The notes beneath the pieces were generated by a model. That model ran no database searches. It was not told the origin of the DNA and saw only the letters and a list, made by a program, of their open reading frames with translations. A stretch of DNA of 64,000 nt. It comes from Amphiscolops sp. MND2022. Lineage: Eukaryota. Below are positions 1-64,000 of the stretch, in pieces; position 1 is the stretch's first letter, and every line of letters starts with the position of its first letter. The DNA is taken from NCBI GenBank assembly GCA_964187785.1, contig OZ076409.1, forward strand, positions 33,296,001 to 33,360,000. Direction: 5' to 3'. The translations under genes were made by a program, and so were the position numbers.

Positions 1-123
1 AGCCTACCCGACTTCCCACAGGGAAGTACCTCTGACCAAAACGTTACAACAAGTGCGACTGCCCCTGGCAGTTCACAACAGTTATCAACAGGCATACTAC
101 CCTCGAACAGAACCGAAACACGA

Positions 124-408
124 ATGGAAGAAGATCAAGAAGACTCACCCATTATTGTCGATCCTAACGATGAGCCAATGACGGACGACAACTTCATCTT
201 ATCGGATGGGGGAACTCCTGCCCAAGACGAACCCGAGGCGGGAATATCGCAAATGGATGCAGCCGACATTGAATCCGAGCTAGATAATCTGCTAACTATA
301 GACGACTCTGTTCAATATCCTCCCTTGGTGGCGGATCCTTCTGCAAACCCAGGAACAGCAGTCACATTATCCATCCCTGACCCACAGCCGAATCAAAATA
401 ACAAATAA
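124..408 (+). CDS. Acidic low-complexity C-terminal end of an ORF of an LTR retrotransposon that begins before the window
   Basis: ORF ends at 408 and is followed ~560 bp later by a PPT and an LTR; no recognisable domain. Confidence 0.35.
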   Translation: MEEDQEDSPIIVDPNDEPMTDDNFILSDGGTPAQDEPEAGISQMDAADIESELDNLLTIDDSVQYPPLVADPSANPGTAVTLSIPDPQPNQNNK

Positions 409-974
409 AGAAGCTACCTACGCTAACCAAGTAGAAACTAGACAGAGAAACACGCCAGTTACTTTCAAAAACATAAAAACTTTGTTTTGTTTGAATGGCC
501 CTTTGTCATTTACTTTCAGTTTGTGCTATATACATTGCATCCTCAAGCGATATTCACTATATACATTATGTTTTGAAAAGTACTCGCTTAAATTTTTGTT
601 GAACCGCATTGCGTTACTGGGCCCTGAAACAGTGTCCACCCCCTCCCACCTGGTAATTCACTGTTGCTACAAAGATCCAAGTGTTATTACTCATGCAGTG
701 CAAGAGCAATTTTAAAAGAATTTTTTTAAACCCAGACTGTTAATTTTAGAATCAACTGTCATACTTGTAATATTATCCAGTACTCCTAAACTTGTTAAAG
801 CCTGTCAACACTAGTGCGAAAGGAAATAATAGGAAAAAAGTAGAAAAACAAAAGAAAAAGAAATGAAAACAATAGGGTTTTGTCTGATTGTCTAGGCGAC
901 TCTCATCGCAGTTACCCTCTGGGTATGATCATCCTCTCATTTGTCGAGGACGACAAACTACGGCCCCGGGAGGA

Positions 975-1689
975 TGTAACGCCAGCCACCGGCATGACAA
1001 AATTTCGATGAAAATTTCGAAATGTGCGATATCAAAACAGCACATTCAAAATGGCCTACGTAACAGGTACCAAGACGTGAACGAGAGAAAAAAAGTGCGC
1101 GAAAGCAGAGCAAAAAAGAAAGCACATGAGAAGATATCAAATAAAGAAAGAAGAACGCGATGGAAAAAAGAGAATTCAGCAGAAAAAAAAATCAACCAAT
1201 CGGAATGTTGTGCCATCTCTCCGAGAAGACACCCGAAAGTGAAGAATGATGCCAGAGGCCGAGTCGATGAAGAACCCTAAACTGTAATGTTGTTGGTTCT
1301 TATCCCCGCATTTGGTTGTCATTTATCAAGTATTTGGGTGATGTTGGACCTACTAGGTCTCAAGTTTAGAACTCATTCAACAAATACAATGTATTTCAGC
1401 TAGACAACTTTTTGGACGTCACAAGTATGTAGGAAGTCATAGGAACCTGCTAGAAACCCTAGGATACGTTTTTACAGGCTTGTGGGGCTCGTCTGGACTT
1501 TGAGAGTGCCGGCGCGTTGCTTCGGAGCTCTAATTTGGGAAGCCTCTTTGACGATAGAAAAGTCCCCCTAGGAGACTATTTTGGGATTAAAAATTAGTGA
1601 CTAGGGATGTAGTAAGAAAACGGTCTCCTGTTTAAGCACCCTAGGCATTGTCCCTCCTCCTAGATGTGCGTCGCTAGCCGGTCGTTACA
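975..1689 (+). mobile_element. 3' LTR of a plus-strand LTR retrotransposon
   Basis: Starts TGTAACG and ends CGTTACA (7-bp terminal inverted repeat); purine tract GGGAGGA immediately upstream (968-974); its 3' half is similar to 59770-60069. Confidence 0.75.
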
Positions 1690-2355
1690 CAAGCTCTAGT
1701 TCCTCTTAGTTGAGAACATGCTTTCCTAAAAAATTTGGCCTTCTTGAAAATTTCCCATAATTGTTTCCAGAGCCCCTGCGTGTGTTGTTCTGTTGAAGTA
1801 GTTTATCTGCTGTTTCACATTCTTTTTGTTGCAATGACTCAATGAAATCGTTGCTTGAAATGCAAAATGATCATTTTCAGTTCAAATTTCAACACGTGAA
1901 CGGAGAATTAATAACGTTTTTTTTTCCAACGCGTTTGCCTTGAGCCAGTTTTATATTCCAAACATAATTTAGAGACTCTTCATCAACATTCAACTTTCAT
2001 AACATTGGTTCCGTTGGATAGGTAGAACTAGAGATAAATGAAGCTTTGTGAAAAGGTGCCTTTTGAAAAAAGAGCCACAAATGAACCCAAAAAAAAAACA
2101 AAAAATGCCAAAATTTGGCAAGCTTTGACTTTTTCTATGACGTTTTGTTCAGTCATTGAAAAACTAAGTTGGCAAAATTATCCGAGTTCATCGACAAAAC
2201 AATTAGTCATTCAGAAAGCTTTTTAGAAAAATACTTGAAGCACTTCTTATTCAAATTTCGATCGCGTTGGACTGTAACGGCAAGCAATCGCCGTCGCTTC
2301 TCCGTCCGTAGAGACGGAGGAACCTGTGACATGGGTATGTGTCTGGGACAGACGC

Positions 2356-3692
2356 TGTCGCAATTCTGTTTGCCTGTAAAAGAGTCTACTGAACAATCCC
2401 TAGACATTTGTCTCCGGTTTTCTGGTGTAAAGCCCATATTAGGGTGATTTTCCCATGTTTTCAGCGGTATCGCAGCTTCGGGGCTCCTTTGTAGCCCGCT
2501 GGATCTTCGGTCCACCATGGTGAATTACCTCTTCCCTGGGTATTAAGTGTATTTTGATTCGAAGGAAGTACTTTCTCAGTGATTGCTGCAGTAATTGCGT
2601 TTTGTATTTGGGAATTAAGACTAGATTTGATCTCATTCAGATTCCTGGACATCTGATTAGAAATTTTTTCACAAATCATTCTTGTTGTTTCTCTTGTCCT
2701 TTCACTTTTGTCTCTACTATAAGTGTTAAGAAGAGACCTAAAATCCTCTCCAGCTAAATCAGAACTTTGTTGAGGTCTACTTGACCCTGAATCCAAATAT
2801 AACTCATTTTCACTCTGGTTATTCCTATTCTCATTTCTTGAGTAACTTCCTAGCATAATATCAACAATTATCATATCAAACACGATGTCTAACTGTCTCA
2901 AACGCCTCTCTCTTGATTTCTGTTTTCTAGTCGAAGGCATTAAAGAAGAAATCAACGTTTTAACAATGAACTGTTTGAATGTCTTGAATAAATGAATGAA
3001 CGCTTCAGAGACTGGTACAACAGGAATGCAAATGCGGATTATCTATCACGATGAATGATAAATCAGATTGGTATCAACTAGTCAGTATCGAATTAGCATC
3101 AATTGTTTTTAGGTCCGAAAATCCCCAGCATTTAAAGTCATCAGAGAGTGACAACCCCTTTTATGTGGGTCATGTTACTAATTTTAGAAAACGATAATTT
3201 AAAAATAGCCTCTTTCCTGGGTTGCAATATAGTGACGTCTTGTTATCAATACATGGTGGCGGCGTACTGTTTTCACCGTGGCAGACACTTATTCCGCACA
3301 ACTACGGTAAAATTGAAATGAGTAACTGCAATCTGATTGGTTAATAACACTAGTATAGCGAACACATCAAGCTAGAGGAGGAGGAGTTCATTTGAACTCG
3401 TTTTCTCTCTTTCAATAATTGTGCTCCAGCTGTTTACATACCAATTTACAGCAACTAACAAACAGCAATTTTAATGTATAGCAAAAAAATAACAGCTTTC
3501 TAGTATGGCAGACACAAAATTACTTATAATAACATATCACATTTCATGTTAAATAAATAAAAGTTTTGCGGTGGCTGTCCGGACAGAGTGTCCGCGCGGT
3601 TTAAATTGGGAGAATTCCTGGAGGAGGGTTGGTATTATCTCCTTTCAATAGGATTTGATAGTAATTACCGTCGCAGGCGGTAGCCTAAGACA
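2356..3692 (-). repeat. 3' LTR of the large gypsy element (lacks ~190 bp present in the 5' LTR); contains a copy of the Gag N-terminal coding sequence (ATG at 2940)
   Basis: Colinear with 15760-17281; ORF 2461-2955 MPSTRKQKSRERR...; PPT (minus strand TAGGGGAG) at 3693-3700. Confidence 0.88.
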
Positions 3693-4408
3693 CTCCCCTA
3701 GGGACGAAAAGCACTGTTCCCTGATCCATCCCAGCAAGACAAGCTTCCAGTCTTCTTAGTCGCTCTCCATAAGTCTCGCCTCGATACGTTGTAGATTCAA
3801 AATAGCTCAGCCCCACAGTTTCTTTGACTTGCTCATAGCTGCGACCGCAGACGATACAGTCTCCGTACTGTGCCGTGTTCGGCTGTCCACAATGTGAGGC
3901 CATTCTAACACCTTATCCCTGAATACTTGAACTGATGGGGAGTGGGTGGTGCATCTGTGGTAGCTGGTCGTTGAAGTAAATTGGGCCACACTCATGTGCT
4001 GGCGAAGAAAAGGGAGTATCAACCTGAGGTTGTAATTTACCGCAATATTTGATTGGCGGACTGCTGGTCCTTGTCGCTCTACTCGTGCTTGTTTTCCTGT
4101 ACAGAAGACATGCCTGATCCTCAGTAATTCGCAATATGCTCTCGAAATAAACCCAAGGAAAGTCTGGGAGTTCACTTTTTGCACAGCCAGAAAAATCAGT
4201 GGTCATCCGTCCTCCGGCTATTGATGTTTACGACTGTACCGGTACTTGCCGATAACACACGATAACTCCAATATCGCTGTGGTCAGATGCGCTGGCCGCG
4301 GCATCCAGACTGTGCGACCACGTCCATTTCTTCCACGGACGAGAAGTAGCTTGGGCTTACCGGGGGTGCGGTAAGATTGTCGATCGAGAATTGTAGATTC
4401 ACTTCCAT
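3601..4408 (-). pseudogene. Sense-strand accessory ORF of the gypsy element, Cys-rich (HCGQPN...GDCIVCGR), extending into the 3' LTR; function unknown
   Basis: ORF pieces 4283-4477, 3913-4206 and 3685-3903, the last two in the same frame; the TAG at 3685 is CAG in the 5' LTR copy, so the frame reads on to TAA at 3601. Confidence 0.6.
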
Positions 4409-5652
4409 CTTGTATCGTTCAAAAGAAGTTTCTTTGCAATTTTTAAGAGTGATCAGTTTCGACTGTATTTGTTTCAAAATTTATTCGACTGATTTTTCCT
4501 AGTCCGGTAGACCTTTAGTGACTAACCGACTCGCGGGAACACTTTCCAGGGGGAAGGTAGTTGATAGTCTTCAATACCTTTTCCCTTTTCCTTTCCACTT
4601 ACGATGTTTCTTTCTTTTATCGAATTCCGAGGTGTGTCCTAACTTTCTTAATAGGTCTCCAAGTGCCTCTCAATTGGTTTGTTCAACAGCTTGAGATTAG
4701 ATTTTCATCGCTGGTAGTGTTTACTAACACTTACCGTTGGTACAAAATCACCCTCAACGACCACCGGTCCGCACAGCTACAGCCACGAAATTAGCTAATG
4801 AGATCGTTTCGATAATTAAATGAAGAAAATGTGATGAAATATGATTGAAGAAGCATGAAATTACGTTAACTATGTCTATTCTACGGTATCTTCTAGACTA
4901 TTAGATGAACGAAAACACACTGTAAAACTCAGCTTTGACTTATAGGTTTTACTTGACTTCAAAACGATTGGTTTTATAAAACGTGAAACAACTTCAAGAA
5001 GTTTAATTACCTTGATTAAAACGGATATCGTGGCCTACATGTCAATTCTTTGGTTACCATACTTTCTGTTTATTACATATACTTCATTCTAGATTACTTA
5101 ATTATAAGCCCTTTTACCATGGATAGATCCTGCCAGTGAAATTTTTATAAAACTAATAGTCTTGATTTCAAGTAATACCTATGAGTCAATGCTGAGTTGA
5201 TACAACGTAATTTCATAGTTTTGTGTCTAAACATTACTACTTCAATAGTTGTACGGACGCAGGTTCTACCATCAGTCTCTAGTTAAATTTCTATTCTCTA
5301 TTAATTCGTATCCTCAATTACCTACAACGCCGAGCTTCACAGATCAGTAGCCTCAGCTTTTTCTCACCACCTGGACCTGTCGTCTAGCTATCCTCACCGA
5401 ACTTATCCTTTCACTGCCCTGGGTCTGGTTAGGATTTCCCGCAGACGTGTTGGGAGATTCCCGAAGTAATTGGAACTGCTATTTAGCTCCCCCGTCATGG
5501 AGATAGCATCAGATTGGTTTGTTCAAGATTGTCTTCATTAAACTTGATCATGGTTTAACTTAGACGAAACTTGCTTCCTGCATCGTGAAATGTTTTCATA
5601 CTGAATCATTTATTTCAATCTTACTTCCAGAAGATTTTCAAAATGCGGTGAG

Positions 5653-8600
5653 ATGGATTTGTATGCAGGAAGTGAATCGCGAAAATTCATCCTTTTTTGT
5701 TTAGATGAATAGACTGATGGCCAACCGTCACATACTGAGGTTGAGGTGGAAACTACCCCTGTTACGTCATAATCACAGACGGCACAGACGGAGCACGTTG
5801 AGAAAGTAGCTACTGTCAATCCCCCAGTTGAGCCTGAGTATGTGGACACTAAGTCGCCCCAGCTAGATGCAACCCCAAAGCAATCTCCTTTCTCAAAATT
5901 ACTTACTAGTGACTGTAGTGGCTCGAGTGAAAGTTTACAAGCTTACTTTCCCAAAAAACGGTGAGCCTTGGGTCAGAAACTGGAGAATTGAAGCCATTAG
6001 AAGAAAAGGTACAACGTAATCGTGAAAGTAAGAGTGAGTTAATTGCCGTGACTACGCACTGTGAACAGCCTAGCAATGCGTTTCCCCAAGAGCATCATTT
6101 GCTATCATCCGGGTTTCTAGACTCGGCGTTGAACCCTTCTGAAGACAGAGTCCCATCAGTCTGTGATGCTCCATTCAAGAAGGTGGAATTAGATCCTCCT
6201 TCTGGCGTGCGTTCTCCACCACTCAGCATAGATACTAAGCGTCCTTCCTCTCTTACACATAGCTTTTCTGTTGTTCCGTCCTCAACTGCTGATTCTGAGC
6301 CACCTGCCGGCACTTCAGTTGTTCCTCCGAGTATTGGTTCTGATTTAGTCAGCGACACTGGCATTGGGTCAATTGTTGTTGCTGGTTCCACGCTAACAGA
6401 GGCAATGGCGGCAGGGAGGATACAAGAGCCAGTGACGCTCAGTGACAGTTCGAGTAACGACACTCCTGTTAAGGTCACAATCAAACCAAAGTCCCAATCC
6501 CTTCGGGTCAGCAGCCGATCTCTATTGAAGGAGCATTTCAACTCGTGTGAACCTTTTAGTCTATCTCCTGGCCTTCCCACAAAAGCGTTTACCGAGGAAC
6601 AAATTAGCAGTGCATTGAGAGGTGTCGCTAAATAGAACGCCAGGGCGTCTTACGACATGCTCAAAAATTTGATTCAAAGGGCTAGTCAGCTTAGAAGTAT
6701 GTTTTCTCTTACCCCGAAAAGACTACTAAAAGGACCGGGGTCCGACGTTCTGTTGGGAACAGCAGTGTAGACGAGATGTCCAGGGGACCTAGTGACACTA
6801 GCGGAGCTATACACAGAGGCGATGAATTTGGCAGCATCGGTTATCCTTATGAGCATTCAGAACCTGGTACAATCGCCCAACCTCCCCAGCAAACTGCCCA
6901 TTGCTCCTATAGTTCTATGAAACAACAGGCCACTAACGTTACATTTGAAGTCTCTAGCCCAGGAGATCAAACGCTTGCTTCATTGAAGCTCGAATCAATT
7001 CACGAGAAGGTTTCCCGACCTAGAGGTCAACGAGGACTTTTGTGGCTTCCTGTAAAAACTGAAGGAAGCCTACTTCAAAGGGAATGGAGGATCAGAACCT
7101 TTGTCTCTGGCCCAGTGGACCCGCGGTGGTACCCGTACAAAGTTTATTGCCAAATTTGCGAGGCAAATATCTTAATCTACGGGAAGGGCGCCCGCCCGCG
7201 AGATTCCAAGATATTACTCCACAGAGAAGCACCTCCGCAAGAACCAGCGCTGGCGATACGAGCATCTGGCTAGGATTGATCTCGTTACCAGGCTGAAAAC
7301 CCACCAAGTGCGAGGCAGAGATGGCAAGATCCTATCCCCATACCATTTAGAACCTGAGTACCCCCACTAGGCGGTTTTGGTGGACATAAGATAAAACTCC
7401 CCTTTTACGATTAAATTATGGCTGGCACGAATTACATGGCTTCCTCCTCTGACAATCGGGCACCTATCCAAATCTCAATCCTCAGCCGATGTCTTCAGCG
7501 GTATGGCGACAATAACGTCCCAAAGAGCTTCTGGTGTCATTGAGCGACATTGGCGTCATCGTCAACCACCAGTCCTTATTTACAGATTTCGACTGGGGGA
7601 GGGAACGACTATCCGTAAGTATCATTTTTATATTTGGCTAAACACATGTGATTATTTGCACTGTAGACTCTCAGTCGAAGTAGCTACATCGGTTCCTCTG
7701 TCCAATTACGTTGTCCTTCGCAGGTGCTCTTTCACTACATGTTTCTTGAGATGATCAACGATATTGGCACACAGGTGGCTTCCCGGTTCAAATACTCCCT
7801 TGAATTCGCTAATGACGGCCCGTTCACCGAATAGTTGATTTCGCCCATGCAATTCAGAGATTTTCAGTTTAGAACAACTAAACTCGCTCATGCATGTCCG
7901 AGTTTTTGCCCACCATTTTCCGAGTTTTGAAAGGACTTATCGGTTACCCCTCTGTAAAGGGGGTTTTCCACCACATCTTCATACGCTTCTGGCGTTATGA
8001 TCAGCTGTGTCGGGTTTTCTTGAGACGGACCGGACACCTTCAAGGCCAGACCTGAGCTGATATCTGCCTCATAGCTGGCGTGCTGGGTGTCATCTCGATC
8101 ACCCCTAATCCCATCAGTTGCACTGGGATGACTGCGCGCACGTTGATGGACAACTGCTCGTCACAAAGTTCGGCCCCAGAGCCCTCCTCGTTTTGATGAG
8201 CTGTCAATCCCCACACTCAAGCGTAAAAAAACTACAATGTGTTCGGAAAACTAGACTTCTTCTCAGTATTATGCTTCCTGGTCGTCTCTTTGGGCGGAAG
8301 CTTGGAGCTTGAGCGGGTGCTAATGTCCCCTGAATTGTCCACAGTGACTACATTGACTACATGTTCTAGCATTTTCCGCTTTATTTGGTCAGCAATTTCA
8401 GGTATCTATCTAGGCCATACGGTCTGGTGAGTTTGACCTCCACGCACTGCCCACCTTGTGTCAGGAGCTCTTACCAAACTGGACCAAAGTTGTTGAGTTC
8501 CTCAGCAAGTACGCCTTTTATCATGAGATGATGGGTGTCAAAAATCAAGTAAGTATTCTTCTAGCCCCATACACGTTTGGTTTCATCTTTAACATATAAA

Positions 8601-9915
8601 TTTTCCCTGGCAAGGTTTAATGTTTTCCGTTTCAGCCTCAAAGCCTTGAGTGGGGAAATGTTTTTGACGAACTATTTCCTGGTGGTTTGGAGCTCTTCTA
8701 GCGTCTAGTGCGGGACTGTTAGGAGGTTTAATCACAGTTTTTCTGTTAATTCGTAAAGAATCTTGGCATTGGTTGTTTGTAGATACAGGGGTGTTTCATG
8801 GTCAATTTGAAACAGCAATGAGACCGAGGGTTTTGTTTATTCCGAGAGCTTTGTCAACCCCTGTTCAAGTTAGGGCGACAATGTAAGCGTCACAGTAGTC
8901 TTCCTGAAGAATTTGATCATGCTGCAATTCTTGGCTTAGTACAATCGGACGCCAAGGCCCTGACCGTCACAGACTTCCTCTCGCTTTCAGAGTAAGGTTC
9001 AAAAATTTACCCTGCTTGCAAATTGAAGTTCGATTGGGACTTGGCTGAAAGGAGGGATGACGGTGGCCTTAGCTGCTGCCATCGCGAAGTGCAAAGAGTA
9101 ATATGGCTGATCTCTTAGGAGTTACGTAACTTTCTATTTGGAGCAGCGCAAGGGTTCAAAAGATTCACTTCGGACAACGTCAGACCAATGGGTGCTTTCG
9201 ACTTGGATATGCTTCTAGTTGACCCAATTCCACAGGCCACTTATTGCTTCAAACAAATGTTTACCAGCTTCCAATTGCGGGTGGCGTTTTCCAACCTGAC
9301 GAGGAGTCTATCTATTCTAAAATATATCTTTCTCTTCCAGATGAATTCAGATAATTGCATCCGAACATTCAGCAACCCAAGCTATTAATTACCAATCCTA
9401 ATGATTTCGTGTCTAGTCAAGATGCCCTTATGTCCCAGCCTCACTTGACCAGAGTTTTCCATTCTAGCTGTTTGTGTCTAGACGAGCCTCGCTTCTCGTT
9501 CCCAACTGTCAAGTTTGGGTCTCTAAGTACCGATGATCCCAAGAGCTCTGTCTTCGATGTCATCGCCCCCATACAGTCCTACCTTAGTAGTGTCCTGCGT
9601 GGACTTGAGGTTTTCATCTCCGATGAGTCCATCGCCAACATCCTTGCCTTGGTGCCTACGTTCGGCAAAACAGGTCTGAGTGATGTCTACAGTCTCTGGG
9701 ATCAGTTGGATCACTTTGGCCAAAAGCATATTCAGCATGCAATTGACCCTCCTCCTGCCAGTAGTCGTGAAGCTCCTGCAATTTCTGGTCAGCCCGGAAG
9801 CAGTAAATCCGTGGATCTTTTCCACGCCCACAACCACGGAAGACGACGTTGTTTGCTAATGCTAGAGAAATAGTTGTTGAAGGAAGCCAGTAGTCTGAAC
9901 AAAGGTCGCAATAAA
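5653..9915 (+). pseudogene. Antisense (relative to the element) intron-containing gene: S/P/T-rich N-terminus, BED-like C2H2 zinc finger, long unknown C-terminal region
   Basis: ATG at 5653; ORF pieces 5961-6635, 6776-7273, 9355-9873; YKVYCQICEANI...GKGA...STEKHLR motif (frameshifted); GT-AG introns 7615-7723 and 8549-8635 restore the frame; AATAAA at 9910. Confidence 0.62.
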
Positions 9916-10083
9916 TCTTAATTGAAACGTATGTACAGTTGTAGTATATGTTTCATTTTGTTCTCTATAGACTTTTACGATTCTTGCTGTTTATGTCCAT
10001 TTGTTGCTTTGTTTCTGTTACATATCAACCATTTCGCACTCAGTCAGGTCCCAGATAGGATATTACTAAAGTGGGACGAAAAT

Positions 10084-13000
10084 TTACATATTTGTGTAGT
10101 ATCTGTATTCGTCAGTGAAGTTGAGGGCGGGGTTAGGTCGAGGGTTATGTTTTCCTCCCATAGGGCTTTCATTGTCTTCAATCTTTTCATAATTTTTGTC
10201 TTTTGATACTTCGGGCACGATAGTATCGCTCCCTCCTGATGATTCTTGATCATTTACACCATCGTACGTTTTTTCTGCGCGTGTTTCTTTTCCAATCGGA
10301 ACAGGATTTTCTTTTTCATGTGGCCCGGGGGACCGAAGTTCCAAGTCTGTGAAAATTTATCCTGAGGATTGGTGTCAAGCGCAAAAGCGTTAGAATTGTC
10401 TGCGTCCCTGGACGTGTAGGAATCCTGCATCTCGGTTCGAATCGGGAAATTCACCGAAATGTGTTTCCCACGTGATGACATAGAGGTCATCTTGCGGATT
10501 GACAATTTCATCGTCAGGTTGCAGATTGCATTCCGGTCGAATATCCTGCGATAAGATATTTGGTTCGTATTAAGGCAATCTGATGCGGTGTAGGATTTGC
10601 GTTTTGTTGGAGTTTAGCTTCGGAACTATATAGTTTTCATTCGCTAAAACCTTTTCCACAAAATGAGGTCCAAGCCAACTATAATCATGAAATGGAATTT
10701 TTGAGCAGCCTTGAGAATCAGATATTGGTTGTAATATGGAACAAAACTCATTTTGTTGCAAAGGCGCCGCTTTGGCCTTCCGGTCAAAGTATTCTTTGAT
10801 TTCAAAAGATTGCATGTTGTTTTTCGACGTGAAATCCATCAATATCTGCGTTCGTTGCTTGAATTCATCTGCAAAGTCTGCAGTCGCAAGGACCTTCGTG
10901 CTAGGATTCAGGCCCATTTTGTGATCTAATATTATGTGTGGAATGCGTCCGTGGAAAATTCGAGATGGTTCACAGCCCAGACTGGTGTGGTAGGTCGTCT
11001 TATTGTTTAATACAGCTAGTGGCAGATGTTTATGCCACTGACGGCGGTAGCCCCTGAGGCCATTTCGAGATTTAAGTTGACCAGTTTACCAATAGTTTGT
11101 AGATGTTTTGTAGTTGCGCATTTAATTTGAATTACCAGAGTTTGGGCACTTTCGACTACCATCTTTGACGTAAAAGTAGTTCCTTGGTCAGTGATCAAAG
11201 TTGGTAGTAGTCTTTTTGCTTAATTTCTATGAGTAACTTGGAAATTCCTGGATGTTTATTAGCTTTTCCGCGTAAGGATTCTGTTCGCGAAAAGATTTAC
11301 ACTGTCTGGTAATAGTTTCTTCCATGACGGACAGTCGGTCGAATTGGCGACAGTAGTGATGATATCGGATATCCTGCAATAAAATTGGTCTCTCAGTAGT
11401 CTTCTTTCAATATTTTAGGTCGTAGCTGTTGCAATATGATGTCGTTGTTCTGCTTTATGGCTAGAGAGTTGATATTTGATAGTTTTTGAAATGTGGTAAA
11501 TTTCTAATAATTGGTTTTTTGTTTGGCAACTTTTTCAAATGAGATGTCTGATATTCGATTTGTTGGGTGAGTCCTTTCTTGCGTTGCCAAATTTGTTCTT
11601 CAATCTCCTCATCTTCTTCGAAATAGAAGATTTGTTCCAATTCAGAGACTGCCGCCGACTCGTCGTGTAGTTCGATCGTTGTTGTTGGGATATCCTCTCG
11701 AATTCTGAGGATTAATTTCTCTTCTAGAAAAATTTCTAGACGAGATAAAAAAATCAGCGGCTGTTTGTTTTTGCCAGGTATATGCGCAATAGTGAAATTG
11801 AACTGGATGACGTAGTCACAGGCATTCCAGAGTGTCGGTGGTATGATCTTGGTTTGAAAAAACCATGTGACGGATTTGTTGTCTGAGATTTGTTGTCTGG
11901 GATTTGTTGTCTGGGATTTGTTTTGGGTTCCTCAAAATATATGTCCTATTTCTTTGAATGCAAAGAATACTGCTAGCATTCCTCCGCGTATATGAACGTT
12001 TTCAATTAGGTAGGACTGAAGGTCTTAGATCCGTAAGCCGTAGCGCAAAGCCTTTCCTCGTTGAAGTATATTTCTCGAGAGGATCGTCTTTGATGAGAAC
12101 TGCCTACCCTGAGGCCGAAAAGCTAGCGTCTGTCATAATGGCTATTTGCTTGCTAGGTAGGGGTCGTTTGAGTGCCAGTTCGCAACATCGATCAAGAGCC
12201 TTGTTGATCTCGGTGAATTGTTCCCACAGGTCCGAAGTTGCCAAGACTTTTTCGTTTTTTGTCAACATTTTGAAAAACAGAACAAGTTTTTCTGAAAGCC
12301 TTTGGATGTAGTTTCGAAATTACTCATCGAAGTGTTTTCTTCGATATAGGAAATTTCGTATTTTATAGGAAGATTTGGACCTGTGGTCTCCGCGGCTTCA
12401 CCCCAGCAGGAGTAATGATACGACCCAGAAACTCGATTTCCGTTGTGCCAAAGTGACATTTGTGCATTGTAAGCAGCAGCTCTTTGAATGCAGCTTTTTG
12501 AGTGCCTTGAAAAGTGGCCCTAAGGTTGTTGATGACTTTTTCGGCATTATCTGAAGCAATACCAAAATATTCAACATATAGGGCGCATTGGTCTGCCTTG
12601 GTGACTTTGTCCAAATAATCGCGCATGAAGCTAGAAAAGGCTGAGAGGGCTCGACTAAGGCCCTGTGTCAACGGTTGGCGAATGTTCGGCTCGCGAAATT
12701 AAATGCAAGCATCTCAATGCACCTTTGGTCGGCCATTTGTAGGCAGTGGTATACATGAGAGCAGTCTAGTTTGCAAAAGAGTTTTTTGCCTGCCATATGC
12801 TGAGCTGCATCAGTTAGGGTACTGATAGGGCGGTTTTGGTTGATATAAACGTCTCAACCGGCCATTCGGTTTCTTTTGGGCAAATATTGGACTTGCATAT
12901 TTGGAAAATGGGAGTGTTGTTATTATCCCATATCGACGAAAAAGTGCCAATTCCACGCGGATATCCTTTTTAGAGTTAATTGGCGTCATTAAGTTTTGAC

Positions 13001-14500
13001 GGTACGCTGGGGAATCCATTTTTGGTGTTAATTTTACTTTGAATTCCTCGTTCATGCCAATGTCAAAGCGATGTCTGGCAAAAACATCATAAAATTTGTC
13101 TAAAAGGTTTTTTGTGCGAGCAATTTCATCTTGTTGTAGCAACGAGACCGTCCCGTGGAAGTTGATCAAGAAATGTTGACTTGACTCAAAATTTTCCTGT
13201 GGATTGAGTTTTCCGAGTTCCTGAATATTGAGCAATTCTAACAAAATCCGTTTTTGAATCGGTGTGTGATGCGGAGGGTCCCCAGGGTCCTCTGGCGTGG
13301 GAAACCAGTAGTTTTTCCTTGAAGTCTTCAGGTTTTGTAGATTTGATCAAGCTATTTGGGTAGTAAGCAGCATTCTCAGGGTTTTCCTGCAATAGAGGCT
13401 ATGAGGTCACCGGATCTACAGGTTCGACGTATTCCATCTGCTCCGGAGTCAGGACAGTGAAATTAGCAACTTGCGTACCCCTTTTGAGAGTATATGGGCT
13501 GTCAGTGAAATTGTTGAGATGAACTTCGACTCGACCATTGGTCAAGTTGACTAGAGCAGCACAGAAGGCAATGTCGCCGTCGTCAGTGAGTGTATTGCTT
13601 GGCTGGTGTATTCCAGTAACGGTAGTGTGTTCATACAGTTGTGACATCCTCTCTAATGCAGATGGATTCCATGACATTGGTGAACTTGTGATCCGTTGTT
13701 TTTCTTTGTATCGAGAAAAAAGGAAGTTCAGGACACCTTGTCTTCTGTCCAGAATTGTATTATTTCATTGAAGGAATGAAAGACCAAAATATGGACTAGG
13801 GCGTTTTTCCATGACTATAAATATCCCATTGAAATCTATGGAGGTGACTTCAAATTTCAGTGCTCTTCGGAGTTTTCAGCTGCCCAGTAGCAACCAATAT
13901 TTGGAAATTGGATGCCTGGACCTCTTTGATAATAGTCTGAGGGTCTAATAATCGGACTCTACGCAGATCAGCTTCTTGGATGGCGCCAGATAGTGCTCCC
14001 GTGTCTAGAAAGCCGTCTAATGTTAGTTCGTCGAAATCCATTGGACAATAGAGCATTCGCCGTTTATTTTTGAGTCCAAGGTTGGGTATCAGCGGTAAAA
14101 AGTTTGGTTTCACTGTTCTTGTGACTAGGGTGTTCACAAAACGCTCTCCAACGACTGTAGCCAGAGAGACCAGTGAATCTGGTTCTGGGGCTCAGGATAT
14201 GTTGGTTGGTGAGTCAATTGACAATTGTGTTGTCATGGGTCATCACATGCACTGGCAAGGGTCATATTTAGAGCTTGGTCTGTTTCGTGTAAATCCGGCT
14301 CTATGTCCTGAAATTGTTTATCAAAATTATGGTAGAAATATACATGGTGTTGATTGTAGGAACGGTGTGGGGGTCAAAACCATAGTCGTGGTCTGGGTAA
14401 TAAGAGTTATAGTCGTCTGTGAGAGGTACAGATCGTGTACGGAAGTATCTGTTTGTAGTCGGTCATACATTTGGTCGGGAGTGGTTAAATAAGTAGGTAC
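10084..14500 (-). pseudogene. pol: Gypsy pol (aspartic protease, dUTPase-like segment, RT, RNase H, integrase) with many stops, frameshifts and a deletion in the integrase
   Basis: FLDTGA (13850-14137); SKYASPIF...KKPNGRLR and QGLSRALSAFSSFM...LYVEY (RT, degenerate YxDD); TDASFSASG (RH); ITDQGTTFTS and GPHFVEKVL (IN). Confidence 0.9.
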
Positions 14501-14640
14501 GGTTGTCATCTGCTGCTGCCAGTCACTGGATGATGTTTCTTTGTTTGTTGTATAGTATTCAGTATACTATTGGTTTGAAGGGTCATATATTAAATACTTT
14601 TTAACACGGAGTTTTTCATTTATTTGGAGTCATGGCGAGT

Positions 14641-16344
14641 CTAGTTCTTTGAGTTCTTCCAAATGGAAGTAGTTGGCTCAATATTGGCGTCACCTTGACC
14701 GGTGGGCGTCTCATTAGTTGTGGTATCATCCAGTTTAAGGTTTTTGGGATTTAGGTGGGCTCCTGCGCCTTTCCAACATCGTTCGGCCGGGTGGGTGGCT
14801 TTGCCACAAGTGGGGCATTGTGGATTTTCTTTTTTGGTCGACTGACCGTCGTTGCGTTTCGCTTCCTCCTTTCGTTTCAATTTCGGCATTCGTCGTTGGT
14901 ATGCCCCGGTTTCTTACAGTAATTGCAGGTCGTCCCTGGGTCAACACTGGAGTAAAGGAAGCCATTGCCTGGTCGTGTTGCTGTCGGGCCAGTAGACATT
15001 GTTGGGGCTGGAATGTCGTCATCCTGCTCAAGTTCATTAAGTTTAAGTTCTCTTCCTAGATGAGTGACTATTTCCTCATAAGCGGCGTTTTCGAGTCTGG
15101 TCATGTTGACTGAACGTTTTAGTTTTGGTGCAGATTTGGCATAGAGAAAGGTATCGATCACCAGGGCGTTCTGGTCAAACGATTTTTCAGCTCCTTGATT
15201 GAGCTCTTCAAGGAAGTCTGGCAGTTTAATGGTGTTTGGGTCGAACACCAGTCTGTTCCATTTGTGCTTGGAGGATGCCTGGGACTCCGGTTTGACGTAT
15301 TTCCTACGGCAAACGGCCAAGATGTCCTCCAATGTCTGCCTATTTGCCGTAAGAATATTGCGAAACGTTTGCAGTGAAATTTTGCGTAGCAATGAGTGAA
15401 AACGGTTTACTGTAATTGCTTTGGTCATATCAGGCTGCTTTTGATCATTGTCTGAAAGATATCTTCGAAAAGATCGATTTTCCTCGATTTGCCGTCGAAC
15501 GTCAGTGTGGTCAAGCTGACTGAACGTGCCATCAGAATTTATGCTGAGGGACGGTTATGCATACCAACTAGTACTTCAGCAAGACAGTTAATAGGGTCTG
15601 AAGGGGTAGTTTGGTTTGTAGTCTCAAGGACCGGAGGGACAGTATCTTGCGACGCATCATTGATAGAATCTTGACGTTGCAGTGGTTCACGGGATTGCAT
15701 GGACCGTCCAACGAGACACTCAGCAACCATAAGTGGGGTAAGGTTGGCTCCTGTCACGATGTCGCGTTTCTGGTCGCCCGTATGAGAGTCTACTGAACTC
15801 TCCCTAGATGTTTGTCTACGGTTTTCTCGTGTAAAGCACGTATCAGGGTGATTTTCCCATGACTTCTGGGGGCTCGCAGCTTTGGGGCTCCTTTGTAGCC
15901 CACTGGACCTTCGAGCCACCATGGTGAGATTGCCTTTCTCCTGCGTAATATGTGTTCTTTTGAATCGAAGGAAGTAGTTTCTCAGTGATTGCTGCAGTAT
16001 TTGCCTCTCGTATTTGGGCTTTAAAACTAGATTTGATCTCATTCAGTTTCCTGGGCGTCTAATTAGAAATTTCTTCACTAATCATCGTTGTTTTTCAATG
16101 GTCATTTCTTTATTTTCTCTACTATTAGTGTTGAGAAGAGACCCAAACTCCTCTCCAACTAAATTAGAACTTTATTGAGGTCTGCTTGACCCTGAGTCCA
16201 AATTTAACTCATCTTAATTCTCGTTATTTCTATCTCATTCGTTGCATAACGTCCTAGCATAATATCAACAATTTCCTTATCAGACATGATGTCTAACTGT
16301 CTAGAACGCCTCTCTCTTGATTTCTGTTTTCTAGTTGAAGGCAA
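14641..16344 (-). pseudogene. gag: Gypsy gag with two CCHC zinc knuckles; N-terminal ~190 codons lie inside the 5' LTR
   Basis: CNYCKKPGHTNDEC and CPTCGKATHPAERC; ORF pieces 15539-16042, 14877-15428, 14641-14889. Confidence 0.85.
15746..15759 (-). promoter_or_regulatory. Primer-binding-site-like sequence directly after the 5' LTR (TCGTGACAGGAGCC, probably a mutated TGGTGACAGG...)
   Basis: Immediately follows the LTR end ...CGCGACA on the minus strand, where homology between the two LTRs stops. Confidence 0.6.
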
Positions 16345-17281
16345 CAAAGACGAAATCAACGTTTCAACAATGAACTGCTTGAATGTCTTGAATAAAGGAA
16401 AGAAAGCTTCAGAAAATGGTTCAACAGGTATAAATGCGAATATCTATCACGGTGAATGTTCAATCAGATTGGTATCAACTAATCAGCATCAATTTAGCCT
16501 CAATTGTGTCGTTAGGACCGCCAATCCCCAGTATTTATAGTCATCAGAGAGTGACAACCCTACTTCTGCGTGTCATGTTTACTAATTTCAGACACGATAA
16601 TTCTAAAACGAGCTTCTTTCCTGCGTTGCATCATACTGACGTCTTGTTATCAAAACTTCAAAGCAAAATTCAGACGGTTAGAAGTTCAAGGTGAATCAAC
16701 CATGATCGAGAGTTCCATTTCTATACATGAAAGTTAAACTAAACAATTCATGATGTCTAAATAAGAGATTCCATGCATTTGCTGATTTTTGAACGTAGAA
16801 GACCATTGGTCCGCGTGGCCACTCTAATATACCTGAGTATAGCACTAATGGTAGCAGCGTCCTATTTTCACCGTGGCAGACGTTTATTCCGCACAGCTAC
16901 AGTAAAATTGAAATGAGTACTGCATTCTGATTGGTTAATAACACTAGTATAGCGGGTACATCAAGCTAGGGGAGGAGTTCATTTACACTCCTTTCCTCTT
17001 TTGCGATAATTGTGCTACAATTGTTTACATACCAATTTCAGCAACTATAAAACAACAATTTTACCGTATAGCAAAATAATAACAGCTTTCTAGTATGGCA
17101 GATACAAAATTACATATCATAAAATAACACATTTCATGTTCAATAAATAAAAGTTTTGTTGTGGCTGTCCGGACGGATTGTCCGCGTGGTTTAAATTGAG
17201 AGAAATCCTGGAGGGGGTTGGTATTATCTTCTTCCAATAGGATTTGATAGTAATTACAGTCACGGGCAGGAGCCTGTGACA
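15760..17281 (-). repeat. 5' LTR (~1.52 kb) of the large gypsy element
   Basis: Homologous to 2356-3692; minus strand TGTCAC...CGACA; flanked by the TSD. Confidence 0.88.
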
Positions 17282-19286
17282 GACGCCCATAGCCACAAGT
17301 CCATTTACATCCTCAGGTAAATTGTGTCCCGCCAGGAGGAGGTCCCACATCTGAGGAACACTTGCTGACCTTTTCCAGACTGTAATTGCTGCCAGTAACG
17401 TAAATTATGCTCTTCCTCTTCAAAATCACCGTTTAGACAGCCTTCAAAAACGAAGATGATGGTGCCAAAGGTAAAATCTTCCAGATCACAGGATAGTGCG
17501 AAATTGTAGCTGACGAGCTAATACATCAAGAAAATACGATAAACCACATTATTAACATTTCACGGCAATTAGTAGGGGGTCACAAGTACCGTAGGCTTAA
17601 TTAAGCAGAGAGACTCATTTCAAGCAATTTCAAGCAATTTCAAGCAGTTTTTACAATTGGTAGCATCATGATTAAAAAGCACAAATTTTTATTCACATCT
17701 TGGCAAGATTAGCAGTTTGCTAATTGAGTCTTTTTCGCAAGAATTTGGCGATCTTTCAATTTGCTTCCTTGAGTCTGCCGCGTGGCTGTAATGATTTTAG
17801 TCTTTTGCAATTCTCCGGACAAGTCTTTCTCCGGACACGATTTGCGGAAAATGACAGAAAAATTTTGTTCGCCGTTCCTTGAACGAAAGTTTCAACCATG
17901 ACATGAGAGGTGATCATTAGAGATATTTTTTGTAAACCTTTCAAAAACTTCTGTACATATCAATATTCACAGAGTTCTGAGAAAAAAAATTAATTCTCAG
18001 CTCACTTTGCAATAGTGAAATCCGAAACTTAATAATCAGAACAAACACAAAAACGGCAAAAAGTGAAGAGTGTTCAACTCTCCAGTTCCTTGCAATTTTC
18101 GTACGTTGTTTTCAATCTTTCCGTGAAGTTTTTTAAATATCATCATATATCCAGAGAGTTCAGAACAAAACATTTGGCAACAAACCATACAGTTGAAAGT
18201 ATAAATCTACAGTTTTACCAGTCACAATGTCCAAGATGAAACGAACATTGTTCCTTAAGTGAATTTTGATTTATGCAGTTTTTCACAATTGTTGGATGTT
18301 TCCGTATGTATCACGAACCAAAAAAAAGCAACTAGCTACATTGCATAACTCAGCTTGAAAAAGTGTCAATTTTCTTCCAATTTAAAAAGAAAGAATCATC
18401 GAAGAGGTGTCAAATTTTCAAGTTAGGGGTATCATTAAGTACCTTTCAAAGAGTTAGGCCCGTATTGGAGCGGTATCAGGTTAAAATCTCGCTTGACTCT
18501 CTGTTGCAAGACCTTGGGTTGACTTTAACTCAAGCTTAGGGATCTGCGCACGGCAGAAAAACGCATTTGACGGAGACAGAAAAAAAGAAGAGCAATTGAG
18601 AGCAGTAAAACAACCTTTGTGACATTGAACAAGTAATTTTGAAACCATAGGTCCAAGCTAACCCTTGCCAAACAACTTGACTGCGTTTATGGTATTGTAG
18701 CTCGCTACGAGGGAATAGTATTCGAACCACTCCAGAAAAACAACTGCTTACACATCAAAACTGGGGATATGAACTTTCCTAACTTCCTCTCACACTTGAC
18801 TGTTTTAGCGATTGGTTTCATTTCTAGTCGGCGTTTAATTATACATAAAAAGCACGACTATTATAATGGCTTTTCGTCAGTTTGTTTTAAAACTTTTGCT
18901 TCGATCCACAAAATGACCAAATGATAAAATCTTCAAATGGACCATTGGGCCCATCACGCTATATCCTAATATTTGACATTCCGAAGAGACTGTGAAAACA
19001 AAAACCTCAAGTTTAGACTTGATTACTTTCTGCTGTGCGTTCTACAAGTAGGTACATTCTGATATGCAACATCTGGATCTGATATGGATCACATCGTGGA
19101 TATGATCACAACCACATCGATTACGTAATGAACGGTCGCTTGCTTGAGTGAAGAACTGTGTGTGCGCTCGCCATACAAATCGCACATTGAACATTAGCAT
19201 TGCCTCATTTCAAAAGTGAAACATTTCAACGTTTTGAAACATTTAAAACATTGTTACTTCCTGTTTTATTTTGCCGAAAACTTATC

Positions 19287-20108
19287 ATGTCGGTAAGAGC
19301 TGAAGCACAACAAGACAGGGAACTACTGGCCAACATCCAGGATGAAGGTTTGCGGCATTATCTGGAAAAACTCTCGGAGAAGGTTGATCAAAATCATTCT
19401 GATACAAACAAAAGGTTGGACGAACTTTTCAAACTTTATGATGATATAAATGAGCGGCTTCGAGCACAAGAGAGATACTCAAGTAAAGATTCTCTCATTA
19501 TCAACAATCCCCCTTTTGACCCGAGGGATGAAAAAAATCTTTTGAAAAACATATTGGAATTCATCACTGGTACCTTAAAAGTTCGAGATGTAGATAGATA
19601 CAGCTTCAAAGCCTATCACTTGCTACCACGTCCATATCTCCCAGATAACTTGATGCTACCCATAATAATAAAGTTTGTTTACTTCAATGACAAAGACAGA
19701 GTTTTTGCGGCGAGAAAACTTCTCAAAAAAGTTAAAAATACAATAAATGGGAAAAATATCTATATCAACGAACGCCTCCCATCCTTCGATAATCAACTAA
19801 AGAAAGACGCTGAAGCCTTGAACTACATAACGACAAAACGGAACTGTATTGTATCAGTCTTGTGTGAAAAAGCAGATGGAACCAAGCTGTTTATTCCCAT
19901 CAAAAGTGCAGAAGACCTCAAAGCATTGCGGAACCCTGTTGAAAGACCTGCCAATTTGTATGGAAGTGCTCCAGAAACTGCAGCGAAGAGAAAATTTAGC
20001 GTGATAAAAAACGATGAGGAGAAAATGATGATGATTTTTGCGTCCATGTCACCCGAACAAAAGAAAGTTTTCTTGGAGAAAGCCAAAGCTGAAAACGAAA
20101 ACAACTGA
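19287..20108 (+). CDS. LINE ORF1 (coiled coil plus RRM/CTD-like nucleic-acid chaperone)
   Basis: Intact ORF from ATG 19287; coiled coil followed by RYSSKDSLIINN...PIIIKFVYFNDKDRVF...IYINERL, typical of LINE ORF1. Confidence 0.8.
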   Translation: MSVRAEAQQDRELLANIQDEGLRHYLEKLSEKVDQNHSDTNKRLDELFKLYDDINERLRAQERYSSKDSLIINNPPFDPRDEKNLLKNILEFITGTLKVRDVDRYSFKAYHLLPRPYLPDNLMLPIIIKFVYFNDKDRVFAARKLLKKVKNTINGKNIYINERLPSFDNQLKKDAEALNYITTKRNCIVSVLCEKADGTKLFIPIKSAEDLKALRNPVERPANLYGSAPETAAKRKFSVIKNDEEKMMMIFASMSPEQKKVFLEKAKAENENN

Positions 20109-20639
20109 ATATAGAAAGAAAACTAAACTTTCTCTATATAAACATAAACAAGCATTTGTGTTCCTTATTTAATCTAAACTTGGATAAAAGAGCAAATTAT
20201 TACTCTCTTTGAAATCATGATGAAAACTTAGGGTATAAAAAAAAACGATTGTACAATTAATCTTATAACGTTTTTGCATTTATTCGTTTATTTTTCATGT
20301 CTTTTTAGGTGGGGACGATTCTCCGTTTCCCACAGCAGCGATTCTCCGCTGCCCAAGAAAAAAAAACAAAAGAAAAAGGCGAAAAAGAAGAAAAATTTCG
20401 AAATGTAGTAGAGACGATTCTCCGTCTTTGCTGTTTTCTGTTTTTCAAACTTTTTTTTTCTCTATTGAAAACAACATTTGCCAAATTTCTGCATGTGACC
20501 CAGGCGATTGGCATGACATAGGCGCACATCAGTTCTTTGTTGCAACAAATTCGACCTTTCACTTTGCAAGAAACCAACAAGAGACAAAAACACTAAAAAC
20601 ACTGCCGCCTTGTAACGAAAAAAAAAATAAACCAAAAGT

Positions 20640-23460
20640 TTGACTGCAAATTTGAAAAACCAAAACTTCGAGAACTGTATGGTAGAGGGGTTGACATTTT
20701 TCTATAATAATATAAGATCAGTATCAACAAACTTAGGTGATCTAGAAATTTTGATAGCAGAATCAAAACCATCTGTTATCGCACTAACTGAAACGTGGTT
20801 TAAGAACGAAAATGATGTAGAACTTTATAGCATAGACGGATACCACAGACCATTTACCAGTACTAGGAATAAAAGACGAGGTGGAGGAGTAGCAATTTAT
20901 GTTACGTTAGACTTGGAAGCAGAACTAATACACACTGATGAGATACATGAGTCAGTATCAGTAAAAATTAGTGACTCCAAAAAGAAAAAGAAAATCACTG
21001 TTTCTTGTTTTTACTGTGAACCTTCCAGAAACAGAAACCAGTATCTAGAACACGTTGAAGAAGTGTTGATGAAAAATGGCGACGGTTTACAAATAGCATG
21101 TGGTGACTTCAATATTGATCTCTTGAACGTGTCCCTTGCAGCACGGGTAACGCTAGAATACTTGATGTCTTCACAAGGACTTGATTTGGTTAGTTTGAGA
21201 GAACCTACTAGAGAAACTGCTACATCAAGTACATGTATAGATTCGATATACAGCAATGTTCCTGTTCAACGATCCCTGATAGTAAAGACTACATTCTCTG
21301 ATCACTACAGCTTGAAGTTGGATATCAATATATACCATGAGGTCGTAGAAAACATCTATGAATTTAGATCCTTGAAAAAATTAGAAGATCCTCTCTACTG
21401 TGAAAAGTTTCTCTTTTACTTGAGTCATTCTCTGGGGAAAATTGATGAGGTAAACACAGAAGCCGAAGCATATCTTGATAAGGTTGCACAACTACTTCAC
21501 GATGCCACAGACAAATACTTTCCGCTAAATAAAGTAAAAAGACGCGTTTGCAAAAAAACATGGATAACAAATCGTATAAAACGGCAAATAGCTACTAGAG
21601 ATAAACTGTACCAGCTATGGATCAAAACAAAAACAGAGCTTGATCACGAAAAATACAAAAAGAAACGGAATGAAGTCAACATGGAGATTAAAATTGCAAA
21701 ACGAAATGAAGTTCAAAACAAAATTGAGCAAAATAATCCAAAAGAACTGTACAGACATATTAAAAAAATGAAAGGAACTGACACCCAAGTGAAAAATTTT
21801 GGAGGACTATCTGTTGAAGACTTCAATAAATATTTCGTCACTGCTTGTGATAAACAAAATAACACGTCCGCTCCTAAATGGAAAAGTCAGCAAGTTGACC
21901 AACCGCAATCTATGTTTCTACGCCCAGTAAATGATGATGAAATATTGAAAATTATCGCAACATTGAAAAACAAAAAATCTGTTGGAAAAGATGGTGTAGA
22001 TGTCAGAGTTTTAAAGAAAGCGGCACAAATTGTTAGTCCTTACCTAAAAACTGCCTTTATTTAAATGCATTTCAGAAGGAGTTTTCCCCCAAAGTATGAA
22101 AATTGCCAAAGTAGTTCCAATTTTTAAAGCCGGAGAAAAAAAATTACCTTCAAATTACAGACCAATCTCAATTTTGGGTAATTTATCAAAAGTATTTGAG
22201 AAAGTAATCCACGAAAGATTGATGAACTATCTAGAAAAGTTTTCACTCCTTTCGGAAAATCAATACGGATTCAGGAAAAAGAAAAATTGTATCCAAGCAG
22301 CAACATCGCTATATAAAAAAATAGAAGAAAATTGGCAATCCAAAGCCAAAACGAACTGCATTTTTGTCGACTTCAGGAAAGCATTTGATTCAGTTGATCA
22401 TAAAATCTTGTTAGAAAAGTTGTACCATTATGGTATTAGAGGGATTCCTCATAAGCTCTTGGAAAATTATCTGGCAAATAGATTTCAGTATGTTAAAATC
22501 GAAAATGAATGTTCAAAAATGAGATCGATAAAACGTGGAGTACCACAGGGATCTATTCTTGGCCCACTTTTGTTTCTTGTATATATTAATGACCTGGGTG
22601 CAGATGAAAATTGGCAGAGCGAAGTTGTAAAAAATGCTGATGACACAGTTATGATAGAAAAATTAAACTCTAGATCAGATGACAAAAGTTTATTTCAAAG
22701 CTGGCTGAATGAAAATGACGTTGACTGTAATTACATGAAAACGAAGTTTGTTGTTTTCGAGAAGAGATCAGTAAATCATCCAAATATAGCAATTGGGGAT
22801 CATGAAATTTCCTCATGCGAAAACTACAAGTACTTGGGCATACATTTTGATAAAAAATTGAACTTTGAAGTGCACATTAGTAAAATCACTGGGAAACTTG
22901 CACGACAGAGTGGAATTCTTTACAAATTAAGAGAAACACTGAACAAAAGACAGTTAGTACAATACATCCGATCATATATATCGCCAATTATTCAATATGG
23001 GGTTCTTTTGTATGGTTTAAGCCCGAAAACAAGACTACAAAAAATCATGTTACTTCAAAAAAAAATAATTCGGATAGCATTCCGACTTCCACCAAGGGCT
23101 AGTATAATGGCAAAATTTAAAGAGCTAAAAATTGGCACAGTTTTTGAATACCATATATACGAAGTTTTCACGTACTCTATTAATGAGATTCGAAATGGTT
23201 TCAAAAATTTGAAGATTGGGGCTCAAACCAGGCAGACAAGAAACAGAAGTCTAAACGTTTGGAACTTCGCTGCAAAAACTGATCGGCTAGATTCTCATGC
23301 AATAATACTAATGAATGCTTTACGTAAGTGGGGTGTCTTGCCGTCCGAGGAAAATATATGTGAAATGGATGAAAAGCAGGTTCTAAACTTCTATCACCAA
23401 ATTTCAGATCTATATATTTTTGGCAACGGTGAACTGATCGATCTCCTCTACAATAGATAA
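20640..23460 (+). pseudogene. LINE ORF2: APE endonuclease plus reverse transcriptase, one frameshift at ~22060, YADD changed to NADD
   Basis: NIRS, LTETW, GGGVAIY, GDFNID, SDH (APE); NYRPIS, QYGFR, VDFRKAFD, GVPQGSILGPLLF, NADD, YKYLG (RT). Confidence 0.92.
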
Positions 23461-23779
23461 ATAAGTGTCAAACCTCTACCTCAACCAAGTTTCTGTTTTA
23501 ACCAATAACTCATACCTTTTTGTTGTAAAAAAAGGATTCCTCACGAAAAGCCTTTGTGCTTGTAGGAATTCTTTTCAGGGGCTTTTATATATATATATAT
23601 TTTTACTTTGAAATTATGGAACATGTATAACGCCACCTGATAAATTCAATTAATTAATTAATTAATCTGATGACAATAACTGACCTCAAAAGACTCAAAT
23701 GCTCAATTGAGTAAAATAGCTAGCTCATTTAGAAATTTGGTTTTCAAAAGCAAACATCCTCCCTCAAAGAAGATCTTTC

Positions 23780-24615
23780 ACAAGCCGGGACCGACACAAG
23801 TCGGCGCCCTGCTCAAGTATCCTAAACATACAAAGGACACTATTTTCAAACTTTTACCAATTTCCCAGTGTCGAAAAATACCCGAAGGGATACGCATGAG
23901 ACTCGGAAAGCACTTTTTCCTCCAACTTATCAAATTTTGAAAATTAGTCTTTGTGTCATTTTTTTTCGGAAAAAGCCCATAGTGCCGAAAAAGGTTTCAG
24001 CTCGCAAAACTACTTTTCCGCAAGCCGAAGTCAGCTATGAAAGCTAGGGGTACCCTTTGACCAAATGAAAGTTTCGGAAAAAAAGACACACAGAGCCGAA
24101 AAAAAAGGCTGAAAAAAAGTTTTTTCCACAATCATTAAGAAAACTCCTCAGTTTCACAAGATCGAAAAGTAACAAAAAGGTCACCCTGAAGACTCGGGAA
24201 ACATGTTTCCTTTACATAAAACTTCAAAAATCGTGGGGAAAAATTCGATTTTTTTTCGAAAATGTTTCAAAATTTTTCTACTTCGGTAAGTTACATAGTT
24301 CCACAAAACTAAAAGTGCTTGTCTATGCTCGCAAAATGCTGTTGTTTCTGCTGAAATTCGAGGGAGGGAGTTCAGGTTTGGAAAAAAAGTCACATATTGT
24401 CACAATTTTTAGATTGAGTGTGAGACTCGAACCCAGCTTCTCAGACCGCGGGAAATCCGCGTTAATCACTAGGCCAAGTGACTGACAAGCGAAATTGAAG
24501 AACTTTGGGGGAACTATTTTGGACAGATGAGGTGTATCGAAAAAAAAAGAACAAACTGACGAAAAGTTATGACTATAGTCGGTCTATTCTGACCGAAGAC
24601 AAGTGTCGACTAAAA
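23780..24615. repeat. Non-autonomous interspersed element, possibly Helentron/HINE-like, with subterminal inverted motifs and a terminal hairpin
   Basis: AAGTCGGCGC near the left end; AGTCGGTC...GTGTCGACT hairpin followed by an A-run at the right end; no ORF. Confidence 0.35.
24415..24482 (-). ncRNA. tRNA-derived Pol III head (SINE-like or tRNA pseudogene)
   Basis: Minus strand has A-box TGGCCTAGTGA, stem CGCGG/CCGCG and B-box GGTTCGAGTC; no canonical anticodon loop or acceptor stem. Confidence 0.5.
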
Positions 24616-25866
24616 ATTGTATCACCTAAACTCTAAAACCAAACTTGAACGTGTGATACAAGCGATACTCCTTGAAATCGTCAATGCTCAAAATTTTGAA
24701 ACCCAAAAAGGTGTCACGTATCACTTGTTTTCCAAGTTATTAATTTAATCCAATTTTTTGATTTTTTTTCTCCCAAGAAGGGTCTCCATAACACCTAATC
24801 AAGAATGAATTCATATAAAGATTTTCATTACGGCGGCCACTAACTCTCCAATTTGAATCTGAGGAACGTCTGAACTGTATGTGAGGTCAATCCGTGTCAA
24901 GCATTTGTTTCGAATTCCAAAACATTCGTCTTATCATGCCATAGCATGCTCAAAATCAGTCAGAAGAGATCTTTAAAGGTCACAAGTATAACTTCAAACA
25001 AAGGTTTAAAAATTGATTGATGTGTTTGCCATGAAAAAGAGGAAAGAACGAGACATACATTGTTTGTTATGTCAAAGAAGATGATACATGAACAGCCAAG
25101 AGTCTTCAGATTGTATTCTTTGTTTTTGGACAGCCATCAATCATAGGCTGAGGCTGTAAGATAGATTGCAATTGAATAGAATGGTTTCCAAATTGTCGCA
25201 CACACAAGAGAAGAGAAAAAACCAAAATCAAAACGGGCTTCTTTTGATTCGAACAAAAGTGTACCAAGCATTATTGTAACATATGCCTAGCAGTTAGTCT
25301 CCAAGTTCTGAACAATTAGAGCAAGCAAACAGCGTCTTTAAGCCTTAGAATTTAAATTAACAGCTTTTCATTTTTAACCTTCGGGGAATTTAATTACTAA
25401 GTTCATCTCAACGAAATTCTCAGCGATATGTCAGTTTCTGGAGAAATTTTTGATATTTATGATGTCATTGTTCAGGGCTGTGTTCAGCAACCATTGAGTG
25501 TCCAGGAAATGGATATGATGTGCAATGGCGCTTTTTAAAATTTCATTGTAAATTACAGCAGAAGAAAATCTTTTTAATTGGCCACCGAACTGAAATTCCA
25601 TGTTTCCACCTCTGAATGGCAATCACGAAGTGACTACTGGACCAAGGGCGTCTGTGTGTTGTATAGTTTAATTAATGGAACAATCAGGAAAACATCCTAC
25701 AGGATGTGTGAGTCTTAAATGAAAACAAAAATAATAATTGTGCAATTTACAAGAAAAGGTTGTTATTTCAAATTATGCTTGTATCGATATACTGCTTGCA
25801 ACATTTGAGAGAGAAACCTGTACAACAAAGATTGTACAACAACGCTTGTACAGGCGTTGCACTAAC

Positions 25867-25983
25867 TTTCAAAGCATACGTGCCGAAGAAGGTGTCGTCG
25901 AAGAAAGTAATGAGGAACACGATGTGGAAACTGATCCACGTCAAGGCGAAGATTACCACCAGCGTGATCAACATCAACACCAG
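25867..25983 (-). CDS. Class A (neuropeptide-type) GPCR exon encoding TM6 and ECL3; donor site may alternatively give an exon end at 25880
   Basis: Acceptor ttttag then LVLMLITLVVIFALTWISFHIVFLITFFDDTFFG; joins in phase 0 to ...IQAKRK of the 34344-34662 exon. Confidence 0.75.
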
Positions 25984-27575
25984 CTAAAACAAAACACAAA
26001 CCGAACCATTCGAGTTGAGTCAAACGAACCAACAAGTTTACCTGTACTTTTTATAGCTAGATTACTGACAGCACTAATTTTCAGTATTACATCTCTATAA
26101 CTCATCACAATGTTTCCATTTCCTCTTTCCTTTTTCTCCAATAATTGAAATTTGTGCTTCGAATCTCGCAGCATACATATTTCTTTGCGGCTTTGCTTAG
26201 ATTTCTCTTCTTTTTCCACCATCGAAAGGTTCATAAAACAAGAAACGCGTAAATTTTGCATATTCAATGTGAATCTACTTCATTTAATTTTCTGGACAAT
26301 TTTCCAATGACACTTTTCTCTTTAGATGTTAAAAATTCGTTGTATGGTTTTGTTTGTCTCGGTTCTTGTAGCTTAATTGAAAAATTTCCTGACATATGGT
26401 TCATTTACTTTTCTTCTAAAAATGTCGAGTCTTACAGAATGCATATTAATTGCAAATCTTGTTTTAATTAACCTACTTTATTCATGAAATATTACTTGAG
26501 ATCTACATCAGTCGGCAACAGACGCTGGATGAAAGTTGCACCTCTTTTAGTAGACATAGCTGCAGAATAATTCTAACACGTGTTGTGTTATATTACTATG
26601 ATGCGTTTTCGTTGAAAATTGGGACAAAAACTACAAAGAAAACAGCGTATGTTCGAGCGCGAAAGAGGCCGCATAGCACTTTATAATTGAAACAAAATAA
26701 ATGAAATAACTTTTTTCGAACAGAGCGAAATTATTGTCTGGTTAAATTGACCAATCACATTGACCGGTTAAATTTCATATCAGCGATTATTTTTATATTG
26801 GTTTATGATTCGGTTCTCCTCCTCACGGAGCTCATCGCGCCCCTCTACGACGACCTTCGTCAAAACCAGCCGCTGGTCAAAGAGCATCAAAGAGACATAA
26901 AAACTCTGAAGTACTTTTGTACTCTGTGAAAAAATGATTTAAACAAGAACAACAACAGTTTTACTATCATAAAATAAGAAGCAATTCATCTAGCAGAAGG
27001 GGATAACATGAAAGATTTTGACGGGCTCTAGTCGATATTACTTGAACTTTTTACATGCTGCATGGCAACGTGCAGGCTAATTTTTTAAAAAACGGAACAT
27101 TCAGGGAGCATGGGAAAATTTTGTAAATTACAAGGCAGATTCCACTGTTGTAATCTGATATTCTACGGTTAAAACAAGGTTTCGTTTTAAGACTTTAACT
27201 CAGATCTCTTTCAGTATCAAGTTATATCAATCTATTCTAACAACATGAATGATATCAATATGGTAACATAATGTGACAGTAATTAGAGTTTGTTGGTAAA
27301 TAACCGAGTCTCTCTGTCTAAGTCCGTATGTTACGGTAAGTGTTTAATCTACGGTAGAGGTCATGATGATAGCATGTCACATTCCCCCCCCCCCTCCGGA
27401 ATGGTCCGGTAGAAGTTTGTTTGTTCGGGCCGTTGTATCGTATTGTACGGATTTCTTCGTTGTTCTCCCGTATTGTACGGTCATTCTTCTCTTCACTTTG
27501 GTCCGTTGTTGTTGTCGTCTTTTCCTGTAAAATTATATGGTTATTAACAGTTTTCCTTTTATTATTATTCGTTTG

Positions 27576-30500
27576 TTACGGTATTCCGCCTAGTTTTTCG
27601 TTTTGTTTAGCGAATGGGAGTCTTTTGGATTTTCTTGTTGGTTCTAATATTTTTGGTTTTTCGATATTAATACCTTGCTGCTTGCTGCAGTCAAGTTGCT
27701 TTCTTTGGGGAGGAGTTGCAGTTCGTCGTCGATGTTTGTGTGGACCGGTTTTCCTTCGGCTTTGCTGTAACATTCAAAGTCATCATCGTCTGATATGATA
27801 CTCAGGTTCAGATCTGTTTCCTTGTCGTTGTTCTTCGTGGGGGATGTGAACTGTCCCCTGTTGTTTCTCGGCTGGTCTTTTCTTTTTATCCAGCCCTCGC
27901 TTCTTTCTTGTTTTGATGGTTTGGGTGTTTCTCTTCTGCTATAAATGCAGGGTGTGCCGTTGGTTTCCGGTTTGCCAATGTTTTGGAGACGGTTGGCTGG
28001 TCGACGGTGTTTGGCGTGTGTTTATCCGCTTGGTTGGTGCCGTTGTTGTTTGCTGAAAGGGTAACGGGTTAGAAATGAGTTTACGGTGTAATATTTCATT
28101 TTTGTCGGTGGTCACGGTATGTTTCGTTCCCGATACAGCTGTCTGGATTTTGTTTTTGAATCTGCTGTCTAAAGAGTTCTTTTTGTAGTGTTTTTCATAG
28201 AATTTGAAGGGGCAATTGAATTTGTTTGTACTAACCGTATTGATCGATGATTTTTTGGTTTGGGAGAAGGTCATTCCCCGTCTGAATTTCGGCTCCACAT
28301 TCTTCTTCTTAGACATTACTAAGTGATCGGTAATCTCTCCGGCTGTAATCCGGGTAATGTACACTGAGAAGTCTTTTGAATCCACTGAAACAGCATTTTT
28401 TAGATTAGTTAGTTTAGTTCTAGGGGCCCGTCCGAACTGTATATCGAACAGTGTTTTCTTCGTTTTGAAATGTTTGGTGAATCTCAAGACGTATAATGCT
28501 CTATTTATGCTTTCGCGGAGGTTTAGTCCGTTTTCCAAATTAGTTAGGATCAGATNNNNNNNNNNNNNNNNNNNNNNNNNNNNNNNNNNNNNNNNNNNNN
28601 NNNNNNNNNNNNNNNNNNNNNNNNNNNNNNNNNNNNNNNNNNNNNNNNNNNNNNNNNNNNNNNNNNNNNNNNNNNNNNNNNNNNNNNNNNNNNNNNNNNN
28701 NNNNNNNNNNNNNNNNNNNNNNNNNNNNNNNNNNNNNNNNNNNNNNNNNNNNNNNAGAGGGTAATTTTTTATTGTGTAGATTTCCCGTGAAATCCAAATG
28801 GATTTCTTCGCCCGGTGTTTTGGGTGGTTCGATTTGTGTTTTTTTCGGTTTGTGGTATTTGAAATTTCAAAATCTTACCGCGTTTAGGCAGGCTGAGCAT
28901 GTTTTCGATTTTTTCTTAATGTCCTCCCGCATATTCGGCCACCAGAGTATCATTGCTTCCCTTCACATTTTGTTGATGCCTGGGTGTCCGAAGTGTAAGG
29001 CATTGAGTGCGGCGTCAATCTCTCAATGATTTCGGTATGACGATTCGGTCGTCGACCATGATGATGCCCCAGCGGTGCGTTAGCTTCTTTGCGACCGTTC
29101 TGTATTCGTTGGGGATCATGTTTGTGTTGTTGTCTTCTAGGCAGCAGTTCAGTTCAATTAATTCTGGGTCGGCTGTTGTCTCTTTGATGAGCGTCTCTAG
29201 ATCTGACATGAAATCTAGTTCGGCCGATCTCACGTTGTCCTCCTGCTGTTTGTTTCTTTTTGCTTTCGTCTCCACTGCGCGGTTTATTCTTACGTAGTGG
29301 ACTGCTATCTCCTCGATGGGGCCGTCGCGGTATTCTTGTACTGGTAATGCGGGGTAGGCTCCGGGTTCGTGGGTGGCTACGGCTTCTTCGGAGTTGTTTG
29401 AGATGGTTGACTCGGCGTCTTTGTGTGTTTCTTCATTTTGTCCCGTTCTTTGTGGTACTTCGTCGCCGAAGTCTCTGAAATAACCGCCGGCGATGTGAGA
29501 TTCTCTCTCTTTTCTTTTGAGTCTGAGGTCGATCCGTTTTATTTCTCGTCTCTCGTTTTCTTCCGGTTGTCTGGGTACGTAAATTGCTCTGCCCAGGTTT
29601 TTGTTCCAATGCGGCCGCATTGCTTCGGGTTTGGCTAGTTCTATTCCTCTTGTGACAAATTCCGAAGTTTCGGGTGATTTGTCTCTTTTATTGATAATCG
29701 TCATGATTTCTTGATCTCCTCCCTAGTGGTAGCGAAGTTGTCCGTCTATGCGAAAGTAACGTGCGTTTTGGTCGTTGTCCATTTCAAAATGGTGGCTATT
29801 TGTATACGTGTTTGAATGTAGCTGTAGTGCACGGTAATTAGAGTCAATATGGCTTGTGTTTGTTTGATGGCGTCGCGTATCAATTAGCGAGCGCGTATCA
29901 TGCATGTCTGTTTCGTTTGTCTCGTTCTCGCCGTCTCGTTGGTTGAAAATCCGTCCTCTTCGGGCGTTTACCGTCGCTAGTTGCGCGATGGCGTTGATTA
30001 CAAATTCTTCATCGTAATTTTCCTCCGGTTACGGATTTTCGGTTGGATTGCAGCTGATAAAATCGGTAAAGTTGATTTCTTTACCCGCTGTGTGTTGTCA
30101 TGTCAAAAGCAGTGTTGTCATGTGTGTTGTCAAGCAGATGTCAAAATGGTTTAGTCTGTCCAGCCACCGTGTCAGTCGTGCACTGTATTGTTTGTTTCTT
30201 TATTTCTCTTTGAAAGTGGCTCCAGAGCTTGGTGGTCGGAGAATAGTTGTACCTGCTTTCCGTATAGGTGGAATCTAAATCTCTCTAGACCCCAAACTAC
30301 GGCTAGTAGTTCTGATTCACCGATTGAATATTTCGTTTCGGCGTCATTTAAGTAGCGGCTGGCGAATGCGATGGGTTTTAGTTCAATGTTGCTTTATTTC
30401 TGCCAGAGTGCTATTCCCTATCCGATTTTGCTGGCATCTGTGGTGACAATATTATCTTTGTTGCCGTTGTAGTGTGCTAGGCAGGGTAGTTTTGTCAGTT

Positions 30501-31830
30501 TTAGTTTTATTTTGTTGAAGTCTGCATTTCTGTCTGTCGTCCAGTCCCATTTTGTTCCTTTTTTGAGTAATTGTCTCATATTGTTGGTTTTCTCGGAAAG
30601 GTTGGGTATAAATTTTGCAAAATATTGTATCGCGCCGAGAAATGATTTTAATGTTTTGGTATTTGTAGGGGGTTTCAATTTGTTGATTGCGTCCGTTTTT
30701 TCTTTGTTTGGTATTATACCGTCTTGTGATGTTGTATGTCCAAGCCATACTGTTTCTTTTTGGTAAAATTTCAAATTTTTTTGCTTGCTCTGTATCCCTC
30801 GTTTTCTATTTTGGAGAGTACCGAATATAGTTTCCGGGTGTGTTCTTCTTTTGTTCCGCGGGTGACGATAATAATGTCGTCGAGCCAGACTGGTGTTTGG
30901 TGGCCCAGTGTTCTATCGATTTTCTCTTGAAATATAGTTGGTATATCTGCTGGACCGTAAAATCCCTTCAGGAATCGGTAGTAACTATTCATGTTTTCAC
31001 CGGTTACGGTGAAATTACAGTGTTTGCTAGTTTCCGGTGCTAGTTTCATCTGTCCGTAGGCATAATCAAGATCTATCACGGATATCCAAATTGGATCGTG
31101 GTTGTTTCTTGATAGTTTGGCGGATATTTGGTTAAGTAATTCTTCCATATTTGGCAAGTGCGGTCATTTTTCACACAACTGTCGTTCTGCGGTTTTTTTT
31201 AAAATCCCCCGCAATTTTTAAAGTCTTTTCTTTCTTTACCGTAATCACTACGGGTGATACGAAACAGTCTCCTTCAATTGTTTCTAGTCTTTCAAGATGT
31301 CCGGACTTGATTAGTCGGTCTAGTTCATTTTTCACATCTTTTTGGAGGTGATATGGTATTGGTCTGGCTTTTGGTTGTATGGGGTAGCATCCGGGTTTTA
31401 TTTGGATTTTCACTTCCGCGTTTTTAATCGTATGGTTTGTTTCGAAAAGTTTGTGGAATTTTGTGTGGATTTCGTTGGGTTGGTTGTTGTGTTCGTCCAA
31501 TATGATTTTGTTAATGGTACTTGATAGTTGTTTAAGCCAGAACACACCTAGTAATGGTGTGATGTCGTCTCTTTGTGTGATAAGTATTGGTAACTTTTTG
31601 ATTTCGCCATTGTATTCAATATTCGCCCATACTCTTCCCAAGAACTTGATCTCAATTTTGTTTATGTCTTAGTATCTTTCTTTCAGTGGGTGTATGTCTC
31701 TTGGGTTGTATAGCTTCCGGTTGTTTGGCATGATAGTGACCGGAGATCCGGTATCGATGGTGAAGTTTTGCTATTTCCCATTGATTTTCAGTTTGATACC
31801 GTAAATGTCGATTTTGTCTGGTAGTATTTT
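27576..31830 (-). pseudogene. pol: pol of the second gypsy element (PR, RT, RH, IN), frameshifted
   Basis: IDTGSPVT; VIDLDYAYGQ, GFYGPADIP, WLDDIII; TTDASKIG; IN zinc finger and core around the gap. Confidence 0.88.
28556..28755. other. Assembly gap (200 N)
   Basis: Run of N. Confidence 1.
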
Positions 31831-32788
31831 GTTGATTTGGGTTATTTGTTGGATTTCTGCCGGTTCACTCTCTTCTTCTTCGCTGTTTGCCGCTTCAAGG
31901 TAGTTAACCCTTTGACATCTTGCATTGTCTGTTTTGCTGCGGCACACTCTCGCGAAGTGTCCTATTTTGTGGCAGTTGTTGCATTCTACGGTCTTTGCTG
32001 GGCATTTGTGTTGTGGGGAGCAATTTTGTTGTCCTCAAAATCCACAGTTGTTATTTTTTGTTGTCTTTTCGGTGTTCTTCCGGTAGTTTTGTTTGTCTCG
32101 CGGTTGTATATTTTGTATTGGTTCTTCTTTTATTTCTTTTTCTTTTGCGAGTGCTGGGGGATTGTCGATTGTTTATGTCTCTTGTCGTAACTGTCTTGGG
32201 TTACTAAATAAATTGGGTAATAAATAAACTGTCTTGGGTTTTTAAATTCAGTGTTTTTTCTCGGATTAGTTTTTTCCGTAGTTTCTTGTCCGTAATGCTG
32301 GTGATGAATTTTGATATTAGTAGGTCTTCCTGTTTGATATCTTTGAATTCGCAGTCTTTTTCCAGTGATACTATTTTTCCCCAATGGTCTTCCGGTGTTT
32401 CATTTTCTTCCTGTTTTGCCCAGAAGAAGTCTCCGTGGTTGTGGTAGGTATTGTGTTTCGGCATGTAGTAATCTTTGAATACCTGTATTAATTTTTCGGT
32501 GTTGATCGTGTCTGGGACGGTGTTAAATTCTCCTTTTGAGATTATTTCTATCGTGGATGGTCCGGCTCCCCAGATAAAATCTTGTCTTATCGTGGGTTCC
32601 TTTTCCGTCCATCCATTGTTCGTGGGCATTGTTTCACCGGATAAAGCCGGTTTTATGTCGATGTCATGGATCCGTTTGATATAGTGTCTGATTCGTTTGG
32701 TCCATTCGTTGGGAGTATATAATTTCTTTCCGTCGAGTCCAGTGTCTTCAAGGTAAGGTAGTAGTATGTTGTTTGTGGTTGTTGCCAT
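31830..32788 (-). pseudogene. gag: gag of the second gypsy element with CCHC knuckle
   Basis: ORF 32204-32788 (FFWAKQEENETPED...); CNNCHKIGHFARVC at ~31940-31985. Confidence 0.82.
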
Positions 32789-34343
32789 TGTTTCTTTTGT
32801 TGGGTAAAATGGGTTTTTACACGGTAAAATTGATATCTTGTTTACTGCGCCATGTTGTAATCTGACATTCTACGGTTAAAACAAGGTTTCGTTTAAAAAC
32901 TTTAACTCAGTTCTCTTTCAGTATCAAGTAATCTCAATCTATTCTAACAACATAAATGATATCAATATGGTAACATAAAGTGACAGTAATTAGAGTTTGT
33001 TGGTAAATAACCGAGTCTCTCTGTCTAAGTCCGTATGTTACGGTAAGTGTTTAATCTACGGTAGAGGTCATGATGATAGCATGTCACATCCACTATTTCA
33101 AATATAGCTGAATAAAAATCTCACTTCGTTTCCACGCTCAGGTGAGTTTGTTTTTCTCGAGTGAGTACCTTCTGTAATCACCGTGAGCCACATAACATGC
33201 TGAATGTGACGCATGCTGAAACTTATACCTTGGCTGAAACTAATTTGCATTGAAATAGCGGTTAAATTGATGAGGTCTCAGCTGCTTTAAGAAATTGAAA
33301 CTGCTTTTTTTTGAAATCAGTGAAACTGAATTTTAAAAATCATGAAACAATTGCTTGGTACCAACAAAAATTTGAACAAAATTCATACAATTTCAACCAG
33401 GGGAGCCCAATAGAACAATTGTTCCAAGAGAACATCGAGAAGCTTGGTCCGCATGTCTGAAACTTTTGGTGCCAATGCTGCAAATTTGCTGCATGCAGAT
33501 CACACTTGCAAAAGTTGCTTAATCGTTTAAGAGGTTTGCAAAAACTCATAAAACCTAGCCCTATTATGTTTAAGTAAAGACATCAAAAAGAATTGCCCAA
33601 TAATTCAACGAAAAATAGCAGTTGTAAGCGTTGTAAATTTCACTTCTTTTGAGTCGAAAAGTGTGACATTGACCATCTTTTTCAACATTAAGCCCTAATT
33701 GTTTGTCCTCTATGACGAGTACACGTTCAATTTTTTTCCAAAAAATCCACCTGACTCTGGACTACCTGCCAGTTGAAAAAAATTCGTCGACGGACGTTCC
33801 AATATAGACTTTTTCCCTTACAAAACTCAATAGGTCGAAACTGAACACCAATTTTTAATCAGTTGGCAACTATTAGTTTCGAAACCATTCGAACTACTGG
33901 CATTATGGAAAATACTTTTCATGGTGCACTCCTGAGGACCAGTCGAATCACTATAAAAAATACGTTAAAAACATTTTCAGTCCTGAGCGGAAAATATTTT
34001 TGGAAAATTACGGAAGTACCATAAAGAACCAAGTAATTCAGCTCTTCTGTTTTTTCATCGAGTTCAGAACAATTATATCATTGTTATTCGGATCAAAATT
34101 TGAGAAACCTTTGCTTCAACGTTTTTGTCAAATGAATATTCAAAACTTCCGTCATTTTCGCTAGCGAAGTGAAATGTCTTCAGCTTCTTGGTACCCTAGT
34201 GTATCATTCAAGGAGGCCACAAAACATGATGATATGAAAAAATCAATATAAACATTTGTGAAATTTTCTCAATTACTCTGCTTCGCTTACCAACAGTTAC
34301 AAGTCTACGGGCATTTTCCATGATCAAATTCAGTCTTTCTTAC

Positions 34344-34662
34344 CTTTCGTTTAGCCTGTATTTTCCGTACAATCTTGGAATCCTGCCCAGTCTGCTTGAT
34401 CTCGGGAGGTGCTAGGTGGGTTCGGGATGTCTTGCTGGATGTGCCCCCCTTGGGCATCATGTGGCTGCACTCTGATGACTTGGAACCTTTGGGAGTGAAC
34501 AACTTCTCCTTGCGTCGGGAGCTGCTCTGCTGCTGCAGCTCTGAGTTGTACAACATCGTTTCTTCCTTGTTGCTCCACAAGTTCGAGCTGATCTTCCAGT
34601 ACATGATCGTCATTATCACCAAAGGCAATGTATACAGCAGAACAAAACGGCCCCATTGGTAG
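34344..34662 (-). CDS. Class A GPCR exon encoding TM5 and the long third intracellular loop
   Basis: Acceptor ttttag, donor gtaag; YQWGRFVLLYTLPLVIMTIMYWKISSNLW...IQAKRK matches the TM5 LP...Y..I...LW pattern of peptide receptors. Confidence 0.85.
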
Positions 34663-35338
34663 CTAAAACGGAAGAAATTTAATTTTCTCCTAGGACAACC
34701 GGGACTTTCTGAAGCAATTAGTATACGCACCATGACCTTCAATAACGATAACTTCATCCATGTTTGCTTTATACGAGTCTCCCGTTTTTCAAACATTCAT
34801 TTTTCTTTCGGCAAGAAGTCAGAAAAAAATTAAAGATGTTTTTAAACTACATACGATACGAGATATTGCTGACATTGTAAAAAAATTTCGAAGCATTGTA
34901 AAAAGTTGTAGAAATGTTGGATCACAGAGAAACGTGTCTATTGAGAGCCACTTGCAAGTTGTCGAATTTTTTTACATATCATTGTTGTTGTATCCCAGCT
35001 AGTCTCATCGATGCAGGAATTGACATGTGGCGCTGACTCCAGCTTAGATAGGATACTAACATCATTAATATGACACCCAGACTTCACCCGTCAGATCTTT
35101 CTCAGTATTTCTCTTGAGAAAAACACAAATTTACTGTTGCACTCTAATATGCTAGTTAGAGGCAAAACTTTAGTACCACTGCGTTTTCAGTATATTGTTA
35201 ATTGGTGTCAGTCACTTTGTTTACACCTTCTTACATTGAAAACTTACTCAGTGCAGAAATAGCTTCTAGTAGTAGGGGAAATGTCGATTCGGCTCAGCAG
35301 ACAGTTAACGATAGGCATATTTTCAAACAATATAATAT

Positions 35339-35555
35339 TTTTCACAACCAAAAATTTTACAAACATTTTTCTCGGTCCAGTAAAACTGTTAAAAATAGAC
35401 ATTTTCAAGGCGAATCATCAAAAATTAGCCATTTTTCGCTACTAAAAAATTAACAACAAAAAAAATCAATGAACAAATATTTTAACCGAAATTATGTCAT
35501 GCAGCAAAAATTCACTAACCTCTATGGTGTAATGTGAAATGCATCTAAACGTAAT
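35339..35555 (+). repeat. Left terminal inverted repeat of the Maverick
   Basis: Reverse complement of 57147-57365, including an identical stretch CATTTTTCTCGGTCCAGTAAAACTGTTAAAAATAGACATTTTCAAGGCGAATCATCAAAAATTAGCCA. Confidence 0.85.
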
Positions 35556-35672
35556 AAAAAATTGAAATCGACGAAAAATAATTAATACAAGCAAAATTAG
35601 AAAAAAAATAAAATCAACTTTTTCTTTAAGCAAAGCTTAGACAAAAAATTTCAACAAAGTTTTTTTTCTTAT

Positions 35673-37317
35673 ATGAAATACTTATTATTCAAAGATGTTG
35701 ATAAGAAATATGGATTAAAAAATGAAGCAACTTCTAATGTAAAAATAGAAGAAATTTTACAAATCCTAAACTCTTCGTGTCGAATATACATGAGAGATGA
35801 TAAGATTACAACAACAGCAGGATGTCATGCCCGAGTAGCATGATGAAAATACAAACTATTTATTTGATACAAACTCCCGAAAGTACAAGTCACCATGTAA
35901 ATGTATGATGATAAATAGATTACTAAACAGTAATGTTAAACAAACGACGACCGGCCTAACCAGTCGTCAAATGCAGTTTACCCATTTTATAGTTAACATT
36001 CTAACTCATTACATGTAAACACACCAAAATACTCAATCATCAAATACACTCACTGCAGTTATGACGTACTACATTTCAATATTATTATGACAACACCCGG
36101 AAGTAGCGGTCATCAGCGATTGCTCAGACCATTGTCAATAGTTATTATTCGGTGTTATTTAAAAAGACATGCAGTTATTACTGAAGTCATCAGCCACCAA
36201 CGTCTTATCTCATAAACTTGATCCTTGAAACCCAATACTTAAACACATATCTTTATATGTAGAACTGGGATATGCAATCATTATTCTGTTCCATTTGTCA
36301 TAACTAAGCATTTCATCAGATTCCAACATGCACACATATGCTTCATTACCAATACATTTATTCATAGCATATACTCGTGAGTGCAGTACTAAAGCGAAGT
36401 TACCATGACTACCAAAGCATACGATCATCACTTTAATCCTGTAGTAGAAAATGTAGGTGCTAAATCCATTTAAGCATGAACTAAGTAGTGAAATAACTAG
36501 TGCGATAATTAAGCGTTACAACGACCGGTACTCGCGGTCGTCACTTCAGTTGAAGCTATAATCGATACTCAATTAACACCTGCATTGTGTGAAGACGCTT
36601 GAAGGTGAAAGGCGTCTAATCCAAAAGCAGCCATTACAACGATTTCACCCTTAGCTTACAGTTGCTACTTCGTGAAATATCAACGTTTCTACAAAATACT
36701 ATTCTCCTCATACTTAAACTTTCATTGATTCAATAAATCTTCAAACCTACCGACTGTTTCCTCTCCTATGGTTTTTACGAGATCTCAAGTCCGAAACAAT
36801 AATACCTCAGAAAGAACAAGAATGAGCGACAACGAAAGTGATACTAGAGAACAAATGACTGACTTCGACAGTAACGATGTCTTGAACCGACAAATTATTG
36901 CGGAGATAAACCCTATTGACCAAAGATTCTATGAAATGAACAGACTAATTGGAGAAGTGACTGATCTAGTATTAGCACTTACACAGCAGATTTCCTCTAA
37001 TCAAAGAGAAGAGACGAAATTAACACTGTGACTACCAATGCTAACAGTCGTTTCGACACAAGAATAGTTAACTTACATCCAACTAAAGAAACACACTGGT
37101 TATGTTTTCAGATCAAAATTGTTTCGGTTCTTATGGCTGTCCGCCATCAGTAAACATAACAAAACAAAGTAATGGAGGTTTTTATTCAGAATATCAAATT
37201 CTGAAAAATGATAGTTACTCTGCAGCGTTTTGTTTGTATGTGTTATATCTCGCAATTATAATAGGCTTCAAAAATGCAGTACTAAATTTATACTATCAGA
37301 CATATACATATTCATGA
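35673..37317 (+). pseudogene. Adenain-like cysteine protease of the Maverick, interrupted by a solo LTR
   Basis: Removing 35823-37063 gives ...IYMRDDKITTTAG|IVNLHPTKETHW..FGSYGCPP...YQILKNDSYSAAFCLY; catalytic His retained, Asp and Cys positions mutated. Confidence 0.8.
35823..37058 (+). mobile_element. Solo LTR (1236 bp) containing a Gag-like N-terminal ORF (36768-37031)
   Basis: TGTCA...CGACA ends; TSD CAGGA/CAAGA (one mismatch); flanks rejoin the protease reading frame. Confidence 0.8.
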
Positions 37318-37659
37318 TTCATCATGAACATGTCTGAATATTATAAATAAAAAAGAAAATTGGAAAAAAAATTGAAAATTAATACTTATTCAGCTCAATA
37401 TAAAATTATACAACCATGCGAAGCCAGCGTTGCTGTATGCGAAGCCAGCGTTGCTGTATCCGAATGAGATTGAGAATCATCTTTATAATAATAATACGAT
37501 TCCGGATGGTATCAAGAAAAAATGATCAAAAGAAAACCAACAAATTGTAAACAACATATATGCTAGTGGATTTAAACAATTTCATAATGTTCAATCAGGC
37601 GGAACTTAGAAAAAACAACTTTTTCTCAATAAAAGGACCTATTAAACTTTGTAACTCAT

Positions 37660-38435
37660 AATAAGAATCTCTTTTATTGAGTATTGCAAAATCTAATTTG
37701 GATTCTGTTGAAAACACCTTATCCAAACCTCAGGAAACTCTAGAATTTAAAATGACTGAACAAAAAAAATCTTTCCCATCTGATGTTCTCTTGGAGCTGC
37801 CAGAACAAAGGATGATGTGAGTAGAAGATATTTAGTGAGTTTAGAAGTATTCAACACTGAATATAACAATAGTGAAAAGAATAATAAACCTAAGTTTGTT
37901 CTGAAAGACGAACAACTCGAATCATTAAACTATAACTTTGGATTAGTGATTTCTTTGAAATTGAGTTAACTCCAGGAGTATATGAATTAGTTGATACAAA
38001 TAATACCATTCAATCAAATACTTTCTGATTCTGAGTTTTTACACAACATACAAGCAGATAGAATATCAATGAAGTCAGTTTTAACATATTCTAATAGCAT
38101 ACATTTTAATTCTGAACTGGACATCTTTTTAGGATCTACAAACACCGACTACTCAAAAGGAACTCATAAAACAGAAAACCACAGAGAACGTTCATCTGAA
38201 GTTTGATTGTATAGATGGTTCATTTGCTGGTATACCCGAACAAATTTTATTTAGTTTTTATCTTAGGGCTCCTCCAGGATTTAAAATTAGAAAAGAACCC
38301 AATAATATTTTGTATAAAAAGATAAACAAAACACGACTTGCTAATGCCCAAATTTTCCTATAAAACTCCAACCATAACCCAGTTGATTTCAACTCGGAAA
38401 CATTAACTTTTACAACTCACAATTTTAAGATTTGA
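37660..38435 (+). pseudogene. Minor capsid protein (penton) remnant
   Basis: KPQETLEFKM, TPGVYEL, CIDGS, ILFSFYLRAPPGFKI..EP, VDFNSETLTF resemble Polinton mCP motifs. Confidence 0.65.
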
Positions 38436-38489
38436 ACTACATGCGAAGGAAGAAAAAATATGTTAATTTTTTCTTTTAAAAAAAAGAGC

Positions 38490-38875
38490 TTCAATAAAGT
38501 TAAAAATAATTCTTATTGTGTTGGTGGAAAACACTACTCCGCTACAAGAAATATTCGTGGAGATATTACTCAAAATAAAAAACAGGCATGCCAGTTCAAC
38601 TATTGAGAGGTACTTGTCTAACGTGTAAAAGAAATAGTTCTCTTATAGTATCAGATCAAACTATACAAGCAGAATTGCGTGATTTTTTTAAACACCTAGG
38701 AAAAGCTGCAAAGAAGACAGCAAAGAAAATTTTAAATACTCCTGGAAGAGCACTCGAAATAGCAGCAAATATTAGAACTGCAGCAGCAAGTAAAAATCCA
38801 AGAATTATTGCCGCAACTGCACCTGATATTATAAAATTTGTTCATGAAGAGAAGGGTAATTTCATCAATATTTAG
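38490..38875 (+). pseudogene. Small zinc-ribbon protein with a basic amphipathic helix (putative membrane-lytic virion protein)
   Basis: YCVGGKH...GTCLTCKR followed by LRDFFKHLGKAAKKTAKKIL. Confidence 0.5.
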
Positions 38876-38935
38876 GTACCTTTCATCAATTATTTCATTA
38901 GTTAAATTCGAATTCAAACTTATAATGATTAGTAA

Positions 38936-39872
38936 ATGTATTCAATTCATAATCGAGATGCTTTAGAAAAGCTAAAAACATTGCAAGAAACAAGATCTTT
39001 ACTCCGCCAAGAAAAACTGACAGAGAAACTTGAGAACCACACTTTCATTACGAGATAGAAAACGTTTTTGAACCCGTTACTGCAAAACAGGCTGAAGCTA
39101 CTGTAAACCAAAAACAATTATCGGGGAAGCAATTACAAGCGCTACATGATTCTACTCAAACTATTGAAAATCAAACAAGAGCAACAAAACAATCTACTAA
39201 TTCTTTAAGTGAAAGTTTACAAGAAGCTATTGAAGAAGGAATGCAAGAAATTGTCGAAGTATCGAATCGCAATATTCAACTACTGACTAAGCTTGGAAAT
39301 TCTAACCAAGTTGATTCTTCAATTATTAAAACAAAAGCTAATTTGCTTAATGACAAAAACAAAAGTCAATTCAGTTTGGAACCTGTTGAAGCAAAATCAA
39401 ATTTATTCACAATTAACCACGCTAATACGCAACTAGTACAAATCGAAGGTTCAATGATGACTTTCCAGAATGGAAACACATATGATTTTAATGATCCGGA
39501 TCTTTCATATCTTTTACTGATAATCAAATAGATTAAGAAATACAAAACGAGAATCTAATTCATTCTTGTCTGAATGACTAGAAATATGATCAAATTATGG
39601 AGATAAAAAATGAAAGAGGTATTATTTCATTTAGGATTTGATTTACCAAAATAAGTATCAACAACACCAAATGGGAAGTGGATCGAATCAGTATGTCTTC
39701 CTCCCATATGATCCAGATGAGCTTGTAGATCAATTAAAATATTGCTCTACTTGAAAAAGTAGGAGGAAATGATAATCTTGTGCTTACTGAACAGATCATA
39801 GCAATTGCTGATAATTTATTACAGCACAAATGTATTACACCTTCCCAACATCAAAATATTATTTCAGTCTGA
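38936..39872 (+). pseudogene. Maverick coiled-coil protein of unknown function
   Basis: FHYEIENVFEPVT N-terminal motif and FLPYDPDELVDQLK...GGNDN..EQIIAIAD.LL C-terminal motif; frameshifted. Confidence 0.5.
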
Positions 39873-40340
39873 AATGTTTATTAAATTAGAATGTTTAAAA
39901 AAATGGATTTTCAAATTTCGATATGATAAAAGAGAAAACGATAACCAATTCAATGATTTGAAAAAGAAATTCAAGAATTGAGAAAAAAGTTTCAGCTCAA
40001 ACTAATGTTGGAAAGTCTATCAGAAATGATTTGGGACTGTTTTAAACAACTAGGACAGGAACTAGACAAAAATTGGAAAAACCTAAGAGAAGAAATTATG
40101 TTTTCTAAAGATTCATTTTGTTTTCACTTTAAATAGGATCCGTTTGTGGATTAAAGATTTTATATTCCGGATAAGATGCATTACAAACCCTATATTTTCT
40201 ATCATTTTCATCTTGTAATCCCGTTTTTTAAAAAATGATTATATTTTTCTTCCCATGCTTCTCATGATAAAAGAAAATGATAATCAATTCAGTGAACTGA
40301 AAAAATTCAAGAATTGAGAAAAAAAAACTTCGAATTGAAT

Positions 40341-41236
40341 ATGAAAAAAAAATTGCCAAAGAAATATTCTCTCCTGTAATAAAAAAAGTTTGACCGCATC
40401 CAAATACAAAGTCACTCTAACGATGCGTGTTGGAGTATTGATCTGATAGACCGATCTAGCTTAGCAAAATACAACAAAAACTTCAAATTTATTTTTACTA
40501 TAACTGACAATCATACTAAATATGCATGGGCGATTCGGTTCCTCTTGAAGATAAGTCCAGAAAAAAACAACTGCATTTAGGAAATTTATAGAAAAAACAA
40601 AAAGAAAACTTGATAAAATTTGATCAGCTTGAGGTAAACAGTTTTGTAATGAAACATTTTTAGATTTTCTTAAGGAGCAAAACATTCAAATTTATTCAAC
40701 TAATTCAGATTCAAAAGCAGTTTTTGTTGAACGATTCAATAGACCACTTTTGGACTTAATTAAAGAACCAATGTATATTGAATGCAAAACTTGTTGGTTG
40801 AATAATCTTGATGCTGCTATGGAAAAATAAATTATTCGTGTCCATGGAACTACCAAGATGACACCTTTTGAAATGTCAAATAATAGTAAATTAATAACAA
40901 TACAGCAAAGCTGGCTTCGCATACCGAATTCTCTTCGCGCATTAACATTATTTAAAAAAAATGCCCAAATTTCAAGTAGGAGACTATGTAAGAGTTCCTG
41001 ATAAAAGAAACAATTCTTCAAAAGGTTATAGAACAAATTGGAATGGGGAACTTTTAAAATCACATGAAATTACCAAAACGAATTCCGTTACGTATGGTTT
41101 AGTAGATGAAAACAACGAACAAATAGAAGGAAAGTATCATTAACAAGAACTTTCAGGAAGTGTTTTAAATATACTCAATTTTAATTCTTACAACAAAACG
41201 TAAGAAAGTATGAGTGTTTTCCGTAAATTTGAGTAA
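40341..41236 (+). pseudogene. Retroviral-like (rve) integrase of the Maverick
   Basis: WSIDLID, TDNHTKYAWA, KAVFVERFNR, HGTTKMTP, PKFQVGDYVRV, KGYRTNW; several stops. Confidence 0.88.
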
Positions 41237-41828
41237 TTATAATTTATTAAATAATGGCAATTCATAAATTTGGTTATGAAAGCTTACAAAAAGACAAGAT
41301 TGAGAAACTTGAAAAAAAACTGGAATCACTAACCAAAGTAATCCACCTAAGATTCAAGTTTCTTTCTGATGAATTAGATAAATTAGATAACAAAAAGAAA
41401 TTCATTTTAACAAAAATGAAACACAAATCTTAGTCACGGCAAAGTTACTCTTAGACATAACTAAACTATAGAAGAGATAAAAATAAAGTTGTCATTTTTA
41501 GAACACGATATTAAAGATAAACTAATCGAAAAGAAAAAAAAATATTTTGAATGCTGCGAAGTTAGTACAAGAGTAACAAACCAATTTACGAAATCATTTC
41601 GAACGAAACCTTATATCAGAATTGAAAATAAGACAAAAATGAAGCTGTTGAGGAAGTTATACTATTACTAAACAACAAAGGGTTGTTTGGCTCATTTGAA
41701 AATAGAAATGCAGTGTTTGAATCTTTTTTGACCTTTACAGATGAATGCTTGTTGGAAAAGTATAGAACTGAAATCGAAACATCAGATGGTGTGTATTATG
41801 TATCAAACTTGTTGACCTTAAATATAGA

Positions 41829-42400
41829 ATGAATGTAATCACGAGTGAAATCAATTTCTTACTTCTTGACCAAATAAATGAGTGAAACATTATATCTTAG
41901 TTTACAAGTACCCAGACAACTTCGAGCAACACTTAAACCTACAATTAAAAGAAAGAAATAGTTTCAATAATTCAATTCAAAATGTAATATTTATTAAAAA
42001 CATTTATAATCATGAAGCTAAAATTTATAAAGAGAAACGTAAACAATACATGCTCATAAATTGTTTAAAACAATCACTTGATGGTGTTTTTGTTCTAGCT
42101 GTTTCCGCGAATTGTATTACAGTAAGTGTTACAGGAGTTAATGTCCTCGTGGCTATTGGTATAGGGCCAGGTTTCATGTATATTCAGTAAAAATGTTGGA
42201 GAACATCTGAAACGAAAAAAAAACAACACAATCTCAAAAAATATAAGTTTGCTGGTAGAACATTACATGATTTCGGTAAACTATATTCAAAATGTTGAGA
42301 AGACAATAAAATCAATCTGGATGAATATAACGAACTAAAACAAACTTATGATGCATGCAAAACGAATAAAACTAAACTAAGTTCTGATTTCACTTTTTAG
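41829..42400 (+). pseudogene. Maverick predicted membrane protein
   Basis: Basic helix followed by hydrophobic SLDGVFVLAVSANCITVSVTGVNVLVAIGIG. Confidence 0.45.
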
Positions 42401-42565
42401 GCAAACCTTATCTAGTGGAAATAAAATATAAATTTGTTTCATGAATCGAACTATATGAATCATGAATTGATGATTTTGAAAAATAATTTTTCATGCAAAG
42501 CTTAGAAAAAAAGGTATGCTTTTCTTATAAAAGTTCCTAATGGATAATTTTTTTATATAAATAGA

Positions 42566-43783
42566 ATTATATGCTTTGCAAAATAAATATGCTCTTGATA
42601 AACCATTTGATAAAACTAATTTTGTTGAATACTCACCTAGTAGCTTAGCTGCAATCAACAACAATAAATCAAATAGTTCCATCTTTTTCCCAAGAGAAGA
42701 TGTTTATAATTGTTTACAAAACTCATACCTTAGTCTAGAATCTGAAGTTCTTTAAAATGATAACACACGCTATGCAGATGGTGGTCAGATAACTTTGGTG
42801 AATTTTAGACCTGTTGCATTTTTTAGTGAAGCCAAACTTGTAACATCATCCGGCAAGCATTTACAGAAAGTAGACAACCTGCACACGGTATGTTTAATGT
42901 ATAGGCTTTTACCTTCTAACTAACAAACAAGTGAGTTATTGAATGGATTTTAAGAATCAAAAAACACAAGAAGATAAGAACTAACGAACAATAAAACAGA
43001 AAAAGGAACATTATTTGTGAGAATTAACTTGACAGACTTATTCGGAGTTGCTGATCAAGAAAAACTTACTTATGGATTGGGCTATACCGTAACTCTAAAA
43101 CGTAATAATAATAACGACCCCATCATTCGCGCCAACCCGACAGATGCTGCAAAAATAGATGTAAAACTTATTGCTTGGTATATTCCACACAATACCCCAT
43201 CAATGGAAAACCAGCATATTGTTCTTAAACAAAAACTAGATAACGACCCAACTGAGTTGTACTACAACGAATGAACTGTCTACAGGAAAGATGTTACAAC
43301 CAAAAATAATTGGACATTTGAATTGGACAACAGCGCTGAATCGACACCTACTTTTGTGATAGTTGGTTTTCAAGCTAGAAATAGAATTGATTCACAAACA
43401 CATAACAACTCAACATTTGATACCTTGAGTGTTAGTAATGCTGTTTGTAAAGAAGGATCAGAAGAAAACCCTAACGATGGAAAAGAATGTGATTACGATC
43501 GCCACAAAGATGATCAAGCTTATTATGAAATCGAAAACTTTTATACCTTACATTCTGAATCTAACCTACTTAATCCTTTTCTCAGTTTGCACAAATTCCG
43601 AAAAAAAATTAGGTATTTGACTTATCTAATCAAAAACCACCTATTGCATCTCAACTTGTCAGATTAGAATTTGAATTCAGTGCTAGGTTTACTGTAGCAG
43701 ATAATGTAGTTTTTGCCTCTATGTTGAGTCCAAAGTTAAAATGTATCATTAGTGATGAACAAAGATATTTTGATTTGACATAA
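42566..43783 (+). pseudogene. Major capsid protein (double jelly-roll), copy 1
   Basis: YSPSSL, PRED...LQNSYLSLE, FSEAKLVTSSGKHL, LTDLFG..DQEKLTYGLGY.VTLKR, PTFVIVGFQ, IRLEFEF; size and position fit a Polinton MCP. Confidence 0.8.
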
Positions 43784-43864
43784 TTGATATCATATTTATA
43801 TATAAAATGATAAAATCAAATTGGTTTAAAAAACATAAAAGATGTGCTCAATCGCCTGTCAGTT

Positions 43865-45678
43865 TTAAGCTATGTTGATGGGTTATATTTTTGATTTTGT
43901 TTACATACGCGTATCCTCAAAAGGATTCAAAGCTAGTTTGTTTTGGTATTGTACTGTTATTTGTTATAGGTTGGAACGAAATGAATAATTTGTTGCATTT
44001 GTTGTTTCAAACGTGAACAATGAATCATTGTAGTATTCACATTTGGGGGTGTTTTGTACTTCTTTTTATTTTGCTTTTTGAATGATACCATTCGGAATAC
44101 CATTCGGATTAGAATTATTAAAAGAGAAGGTATATGACTTTGCTCGTAAAACTCTGAAGCTGTCTAATACTTTTACCGGAAATGCTCCAGTTTTCTTTTT
44201 TTTTCTTTATCTTTTTTGTAATTAGGATCTTATAATTCATGAGATTTATCTAATTCACTAAAATCAAATTCATTTTTGTTTTGTTGTAAAAAGTTTGTTA
44301 GCTCTTGGTTGTTTGCATCAAAACTAAGGACAAAACTGTCAGTGTCCATATAATGTAAAAGAACGCAGTCATGCCAATACGGTTCTAAACTATTATAATA
44401 AAATTCATAAATTAAAATTTTACTTAATTACAACTCAGAGAACCCCCCAAATAAAGTGGTTTTTCAAAAACTGTTTTTTCTTTTCAAACTTGTACACAAT
44501 AAACGCGGATTAGTGATCCACAACACCTTTGAAACTTAACTTGGATTGTCTTTTTATTATTTGCTGTAATTGAGAATGATCAATGAATTCTAGAAGGGGT
44601 CTATCTCATATTTTCCATCGTCTTACCAAAGAAATTATTGTTCTAAAATTTGTACAGGTCTTTTTCAAAGTTTGTTTTTGCTTTGGTGCGTTTTTGGGTG
44701 TTATGATCAATGAGTTTTGCTAACCATTGACTTTGTTCGAACCTGTAGATTGTATGAATTTTTGTTACTTTCATCCTTTAGCTAAGATAAAACTTAAACA
44801 TCCTGTAGTACATCGAAATATTTTTGTTTGTTTGTCAGGTCACAGACAAACTTCTATGTTGGTTTGTAAATTGGTTGTTGATTAAAATCCATATAATCTG
44901 AGAACAATTCACAATTATCTTCCACTTGATAAGGACACAAAAGAAAGGTTTCATGGATTTGTTCAATTTCTGCTGGATATTCTGAATCACATTCTAAAAA
45001 GATTCCAAATTCGGAATTTGTAAAAAATTTTTGGCGGATAACAATTCGGAAAAGATATTTTTTTGAATTCGCCAGTGGGAAGATATTACCACGAAGCCCA
45101 TCCAATTTGATTATTTGCTTTCAATGTACAAGATTTGTTTGTTGACATCCGATACAACATGCCTATCACCCATAACACTAGACACACCACCACGTTTATT
45201 GTTCTCTAACAACATTAACAAGTGATTATCATTTATATAATCTAACTTGGTTTTTGTGAATTTCATTCCTGCTTTCCATGAATAATCTGGTGCTGAGTAA
45301 CTGTACAACGAATTAATACCATACATAAGAGTAGACTTCTCAACAAAGTTCCCTAACTCGTCAATTAGTTGAAGAAGATCCATTTTTAAGTATAACATAG
45401 TAAGCTGTTGTGGAGTTGTAATGTTGTATTTGTCAATCAACTGTTGGGTTCTATATCTGTTGGGTTTTATATCAACATCACACAGTTATGATTGCGTTAA
45501 TGTTGACCAATAGTCTTCTTTGGTTAGCTTTAGTGGTTGAGACATCTTTTCGAGACTGAATTTCTCATATGGATAAGCATGCTTTCTCTTGAATTAATCA
45601 TCAAATAAACTTTGGGAGTCTATATACTTAAAAGTAGCCAGAGGTGCTATAAGTTTTTGTAGACTAGAAGAAAGAAAT
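43865..45678 (-). pseudogene. polB: Protein-primed PolB, C-terminal (polymerase) half, copy 1
   Basis: RGGVSSVMG, ILYIES (degenerate motif A), NNFFGKTMEN (motif B), YMDTDS (motif C). Confidence 0.88.
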
Positions 45679-45964
45679 CTATGTTCAAAATGTTGAGAAG
45701 ACAATAAAGTCAATCTGGATGAAAATAACGAACTAAAACAAACTTATGATACATGCAAAACAAAAAAAACTAAACTAGGTTCTGATTTCACTTTTTAGGC
45801 TAACCTATTTAGTAGAAATAAAATGAATATAACTTCGTTTCATGAATCGAACTACATGAATCATGAATCGAAGAATTTGAAAAAATAATGTTTTATAAAA
45901 AGCTTAGAAAAAAAGGTATGTTTTTCTTATAAAAATTCCTAATCAAAAATGTTTGTATATAAAT

Positions 45965-47191
45965 TGAATTATATGCTTTGCAAAATAACTATGCTCTTGA
46001 TAAACCAATTCATAAAATTAAATTCATTAAATACTCACCTAGTAGCTTAGCTGCAATCAACAACAAAAAATCAAATAGGTCCATCACTTTCCCAAGAGGA
46101 GATGTTTAGAATTGTTTACAAAACTCATACCTTAGTCTAGAATTTGAAGTTCTTTAAAATGATAACACACGCTATGCAGATGGTGGTCAGATAACTTGGT
46201 GAATTTCGGACCTGTTGCATTATTTGGTGAAGCCAAACTTGTAACATCATCCGGCAAGCATTTAGAGAAATTGGACAACCTGCACACGGTATGTTTAATG
46301 TATAAGCTTTCACCTTCTAACTAACAAACAAGTGAGTTATTGAATGGATTTTAAGAATCAAAAAACACAAGAAGATAAGAACTAACGAACAATAAAACAG
46401 AAAAAGGAACATTATTTGTGAGAATTAACTTGACAGACTTATTCGGAGTTGCTGATCAAGAAAAACTTACTTATGGATTGGGCTATACCGTAACTCTAAA
46501 ACGTAATAATAATAACGACCCCATCATTCGCGCCAACCCGACAGATGCTGCAAAAATAGATGTAAAACTTATTGCTTGGTATATTCCACACTATACTTCA
46601 TCAATGGAAAACCAGCATATTGTTTTTAAACAAAAACTAGATAACGAACCAACTGAGTTGTACTACAACGAACGAACTGTCTACAGGAAAGATGTTACTA
46701 CCAAAAATATTTGGACATTTGAATTGGACAACAGCGCTGAATCGACACCTACTTTTGTGATAGTTGGGTTTCAAGCTAGAAATAAAATTGATTCACAAAC
46801 ACATAACAACTCTACATTTGATACCTTGAGTGTTAGTAATGCTGTTTGTAAAGAAGGATCAAAAGAAAACCCTAACGATGGAATAGAATGTGATTACGAT
46901 CGCCACAAACATGATCAAGCTTATTATGAAATCGAAAACTTTTATACCTTACATTCTGAATCCAACCCACTTAATCCGTTTATCAGTTTGCACAAATTCC
47001 GAAAAAAAAATAATTTTTATGTATATGACTTATCTAATCAAAAACCACCTATAGCATCTCAACTTATCAGATTAGAATTTGAATTCAGTGCTAGGTTTAC
47101 TGTAGCAGATAATGTAGTTTTTGCCCTTATGTTGAGTCCAAAGTTGAAATGTATCATTAGTGATGAACAAAGACATTTTGATTTGACATAA
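45965..47191 (+). pseudogene. Major capsid protein, copy 2 (C-terminal 257 aa open)
   Basis: Near-identical to copy 1; ORF 46418-47191. Confidence 0.8.
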
Positions 47192-47284
47192 TTGATATCA
47201 TATTTATATATAAAATGAACTATTTTATAAATTTATATCATATTTATAAAAACTTAAAAGATGTGCTCGATCGCCTGTCAGTTT

Positions 47285-50200
47285 TAAGATATGTTGATGG
47301 GTTAGATTTTTGAATTTGTTTACATACGCTTATCCTCAAAAGCATTCAAAGCTATTTTGTTTTGGTATTGTACTGTTATTTGATATAAGTTGGAACGAAA
47401 TGAAAAAATTGTTGCATTTGTTGTTTCAAACGTAAACAATGAATCATTGTAGTATTCACATTTGGGGGTGTTTTGTACTTCTTTTTATTTTGCTTTTTGA
47501 ATGATACCATTCGGAATACCATCCGGATTAGAATTATTAAAAGAGAAGATATATGACTTTGCTCGTAAAACTCTGAAGCTGTCTAATACTTTTACCGGAA
47601 ATGCTCCAGTTTTCTTTTTTTTCTTTATCTTTTTTGTAATTAGGATCTTATAATTCATGAGATTTATCTAATTCACTAAAATCAAATTCAATTTTGTTTT
47701 GTTGTCAAAAGTTTGTTAGTTCTTGGTTGTTTGCATCAAAACTAAGGACAACACTGCCAATGTCCATATAATGTAAAAGAACACAGTCATGCCAATACGG
47801 TTCCAAACTTTTATAATAAAATTCATAAATTAAAATTTTACCTAATTCCAACACAGAGAACCCCCAAATAAAGTGGTTTATCAAAAACTGTTTTTTCTTT
47901 TCAAACTTGTACACAATAAACGCGGATTAGTGATCCACAACACCTTTGAAACTTAACTTGGATTGTCTTTTTTTATTATTTGCTGTAATTGAGAATGATC
48001 AATGAATTCTAGAAGGGGTCTATCTCATATTTTCCATCGTCTTACCAAAGAAAATATTGTTCAAACATTTGTACAGTTCTTTTTCAAAGTTTTGTTTTTC
48101 AAAGTTTCTTTTTGTTTGAATTGGTGCGTTTTTGGGTGTTATGATCAAGGTATTTTGCTAACCATTGACTTTGTTTGAACCGGTAGATTGTAAGAAATTT
48201 TGTTACTTTCATCCTTTAGCTAAGAGAAAACTTGAACATCCTGTAGTGCATCGTATATTTTTGTTTGTTTGTCAGGTCATAGACAAACTTCTGGGTTGGT
48301 TTGTAATTCGGGTGTTGATTAAAATCCATATAATCTGAGAACAATTCACAATTATCTTCCACTTGATAAGGACACAAAAGAAAGTTTTCATTGATTTGTT
48401 CAAATTCTGCTGGATATTCTAAATCACAATCTTAAAAGATTCCAAATTCGTTACCGTCAGGAATTTGTAAAAAAAGTTTTGGCAACTATTCGGAAAAGAT
48501 AATTTTTCGAATTCGCCAGTGGGAAAATTTTGACACAAAGCCCATCCAATTTGATTATTTGCTTTAATGTACAAGATTTGTTTGTTGACATCCGATATAA
48601 AATGCCTATCACCCATAACACTAGACACACCACTACGTGTTTTGTTCTCTAACAACATTACCAAGTGATTATCATTTATATAATGTAACTTGGTTTTTGT
48701 GAACTTCATTCCTGCTATCCATGTATAATCTGGTGCTGTGTAACTGTACAACGAATTAATACCATATATAAGAGTAGACTTCTCAACAAAGTTCCCTAAC
48801 TCGTCAATTAGTTGAAGAAGATCCATTTTGAAGTATAACATAGTAATTTGTTGTGGAGTTGTAATGTTGTATTTGTCAATCAATTGTTGGGTTCTTTTTA
48901 TATCAACATCACACGGAAATGATTGCGTTAATGTTGACCAATAGTCTTCTTTGGTTAGGTTTAGTGGTTGAGACATCTTTTCGGGACTGAATTTCTCATA
49001 TGGATAAGCTTGCTTTTTCTTGAATTAATCATCAAATAAACTTTGAGAGTCTATATTTAAAAGTATTCAGAGATGCTATAAGTTTTTGTAGACTAGAAGA
49101 AAGAAATCGGTATGAATCCAGGAAACGTAAGCAACCTACTTGGACTGATACACCATTTTCTAAACAAAAGTATTAGCGGTATTATGGTTGGTATATAGTT
49201 TTGATTGAATGTTTCCCAAAGAATTTGTTCAAAAATTAAATGACAGAAAAAGGTGGAACCAAATAGGAACAAAACCTGATTGCTTTTATTTACAATTTAA
49301 TTTACACGTACTATGGACTGCTCTTCGGTAGTGTCCAGTAAGATGATCGTAGTCTCGAACTTTATCTATGTTTTGTGAAAAAAGCTCTTCGCATAACCAA
49401 CACACGTCGGATTTTCCGAACTGTAATTCTTCTTGAGGTTATTTGTAGTAGCATATTTGTTTTGAAATAGTTCTTTGCAATTTTTTCTGGTGTCAAATTT
49501 TCATTTACAAACCATTTTACACACACTTCGCCGAAGTATGAGTAATTTTGATTTCCAAATGGTGCTATTAGATAATATACTACTGCAATTGGAATATGTT
49601 TATATAACACTTTGGGGTCATTTTGAGGTTGACTAATACATTCGGAATCTGCATATAGTCTAAAGTGGCGTGGTATTTTCATGTGGTGGTCTTCAAATTT
49701 TAGATGATTTTTCAAACTGAAACCAATATTAGCCGATTTTTGTTTTATATCTTTCTATGTGGTTATGTAGGATGTCAAGTGAACTGAATGCTGTTAAACA
49801 TCTACATACATGTTTTATGTAAGAATTCTTATTTATTAGACAAGGCAACTTTGTAATTAAACAAAAGTGATTTTCATACAATAATTTATCTATTTGTGAT
49901 TGTAAGTAATTTTAGCTGTGTACACTGGTGAGGGAACTGTTTTATTCACCTGAAAAACATTTACATTGAGGTTTTTCATCCTTTCAAGTTTGGGTATATC
50001 TTTGACTTTCACAGAGATTTCTAATTCTTCCACACATAAAGAAGGGCATATGCATAACATATTTTGCAGTTCTATTTTCATGATCATCAGCTGTGTAAAG
50101 ATGAGCTAAGATACACCACAAAAACATAATTGACCTTCAATTCTTATAACTATAATTGACCTATTGTTTTTATATTTTTCTGGCAACTCAATGAGTGAAG

Positions 50201-50760
50201 AAGCCTTAATATCATTGACTTTGTACAATTCTAATATCGTCAATACAAAGAAACACAAAACTTGATCCTTCTAATTGTTCTTTATCTAGGTTTTGCATCA
50301 GTACCTGATGAACATTTTGATGCGTGTGATTGTATTTTATATCTGATTTTGCCATATCAGATATATATCCGTTTGTGAAATATATGTTCTTCTCCATTAA
50401 CGTTTTTTGAAAACTTAGCTGAATAACTCAATTGATATTTTTATCGGGGAAGTAACTTTTACTTAGTAGTTCATTGATGCGATGTACAATATTTTCAGTC
50501 AGTTTTATTTTCAGTTTGATGTATGTTTTTCATTCACATTTAATCCTACATCTTGATCAAAGTTACTTTGTTGATGATGTTGACTTTCTAAGATGTGAAT
50601 TACACTTTGGAAATGTCTCGTTTTATCAGATATATAGTTACCACAATCCTCACACCAAATTGGCTGTTGCTTGGTGCTTTGTTCATGTTCATTTGAACTT
50701 AAATGAGAACTTTTATCTGATACAGGCATCTTTAATTTACATTTTCTATAATAATCTTCA
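47285..50760 (-). pseudogene. polB: Full-length degenerate pPolB (zinc finger / terminal protein / vOTU-like / exonuclease with EndoVII insert / polymerase)
   Basis: WCEDCG..ISDKTRHFQS..H; LEGSSF; IELPEKYKN...CF; YENHFCLI; YADSEC (ExoI); CWLCEE...VRDYDHLTG.YR.AVH..C (EndoVII); FLDSYRFL; polymerase motifs. Confidence 0.88.
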
Positions 50761-53700
50761 CTTTACTTTCGCTAGTTATTTTACGGATTTTAGATGATCA
50801 GACTTGAACATTTTTAAAAATCAAAATCGCAATTTCTACAATACTCCATTACTTATTAAAGAAAAATTAATTAGGTTAAAAGTTTTCCAACAAACGTTTT
50901 TCCAAAAAAGTATGAAAACAAAATATTCTCACCTGTGGGTTCAAGGTGTGAAAATGTGTTAACGACAAAAGCTGTTCATGTTTTGGATGTCTACAATTTT
51001 GATCTTCTGGCTTGTCAAGCTATGACCAACCAATCATGAGAAAATAGAGGAAAAACCCAATTTTCACACCTGTTTCATCACTGGTAATCAGTAGGTTTTT
51101 CAGTAGCAAGATGAAGTTTCGTGGAGAGAGTCATCTTCTGATACCCTAAAATTTTGTCCTGATGAGTCATCACGATAAAACTCACGTTTGAGCAAGTTCC
51201 TTTGATCTGGGATGTTTCAATGTCAACCCTGATCTTAACACCTGTTTGGGTCATATACAAACTGAGTATAATATAAGTTTGGTCGTATATGAGAGTGGAC
51301 TTAATTTACTACTGTTACTAGTTTTATTCTAATCAATTTCGAGAAAAATGAGGAAAAAAATTTTTCAACCTGTTTTCTTACCTGCTAATCCCTGCTAATC
51401 AATGGGTTCAAGATACAGAAAAGGAAAATGGTCTTCTTGAAAAAAAATGTTTCTCGTTTTTCTCAACAATTTTGATCTCCTATGTCATTACGCTGGGATG
51501 AGTCAGTCTCGAGAAATTTAGGAAAAACTCAATTTAACACCTGTTTTGATAGTTGCTTTTTGCTGGGTTGATTGTATAGAAAACCCTCACAGGCAGTATA
51601 TGTTTAACTTTTGATTACCATAAATTTTTGTTTCTGTGGACTTTGTCTAAAACAATTTCCCGTGGAGATACTGGAGCAACTTATCTTTCCCCATGTAATA
51701 ACGTTGTACCATCAACATCAATACTATATTTTATAAAAATACACAATCCACGACAAAACTTGATTGCTTTTATTTACAATTTAATTTACACGTTCCATGG
51801 AATGCTCTTCGCTGGTGTCCAGTAAGATGATCGTAGTCTCGAACTTTATCTATGTTTTGTGAGAAAAGCTCTCCGCATAACCAACACACGTAGGATTGTT
51901 GGAACTATAATTCTTCTTGATGTTATTTGTAGTAGCATATTTGTTTTGAAATAGTTGTTTGCAATTTTTTCTAGTGTCAAATTTTCATTTACAAACCATT
52001 TTACACACACTTCGCCGAAGTACGAGTAATATTGATTTCCAAATGGTGCTATTAGATAATATACTACTGCAATTGGAATATGTTTATATAACACTTTGGG
52101 GTAAATTTGAGGTTGACTAATACATTCCGAATCTGCATATACTCTAAAATGGAGTGGTATTTTCATGTGGTGGTCTTCAAACTTTAGATGATTCTTCAAA
52201 CTGAAACCATTATTAGCCAATTTTTGTTTTCTATCTTTCTATGTGGTTATATAGGATGTCAAGTGAACTGAATGCTGTTAAACATCTATATACATGTTTT
52301 ATGTAAGAATTCTTATTTATTAGACAATGCAGCTTTGTAAATAAACAAAAGTGATTTTCATACAATAATTTATCTATTTGTGATTGTAAGTAAATTTAGC
52401 TCTGTAAACTGGTGAGGGAACTGTTTTATTCACCTGAAAAACATTTATACTGAGGTTTTTCATCCTTTCAAGTTTGGGTATATCTTTGACTTTCACAGGG
52501 ATTTCTAATTCTTCCACACATAAAGAAGGGCATATGCATAACATATTTTGCGGTTCTATTTTTATGATCATCAGCTGTCTGAAGACAAGCTCAGATACAC
52601 CACAAAAACAAAATTGATCTTCAATTCTTATAACTATATATGACCTATTGTTTTTATATTTTTCTGGCAACTCAATTAGTGAAGAAGCTTGAATATCATT
52701 GACTTTGTACAATTCTAATATCGTCAATACAAAGAAACACAAAACTTGATCCTTCTAATTGTTCTTTATCTAGGTTTTGCATCAGTACCTGATGAACATT
52801 TTGATGCGTGTGATTGTGTTTTTTATCTGATTTTGCCATATCAGATATATATCCGTTTGTGAAATATATGTTCTTCTCCATTAACGTTTTTTGAAAACTT
52901 AGCTGAATAACTCAATTGATATTTTTATCGGGGAAGTAACTTTTACTTAGTAGTTCATTGATGCGATGTACAATATTTTCAGTCAGTTTTATTTTCAGTT
53001 TGATGTATGTTTTTCATTCACATTTAATCCTACATCTTGACCAAAGTTACTTTGTTGATGATGTTGACTTTCTAAGATGTGAATTACACTTTGGAAATGT
53101 CTCGTTTTATCAGATATACCCTTACCACAATCCTCACACCAAATGGGCTGTTGCTTGGTGCTTTGTTCATGTTCATTTGAACTTAAATGAGAACTTTTAT
53201 CTGATACAAGCATCTTTAATATACATTTTCTATAATAATCTTCACTTTACTTTTGCTAGTTATTTTACGGATTTTGGATGATCAGACTTGAAGTATTTTT
53301 AAAAATCAGAATCGCAATTTCTACAATACTCCATTGCTTATTTAAAAAAATTAATTAAGTTAAAAGTTTTCCAACAAACGTTTTTCCAAAAAAGTCTGAA
53401 AACAAAACAATCTCACCTGTGGGTTCAAGGTGTGAAAATGTGTCAACGAAAAAAGCTGTTCAAATTTTGGATGTCTACAATTTTGATCTTCTGGCTTGTC
53501 AAGCTATGACCAACCATTCATGAGAAAATAGAGGAAAAACCCAAATTTCACACCTGTTTCATCACTGGTAATCAGTGGGTTTTCAGTAGCAAGATGAAGT
53601 TTCGTGGAGAGATTCATCTTCTGATACCCTAAATTTTTGTCCTGATGAGTCATCACGATAAAACTCACGTTTGAGCAAGTTCCTTTGATCTGGGAAGTTT

Positions 53701-56677
53701 CAATGTCAATCCTGATCTTAACACCTGTTTGGGTCATATGCAAACTGAGTATAATATAAGTTTGGTCGTATATGAGAGTCGACTTAATTTACAACTGTTA
53801 CTAGTTTTATTCTAATCATTTTCGAGAAAAATGAGAAAAAAAAACATTTTTCAACCTGTTTTCTTACCTGCTAATCAGTGGGTTCAAGATACAGAAAAGG
53901 AAAATGGTCTTCTTGAAAGAAAAATGTTTTTCGTTTTTCTCAACAATTTTGATCTCCTATGTCATTACGCTGGGATGAGTCAGTCTCGAGAAGTTTAAGA
54001 AAAACCCAATTTTACACCTGTTTTGATAATTGCTTTTTGCTGGGTTGATTGTATAGAAAACCCTCACAGGCAGTATATGTTTAACTTTTGATTACCCTAA
54101 ACTTTTGTATCTGTGGACTTTGTCTAAAACAATTTCCCGTGGAGATACTGGAGCAACTTATCTTTCCCCATGTAATAACGTTGTACCATCAACATCAATA
54201 CTAAATTTTATAAAAATACACAATCCACGACAAAACTTGGTTGCTTTTATTTACAATTTAATTTACACGTTCTATGGACTGCTCTTCGGTAGTGTCCAGT
54301 AAGATGATCGTAGTCTCGAACTTTATCTATGTTTTGTGAAAAAAGCTCTTCGCATAACCAACACACGTCGGATTGTTGGAACTATAATTCTTCTTGAGGT
54401 TATTTGTAGTAGCATATTTGTTTTGAAATAGTTATTTGCAATTTTTTCTAGTGTCAAATTTTCATTTACAAACCATTTTACACACACTTCGCCGAAGTAC
54501 GAGTAATATTGATTTCCAAATGGTGCTATTAGATAATATACTACTGCAATTGGAAAATATTTATATAACACTTTGGGGTCGTTTTGAGGATGACTAATAC
54601 ATTCCGAATCTGCATATACTCTAAAGTGGAGTGGTATTTTCATGTGGTGGTCTTCAAACTTTAGATGATTCTTCAAACTGAAACCATTCATAGCCGATTT
54701 TTGTTTTCTATCTTTCTATGTGGTTATATAGGATGTCAAGTGAACCGAATGCTGTTAAACATCTACATACATGTTTTATGTAAGAATTCTTATTTATTAG
54801 ACAATGCAGCTTTGTAATTAAACGAAAGTGATTTTCATACAATAATTTATCTATTTGTGATTGTAAGTAATTTTAGCTCTGTAAACTGGTGAGGGAACTG
54901 TTTTATTCACCTGAAAAACATTTATATTGAGGTTTTTCATCCTCTCAAGTTTGGGTATATCTTTGACTTTCACAGGGATTTCTAATTCTTCCACACATAA
55001 AGGAGGGCATATGCATAACATATTTTGCGGTTCTTTTTTATGATCATCAGCTGTGTGAAGATGAGCTAAGATACACCACAAAAACATATTTGATCTTCAA
55101 TTCTTATAACTATAATTGACCTATTGTTTTTATATTTTCCTGGCAACTCAATGAGTGAAGAAGCTTGAATATCATTGACTTTGTACAATTCTAATATCGT
55201 CAAAACAAAGAAACACAAAACTTGATCCTTCTAATTGTTCTTTATCTAGGTTTTGCATCAGTACCTGATGAACATTTTGATGCGTGTGATTGTATTTTAT
55301 ATCTGATTTTGCCATATCTGATATATATCCGTTTGTGAAAAATATGTTCTTCTCCATTAACGTTTTGTGAAAACTTAGCTGAATAACTCAATTGATATTT
55401 TTATCGGGGAAGTAACTTTTACTTAGTAGTTCATTGATGCGATGTACATTATTTTCAGTCAGTTTTATTTTCAGTTTGATGTATGTTTTTCATTCACATT
55501 TAATCCTACATCTTGACCAAAGTTACTTTGTTGCTGATGTTGACTTTCTAAGATGTGAATTACACTTTGGAAATGTCTCGTTTTATCAGATATACCCTTA
55601 CCACAATCCTCACACCAAATGGGCTGTTCATCTAAACTTAAATGAGAACTTTTATCTGATACAGGCATCTTTAATTTACATTTTCTACAATAATCTTCAC
55701 TTTACTTTTGCTAGTTCATTTACGGATTTTAGATGATCAGACATGAAGTATTTTTAAAAATCAGAATCGCAATTTCTACAATACTCCATTACTTATTAAA
55801 AAAAATTAATTTAGTTAAAAGTTTTCCAACAAACGTTTTTCCAAAAAAGTATGAAAACAAGATATTCTCACCTGTGGGTTCAAGGTGTGAAAATGTGTTA
55901 ACGACAAAAGCTGTTCAAGTTTTGAATGTCTACAACTTTGATTTTCTGGCTTGTCAAGCTATGACCAACCAATCATGAGAAAATTTAGGAAAAACCCAAT
56001 TTTCACACATGTTTCATCACTGGTAATCAGTGTGTTTTCAGTAGCAAGATGAAGTTTCGTGGAGACATTTACCTTCTGATACCCTAAAATTTTGTCCTTA
56101 TGAGTCATCACGATAAAACTCACGATTGAGCAAGTTCCTTTGATCTGGGAAGCTTCAATGTCAACGCTGATCTTAACACCTGTTTGGGTCATATACAAAC
56201 TGAGTATAATATAAAATTGGTCGTATTTGAGAGTGGACTTAATTTACAACTGTTACTAGTTTTTCTCTAATCATTTTCGAGAAAAATGAGAAAAAAAGCA
56301 TTTTTTTACCTGTTTTCTTACCTGGTAATCAGTGGGTTCAAGATACAGAAAAGGAAAATGGTCTTCTTGAAAAAAAAATGTTTCTTGTTTTTGTCAACAA
56401 TTTTGATCTACTATGTCATTACGCTGGGATGAGTCAGTCTCGAGAAGTTTAAGAAAAACCCAATTTTACACCTGTTTTGATAGTTGCTTTTTGCTGGGTT
56501 GATTGTATAGAAAACCCTCACAGGCAGTATATGTTTAACTTTTGATTACCTTTAAATTTTGTTTCTGTGGACTTTGTCTAAAACAATTTCCCGTGGAGAT
56601 ACTGGAGCAACTTATCTTTCCCCATGTAATAACGTTGTACCATCAACATCAATACTATATTTTATAAAAATACACAA
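49269..56677. repeat. Tandem triplication of ~2.48 kb (PolB N-half plus upstream region): 49269-51752, 51753-54229, 54230-56677
   Basis: Three colinear copies with the same ORF fragments repeating at ~2480-bp period. Confidence 0.92.
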
Positions 56678-57146
56678 CCCATTGGTATGCGCGTTGGCAT
56701 ACTTATGGTAAACTTAGAGGAAGTCCGTTCCACTAATAGTTTCCACAGCAGGGATTATCGTTTTTAAGAACTGTGCCATTGATGATTATTCTCCAGTCGT
56801 TCTTCTGAGAAATAACGTTAGTGTTTTTGAGTCCAACACTATTTCTGAGAAATTGTAGTTCTGAGAAATAGCTTTATAAAATTTTTGAGTCCAACATTTT
56901 TCTGAGAAATTCACTACGATACATTTGCCGCTAAAGTGGATTTTATCATCCAGTGTAAAGTGTAATTTCCGTCAAACGAGAGCGAACCGTATTCTAGTCA
57001 AATAGAGCACCATGTTTATCGCGGATAGTGATGCAGAGTGTAACAAGAATATGCGCATCGTGATCATTGGGCGTGATGGTTTAAAGTAGTGATTTACGGT
57101 ATTTTGATTTTCCACTTGAACGGTTGATATTCATTTTCTATCTTGC

Positions 57147-57365
57147 ATTACATTTAGATGCATTACACAATGCATCATAGAGGTTAGTAAATTTTTGCTT
57201 CATAACAAAATTTTTCGTTGAAAAAAATAACTCCTTGATTTTTATGTTGTTAACTTTTTAGTTGCGAACAACTGGCTAATTTTTGATGATTCGCCTTGAA
57301 AATGTCTATTTTTAACAGTTTTACTGGACCGAGAAAAATGTTAGTAAATTTTTTGGTTGTGAAAA
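57147..57365 (-). repeat. Right terminal inverted repeat of the Maverick (outer end not clearly preserved)
   Basis: Reverse complement of 35339-35555; no terminal ACTACT found. Confidence 0.85.
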
Positions 57366-57679
57366 CGGGCTAATTTTTGATGATTTTGAGAACGTACGCT
57401 AAAAAAAAACGAAAATGCCTTTAAATCGCCTTCAGTAAGAATTACGAGTGGTTGAATCAATTCAATCTTCTACCTTGTGACACGAAGTGTTTACCAAAAC
57501 AAAACTCAGACCAACAATAAAACATAGGCGCGGCATGCGCGCTTGGACTCGAGCAGAAACGTTCAATGGTTTGAAGAAAGTGCTACAAAATGAGTATATC
57601 CCAGGGCCCAAGACCTAGTGAACATACCTAGTTTCAGATCAGGATACTTTGATGGAAGAACTGAAAAGATGAAGAAATT

Positions 57680-58440
57680 TTTTTTGAGAAAATTGAAAAA
57701 ATATATTTGTGGCAGAAACCCGAAGTCGCCATACTTCATTACGGAAACTTTGTAAGTACAAAAAGTAGCCTACATCCTTGCCTCACTTTGTGGGGGAGTA
57801 TGGGTTTCGTATCTATTTTCAGTTCTGAGAAAAATCAACAATAATTTTGAAAAAATGAAATGGGGAAAATGCCGAAATTTTGTTTCATTACTTCATTTGC
57901 TCAAAAAAATCCAAAGCGAAAAATAATCCGACATTATTTTAGGCCTAAAACGTAGCCTACAAAAGCGTCGTGAAATTACCGAACCCATGAACCCCATATT
58001 TGGTTTCGGTCATGAGATGTAGGAGCTCAAGTGAAAAAGGCCCAAGAAGATTTTTTTTGAAAAATCAAGTAGTTTTAGCAGACAAATGAAGGCGTCATTC
58101 TTCATGACGGAAACTTTGTCGGTCCAAAAAGTAGCCTACACCCATGCTGTTTTTCTCGAAAGATTGATGCTGTATCTTTTGATTGATGCTCAGTTTTGAG
58201 AAATATGAGCTACGAATGAGAAAAATTTTCCGACATTTTTTTCATCTCTTTTTGCCCAAAAAAACCAAATGTGAAAAAATTTTTGACGTCATTTTTAGAC
58301 CAAAATGTAGGCTATGAAACACTTGTACAATTTACGAAACCATGGACCCTGTATTCAGTCTCAGTTCTGAGATATAGGGGATCAAAGGTGAAAAACATCC
58401 GAAAATCCAAAAAAGCCCATGAAGCCGAATTTTTTTGATT
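57680..58440. repeat. Diverged ~365-bp tandem dimer, probably part of a non-autonomous interspersed repeat
   Basis: TTCAT.ACGGAAACTTTGT...AAAAAGTAGCCTACA at ~57735 and ~58101; CGAAC/ACCATG.ACCC at ~57980 and ~58335. Confidence 0.6.
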
Positions 58441-59423
58441 GTTTTTTTTCGACGAAAATGTAGTCGAGGATCCTGCGCAACTTTTAGCGAAAACATGATG
58501 TCCGTGTCTATTCTGGGTTTGAGAAATTTGTCTCACAAGTAGGAAAGTTGGCACATGCCACGAAATCTGCGAAAAAAATGTCACCATATGGGCACCTCGC
58601 AAAGCTCGAGCCCCAAAAATAAGAAACATTCGACATCATTGACAATCATCAATTCATCAAACTTTTTTTCCATGTCTTTCCGAACTTTCAATTTCAATGT
58701 CTCAAAAGTAGTGTTGTGCTTTCAAGTTGATTCTCCAGTGTAAGAACTCGAAGAGCTACTAAGCTTCTTTATCACACGTATTGAAGATTTTGTACATGAA
58801 GTATTTCATGTTTTGAAATGCCCCATGTTTAATATTAAGGAATTTAAACTTAAAACGAATGTGATCCATACAAAAGAATTCGACCTCCCCCAGATAACTA
58901 ATACACTTGCGAATTTGAAACTTTGACCAATGGTAACAAGAACCTCTGAGTACTACGACTTCCCTGGTCGTAATAACGTTTTACCTACCTACATTGTTGT
59001 TCTTTCAGAATTTTCAACTAAAGTTCAATGATGTGATTTTTCCTGATCACCATGCTATCAGTACTCTTTCATCTCACTCACTATTTTGTTTAAAATGTTT
59101 TGAGTGAATCAGTAACAGTTGTCTACTCAAAATAAAAATGAGGTATACAAAAAAACTCTTTGAAAAGTGAAACAAATTTAAAAGGCAGAAAATGAAAAGA
59201 TTTTAAAGAGGGCTGCTTTAATTTTTGTTTCTACTTTCACCTGAAAACAATCCAGAGGATGTTTGAATCGTAACGTATTTTCATGGTTACAAATGAAAAC
59301 ATTCAGCGGGATATACAATGCAAAAAAATCAATTTTTCATTATTTTTGAAAATCAATGTACCATTGAAACGTCCAGCAGCCTTGCAACAGTGCGTCTGTT
59401 AGAAGGTTTTTAAAAAATCGAAT

Positions 59424-60069
59424 TGTGACATGGCCCATCTGGCAGGCACCCCAAAATCAGTTTGGAAGACGAAAAATCAACATATGAACGACCCATCCAC
59501 AGCAGCCCAAAAAATTATATACACCCAGTGAAAACCATGAGGTACCCAAAAGTGATGACTGCAAAAAGAAGAACATCCAGAAATGCCAAAATCACCTTAC
59601 GACACTGAAAAACGCAGAAATGGTTTGTGTGCTTTATCACGTCAAGGAAAGGTGAGGCTTTGACTCCATGTTTTCTGGCAGTAATTTTGTCAACAGTGCA
59701 TTATTTCAGGTATTTGGAAATATATGATCTGTTAGTTCCTGTAACTTTAGTATATCTGGTCAATAATATGTATTTCAGCTAATTGCCTTTTTGGACCTCC
59801 GGTGTATGTAGGAAGTCGCCGGAGGACAGACTAGGAACCTTAGGATCCGTTTTTACGTGCTTGTGGGACGTGTTCGGACTTTGAGTGTGCCGGCACGTCG
59901 CCACGGAGCTCTAAAGGAGGAACCTCCTTGACGTTAGAAAAGTCCCCGTATGAGACTGCTTTTGGGACAAAAATTGATGTCTAGAGTTGTAGTAAAACCA
60001 TGGTCTCCTGTCAAGGCAACCTAAGGATTATTGCAACTCTAGTATGTACGCTGCTAACTTGAGGTTACA
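59424..60069 (+). mobile_element. Solo LTR related to 975-1689; left boundary uncertain
   Basis: 59770-60069 aligns with 1390-1689 (GTATGTAGGAAGTC, GGACTTTGAG.GTGCCGGC, AGAAAAGTCCCC, GGTCTCCTG); TGTGAC...GTTACA ends; no clear TSD. Confidence 0.6.
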
Positions 60070-60099
60070 CATTAACGGTGTGAATTGACGCCAAACAAG

Positions 60100-62010
60100 G
60101 TGTTTTTAGAACTTTCGGAAAATTCACAGCAAGCACACTTTGAGCATGTGCATCGAACTCATTAACAAACCTCTTGATCACTACATCGGATTCCACAGTA
60201 CGTTTCAGCTGATATAGAAGCAAGCAGTGGAATTCAGCAATAATTATTAAAGAATGCGGACTGTTCAGTCCATTCCACTAAAAAGGCCAGTGAATGCAAA
60301 CTTGAGAAAATTGGGGATTCCACAGAATGCAACAATAGAGTCCATTGTTCACAAAAATGTAATCTCCTGCGCTCATCATTAGAAGCGGTTGCATGCCACT
60401 GTGCTTCATCCAAAAAAGTTGCAGCGGGATACGTTTGCATCAAAACTCTACAAATTTCAAAGTATTTGTTGACCGATTCCTCGATTTGCATCAGCCAAGT
60501 TTTCTGAAAATTGGTCAAATACATGTTCGAAACTACGTTAGTGAATCCACTGACTCGTTAGCCCAACGTCATGCCTTGTGTTGACACAGTGATGAAGAGA
60601 AGCAATCAGAACCTATATAAATAACGTTTCATGGTTAATACTCGATTAACTATTTTTGATTGATGCTTCTCCTAATTATAACCTAAACAAATTCGCTAAT
60701 GATTCACATGTAGAAGCATGAAACGGAGGAGCCTCGGTAAGTGAAATTAAAAGCCATCTATAGATAAATGTATCCATCTATAGTGATGCAATGTTGTTCT
60801 GAAGGCAAAATTTGTTTGAAAACATGAAAGAATTTTAAGGCACACCCTTTGGTCCCATTTAGTGTTTATTTAGATGATACGGCAAAAATACTGAAAAATT
60901 CACATGGAGTATCCTTCAGCTATCTTGGGTACGTTTTAGAACTAGGGCGGAAAGTCTGTAAAAAGTGGACCGTTCAGTGTGAAGTCTGACAAAAAAGTTG
61001 CTACAAAAAGCTCCGGCTAAAACACATTCTTGAAAAGTTCCCAGGGGTGACAACGCGTTTGGTGTTGATTGAAATCCCATCTGACAAAGCTGCCGATAAT
61101 AGACAAATCCCATCAGATCGATGAGAAAAGAAGGCGGCTTTATCGTGCTTGTCATTTTCAGTTCTTTTCCAAGTTCTTTACAAACTGTAAGAGTTATTAC
61201 CATATTCGTCTGATGCATGCCGCCTGATGTTTGCACATCTGGCTCATAATTAAAATGAAGTTTGATACAAGACCTGTACTCGAGGTTCAAGCAAGTGTTA
61301 GGTTCAAACATGATGCATATAGCAAGACTTCTGCGCTTCCAAAATACAGACACCATGTTTTACTCTAAAGTTTATTTCACACACCAGAGAATGAACAAAT
61401 ATTGAGTTCACAATCAAGGTTATCCGTCTGCACAACTTATTCCATACTGATCCCCGAGGATCTGGCTAATCCAATGTAAAAAAATCCAGACTTCTGGCAG
61501 AATTTGTGGCACTGGTATTTGCGACAGTAACAGACTATAGAGGACACGCAGAGAGGGAGATTCACAAATTAGGAGTAGGGCCAATGTAGAAATTGATCAG
61601 AAATGCGTTTGAAGACGCATTGGTGGCTCTGAATTGTTTGATTTTTCTTTCAACGGGATTTGAAAATTGAGAAAACTGTGAGGTTGCGAAAATTAGTTAA
61701 AACAGCAAAAACCGTTGTATTGAACAATGTTACACACCAAGTCCAATAAATTTCACACAAGTTGCGTGCATCAAATTTGTGAACAATGCCATCCAATTTG
61801 ATCAATAATTTACATTGCGGTCTACGCGGCGACATGGCAGTTATTCCATCGGTGAACCACTGCGCTACATGAACATTTTTCCACAAATTTTTGCGTCTTC
61901 ATAGATATAATTGCATATACATGTATGAAGACTCGCGTGCCTGCAGGTGACACAAGGGAAACTTGCGCAATCGCAATCCCAACTTGACGCTAGCGAGGGG
62001 TGTCGCCATG
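60100..62010 (-). pseudogene. Highly degenerate Cys-rich coding relic, possibly a DNA transposase (SWIM-like CxC..CxH)
   Basis: DCDCASFPCVTCRHA at ~61935-61980; scattered coding-like ORF fragments on the minus strand. Confidence 0.25.
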
Positions 62011-64000
62011 AAATCCATAATCCGTGTTCAAATCCGATTAGATTTCTGTAACGGCTCCTTAATCAATGGCGGGGCTAATTTCTCTCTCGAGAATAAATAT
62101 TAGATGAATCAAGTTTGAGAATTGGCATCGCTTCATTTTCCAATTAGCTCGTCTACTTAAAATAGTACTTTTTACACCATACTTCGAATATAGTATAACT
62201 ATTGATATTTCCGGCAAAAAGTGAACTGAACTAAGGTGCTTCAATGTTACCATATGAAGCAGTAAAAATCATTTCACGTTTTATTCATTCCCTCTTCGTT
62301 TCTCCAAACATTCAATATTGAGGTTGAAAAAAATCATGTGAGACGTTCAGTTGAAAAAGAATGCTTTTTAAAGGTTTTCCCGAATAGAAATTTAGGGAAA
62401 CTTTCGTATTCAGTCAACATTGCAATCGAAAAAACCTGAAATGACGGTATATTTGAAACTTCTTTTCCGTATTTTTTGCTAAAGTTTTGACTTAGGAATT
62501 TTTCCAGAGTTTTATTGTGGTTCAAAAATGCATAACAAAACAGGTCATAATATCCGTAAAATACAATATTTTACCAAAAAATATGAAATTAATAAGTTAT
62601 TAGGACTTATAAAGGCGATAGTTCAATTGGGAAACAAATAGTTTCCAAGACGCCCTCTTTTTGAATCTGCACTATTTTCACTATCACTTTCAACTTCATT
62701 TCTCGACTACTCATTTTATGTAACCACCGTTAGTTACCCTGCACGCTGAAGATGACGCTACTTTGAAACAGAGTGACTAATGTTGAACTTTACCATTTTT
62801 GAGCATTCATGTACCATTCATGTAAGATCAAAGACTGTGTACTATGTATGAATCAATTGTAAATGAAGCCCCTGAAAAGATTTTCTGCATGCATTCGAAA
62901 ACATAGCTATTGCATTTGAAAACTTGCAAAACTTGATGGCTCGCAGGACAAGTTTCTAGAGGCTTTTTTTACAAATGATACAAACATAACATAGTCTTTC
63001 AACACACATGCCTCGAGGCATTAAAAATTAGTAATCAAAATCCTGATGAAACAAATTGTTATTACAAACATTTTTGTTACCCTGAATAGATTTCCTGGAG
63101 TTCTTTTTATCTTTTCTTGCAAATTTCATTCTCTGCCAAGGTGTATGTGCGTTTCTATTTTAGAACCTTATGGTTTGATTTTGAAAATATGGTGAATTTC
63201 GCATATAGAGAAATGAATGAAAGGAAGATTGGCAAGGGCACTCTAAAATGAGCTTCTGTAGCGCCAAAAATAAACGATCCGTTCCAAATGTAGAAAATTA
63301 CTGTAAGGTCTGTAATGGGTGCTTGTCCTTATCTTGCACTGCCCTGATTGTTGTTGTGTTTGTAAAGGACTGTATCTTTTAGTTGATGGGTCTGATGTGA
63401 ACCATAGGATCTCCTTCGATCCCGCTGTGCACAAGGTTGGATCCTCTGACATCTGTGACAGAAACTTCCCGCTCGGTATCTTCCCGCACGCGCTCCGACT
63501 CTGTGACAGTAGCTACTTGTTGGCTCTGGCTTCTCAGCAAAAACGAAGAAATGTGAAGTTATTTAATCTATTGACTTTTGACTCAACTTGACTAGGGCTT
63601 TTGATTCGTTAAAATCTTTAACCAGTTAAGGTATATATCTTGTTTATAGTTCATCACTAAATAAAAGGTTGAAAAAATGGTATGAATTTATGACATTTGA
63701 ATGGAATATTAAGGTACTTGCTATGTAAATAAACCATACGGTGGGTCTTGAATGTTGGTTAAGTGGTTCAGATAGTATATTTGCACAAAGTGAAAATCAC
63801 CAATTTCAGCATAGTCACATTCTATCGATGTCATATAGGTGAATAACAATGTTCACATTTTGGCACGATGACCTTGAAAACCACACATGTGAGGGGTGAA
63901 GGGTGTAATACTTGGGATTGACCTTGAAACCATATTGGTGTGTCCGTGTTAGGTACCTGCACATGTGTGCCTAGTTTCAAGTCTCTACGATTATCAGTTG

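Follow-up and report, generated by a model that had tools for sequence, protein, structure and literature searches.

An old Ty3/Gypsy LTR retrotransposon of Amphiscolops sp. MND2022 contains, on the strand opposite pol, a decayed version of a conserved, intron-bearing antisense gene, and comparison across related copies leaves us in little doubt that a large Gypsy group carries this gene in functional, spliced form. As the best explanation of the whole, to which we assign a probability of about 45%, we propose that the gene derives from a hAT transposase and that its product would act as a sequence-specific, DNA-binding self-regulator that counters host silencing. A literature search found no paper on this antisense gene family, although subscription journals, Repbase, or supplements could still describe it.

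The window element and its antisense gene

The window (i.e., the whole 64,000-nucleotide stretch analysed here) holds the following retroelement.

2351-2355 and 17282-17286: 5-bp target duplication flanking the Ty3/Gypsy element
2356..17281, minus strand: old Ty3/Gypsy LTR retrotransposon with TG...CA ends and target duplication GACGC
2356..3692, minus strand: 3' LTR
3592..4436, minus strand: remnant of ORF3, a second accessory ORF in sense relative to the element
5515..5610, plus strand: conserved non-coding block directly upstream of the antisense ATG
10097..14870 (approximate ends), minus strand: pol, broken
14877..16042, minus strand: gag remnant
15760..17281, minus strand: 5' LTR

Membership in Ty3/Gypsy was indicated both by the LTR ends together with the short target duplication and by the PR-RT-RNase H-IN order in pol, as read with Pfam in one intact relative. 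The two LTRs are 84-87% identical, with about 190 bp of the 5' LTR (16657-16847) absent from the 3' LTR, and 77% of the RT-IN reference is represented in the window pol. The gag reading frame of intact copies begins within the 5' LTR, and their ORF3 encodes about 260-360 aa with a CxxC close to the C-terminus, for which a Pfam search returned no family above cut-off.

The antisense gene lies between pol and the 3' LTR, on the opposite strand and tail-to-tail with pol; both sit inside one LTR element, as the original prediction had it. Its structure in the window copy is given below, with intron slots numbered by core amino acid.

5653..7614, plus strand: exon 1, broken; long Ser/Thr/acidic low-complexity N-terminus, zinc finger, and helical region
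7148..7232, plus strand: C2H2-type zinc finger, frameshifted here (~7193) and missing the first His
7615..7723, plus strand: intron 1, slot 188, phase 0, GTAAGT..CAG
7724..8343, plus strand: exon 2, broken; from spliced alignment and predicted structure
~7820..7965 (approximate ends), no strand: ~145-bp insertion of an unrelated high-copy repeat in exon 2
~8344..8413, plus strand: intron 2, slot 350, phase 0; acceptor firm, donor decayed and less sure
8414..8548, plus strand: exon 3
8549..8635, plus strand: intron 3, slot 395, phase 0, GTAAGT..CAG
8636..8717, plus strand: exon 4, one stop inside
8718..8782, plus strand: intron 4, slot 423, phase 1
8783..9921, plus strand: exon 5, broken; all-helical region and C-terminus, stop codon 9919-9921

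The ATG at 5653 is the start used by intact relatives. Though the predicted gene is real, its pseudogene state in this copy had gone unnoticed: the 800-aa core alone carries 10 frameshifts and 10 stops, and the decay of the window pol is comparable, which indicates that decay is element-wide. The repeat insertion, for which 37 of the 41 matches to the region are the unrelated high-copy repeat, is private to the window copy among aligned copies. Of the splice sites proposed earlier, the introns at 7615-7723 and 8549-8635 fall at conserved slots (core aa 188 and 395) and the acceptor at 8782 closes the fourth intron, but the intron at ~8344-8413 had been overlooked and the acceptor at 9340 falls away, since the spliced alignment has no intron there and 9279-9340 is coding sequence after a frameshift near 9278. 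The AATAAA at 9910 sits within the final codons ahead of the stop; as a conserved poly(A) signal it was rejected, AATAAA and ATTAAA being absent from 11 of 12 other copies between -60 and +330 of the aligned end. We infer that the block at 5515..5610 is a candidate promoter or 5' UTR element. An upstream sense exon arranged head-to-head with the antisense gene was rejected as well, since conservation there lacked frame specificity.

Conservation, splicing, and exchange of the gene

Among 64 spliced-aligned copies, all collected by searching for the antisense gene itself, 37 have an unbroken core, and the other 27 are broken or partial. Slots 188, 395, and 423 also occur in a clade at only 22-23% protein identity, and retention would break the frame for 128 of the 131 introns predicted in unbroken copies, with the reservation that the aligner imposed GT-AG ends and gave consensus bases a bonus, which makes splice-site counts partly circular. 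Natural variants without the intron occur at every slot, joined exactly where the junction was predicted: at slot 188 in database protein P0279, at slot 350 in copy C9_37.4, at slot 395 in copy C1_50.6, and at slot 423 in C9_37.2, C9_37.4, L200, and L201. Exact patterns for junctions lacking intron 1 or intron 3 had found no match in the genome, but were evidently too strict, as a copy without intron 3 does exist in a lineage further removed. These exact losses lend indirect support to an antisense transcript from the gene's own promoter. A search of RNA data with one 4.3-kb query from a single family returned no data set. Mechanistically, a promoter between ORF3 and the ATG would drive transcription and the antisense transcript would be spliced, while introns would persist through reverse transcription because the genomic RNA is the opposite strand; rare exact losses could then arise when the element recombines with cDNA made from the spliced transcript.

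Selection on the gene is purifying, with dN/dS of 0.05-0.16 in the 6 unsaturated Gypsy pairs among 25 pairs computed. RT-IN lies downstream on the opposite strand at 39 of 43 loci tested, and the gene tree and pol tree are concordant in their deep clades. The suspicion raised at the outset, that splice sites and selection might not hold across copies, is thus not borne out. Nor does the gene behave as an independent DNA transposon with TIRs of its own and an 8-bp target duplication, the other way in which the prediction might have failed: in all 8 elements tested, the longest exact inverted match around it measures 9-12 bp, a length that shuffled sequence also yields. Taken together, the element possesses its own spliced antisense gene, as originally proposed. 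The heavily broken window copy and the 27 broken or partial relatives might suggest a DNA transposon that is nested there passively, or decayed cargo of no use to the retroelement, yet such a reading is already contradicted and very improbable in our view, given the dN/dS values, the constant place and orientation across lineages, the equal decay of pol, and the absence of a bracketing inverted repeat above chance.

The gene has counterparts elsewhere: antisense accessory ORFs are already known in plants and fungi. In the plant Ty3/Gypsy elements (maize Grande gene23, rice RIRE2, and Retand TRP28/PF04195), such aORF-3R genes are described as present in most copies, conserved, expressed from their own promoter in Grande, and proposed to have a nuclear regulatory role, with a domain named "transposase" in Retand (PMC7264820; PMC11963269). 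The first of these sources reports no similarity between plant aORFs and other TEs and describes the origin and function of antisense accessory ORFs of LTR retrotransposons as unknown (PMC7264820). Our gene resembles aORF-3R in its slot between pol and the 3' LTR, its antisense orientation, and its conservation under purifying selection. The protein is nevertheless unrelated to TRP28 (exons of several copies gave no PF04195 match at E 0.1), and its gene has 2-4 introns at shared positions, whereas the word "intron" does not occur in the Retand paper (PMC11963269). The brtn gene of Boty elements in Botrytis is likewise described as an additional, antisense gene in a non-plant Gypsy element (PMC8365987; PMC7264820), and no homology is expected. 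Among animal LTR elements, those of bdelloid rotifers also have captured accessory ORF3 cargo common to unrelated element types (PMC5408684); the words "intron," "opposite," and "transposase" are absent from that paper (PMC5408684).

The antisense gene is exchanged as one block among elements whose backbones are nearly identical. Elements C8_23.3 and C1_66.6 share 86-100% identity across LTRs, ORF3, gag, and pol, whereas the antisense gene and its upstream region reach 51-66%. The gene has also moved into a 35-kb CMC/EnSpm-type DNA transposon outside the window. This carrier has CCC...GGG TIRs (both ends in 3 of 4 fully fetched copies), 2-bp target duplications (AT/AT and TT/TT in two copies), and a Tnp2-like transposase (DUF1258 over cut-off; Transposase_21 and DUF4218 below it); the antisense gene is present, gag and ORF3 homology is absent, and a remnant of the pol 3' end is retained. 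As the source of the gene the CMC element was rejected, since its copies nest inside Gypsy-borne ones (support 1.0) and since it retains that pol remnant. Young CMC copies show dN/dS of about 0.5-1, with two stops in one copy.

Ancestry of the antisense protein

The protein is about 1,300 aa long in the window's clade, with a core of about 800 aa, and comparisons of this core make it probable that it descends from a hAT transposase that lost its cutting residues. Where the original prediction had allowed for a captured host gene or a DNA transposase, the transposase is thus favoured, short of proof. The core is similar in length to hAT transposases and to proteins domesticated from them (DUF4371 / FAM200-ZBED5 / GTF2IRD2-type), and its parts come in a similar order: an N-terminal C2H2 finger, a helical region, predicted RNase H-like strands, a long helical region, and a C-terminal block. 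In 29 of 30 unbroken, non-redundant copies the finger reads C-x2-C-x16-H-x5-H; the motif noted originally is frameshifted at ~7193 and without the first His in the window copy. A BED type finds no support in Pfam: the finger is of C2H2 type, zf-BED (PF02892) gave no match, and only zf-C2H2_ZN292 scored, below cut-off. For exon 2, the predicted order of helix, three strands, helix, strand, helix, and strand is RNase H-like at low confidence (pLDDT 44).

In a language-model atlas, the clusters nearest to the finger-helix region were hAT-type (scores 0.85-0.90), and all ten best named matches belonged to the same family or clan as the best (DUF4371, FAM200-ZBED5 RNase-like, and zf-C2H2_12), which, at scores of at most 0.9 and 124-151 shared features, we treat as leads only; the last exon as query gave scores of 0.81 or less only. 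A region HMM placed Tip100-type hATs above their own reversed copies in 39 of 54 cases, which are not 54 independent trials as these hATs are related, and for 26 of the 54 its alignment fell on the first catalytic strand. The same register was recovered by hhalign, with a best region E of 0.17 versus 0.19 for the reversed control (not significant), while a positive control of Tip100 against Ac reached a probability of 99. HMMs of the zinc finger (24 of 54) and the C-terminus (14 of 54) did no better than reversed decoys. In the inferred register, none of the three expected catalytic places holds a conserved acid across 30 sequences, and the protein, lacking a conserved DDE, is likely cleavage-dead.

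The gene also departs from known hATs in being held by a retroelement, neither free nor fixed in the host, and in having no TIRs, 8-bp target duplication, or Pfam match. A captured host zinc-finger gene, or a protein with a fold of its own in a nuclear accessory role, is in our judgement improbable, even though sequence, profile, and fold comparisons all failed to give a significant match to a hAT. The Pfam hAT and hATC (PF05699) models gave no match, the latter perhaps hidden by divergence; Foldseek and VIA-align returned nothing above background for two single-exon models (pLDDT 53 and 44, from 12-14-row alignments), and a PDB sequence search nothing useful. The core profile matched none of 232 ORFs from host hAT loci under E 0.25, searches of the genome for DUF4371 and zf-C2H2_12, run without a working control, found nothing, and the last exon found no named homologue among long proteins. 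A representative protein library gave 591 matches, with the 10 clusters looked up all unnamed ENA proteins; the finger region gave 259, the 120 listed ones all unnamed; metagenome contigs gave none. Against a host origin, no non-mobile parent gene was present among the 70 loci fetched, all of which lie inside LTR elements, LTR fragments, or the CMC element, and the atlas and register comparisons lean to hAT.

Palindromes and possible roles

The palindrome GAC-N5-GTC is a candidate target. With shuffle controls that ignore kinship between elements, it was seen 452 times versus 34.3 expected in 13 relatives, with a peak at spacer 5 (29 at spacer 4 and 74 at spacer 6), and 15 times versus 2.0 expected in the window element, compared with 3 versus 5.7 in the remainder of the window. 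The sites are spread across LTR, intergenic DNA, and pol.

4759..4769, no strand: example of GAC-N5-GTC, candidate protein-binding site
Starts 1-8 of 15: 3582, 4059, 4759, 5374, 5845, 6770, 7666, 9298
Starts 9-15 of 15: 11326, 11330, 12014, 12378, 13533, 13732, 14840

Other lineages have other palindromes. Motif class changes label 4-5 times on each of six trees (5 on the antisense-gene trees, 5 each on ORF3, gag, and RT, and 4 on integrase), and two elements with an A3-type gene bear an A2-type palindrome, so that motif class does not single out the antisense gene. That the antisense protein is the one binding the palindromes seems to us less likely than not, and a role as DNA-binding self-regulator slightly more likely than not. 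As the original prediction did, we infer a regulatory or anti-silencing role, now with a candidate target. We hypothesize that a hAT gene inserted antisense in an ancestral element, shed its TIRs along with the catalytic acids, and was retained; that its zinc finger and adjoining helical domain would bind element palindromes as a dimer, GAC-N5-GTC being the one bound in the window's lineage; and that the long acidic/Ser-rich N-terminus would recruit activators or block silencers in the manner of VANC and TnpA of plant DNA transposons, keeping the element transcribed despite host silencing.

The palindromes might instead serve the ORF3 protein, integrase, Gag on RNA hairpins, or a host factor, with the antisense protein an integration or nuclear-entry cofactor, i.e., a dead transposase that anchors the complex of cDNA and integrase to chromatin or influences which target is chosen. 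We regard this as unlikely, although motif class agrees with the integrase tree no less well (4 vs 5 changes) and similar roles have been proposed for plant antisense ORFs (PMC7264820). The inner palindrome pair shows covariation (157 vs 104 expected), and among single mismatches on the sense strand G-U outnumbers A-C (25 vs 14), a pattern that also fits RNA hairpins; yet pairing reaches no further than about 2 bp beyond the core, and the spacer stays at 5. A tight fit to integrase is further argued against by swaps of the gene between elements whose integrase region is 98-100% identical, and the DNA transposon carries the gene unbroken without integrase.

Truncated P and Ac products are established competitors, and a dead transposase would be a natural one. 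The protein could repress its own element or relatives (copy-number control or superinfection exclusion) or decoy host hAT-derived silencers as a dominant negative, with allele swapping reflecting competition between families. Silent divergence of the gene is saturated between backbones with pol dS of about 0.17-0.20, which points to long-kept alleles, but lineages with the gene number thousands of first-look candidates, and self-limitation or competition seems to us as unlikely as the cofactor role.

For the self-regulator that we favour, the closest models are VANC of VANDAL Mutator elements, whose targets amplify as tandem repeats (PMC5735166), and the transposase-derived activator TnpA of Spm (bioRxiv 10.64898/2026.08.24.746577); both belong to plant DNA transposons, with binding and demethylation shown (PMC5735166; bioRxiv 10.64898/2026.08.24.746577). 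As in those systems, an element-encoded, fast-evolving, intron-containing protein here accompanies lineage-specific motifs that are enriched in the carrier and multiplied in tandem repeats: the CMC element has 24 copies of a motif seen twice in the pol tail of its sister Gypsy lineage, which differs from the palindrome top-ranked in that lineage. Unlike them, the carrier is a retrotransposon, sequence homology is absent, and the targets are only candidates drawn from sequence, so the antisense protein may work like VANC and TnpA and is not a member of their families.

Sequence-specific anti-silencing is established for plant DNA transposons, and we found no description of it for an animal retrotransposon in the literature searched. 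It is conceivable, if doubtful, that one lineage of animal retrotransposons turned a DNA transposase into a spliced antisense gene whose product binds operator-like sites, a VANC-like, portable means of anti-silencing common to two mobile classes. On this reading, the protein may recognise the palindromes of its lineage, even inside pol codons, and shield copies from silencing, families would trade the gene as a block, and the CMC element may have taken gene and target motif together and then multiplied the motif in tandem arrays. For antisense accessory ORFs more broadly, the gene family supplies a probable origin in a DNA transposase, clear selection, and a candidate target. Its many natural alleles on near-identical backbones make it testable whether an element protein binds its own element and opposes silencing, and the exact intron losses naturally document how sequence passes between spliced antisense RNA and the genome of a retroelement. 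If the module reading is true, two classes of mobile element would share one portable anti-silencing module.

Antisense gene and its host element

Positions 2356-17281 of the window, on the (-) strand in a source assembly of 1.07 Gb, form a single LTR retrotransposon with TG...CA ends and a 5-bp target duplication (GACGC), and its LTRs are 84-87% identical, which indicates an old insertion. Intact relatives encode gag and then pol, whose order (protease, RT, RNase H, integrase) assigns them to Ty3/Gypsy. Two further genes lie downstream of pol in these relatives, ahead of the 3' LTR: the antisense gene and, adjoining the LTR, a sense ORF (ORF3).

Features of the window element
7615-7723, ~8344-8413, 8549-8635 and 8718-8782, (+) strand: introns of the antisense gene, from spliced alignment
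7820-7965, exon 2: foreign insertion of ~145 bp, derived from the terminal part of a young, high-copy repeat (L005-L030)
3592-4436, (-) strand, sense (in a relative, L073:2839-3726): remnant of ORF3, which has ~300 aa in intact copies and reaches into the 3' LTR

The query for spliced alignment to DNA was the 800-aa core of an unbroken natural copy (whole protein, 1,280 aa). Both introns of the original prediction (7615-7723 and 8549-8635) were placed, the acceptor suspected at 8782 proved to be the end of a third, and the intron at ~8344-8413 was an addition. The acceptor suspected at 9340 is none: in the alignment, this position falls in coding sequence that follows a frameshift near 9278. 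On the (+) strand there is an AATAAA at 9910, but it lies within the last codons of the gene and is not conserved as a tail signal, since 11 of 12 other copies lack an end-proximal hexamer of that type. With 10 frameshifts, 10 stops and the foreign insertion (from a repeat whose copies reach 99.8% identity across 1.6 kb) in its core, the window copy is dead, and the element's pol is equally decayed.

Several further observations concern the relatives. In intact ones (e.g., L048:4384-6159), the gag frame starts ~700 bp within the 5' LTR, and an open frame of 220-270 codons is thus present in both LTRs. A weak dUTPase-like match, below cut-off (E 0.013), falls in the protease-RT interval of pol (L048:1-4450, (-) strand, residues 335-444). 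Copies with internal deletions and near-identical LTRs (L060/L059 at G000:C2:94.73 Mb, L145-146, L153-154), one without most of the antisense gene and the others without gag-pol and with the gene kept, are possible non-autonomous forms.

Other elements in the window
19191-23460, (+) strand: LINE encoding ORF1, endonuclease and RT, with a single break between its two ORF2 parts
27146-33089: second LTR-like element with 237-bp direct repeats (97% identity) and very strong strand skew; three ORFs tested gave no Pfam match above cut-off
42473-56670: units of ~3.4 kb and ~2.48 kb repeated in tandem arrays; ORF 46379-47191 has a double jelly-roll match (PF21738, E 4.5e-15), which suggests tandem copies of a Polinton/virus-like capsid gene
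35339-35567 and 57135-57365: ~230-bp inverted pair (87% identity) flanking the arrays, possibly the TIRs of a ~22-kb element

Conservation, linkage and exchange

Single-exon searches of the genome returned 4,801, 3,813 and 5,515 first-look candidates, totals that are not copy numbers, and 150 were scored per search. We fetched 70 loci, favouring diversity and long open frames, which skews the sample to young copies. The core was unbroken in 37 of 64 spliced-aligned copies; intron and selection counts take in these 37, with the remaining 27 excluded.

Introns occupy four slots, at core residues 188, 350, 395 and 423 (phases 0, 0, 0 and 1), with intron 1 placed two codons off, at a weak donor, in two near-identical copies. 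Splice sites had been predicted to be conserved across copies, and the slots are indeed fixed, three of them being common to clade B, a distant lineage (22-23% identical) in which slot 350 is missing. Retention would break the frame for 128 of 131 introns, and natural intron-less variants are known for each slot, with junctions exactly as predicted. Because the aligner made GT/GC-AG ends obligatory and rewarded consensus bases, the fixed slots and these variants constitute the independent evidence for introns. Clade B copies (e.g., L133, G000:C8:18420380-18430379) also have a very short N-terminus, LTRs of 2.45 kb, and a different palindrome repeated in the LTR and upstream region.

Purifying selection among copies, likewise anticipated, was seen in six Gypsy pairs (dN/dS 0.05-0.16) of 25 computed; silent sites were saturated in 17 pairs, and two pairs of DNA-transposon-borne copies gave ~0.5 with few changes. 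Beside the Gypsy ratios, it is very improbable that the gene is passive cargo. RT-integrase lies downstream on the opposite strand at 39 of 43 loci, and the deep clades of gene and pol trees (FastTree) match, so the group's common ancestor already carried the gene. As for an independent DNA transposon with its own TIRs, no inverted repeats bracketed the gene in any of eight elements tested. Within clades, the gene moves as a block: one element pair is 86-100% identical across LTRs, ORF3, gag and pol and only 51-66% across the gene and its upstream region, and in pairs with pol dS of 0.17-0.20 the gene dS is saturated.

Protein architecture and candidate targets

In the window's clade, the protein opens with ~480 low-complexity residues and a C2H2 finger (present in 29 of 30 non-redundant sequences). 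A helical region follows, then a segment with the predicted order helix-three strands-helix-strand-helix-strand, a further, long helical region and, at the C-terminus, a conserved block. hAT transposases have the same domain order. Atlas neighbours of the finger-helix region were hAT-type clusters (0.85-0.90; 10 of 10 in the same family or clan), and a region HMM preferred 39 of 54 Tip100-type hATs over their own reversals, with 26 of the 54 alignments placed at the first catalytic strand. The same register was returned by hhalign, at a non-significant E of 0.17 versus 0.19 for the reversed control (the positive control reached a probability of 99). HMMs of the finger and of the C-terminus did not prefer hATs to reversals, a Pfam search with the protein found nothing, low-confidence structure models matched nothing in fold searches, and no conserved acidic residue stands at any catalytic place in the inferred register. 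We consider descent from a hAT probable, and an accessory gene of non-transposase origin distinctly unlikely; since the DDE and TIR tests fail, the protein is not filed as a hAT transposase.

Inverted half-sites were counted against block-wise dinucleotide shuffles. GAC-N5-GTC occurred 452 times versus 34.3 expected in 13 relatives, with a sharp maximum at spacer 5, and 15 times versus 2.0 in the window element (remainder of the window, 3 versus 5.7), with sites both within pol and in the LTR and intergenic DNA. Other lineages favoured GCC-N6-GGC (70 versus 9, six elements), GTC-N5-GAC (28 versus 6, three elements) or GACGTC (43 versus 6, three elements). Related elements have sites in common by descent, but the excess is also seen in single elements alone. 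The fixed half-site and spacer suggest that these palindromes are a candidate target of a dimeric DNA-binding protein; RNA hairpins stay compatible, because there is covariation at the inner pair and a bias of mismatches to G-U. On trees, motif class fits the antisense gene no better, or less well, than it fits ORF3, Gag, RT and integrase (4-5 changes each), and the ORF3 protein, constrained and fast-evolving with a conserved CxxC block close to its C-terminus, is a rival candidate binder.

By analogy, we give a probability of roughly 45% to a role like that of VANC or TnpA, regulators of plant DNA transposons that bind their own element and keep it transcribed. The gene would most probably have a promoter of its own on the antisense strand, and its transcript would be spliced, with introns, by established logic, staying in genomic RNA, and its cleavage-dead, dimeric product would bind the element and sustain its transcription. 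Unlikely by comparison are a cofactor of integration and, to a similar degree, a repressor or competitor.

Transfer into a DNA transposon and comparison with known elements

Element carrying a transferred copy
G000:C2:29298732-29334034 (L185, L178, L127, L128) and seven other loci: 35.3-kb CMC/EnSpm-type element with an unbroken antisense gene and a pol 3' remnant

This element ends in CCCCAG...CTGGGG, is flanked by target duplications of 2 bp, and encodes a Tnp2-like transposase as well as weakly SET-like ORFs. The four introns are present in each of the 7 copies of its antisense gene that were spliced-aligned, and the gene nests among Gypsy-borne copies; the 3' end of pol is retained, and no gag or ORF3 homology was found in it. 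These young copies show no selection (dN/dS ~0.5-1; two stops in one copy). A motif with two sites in the sister Gypsy lineage's pol tail, different from that lineage's top palindrome, has 24 sites here, mostly in 88-bp tandem arrays. This resembles the multiplication of VANC targets (PMC5735166), but the different motif and the lack of selection keep it short of proof.

Antisense ORFs occupy the same slot in Grande, RIRE2 and Retand of plants and in Boty of fungi (PMC7264820, PMC11963269), so this kind of gene is already known. Our literature search found no description of a large, multi-intron, probably transposase-derived antisense gene that shows block exchange, lineage-specific palindromes and a move into a DNA transposon.
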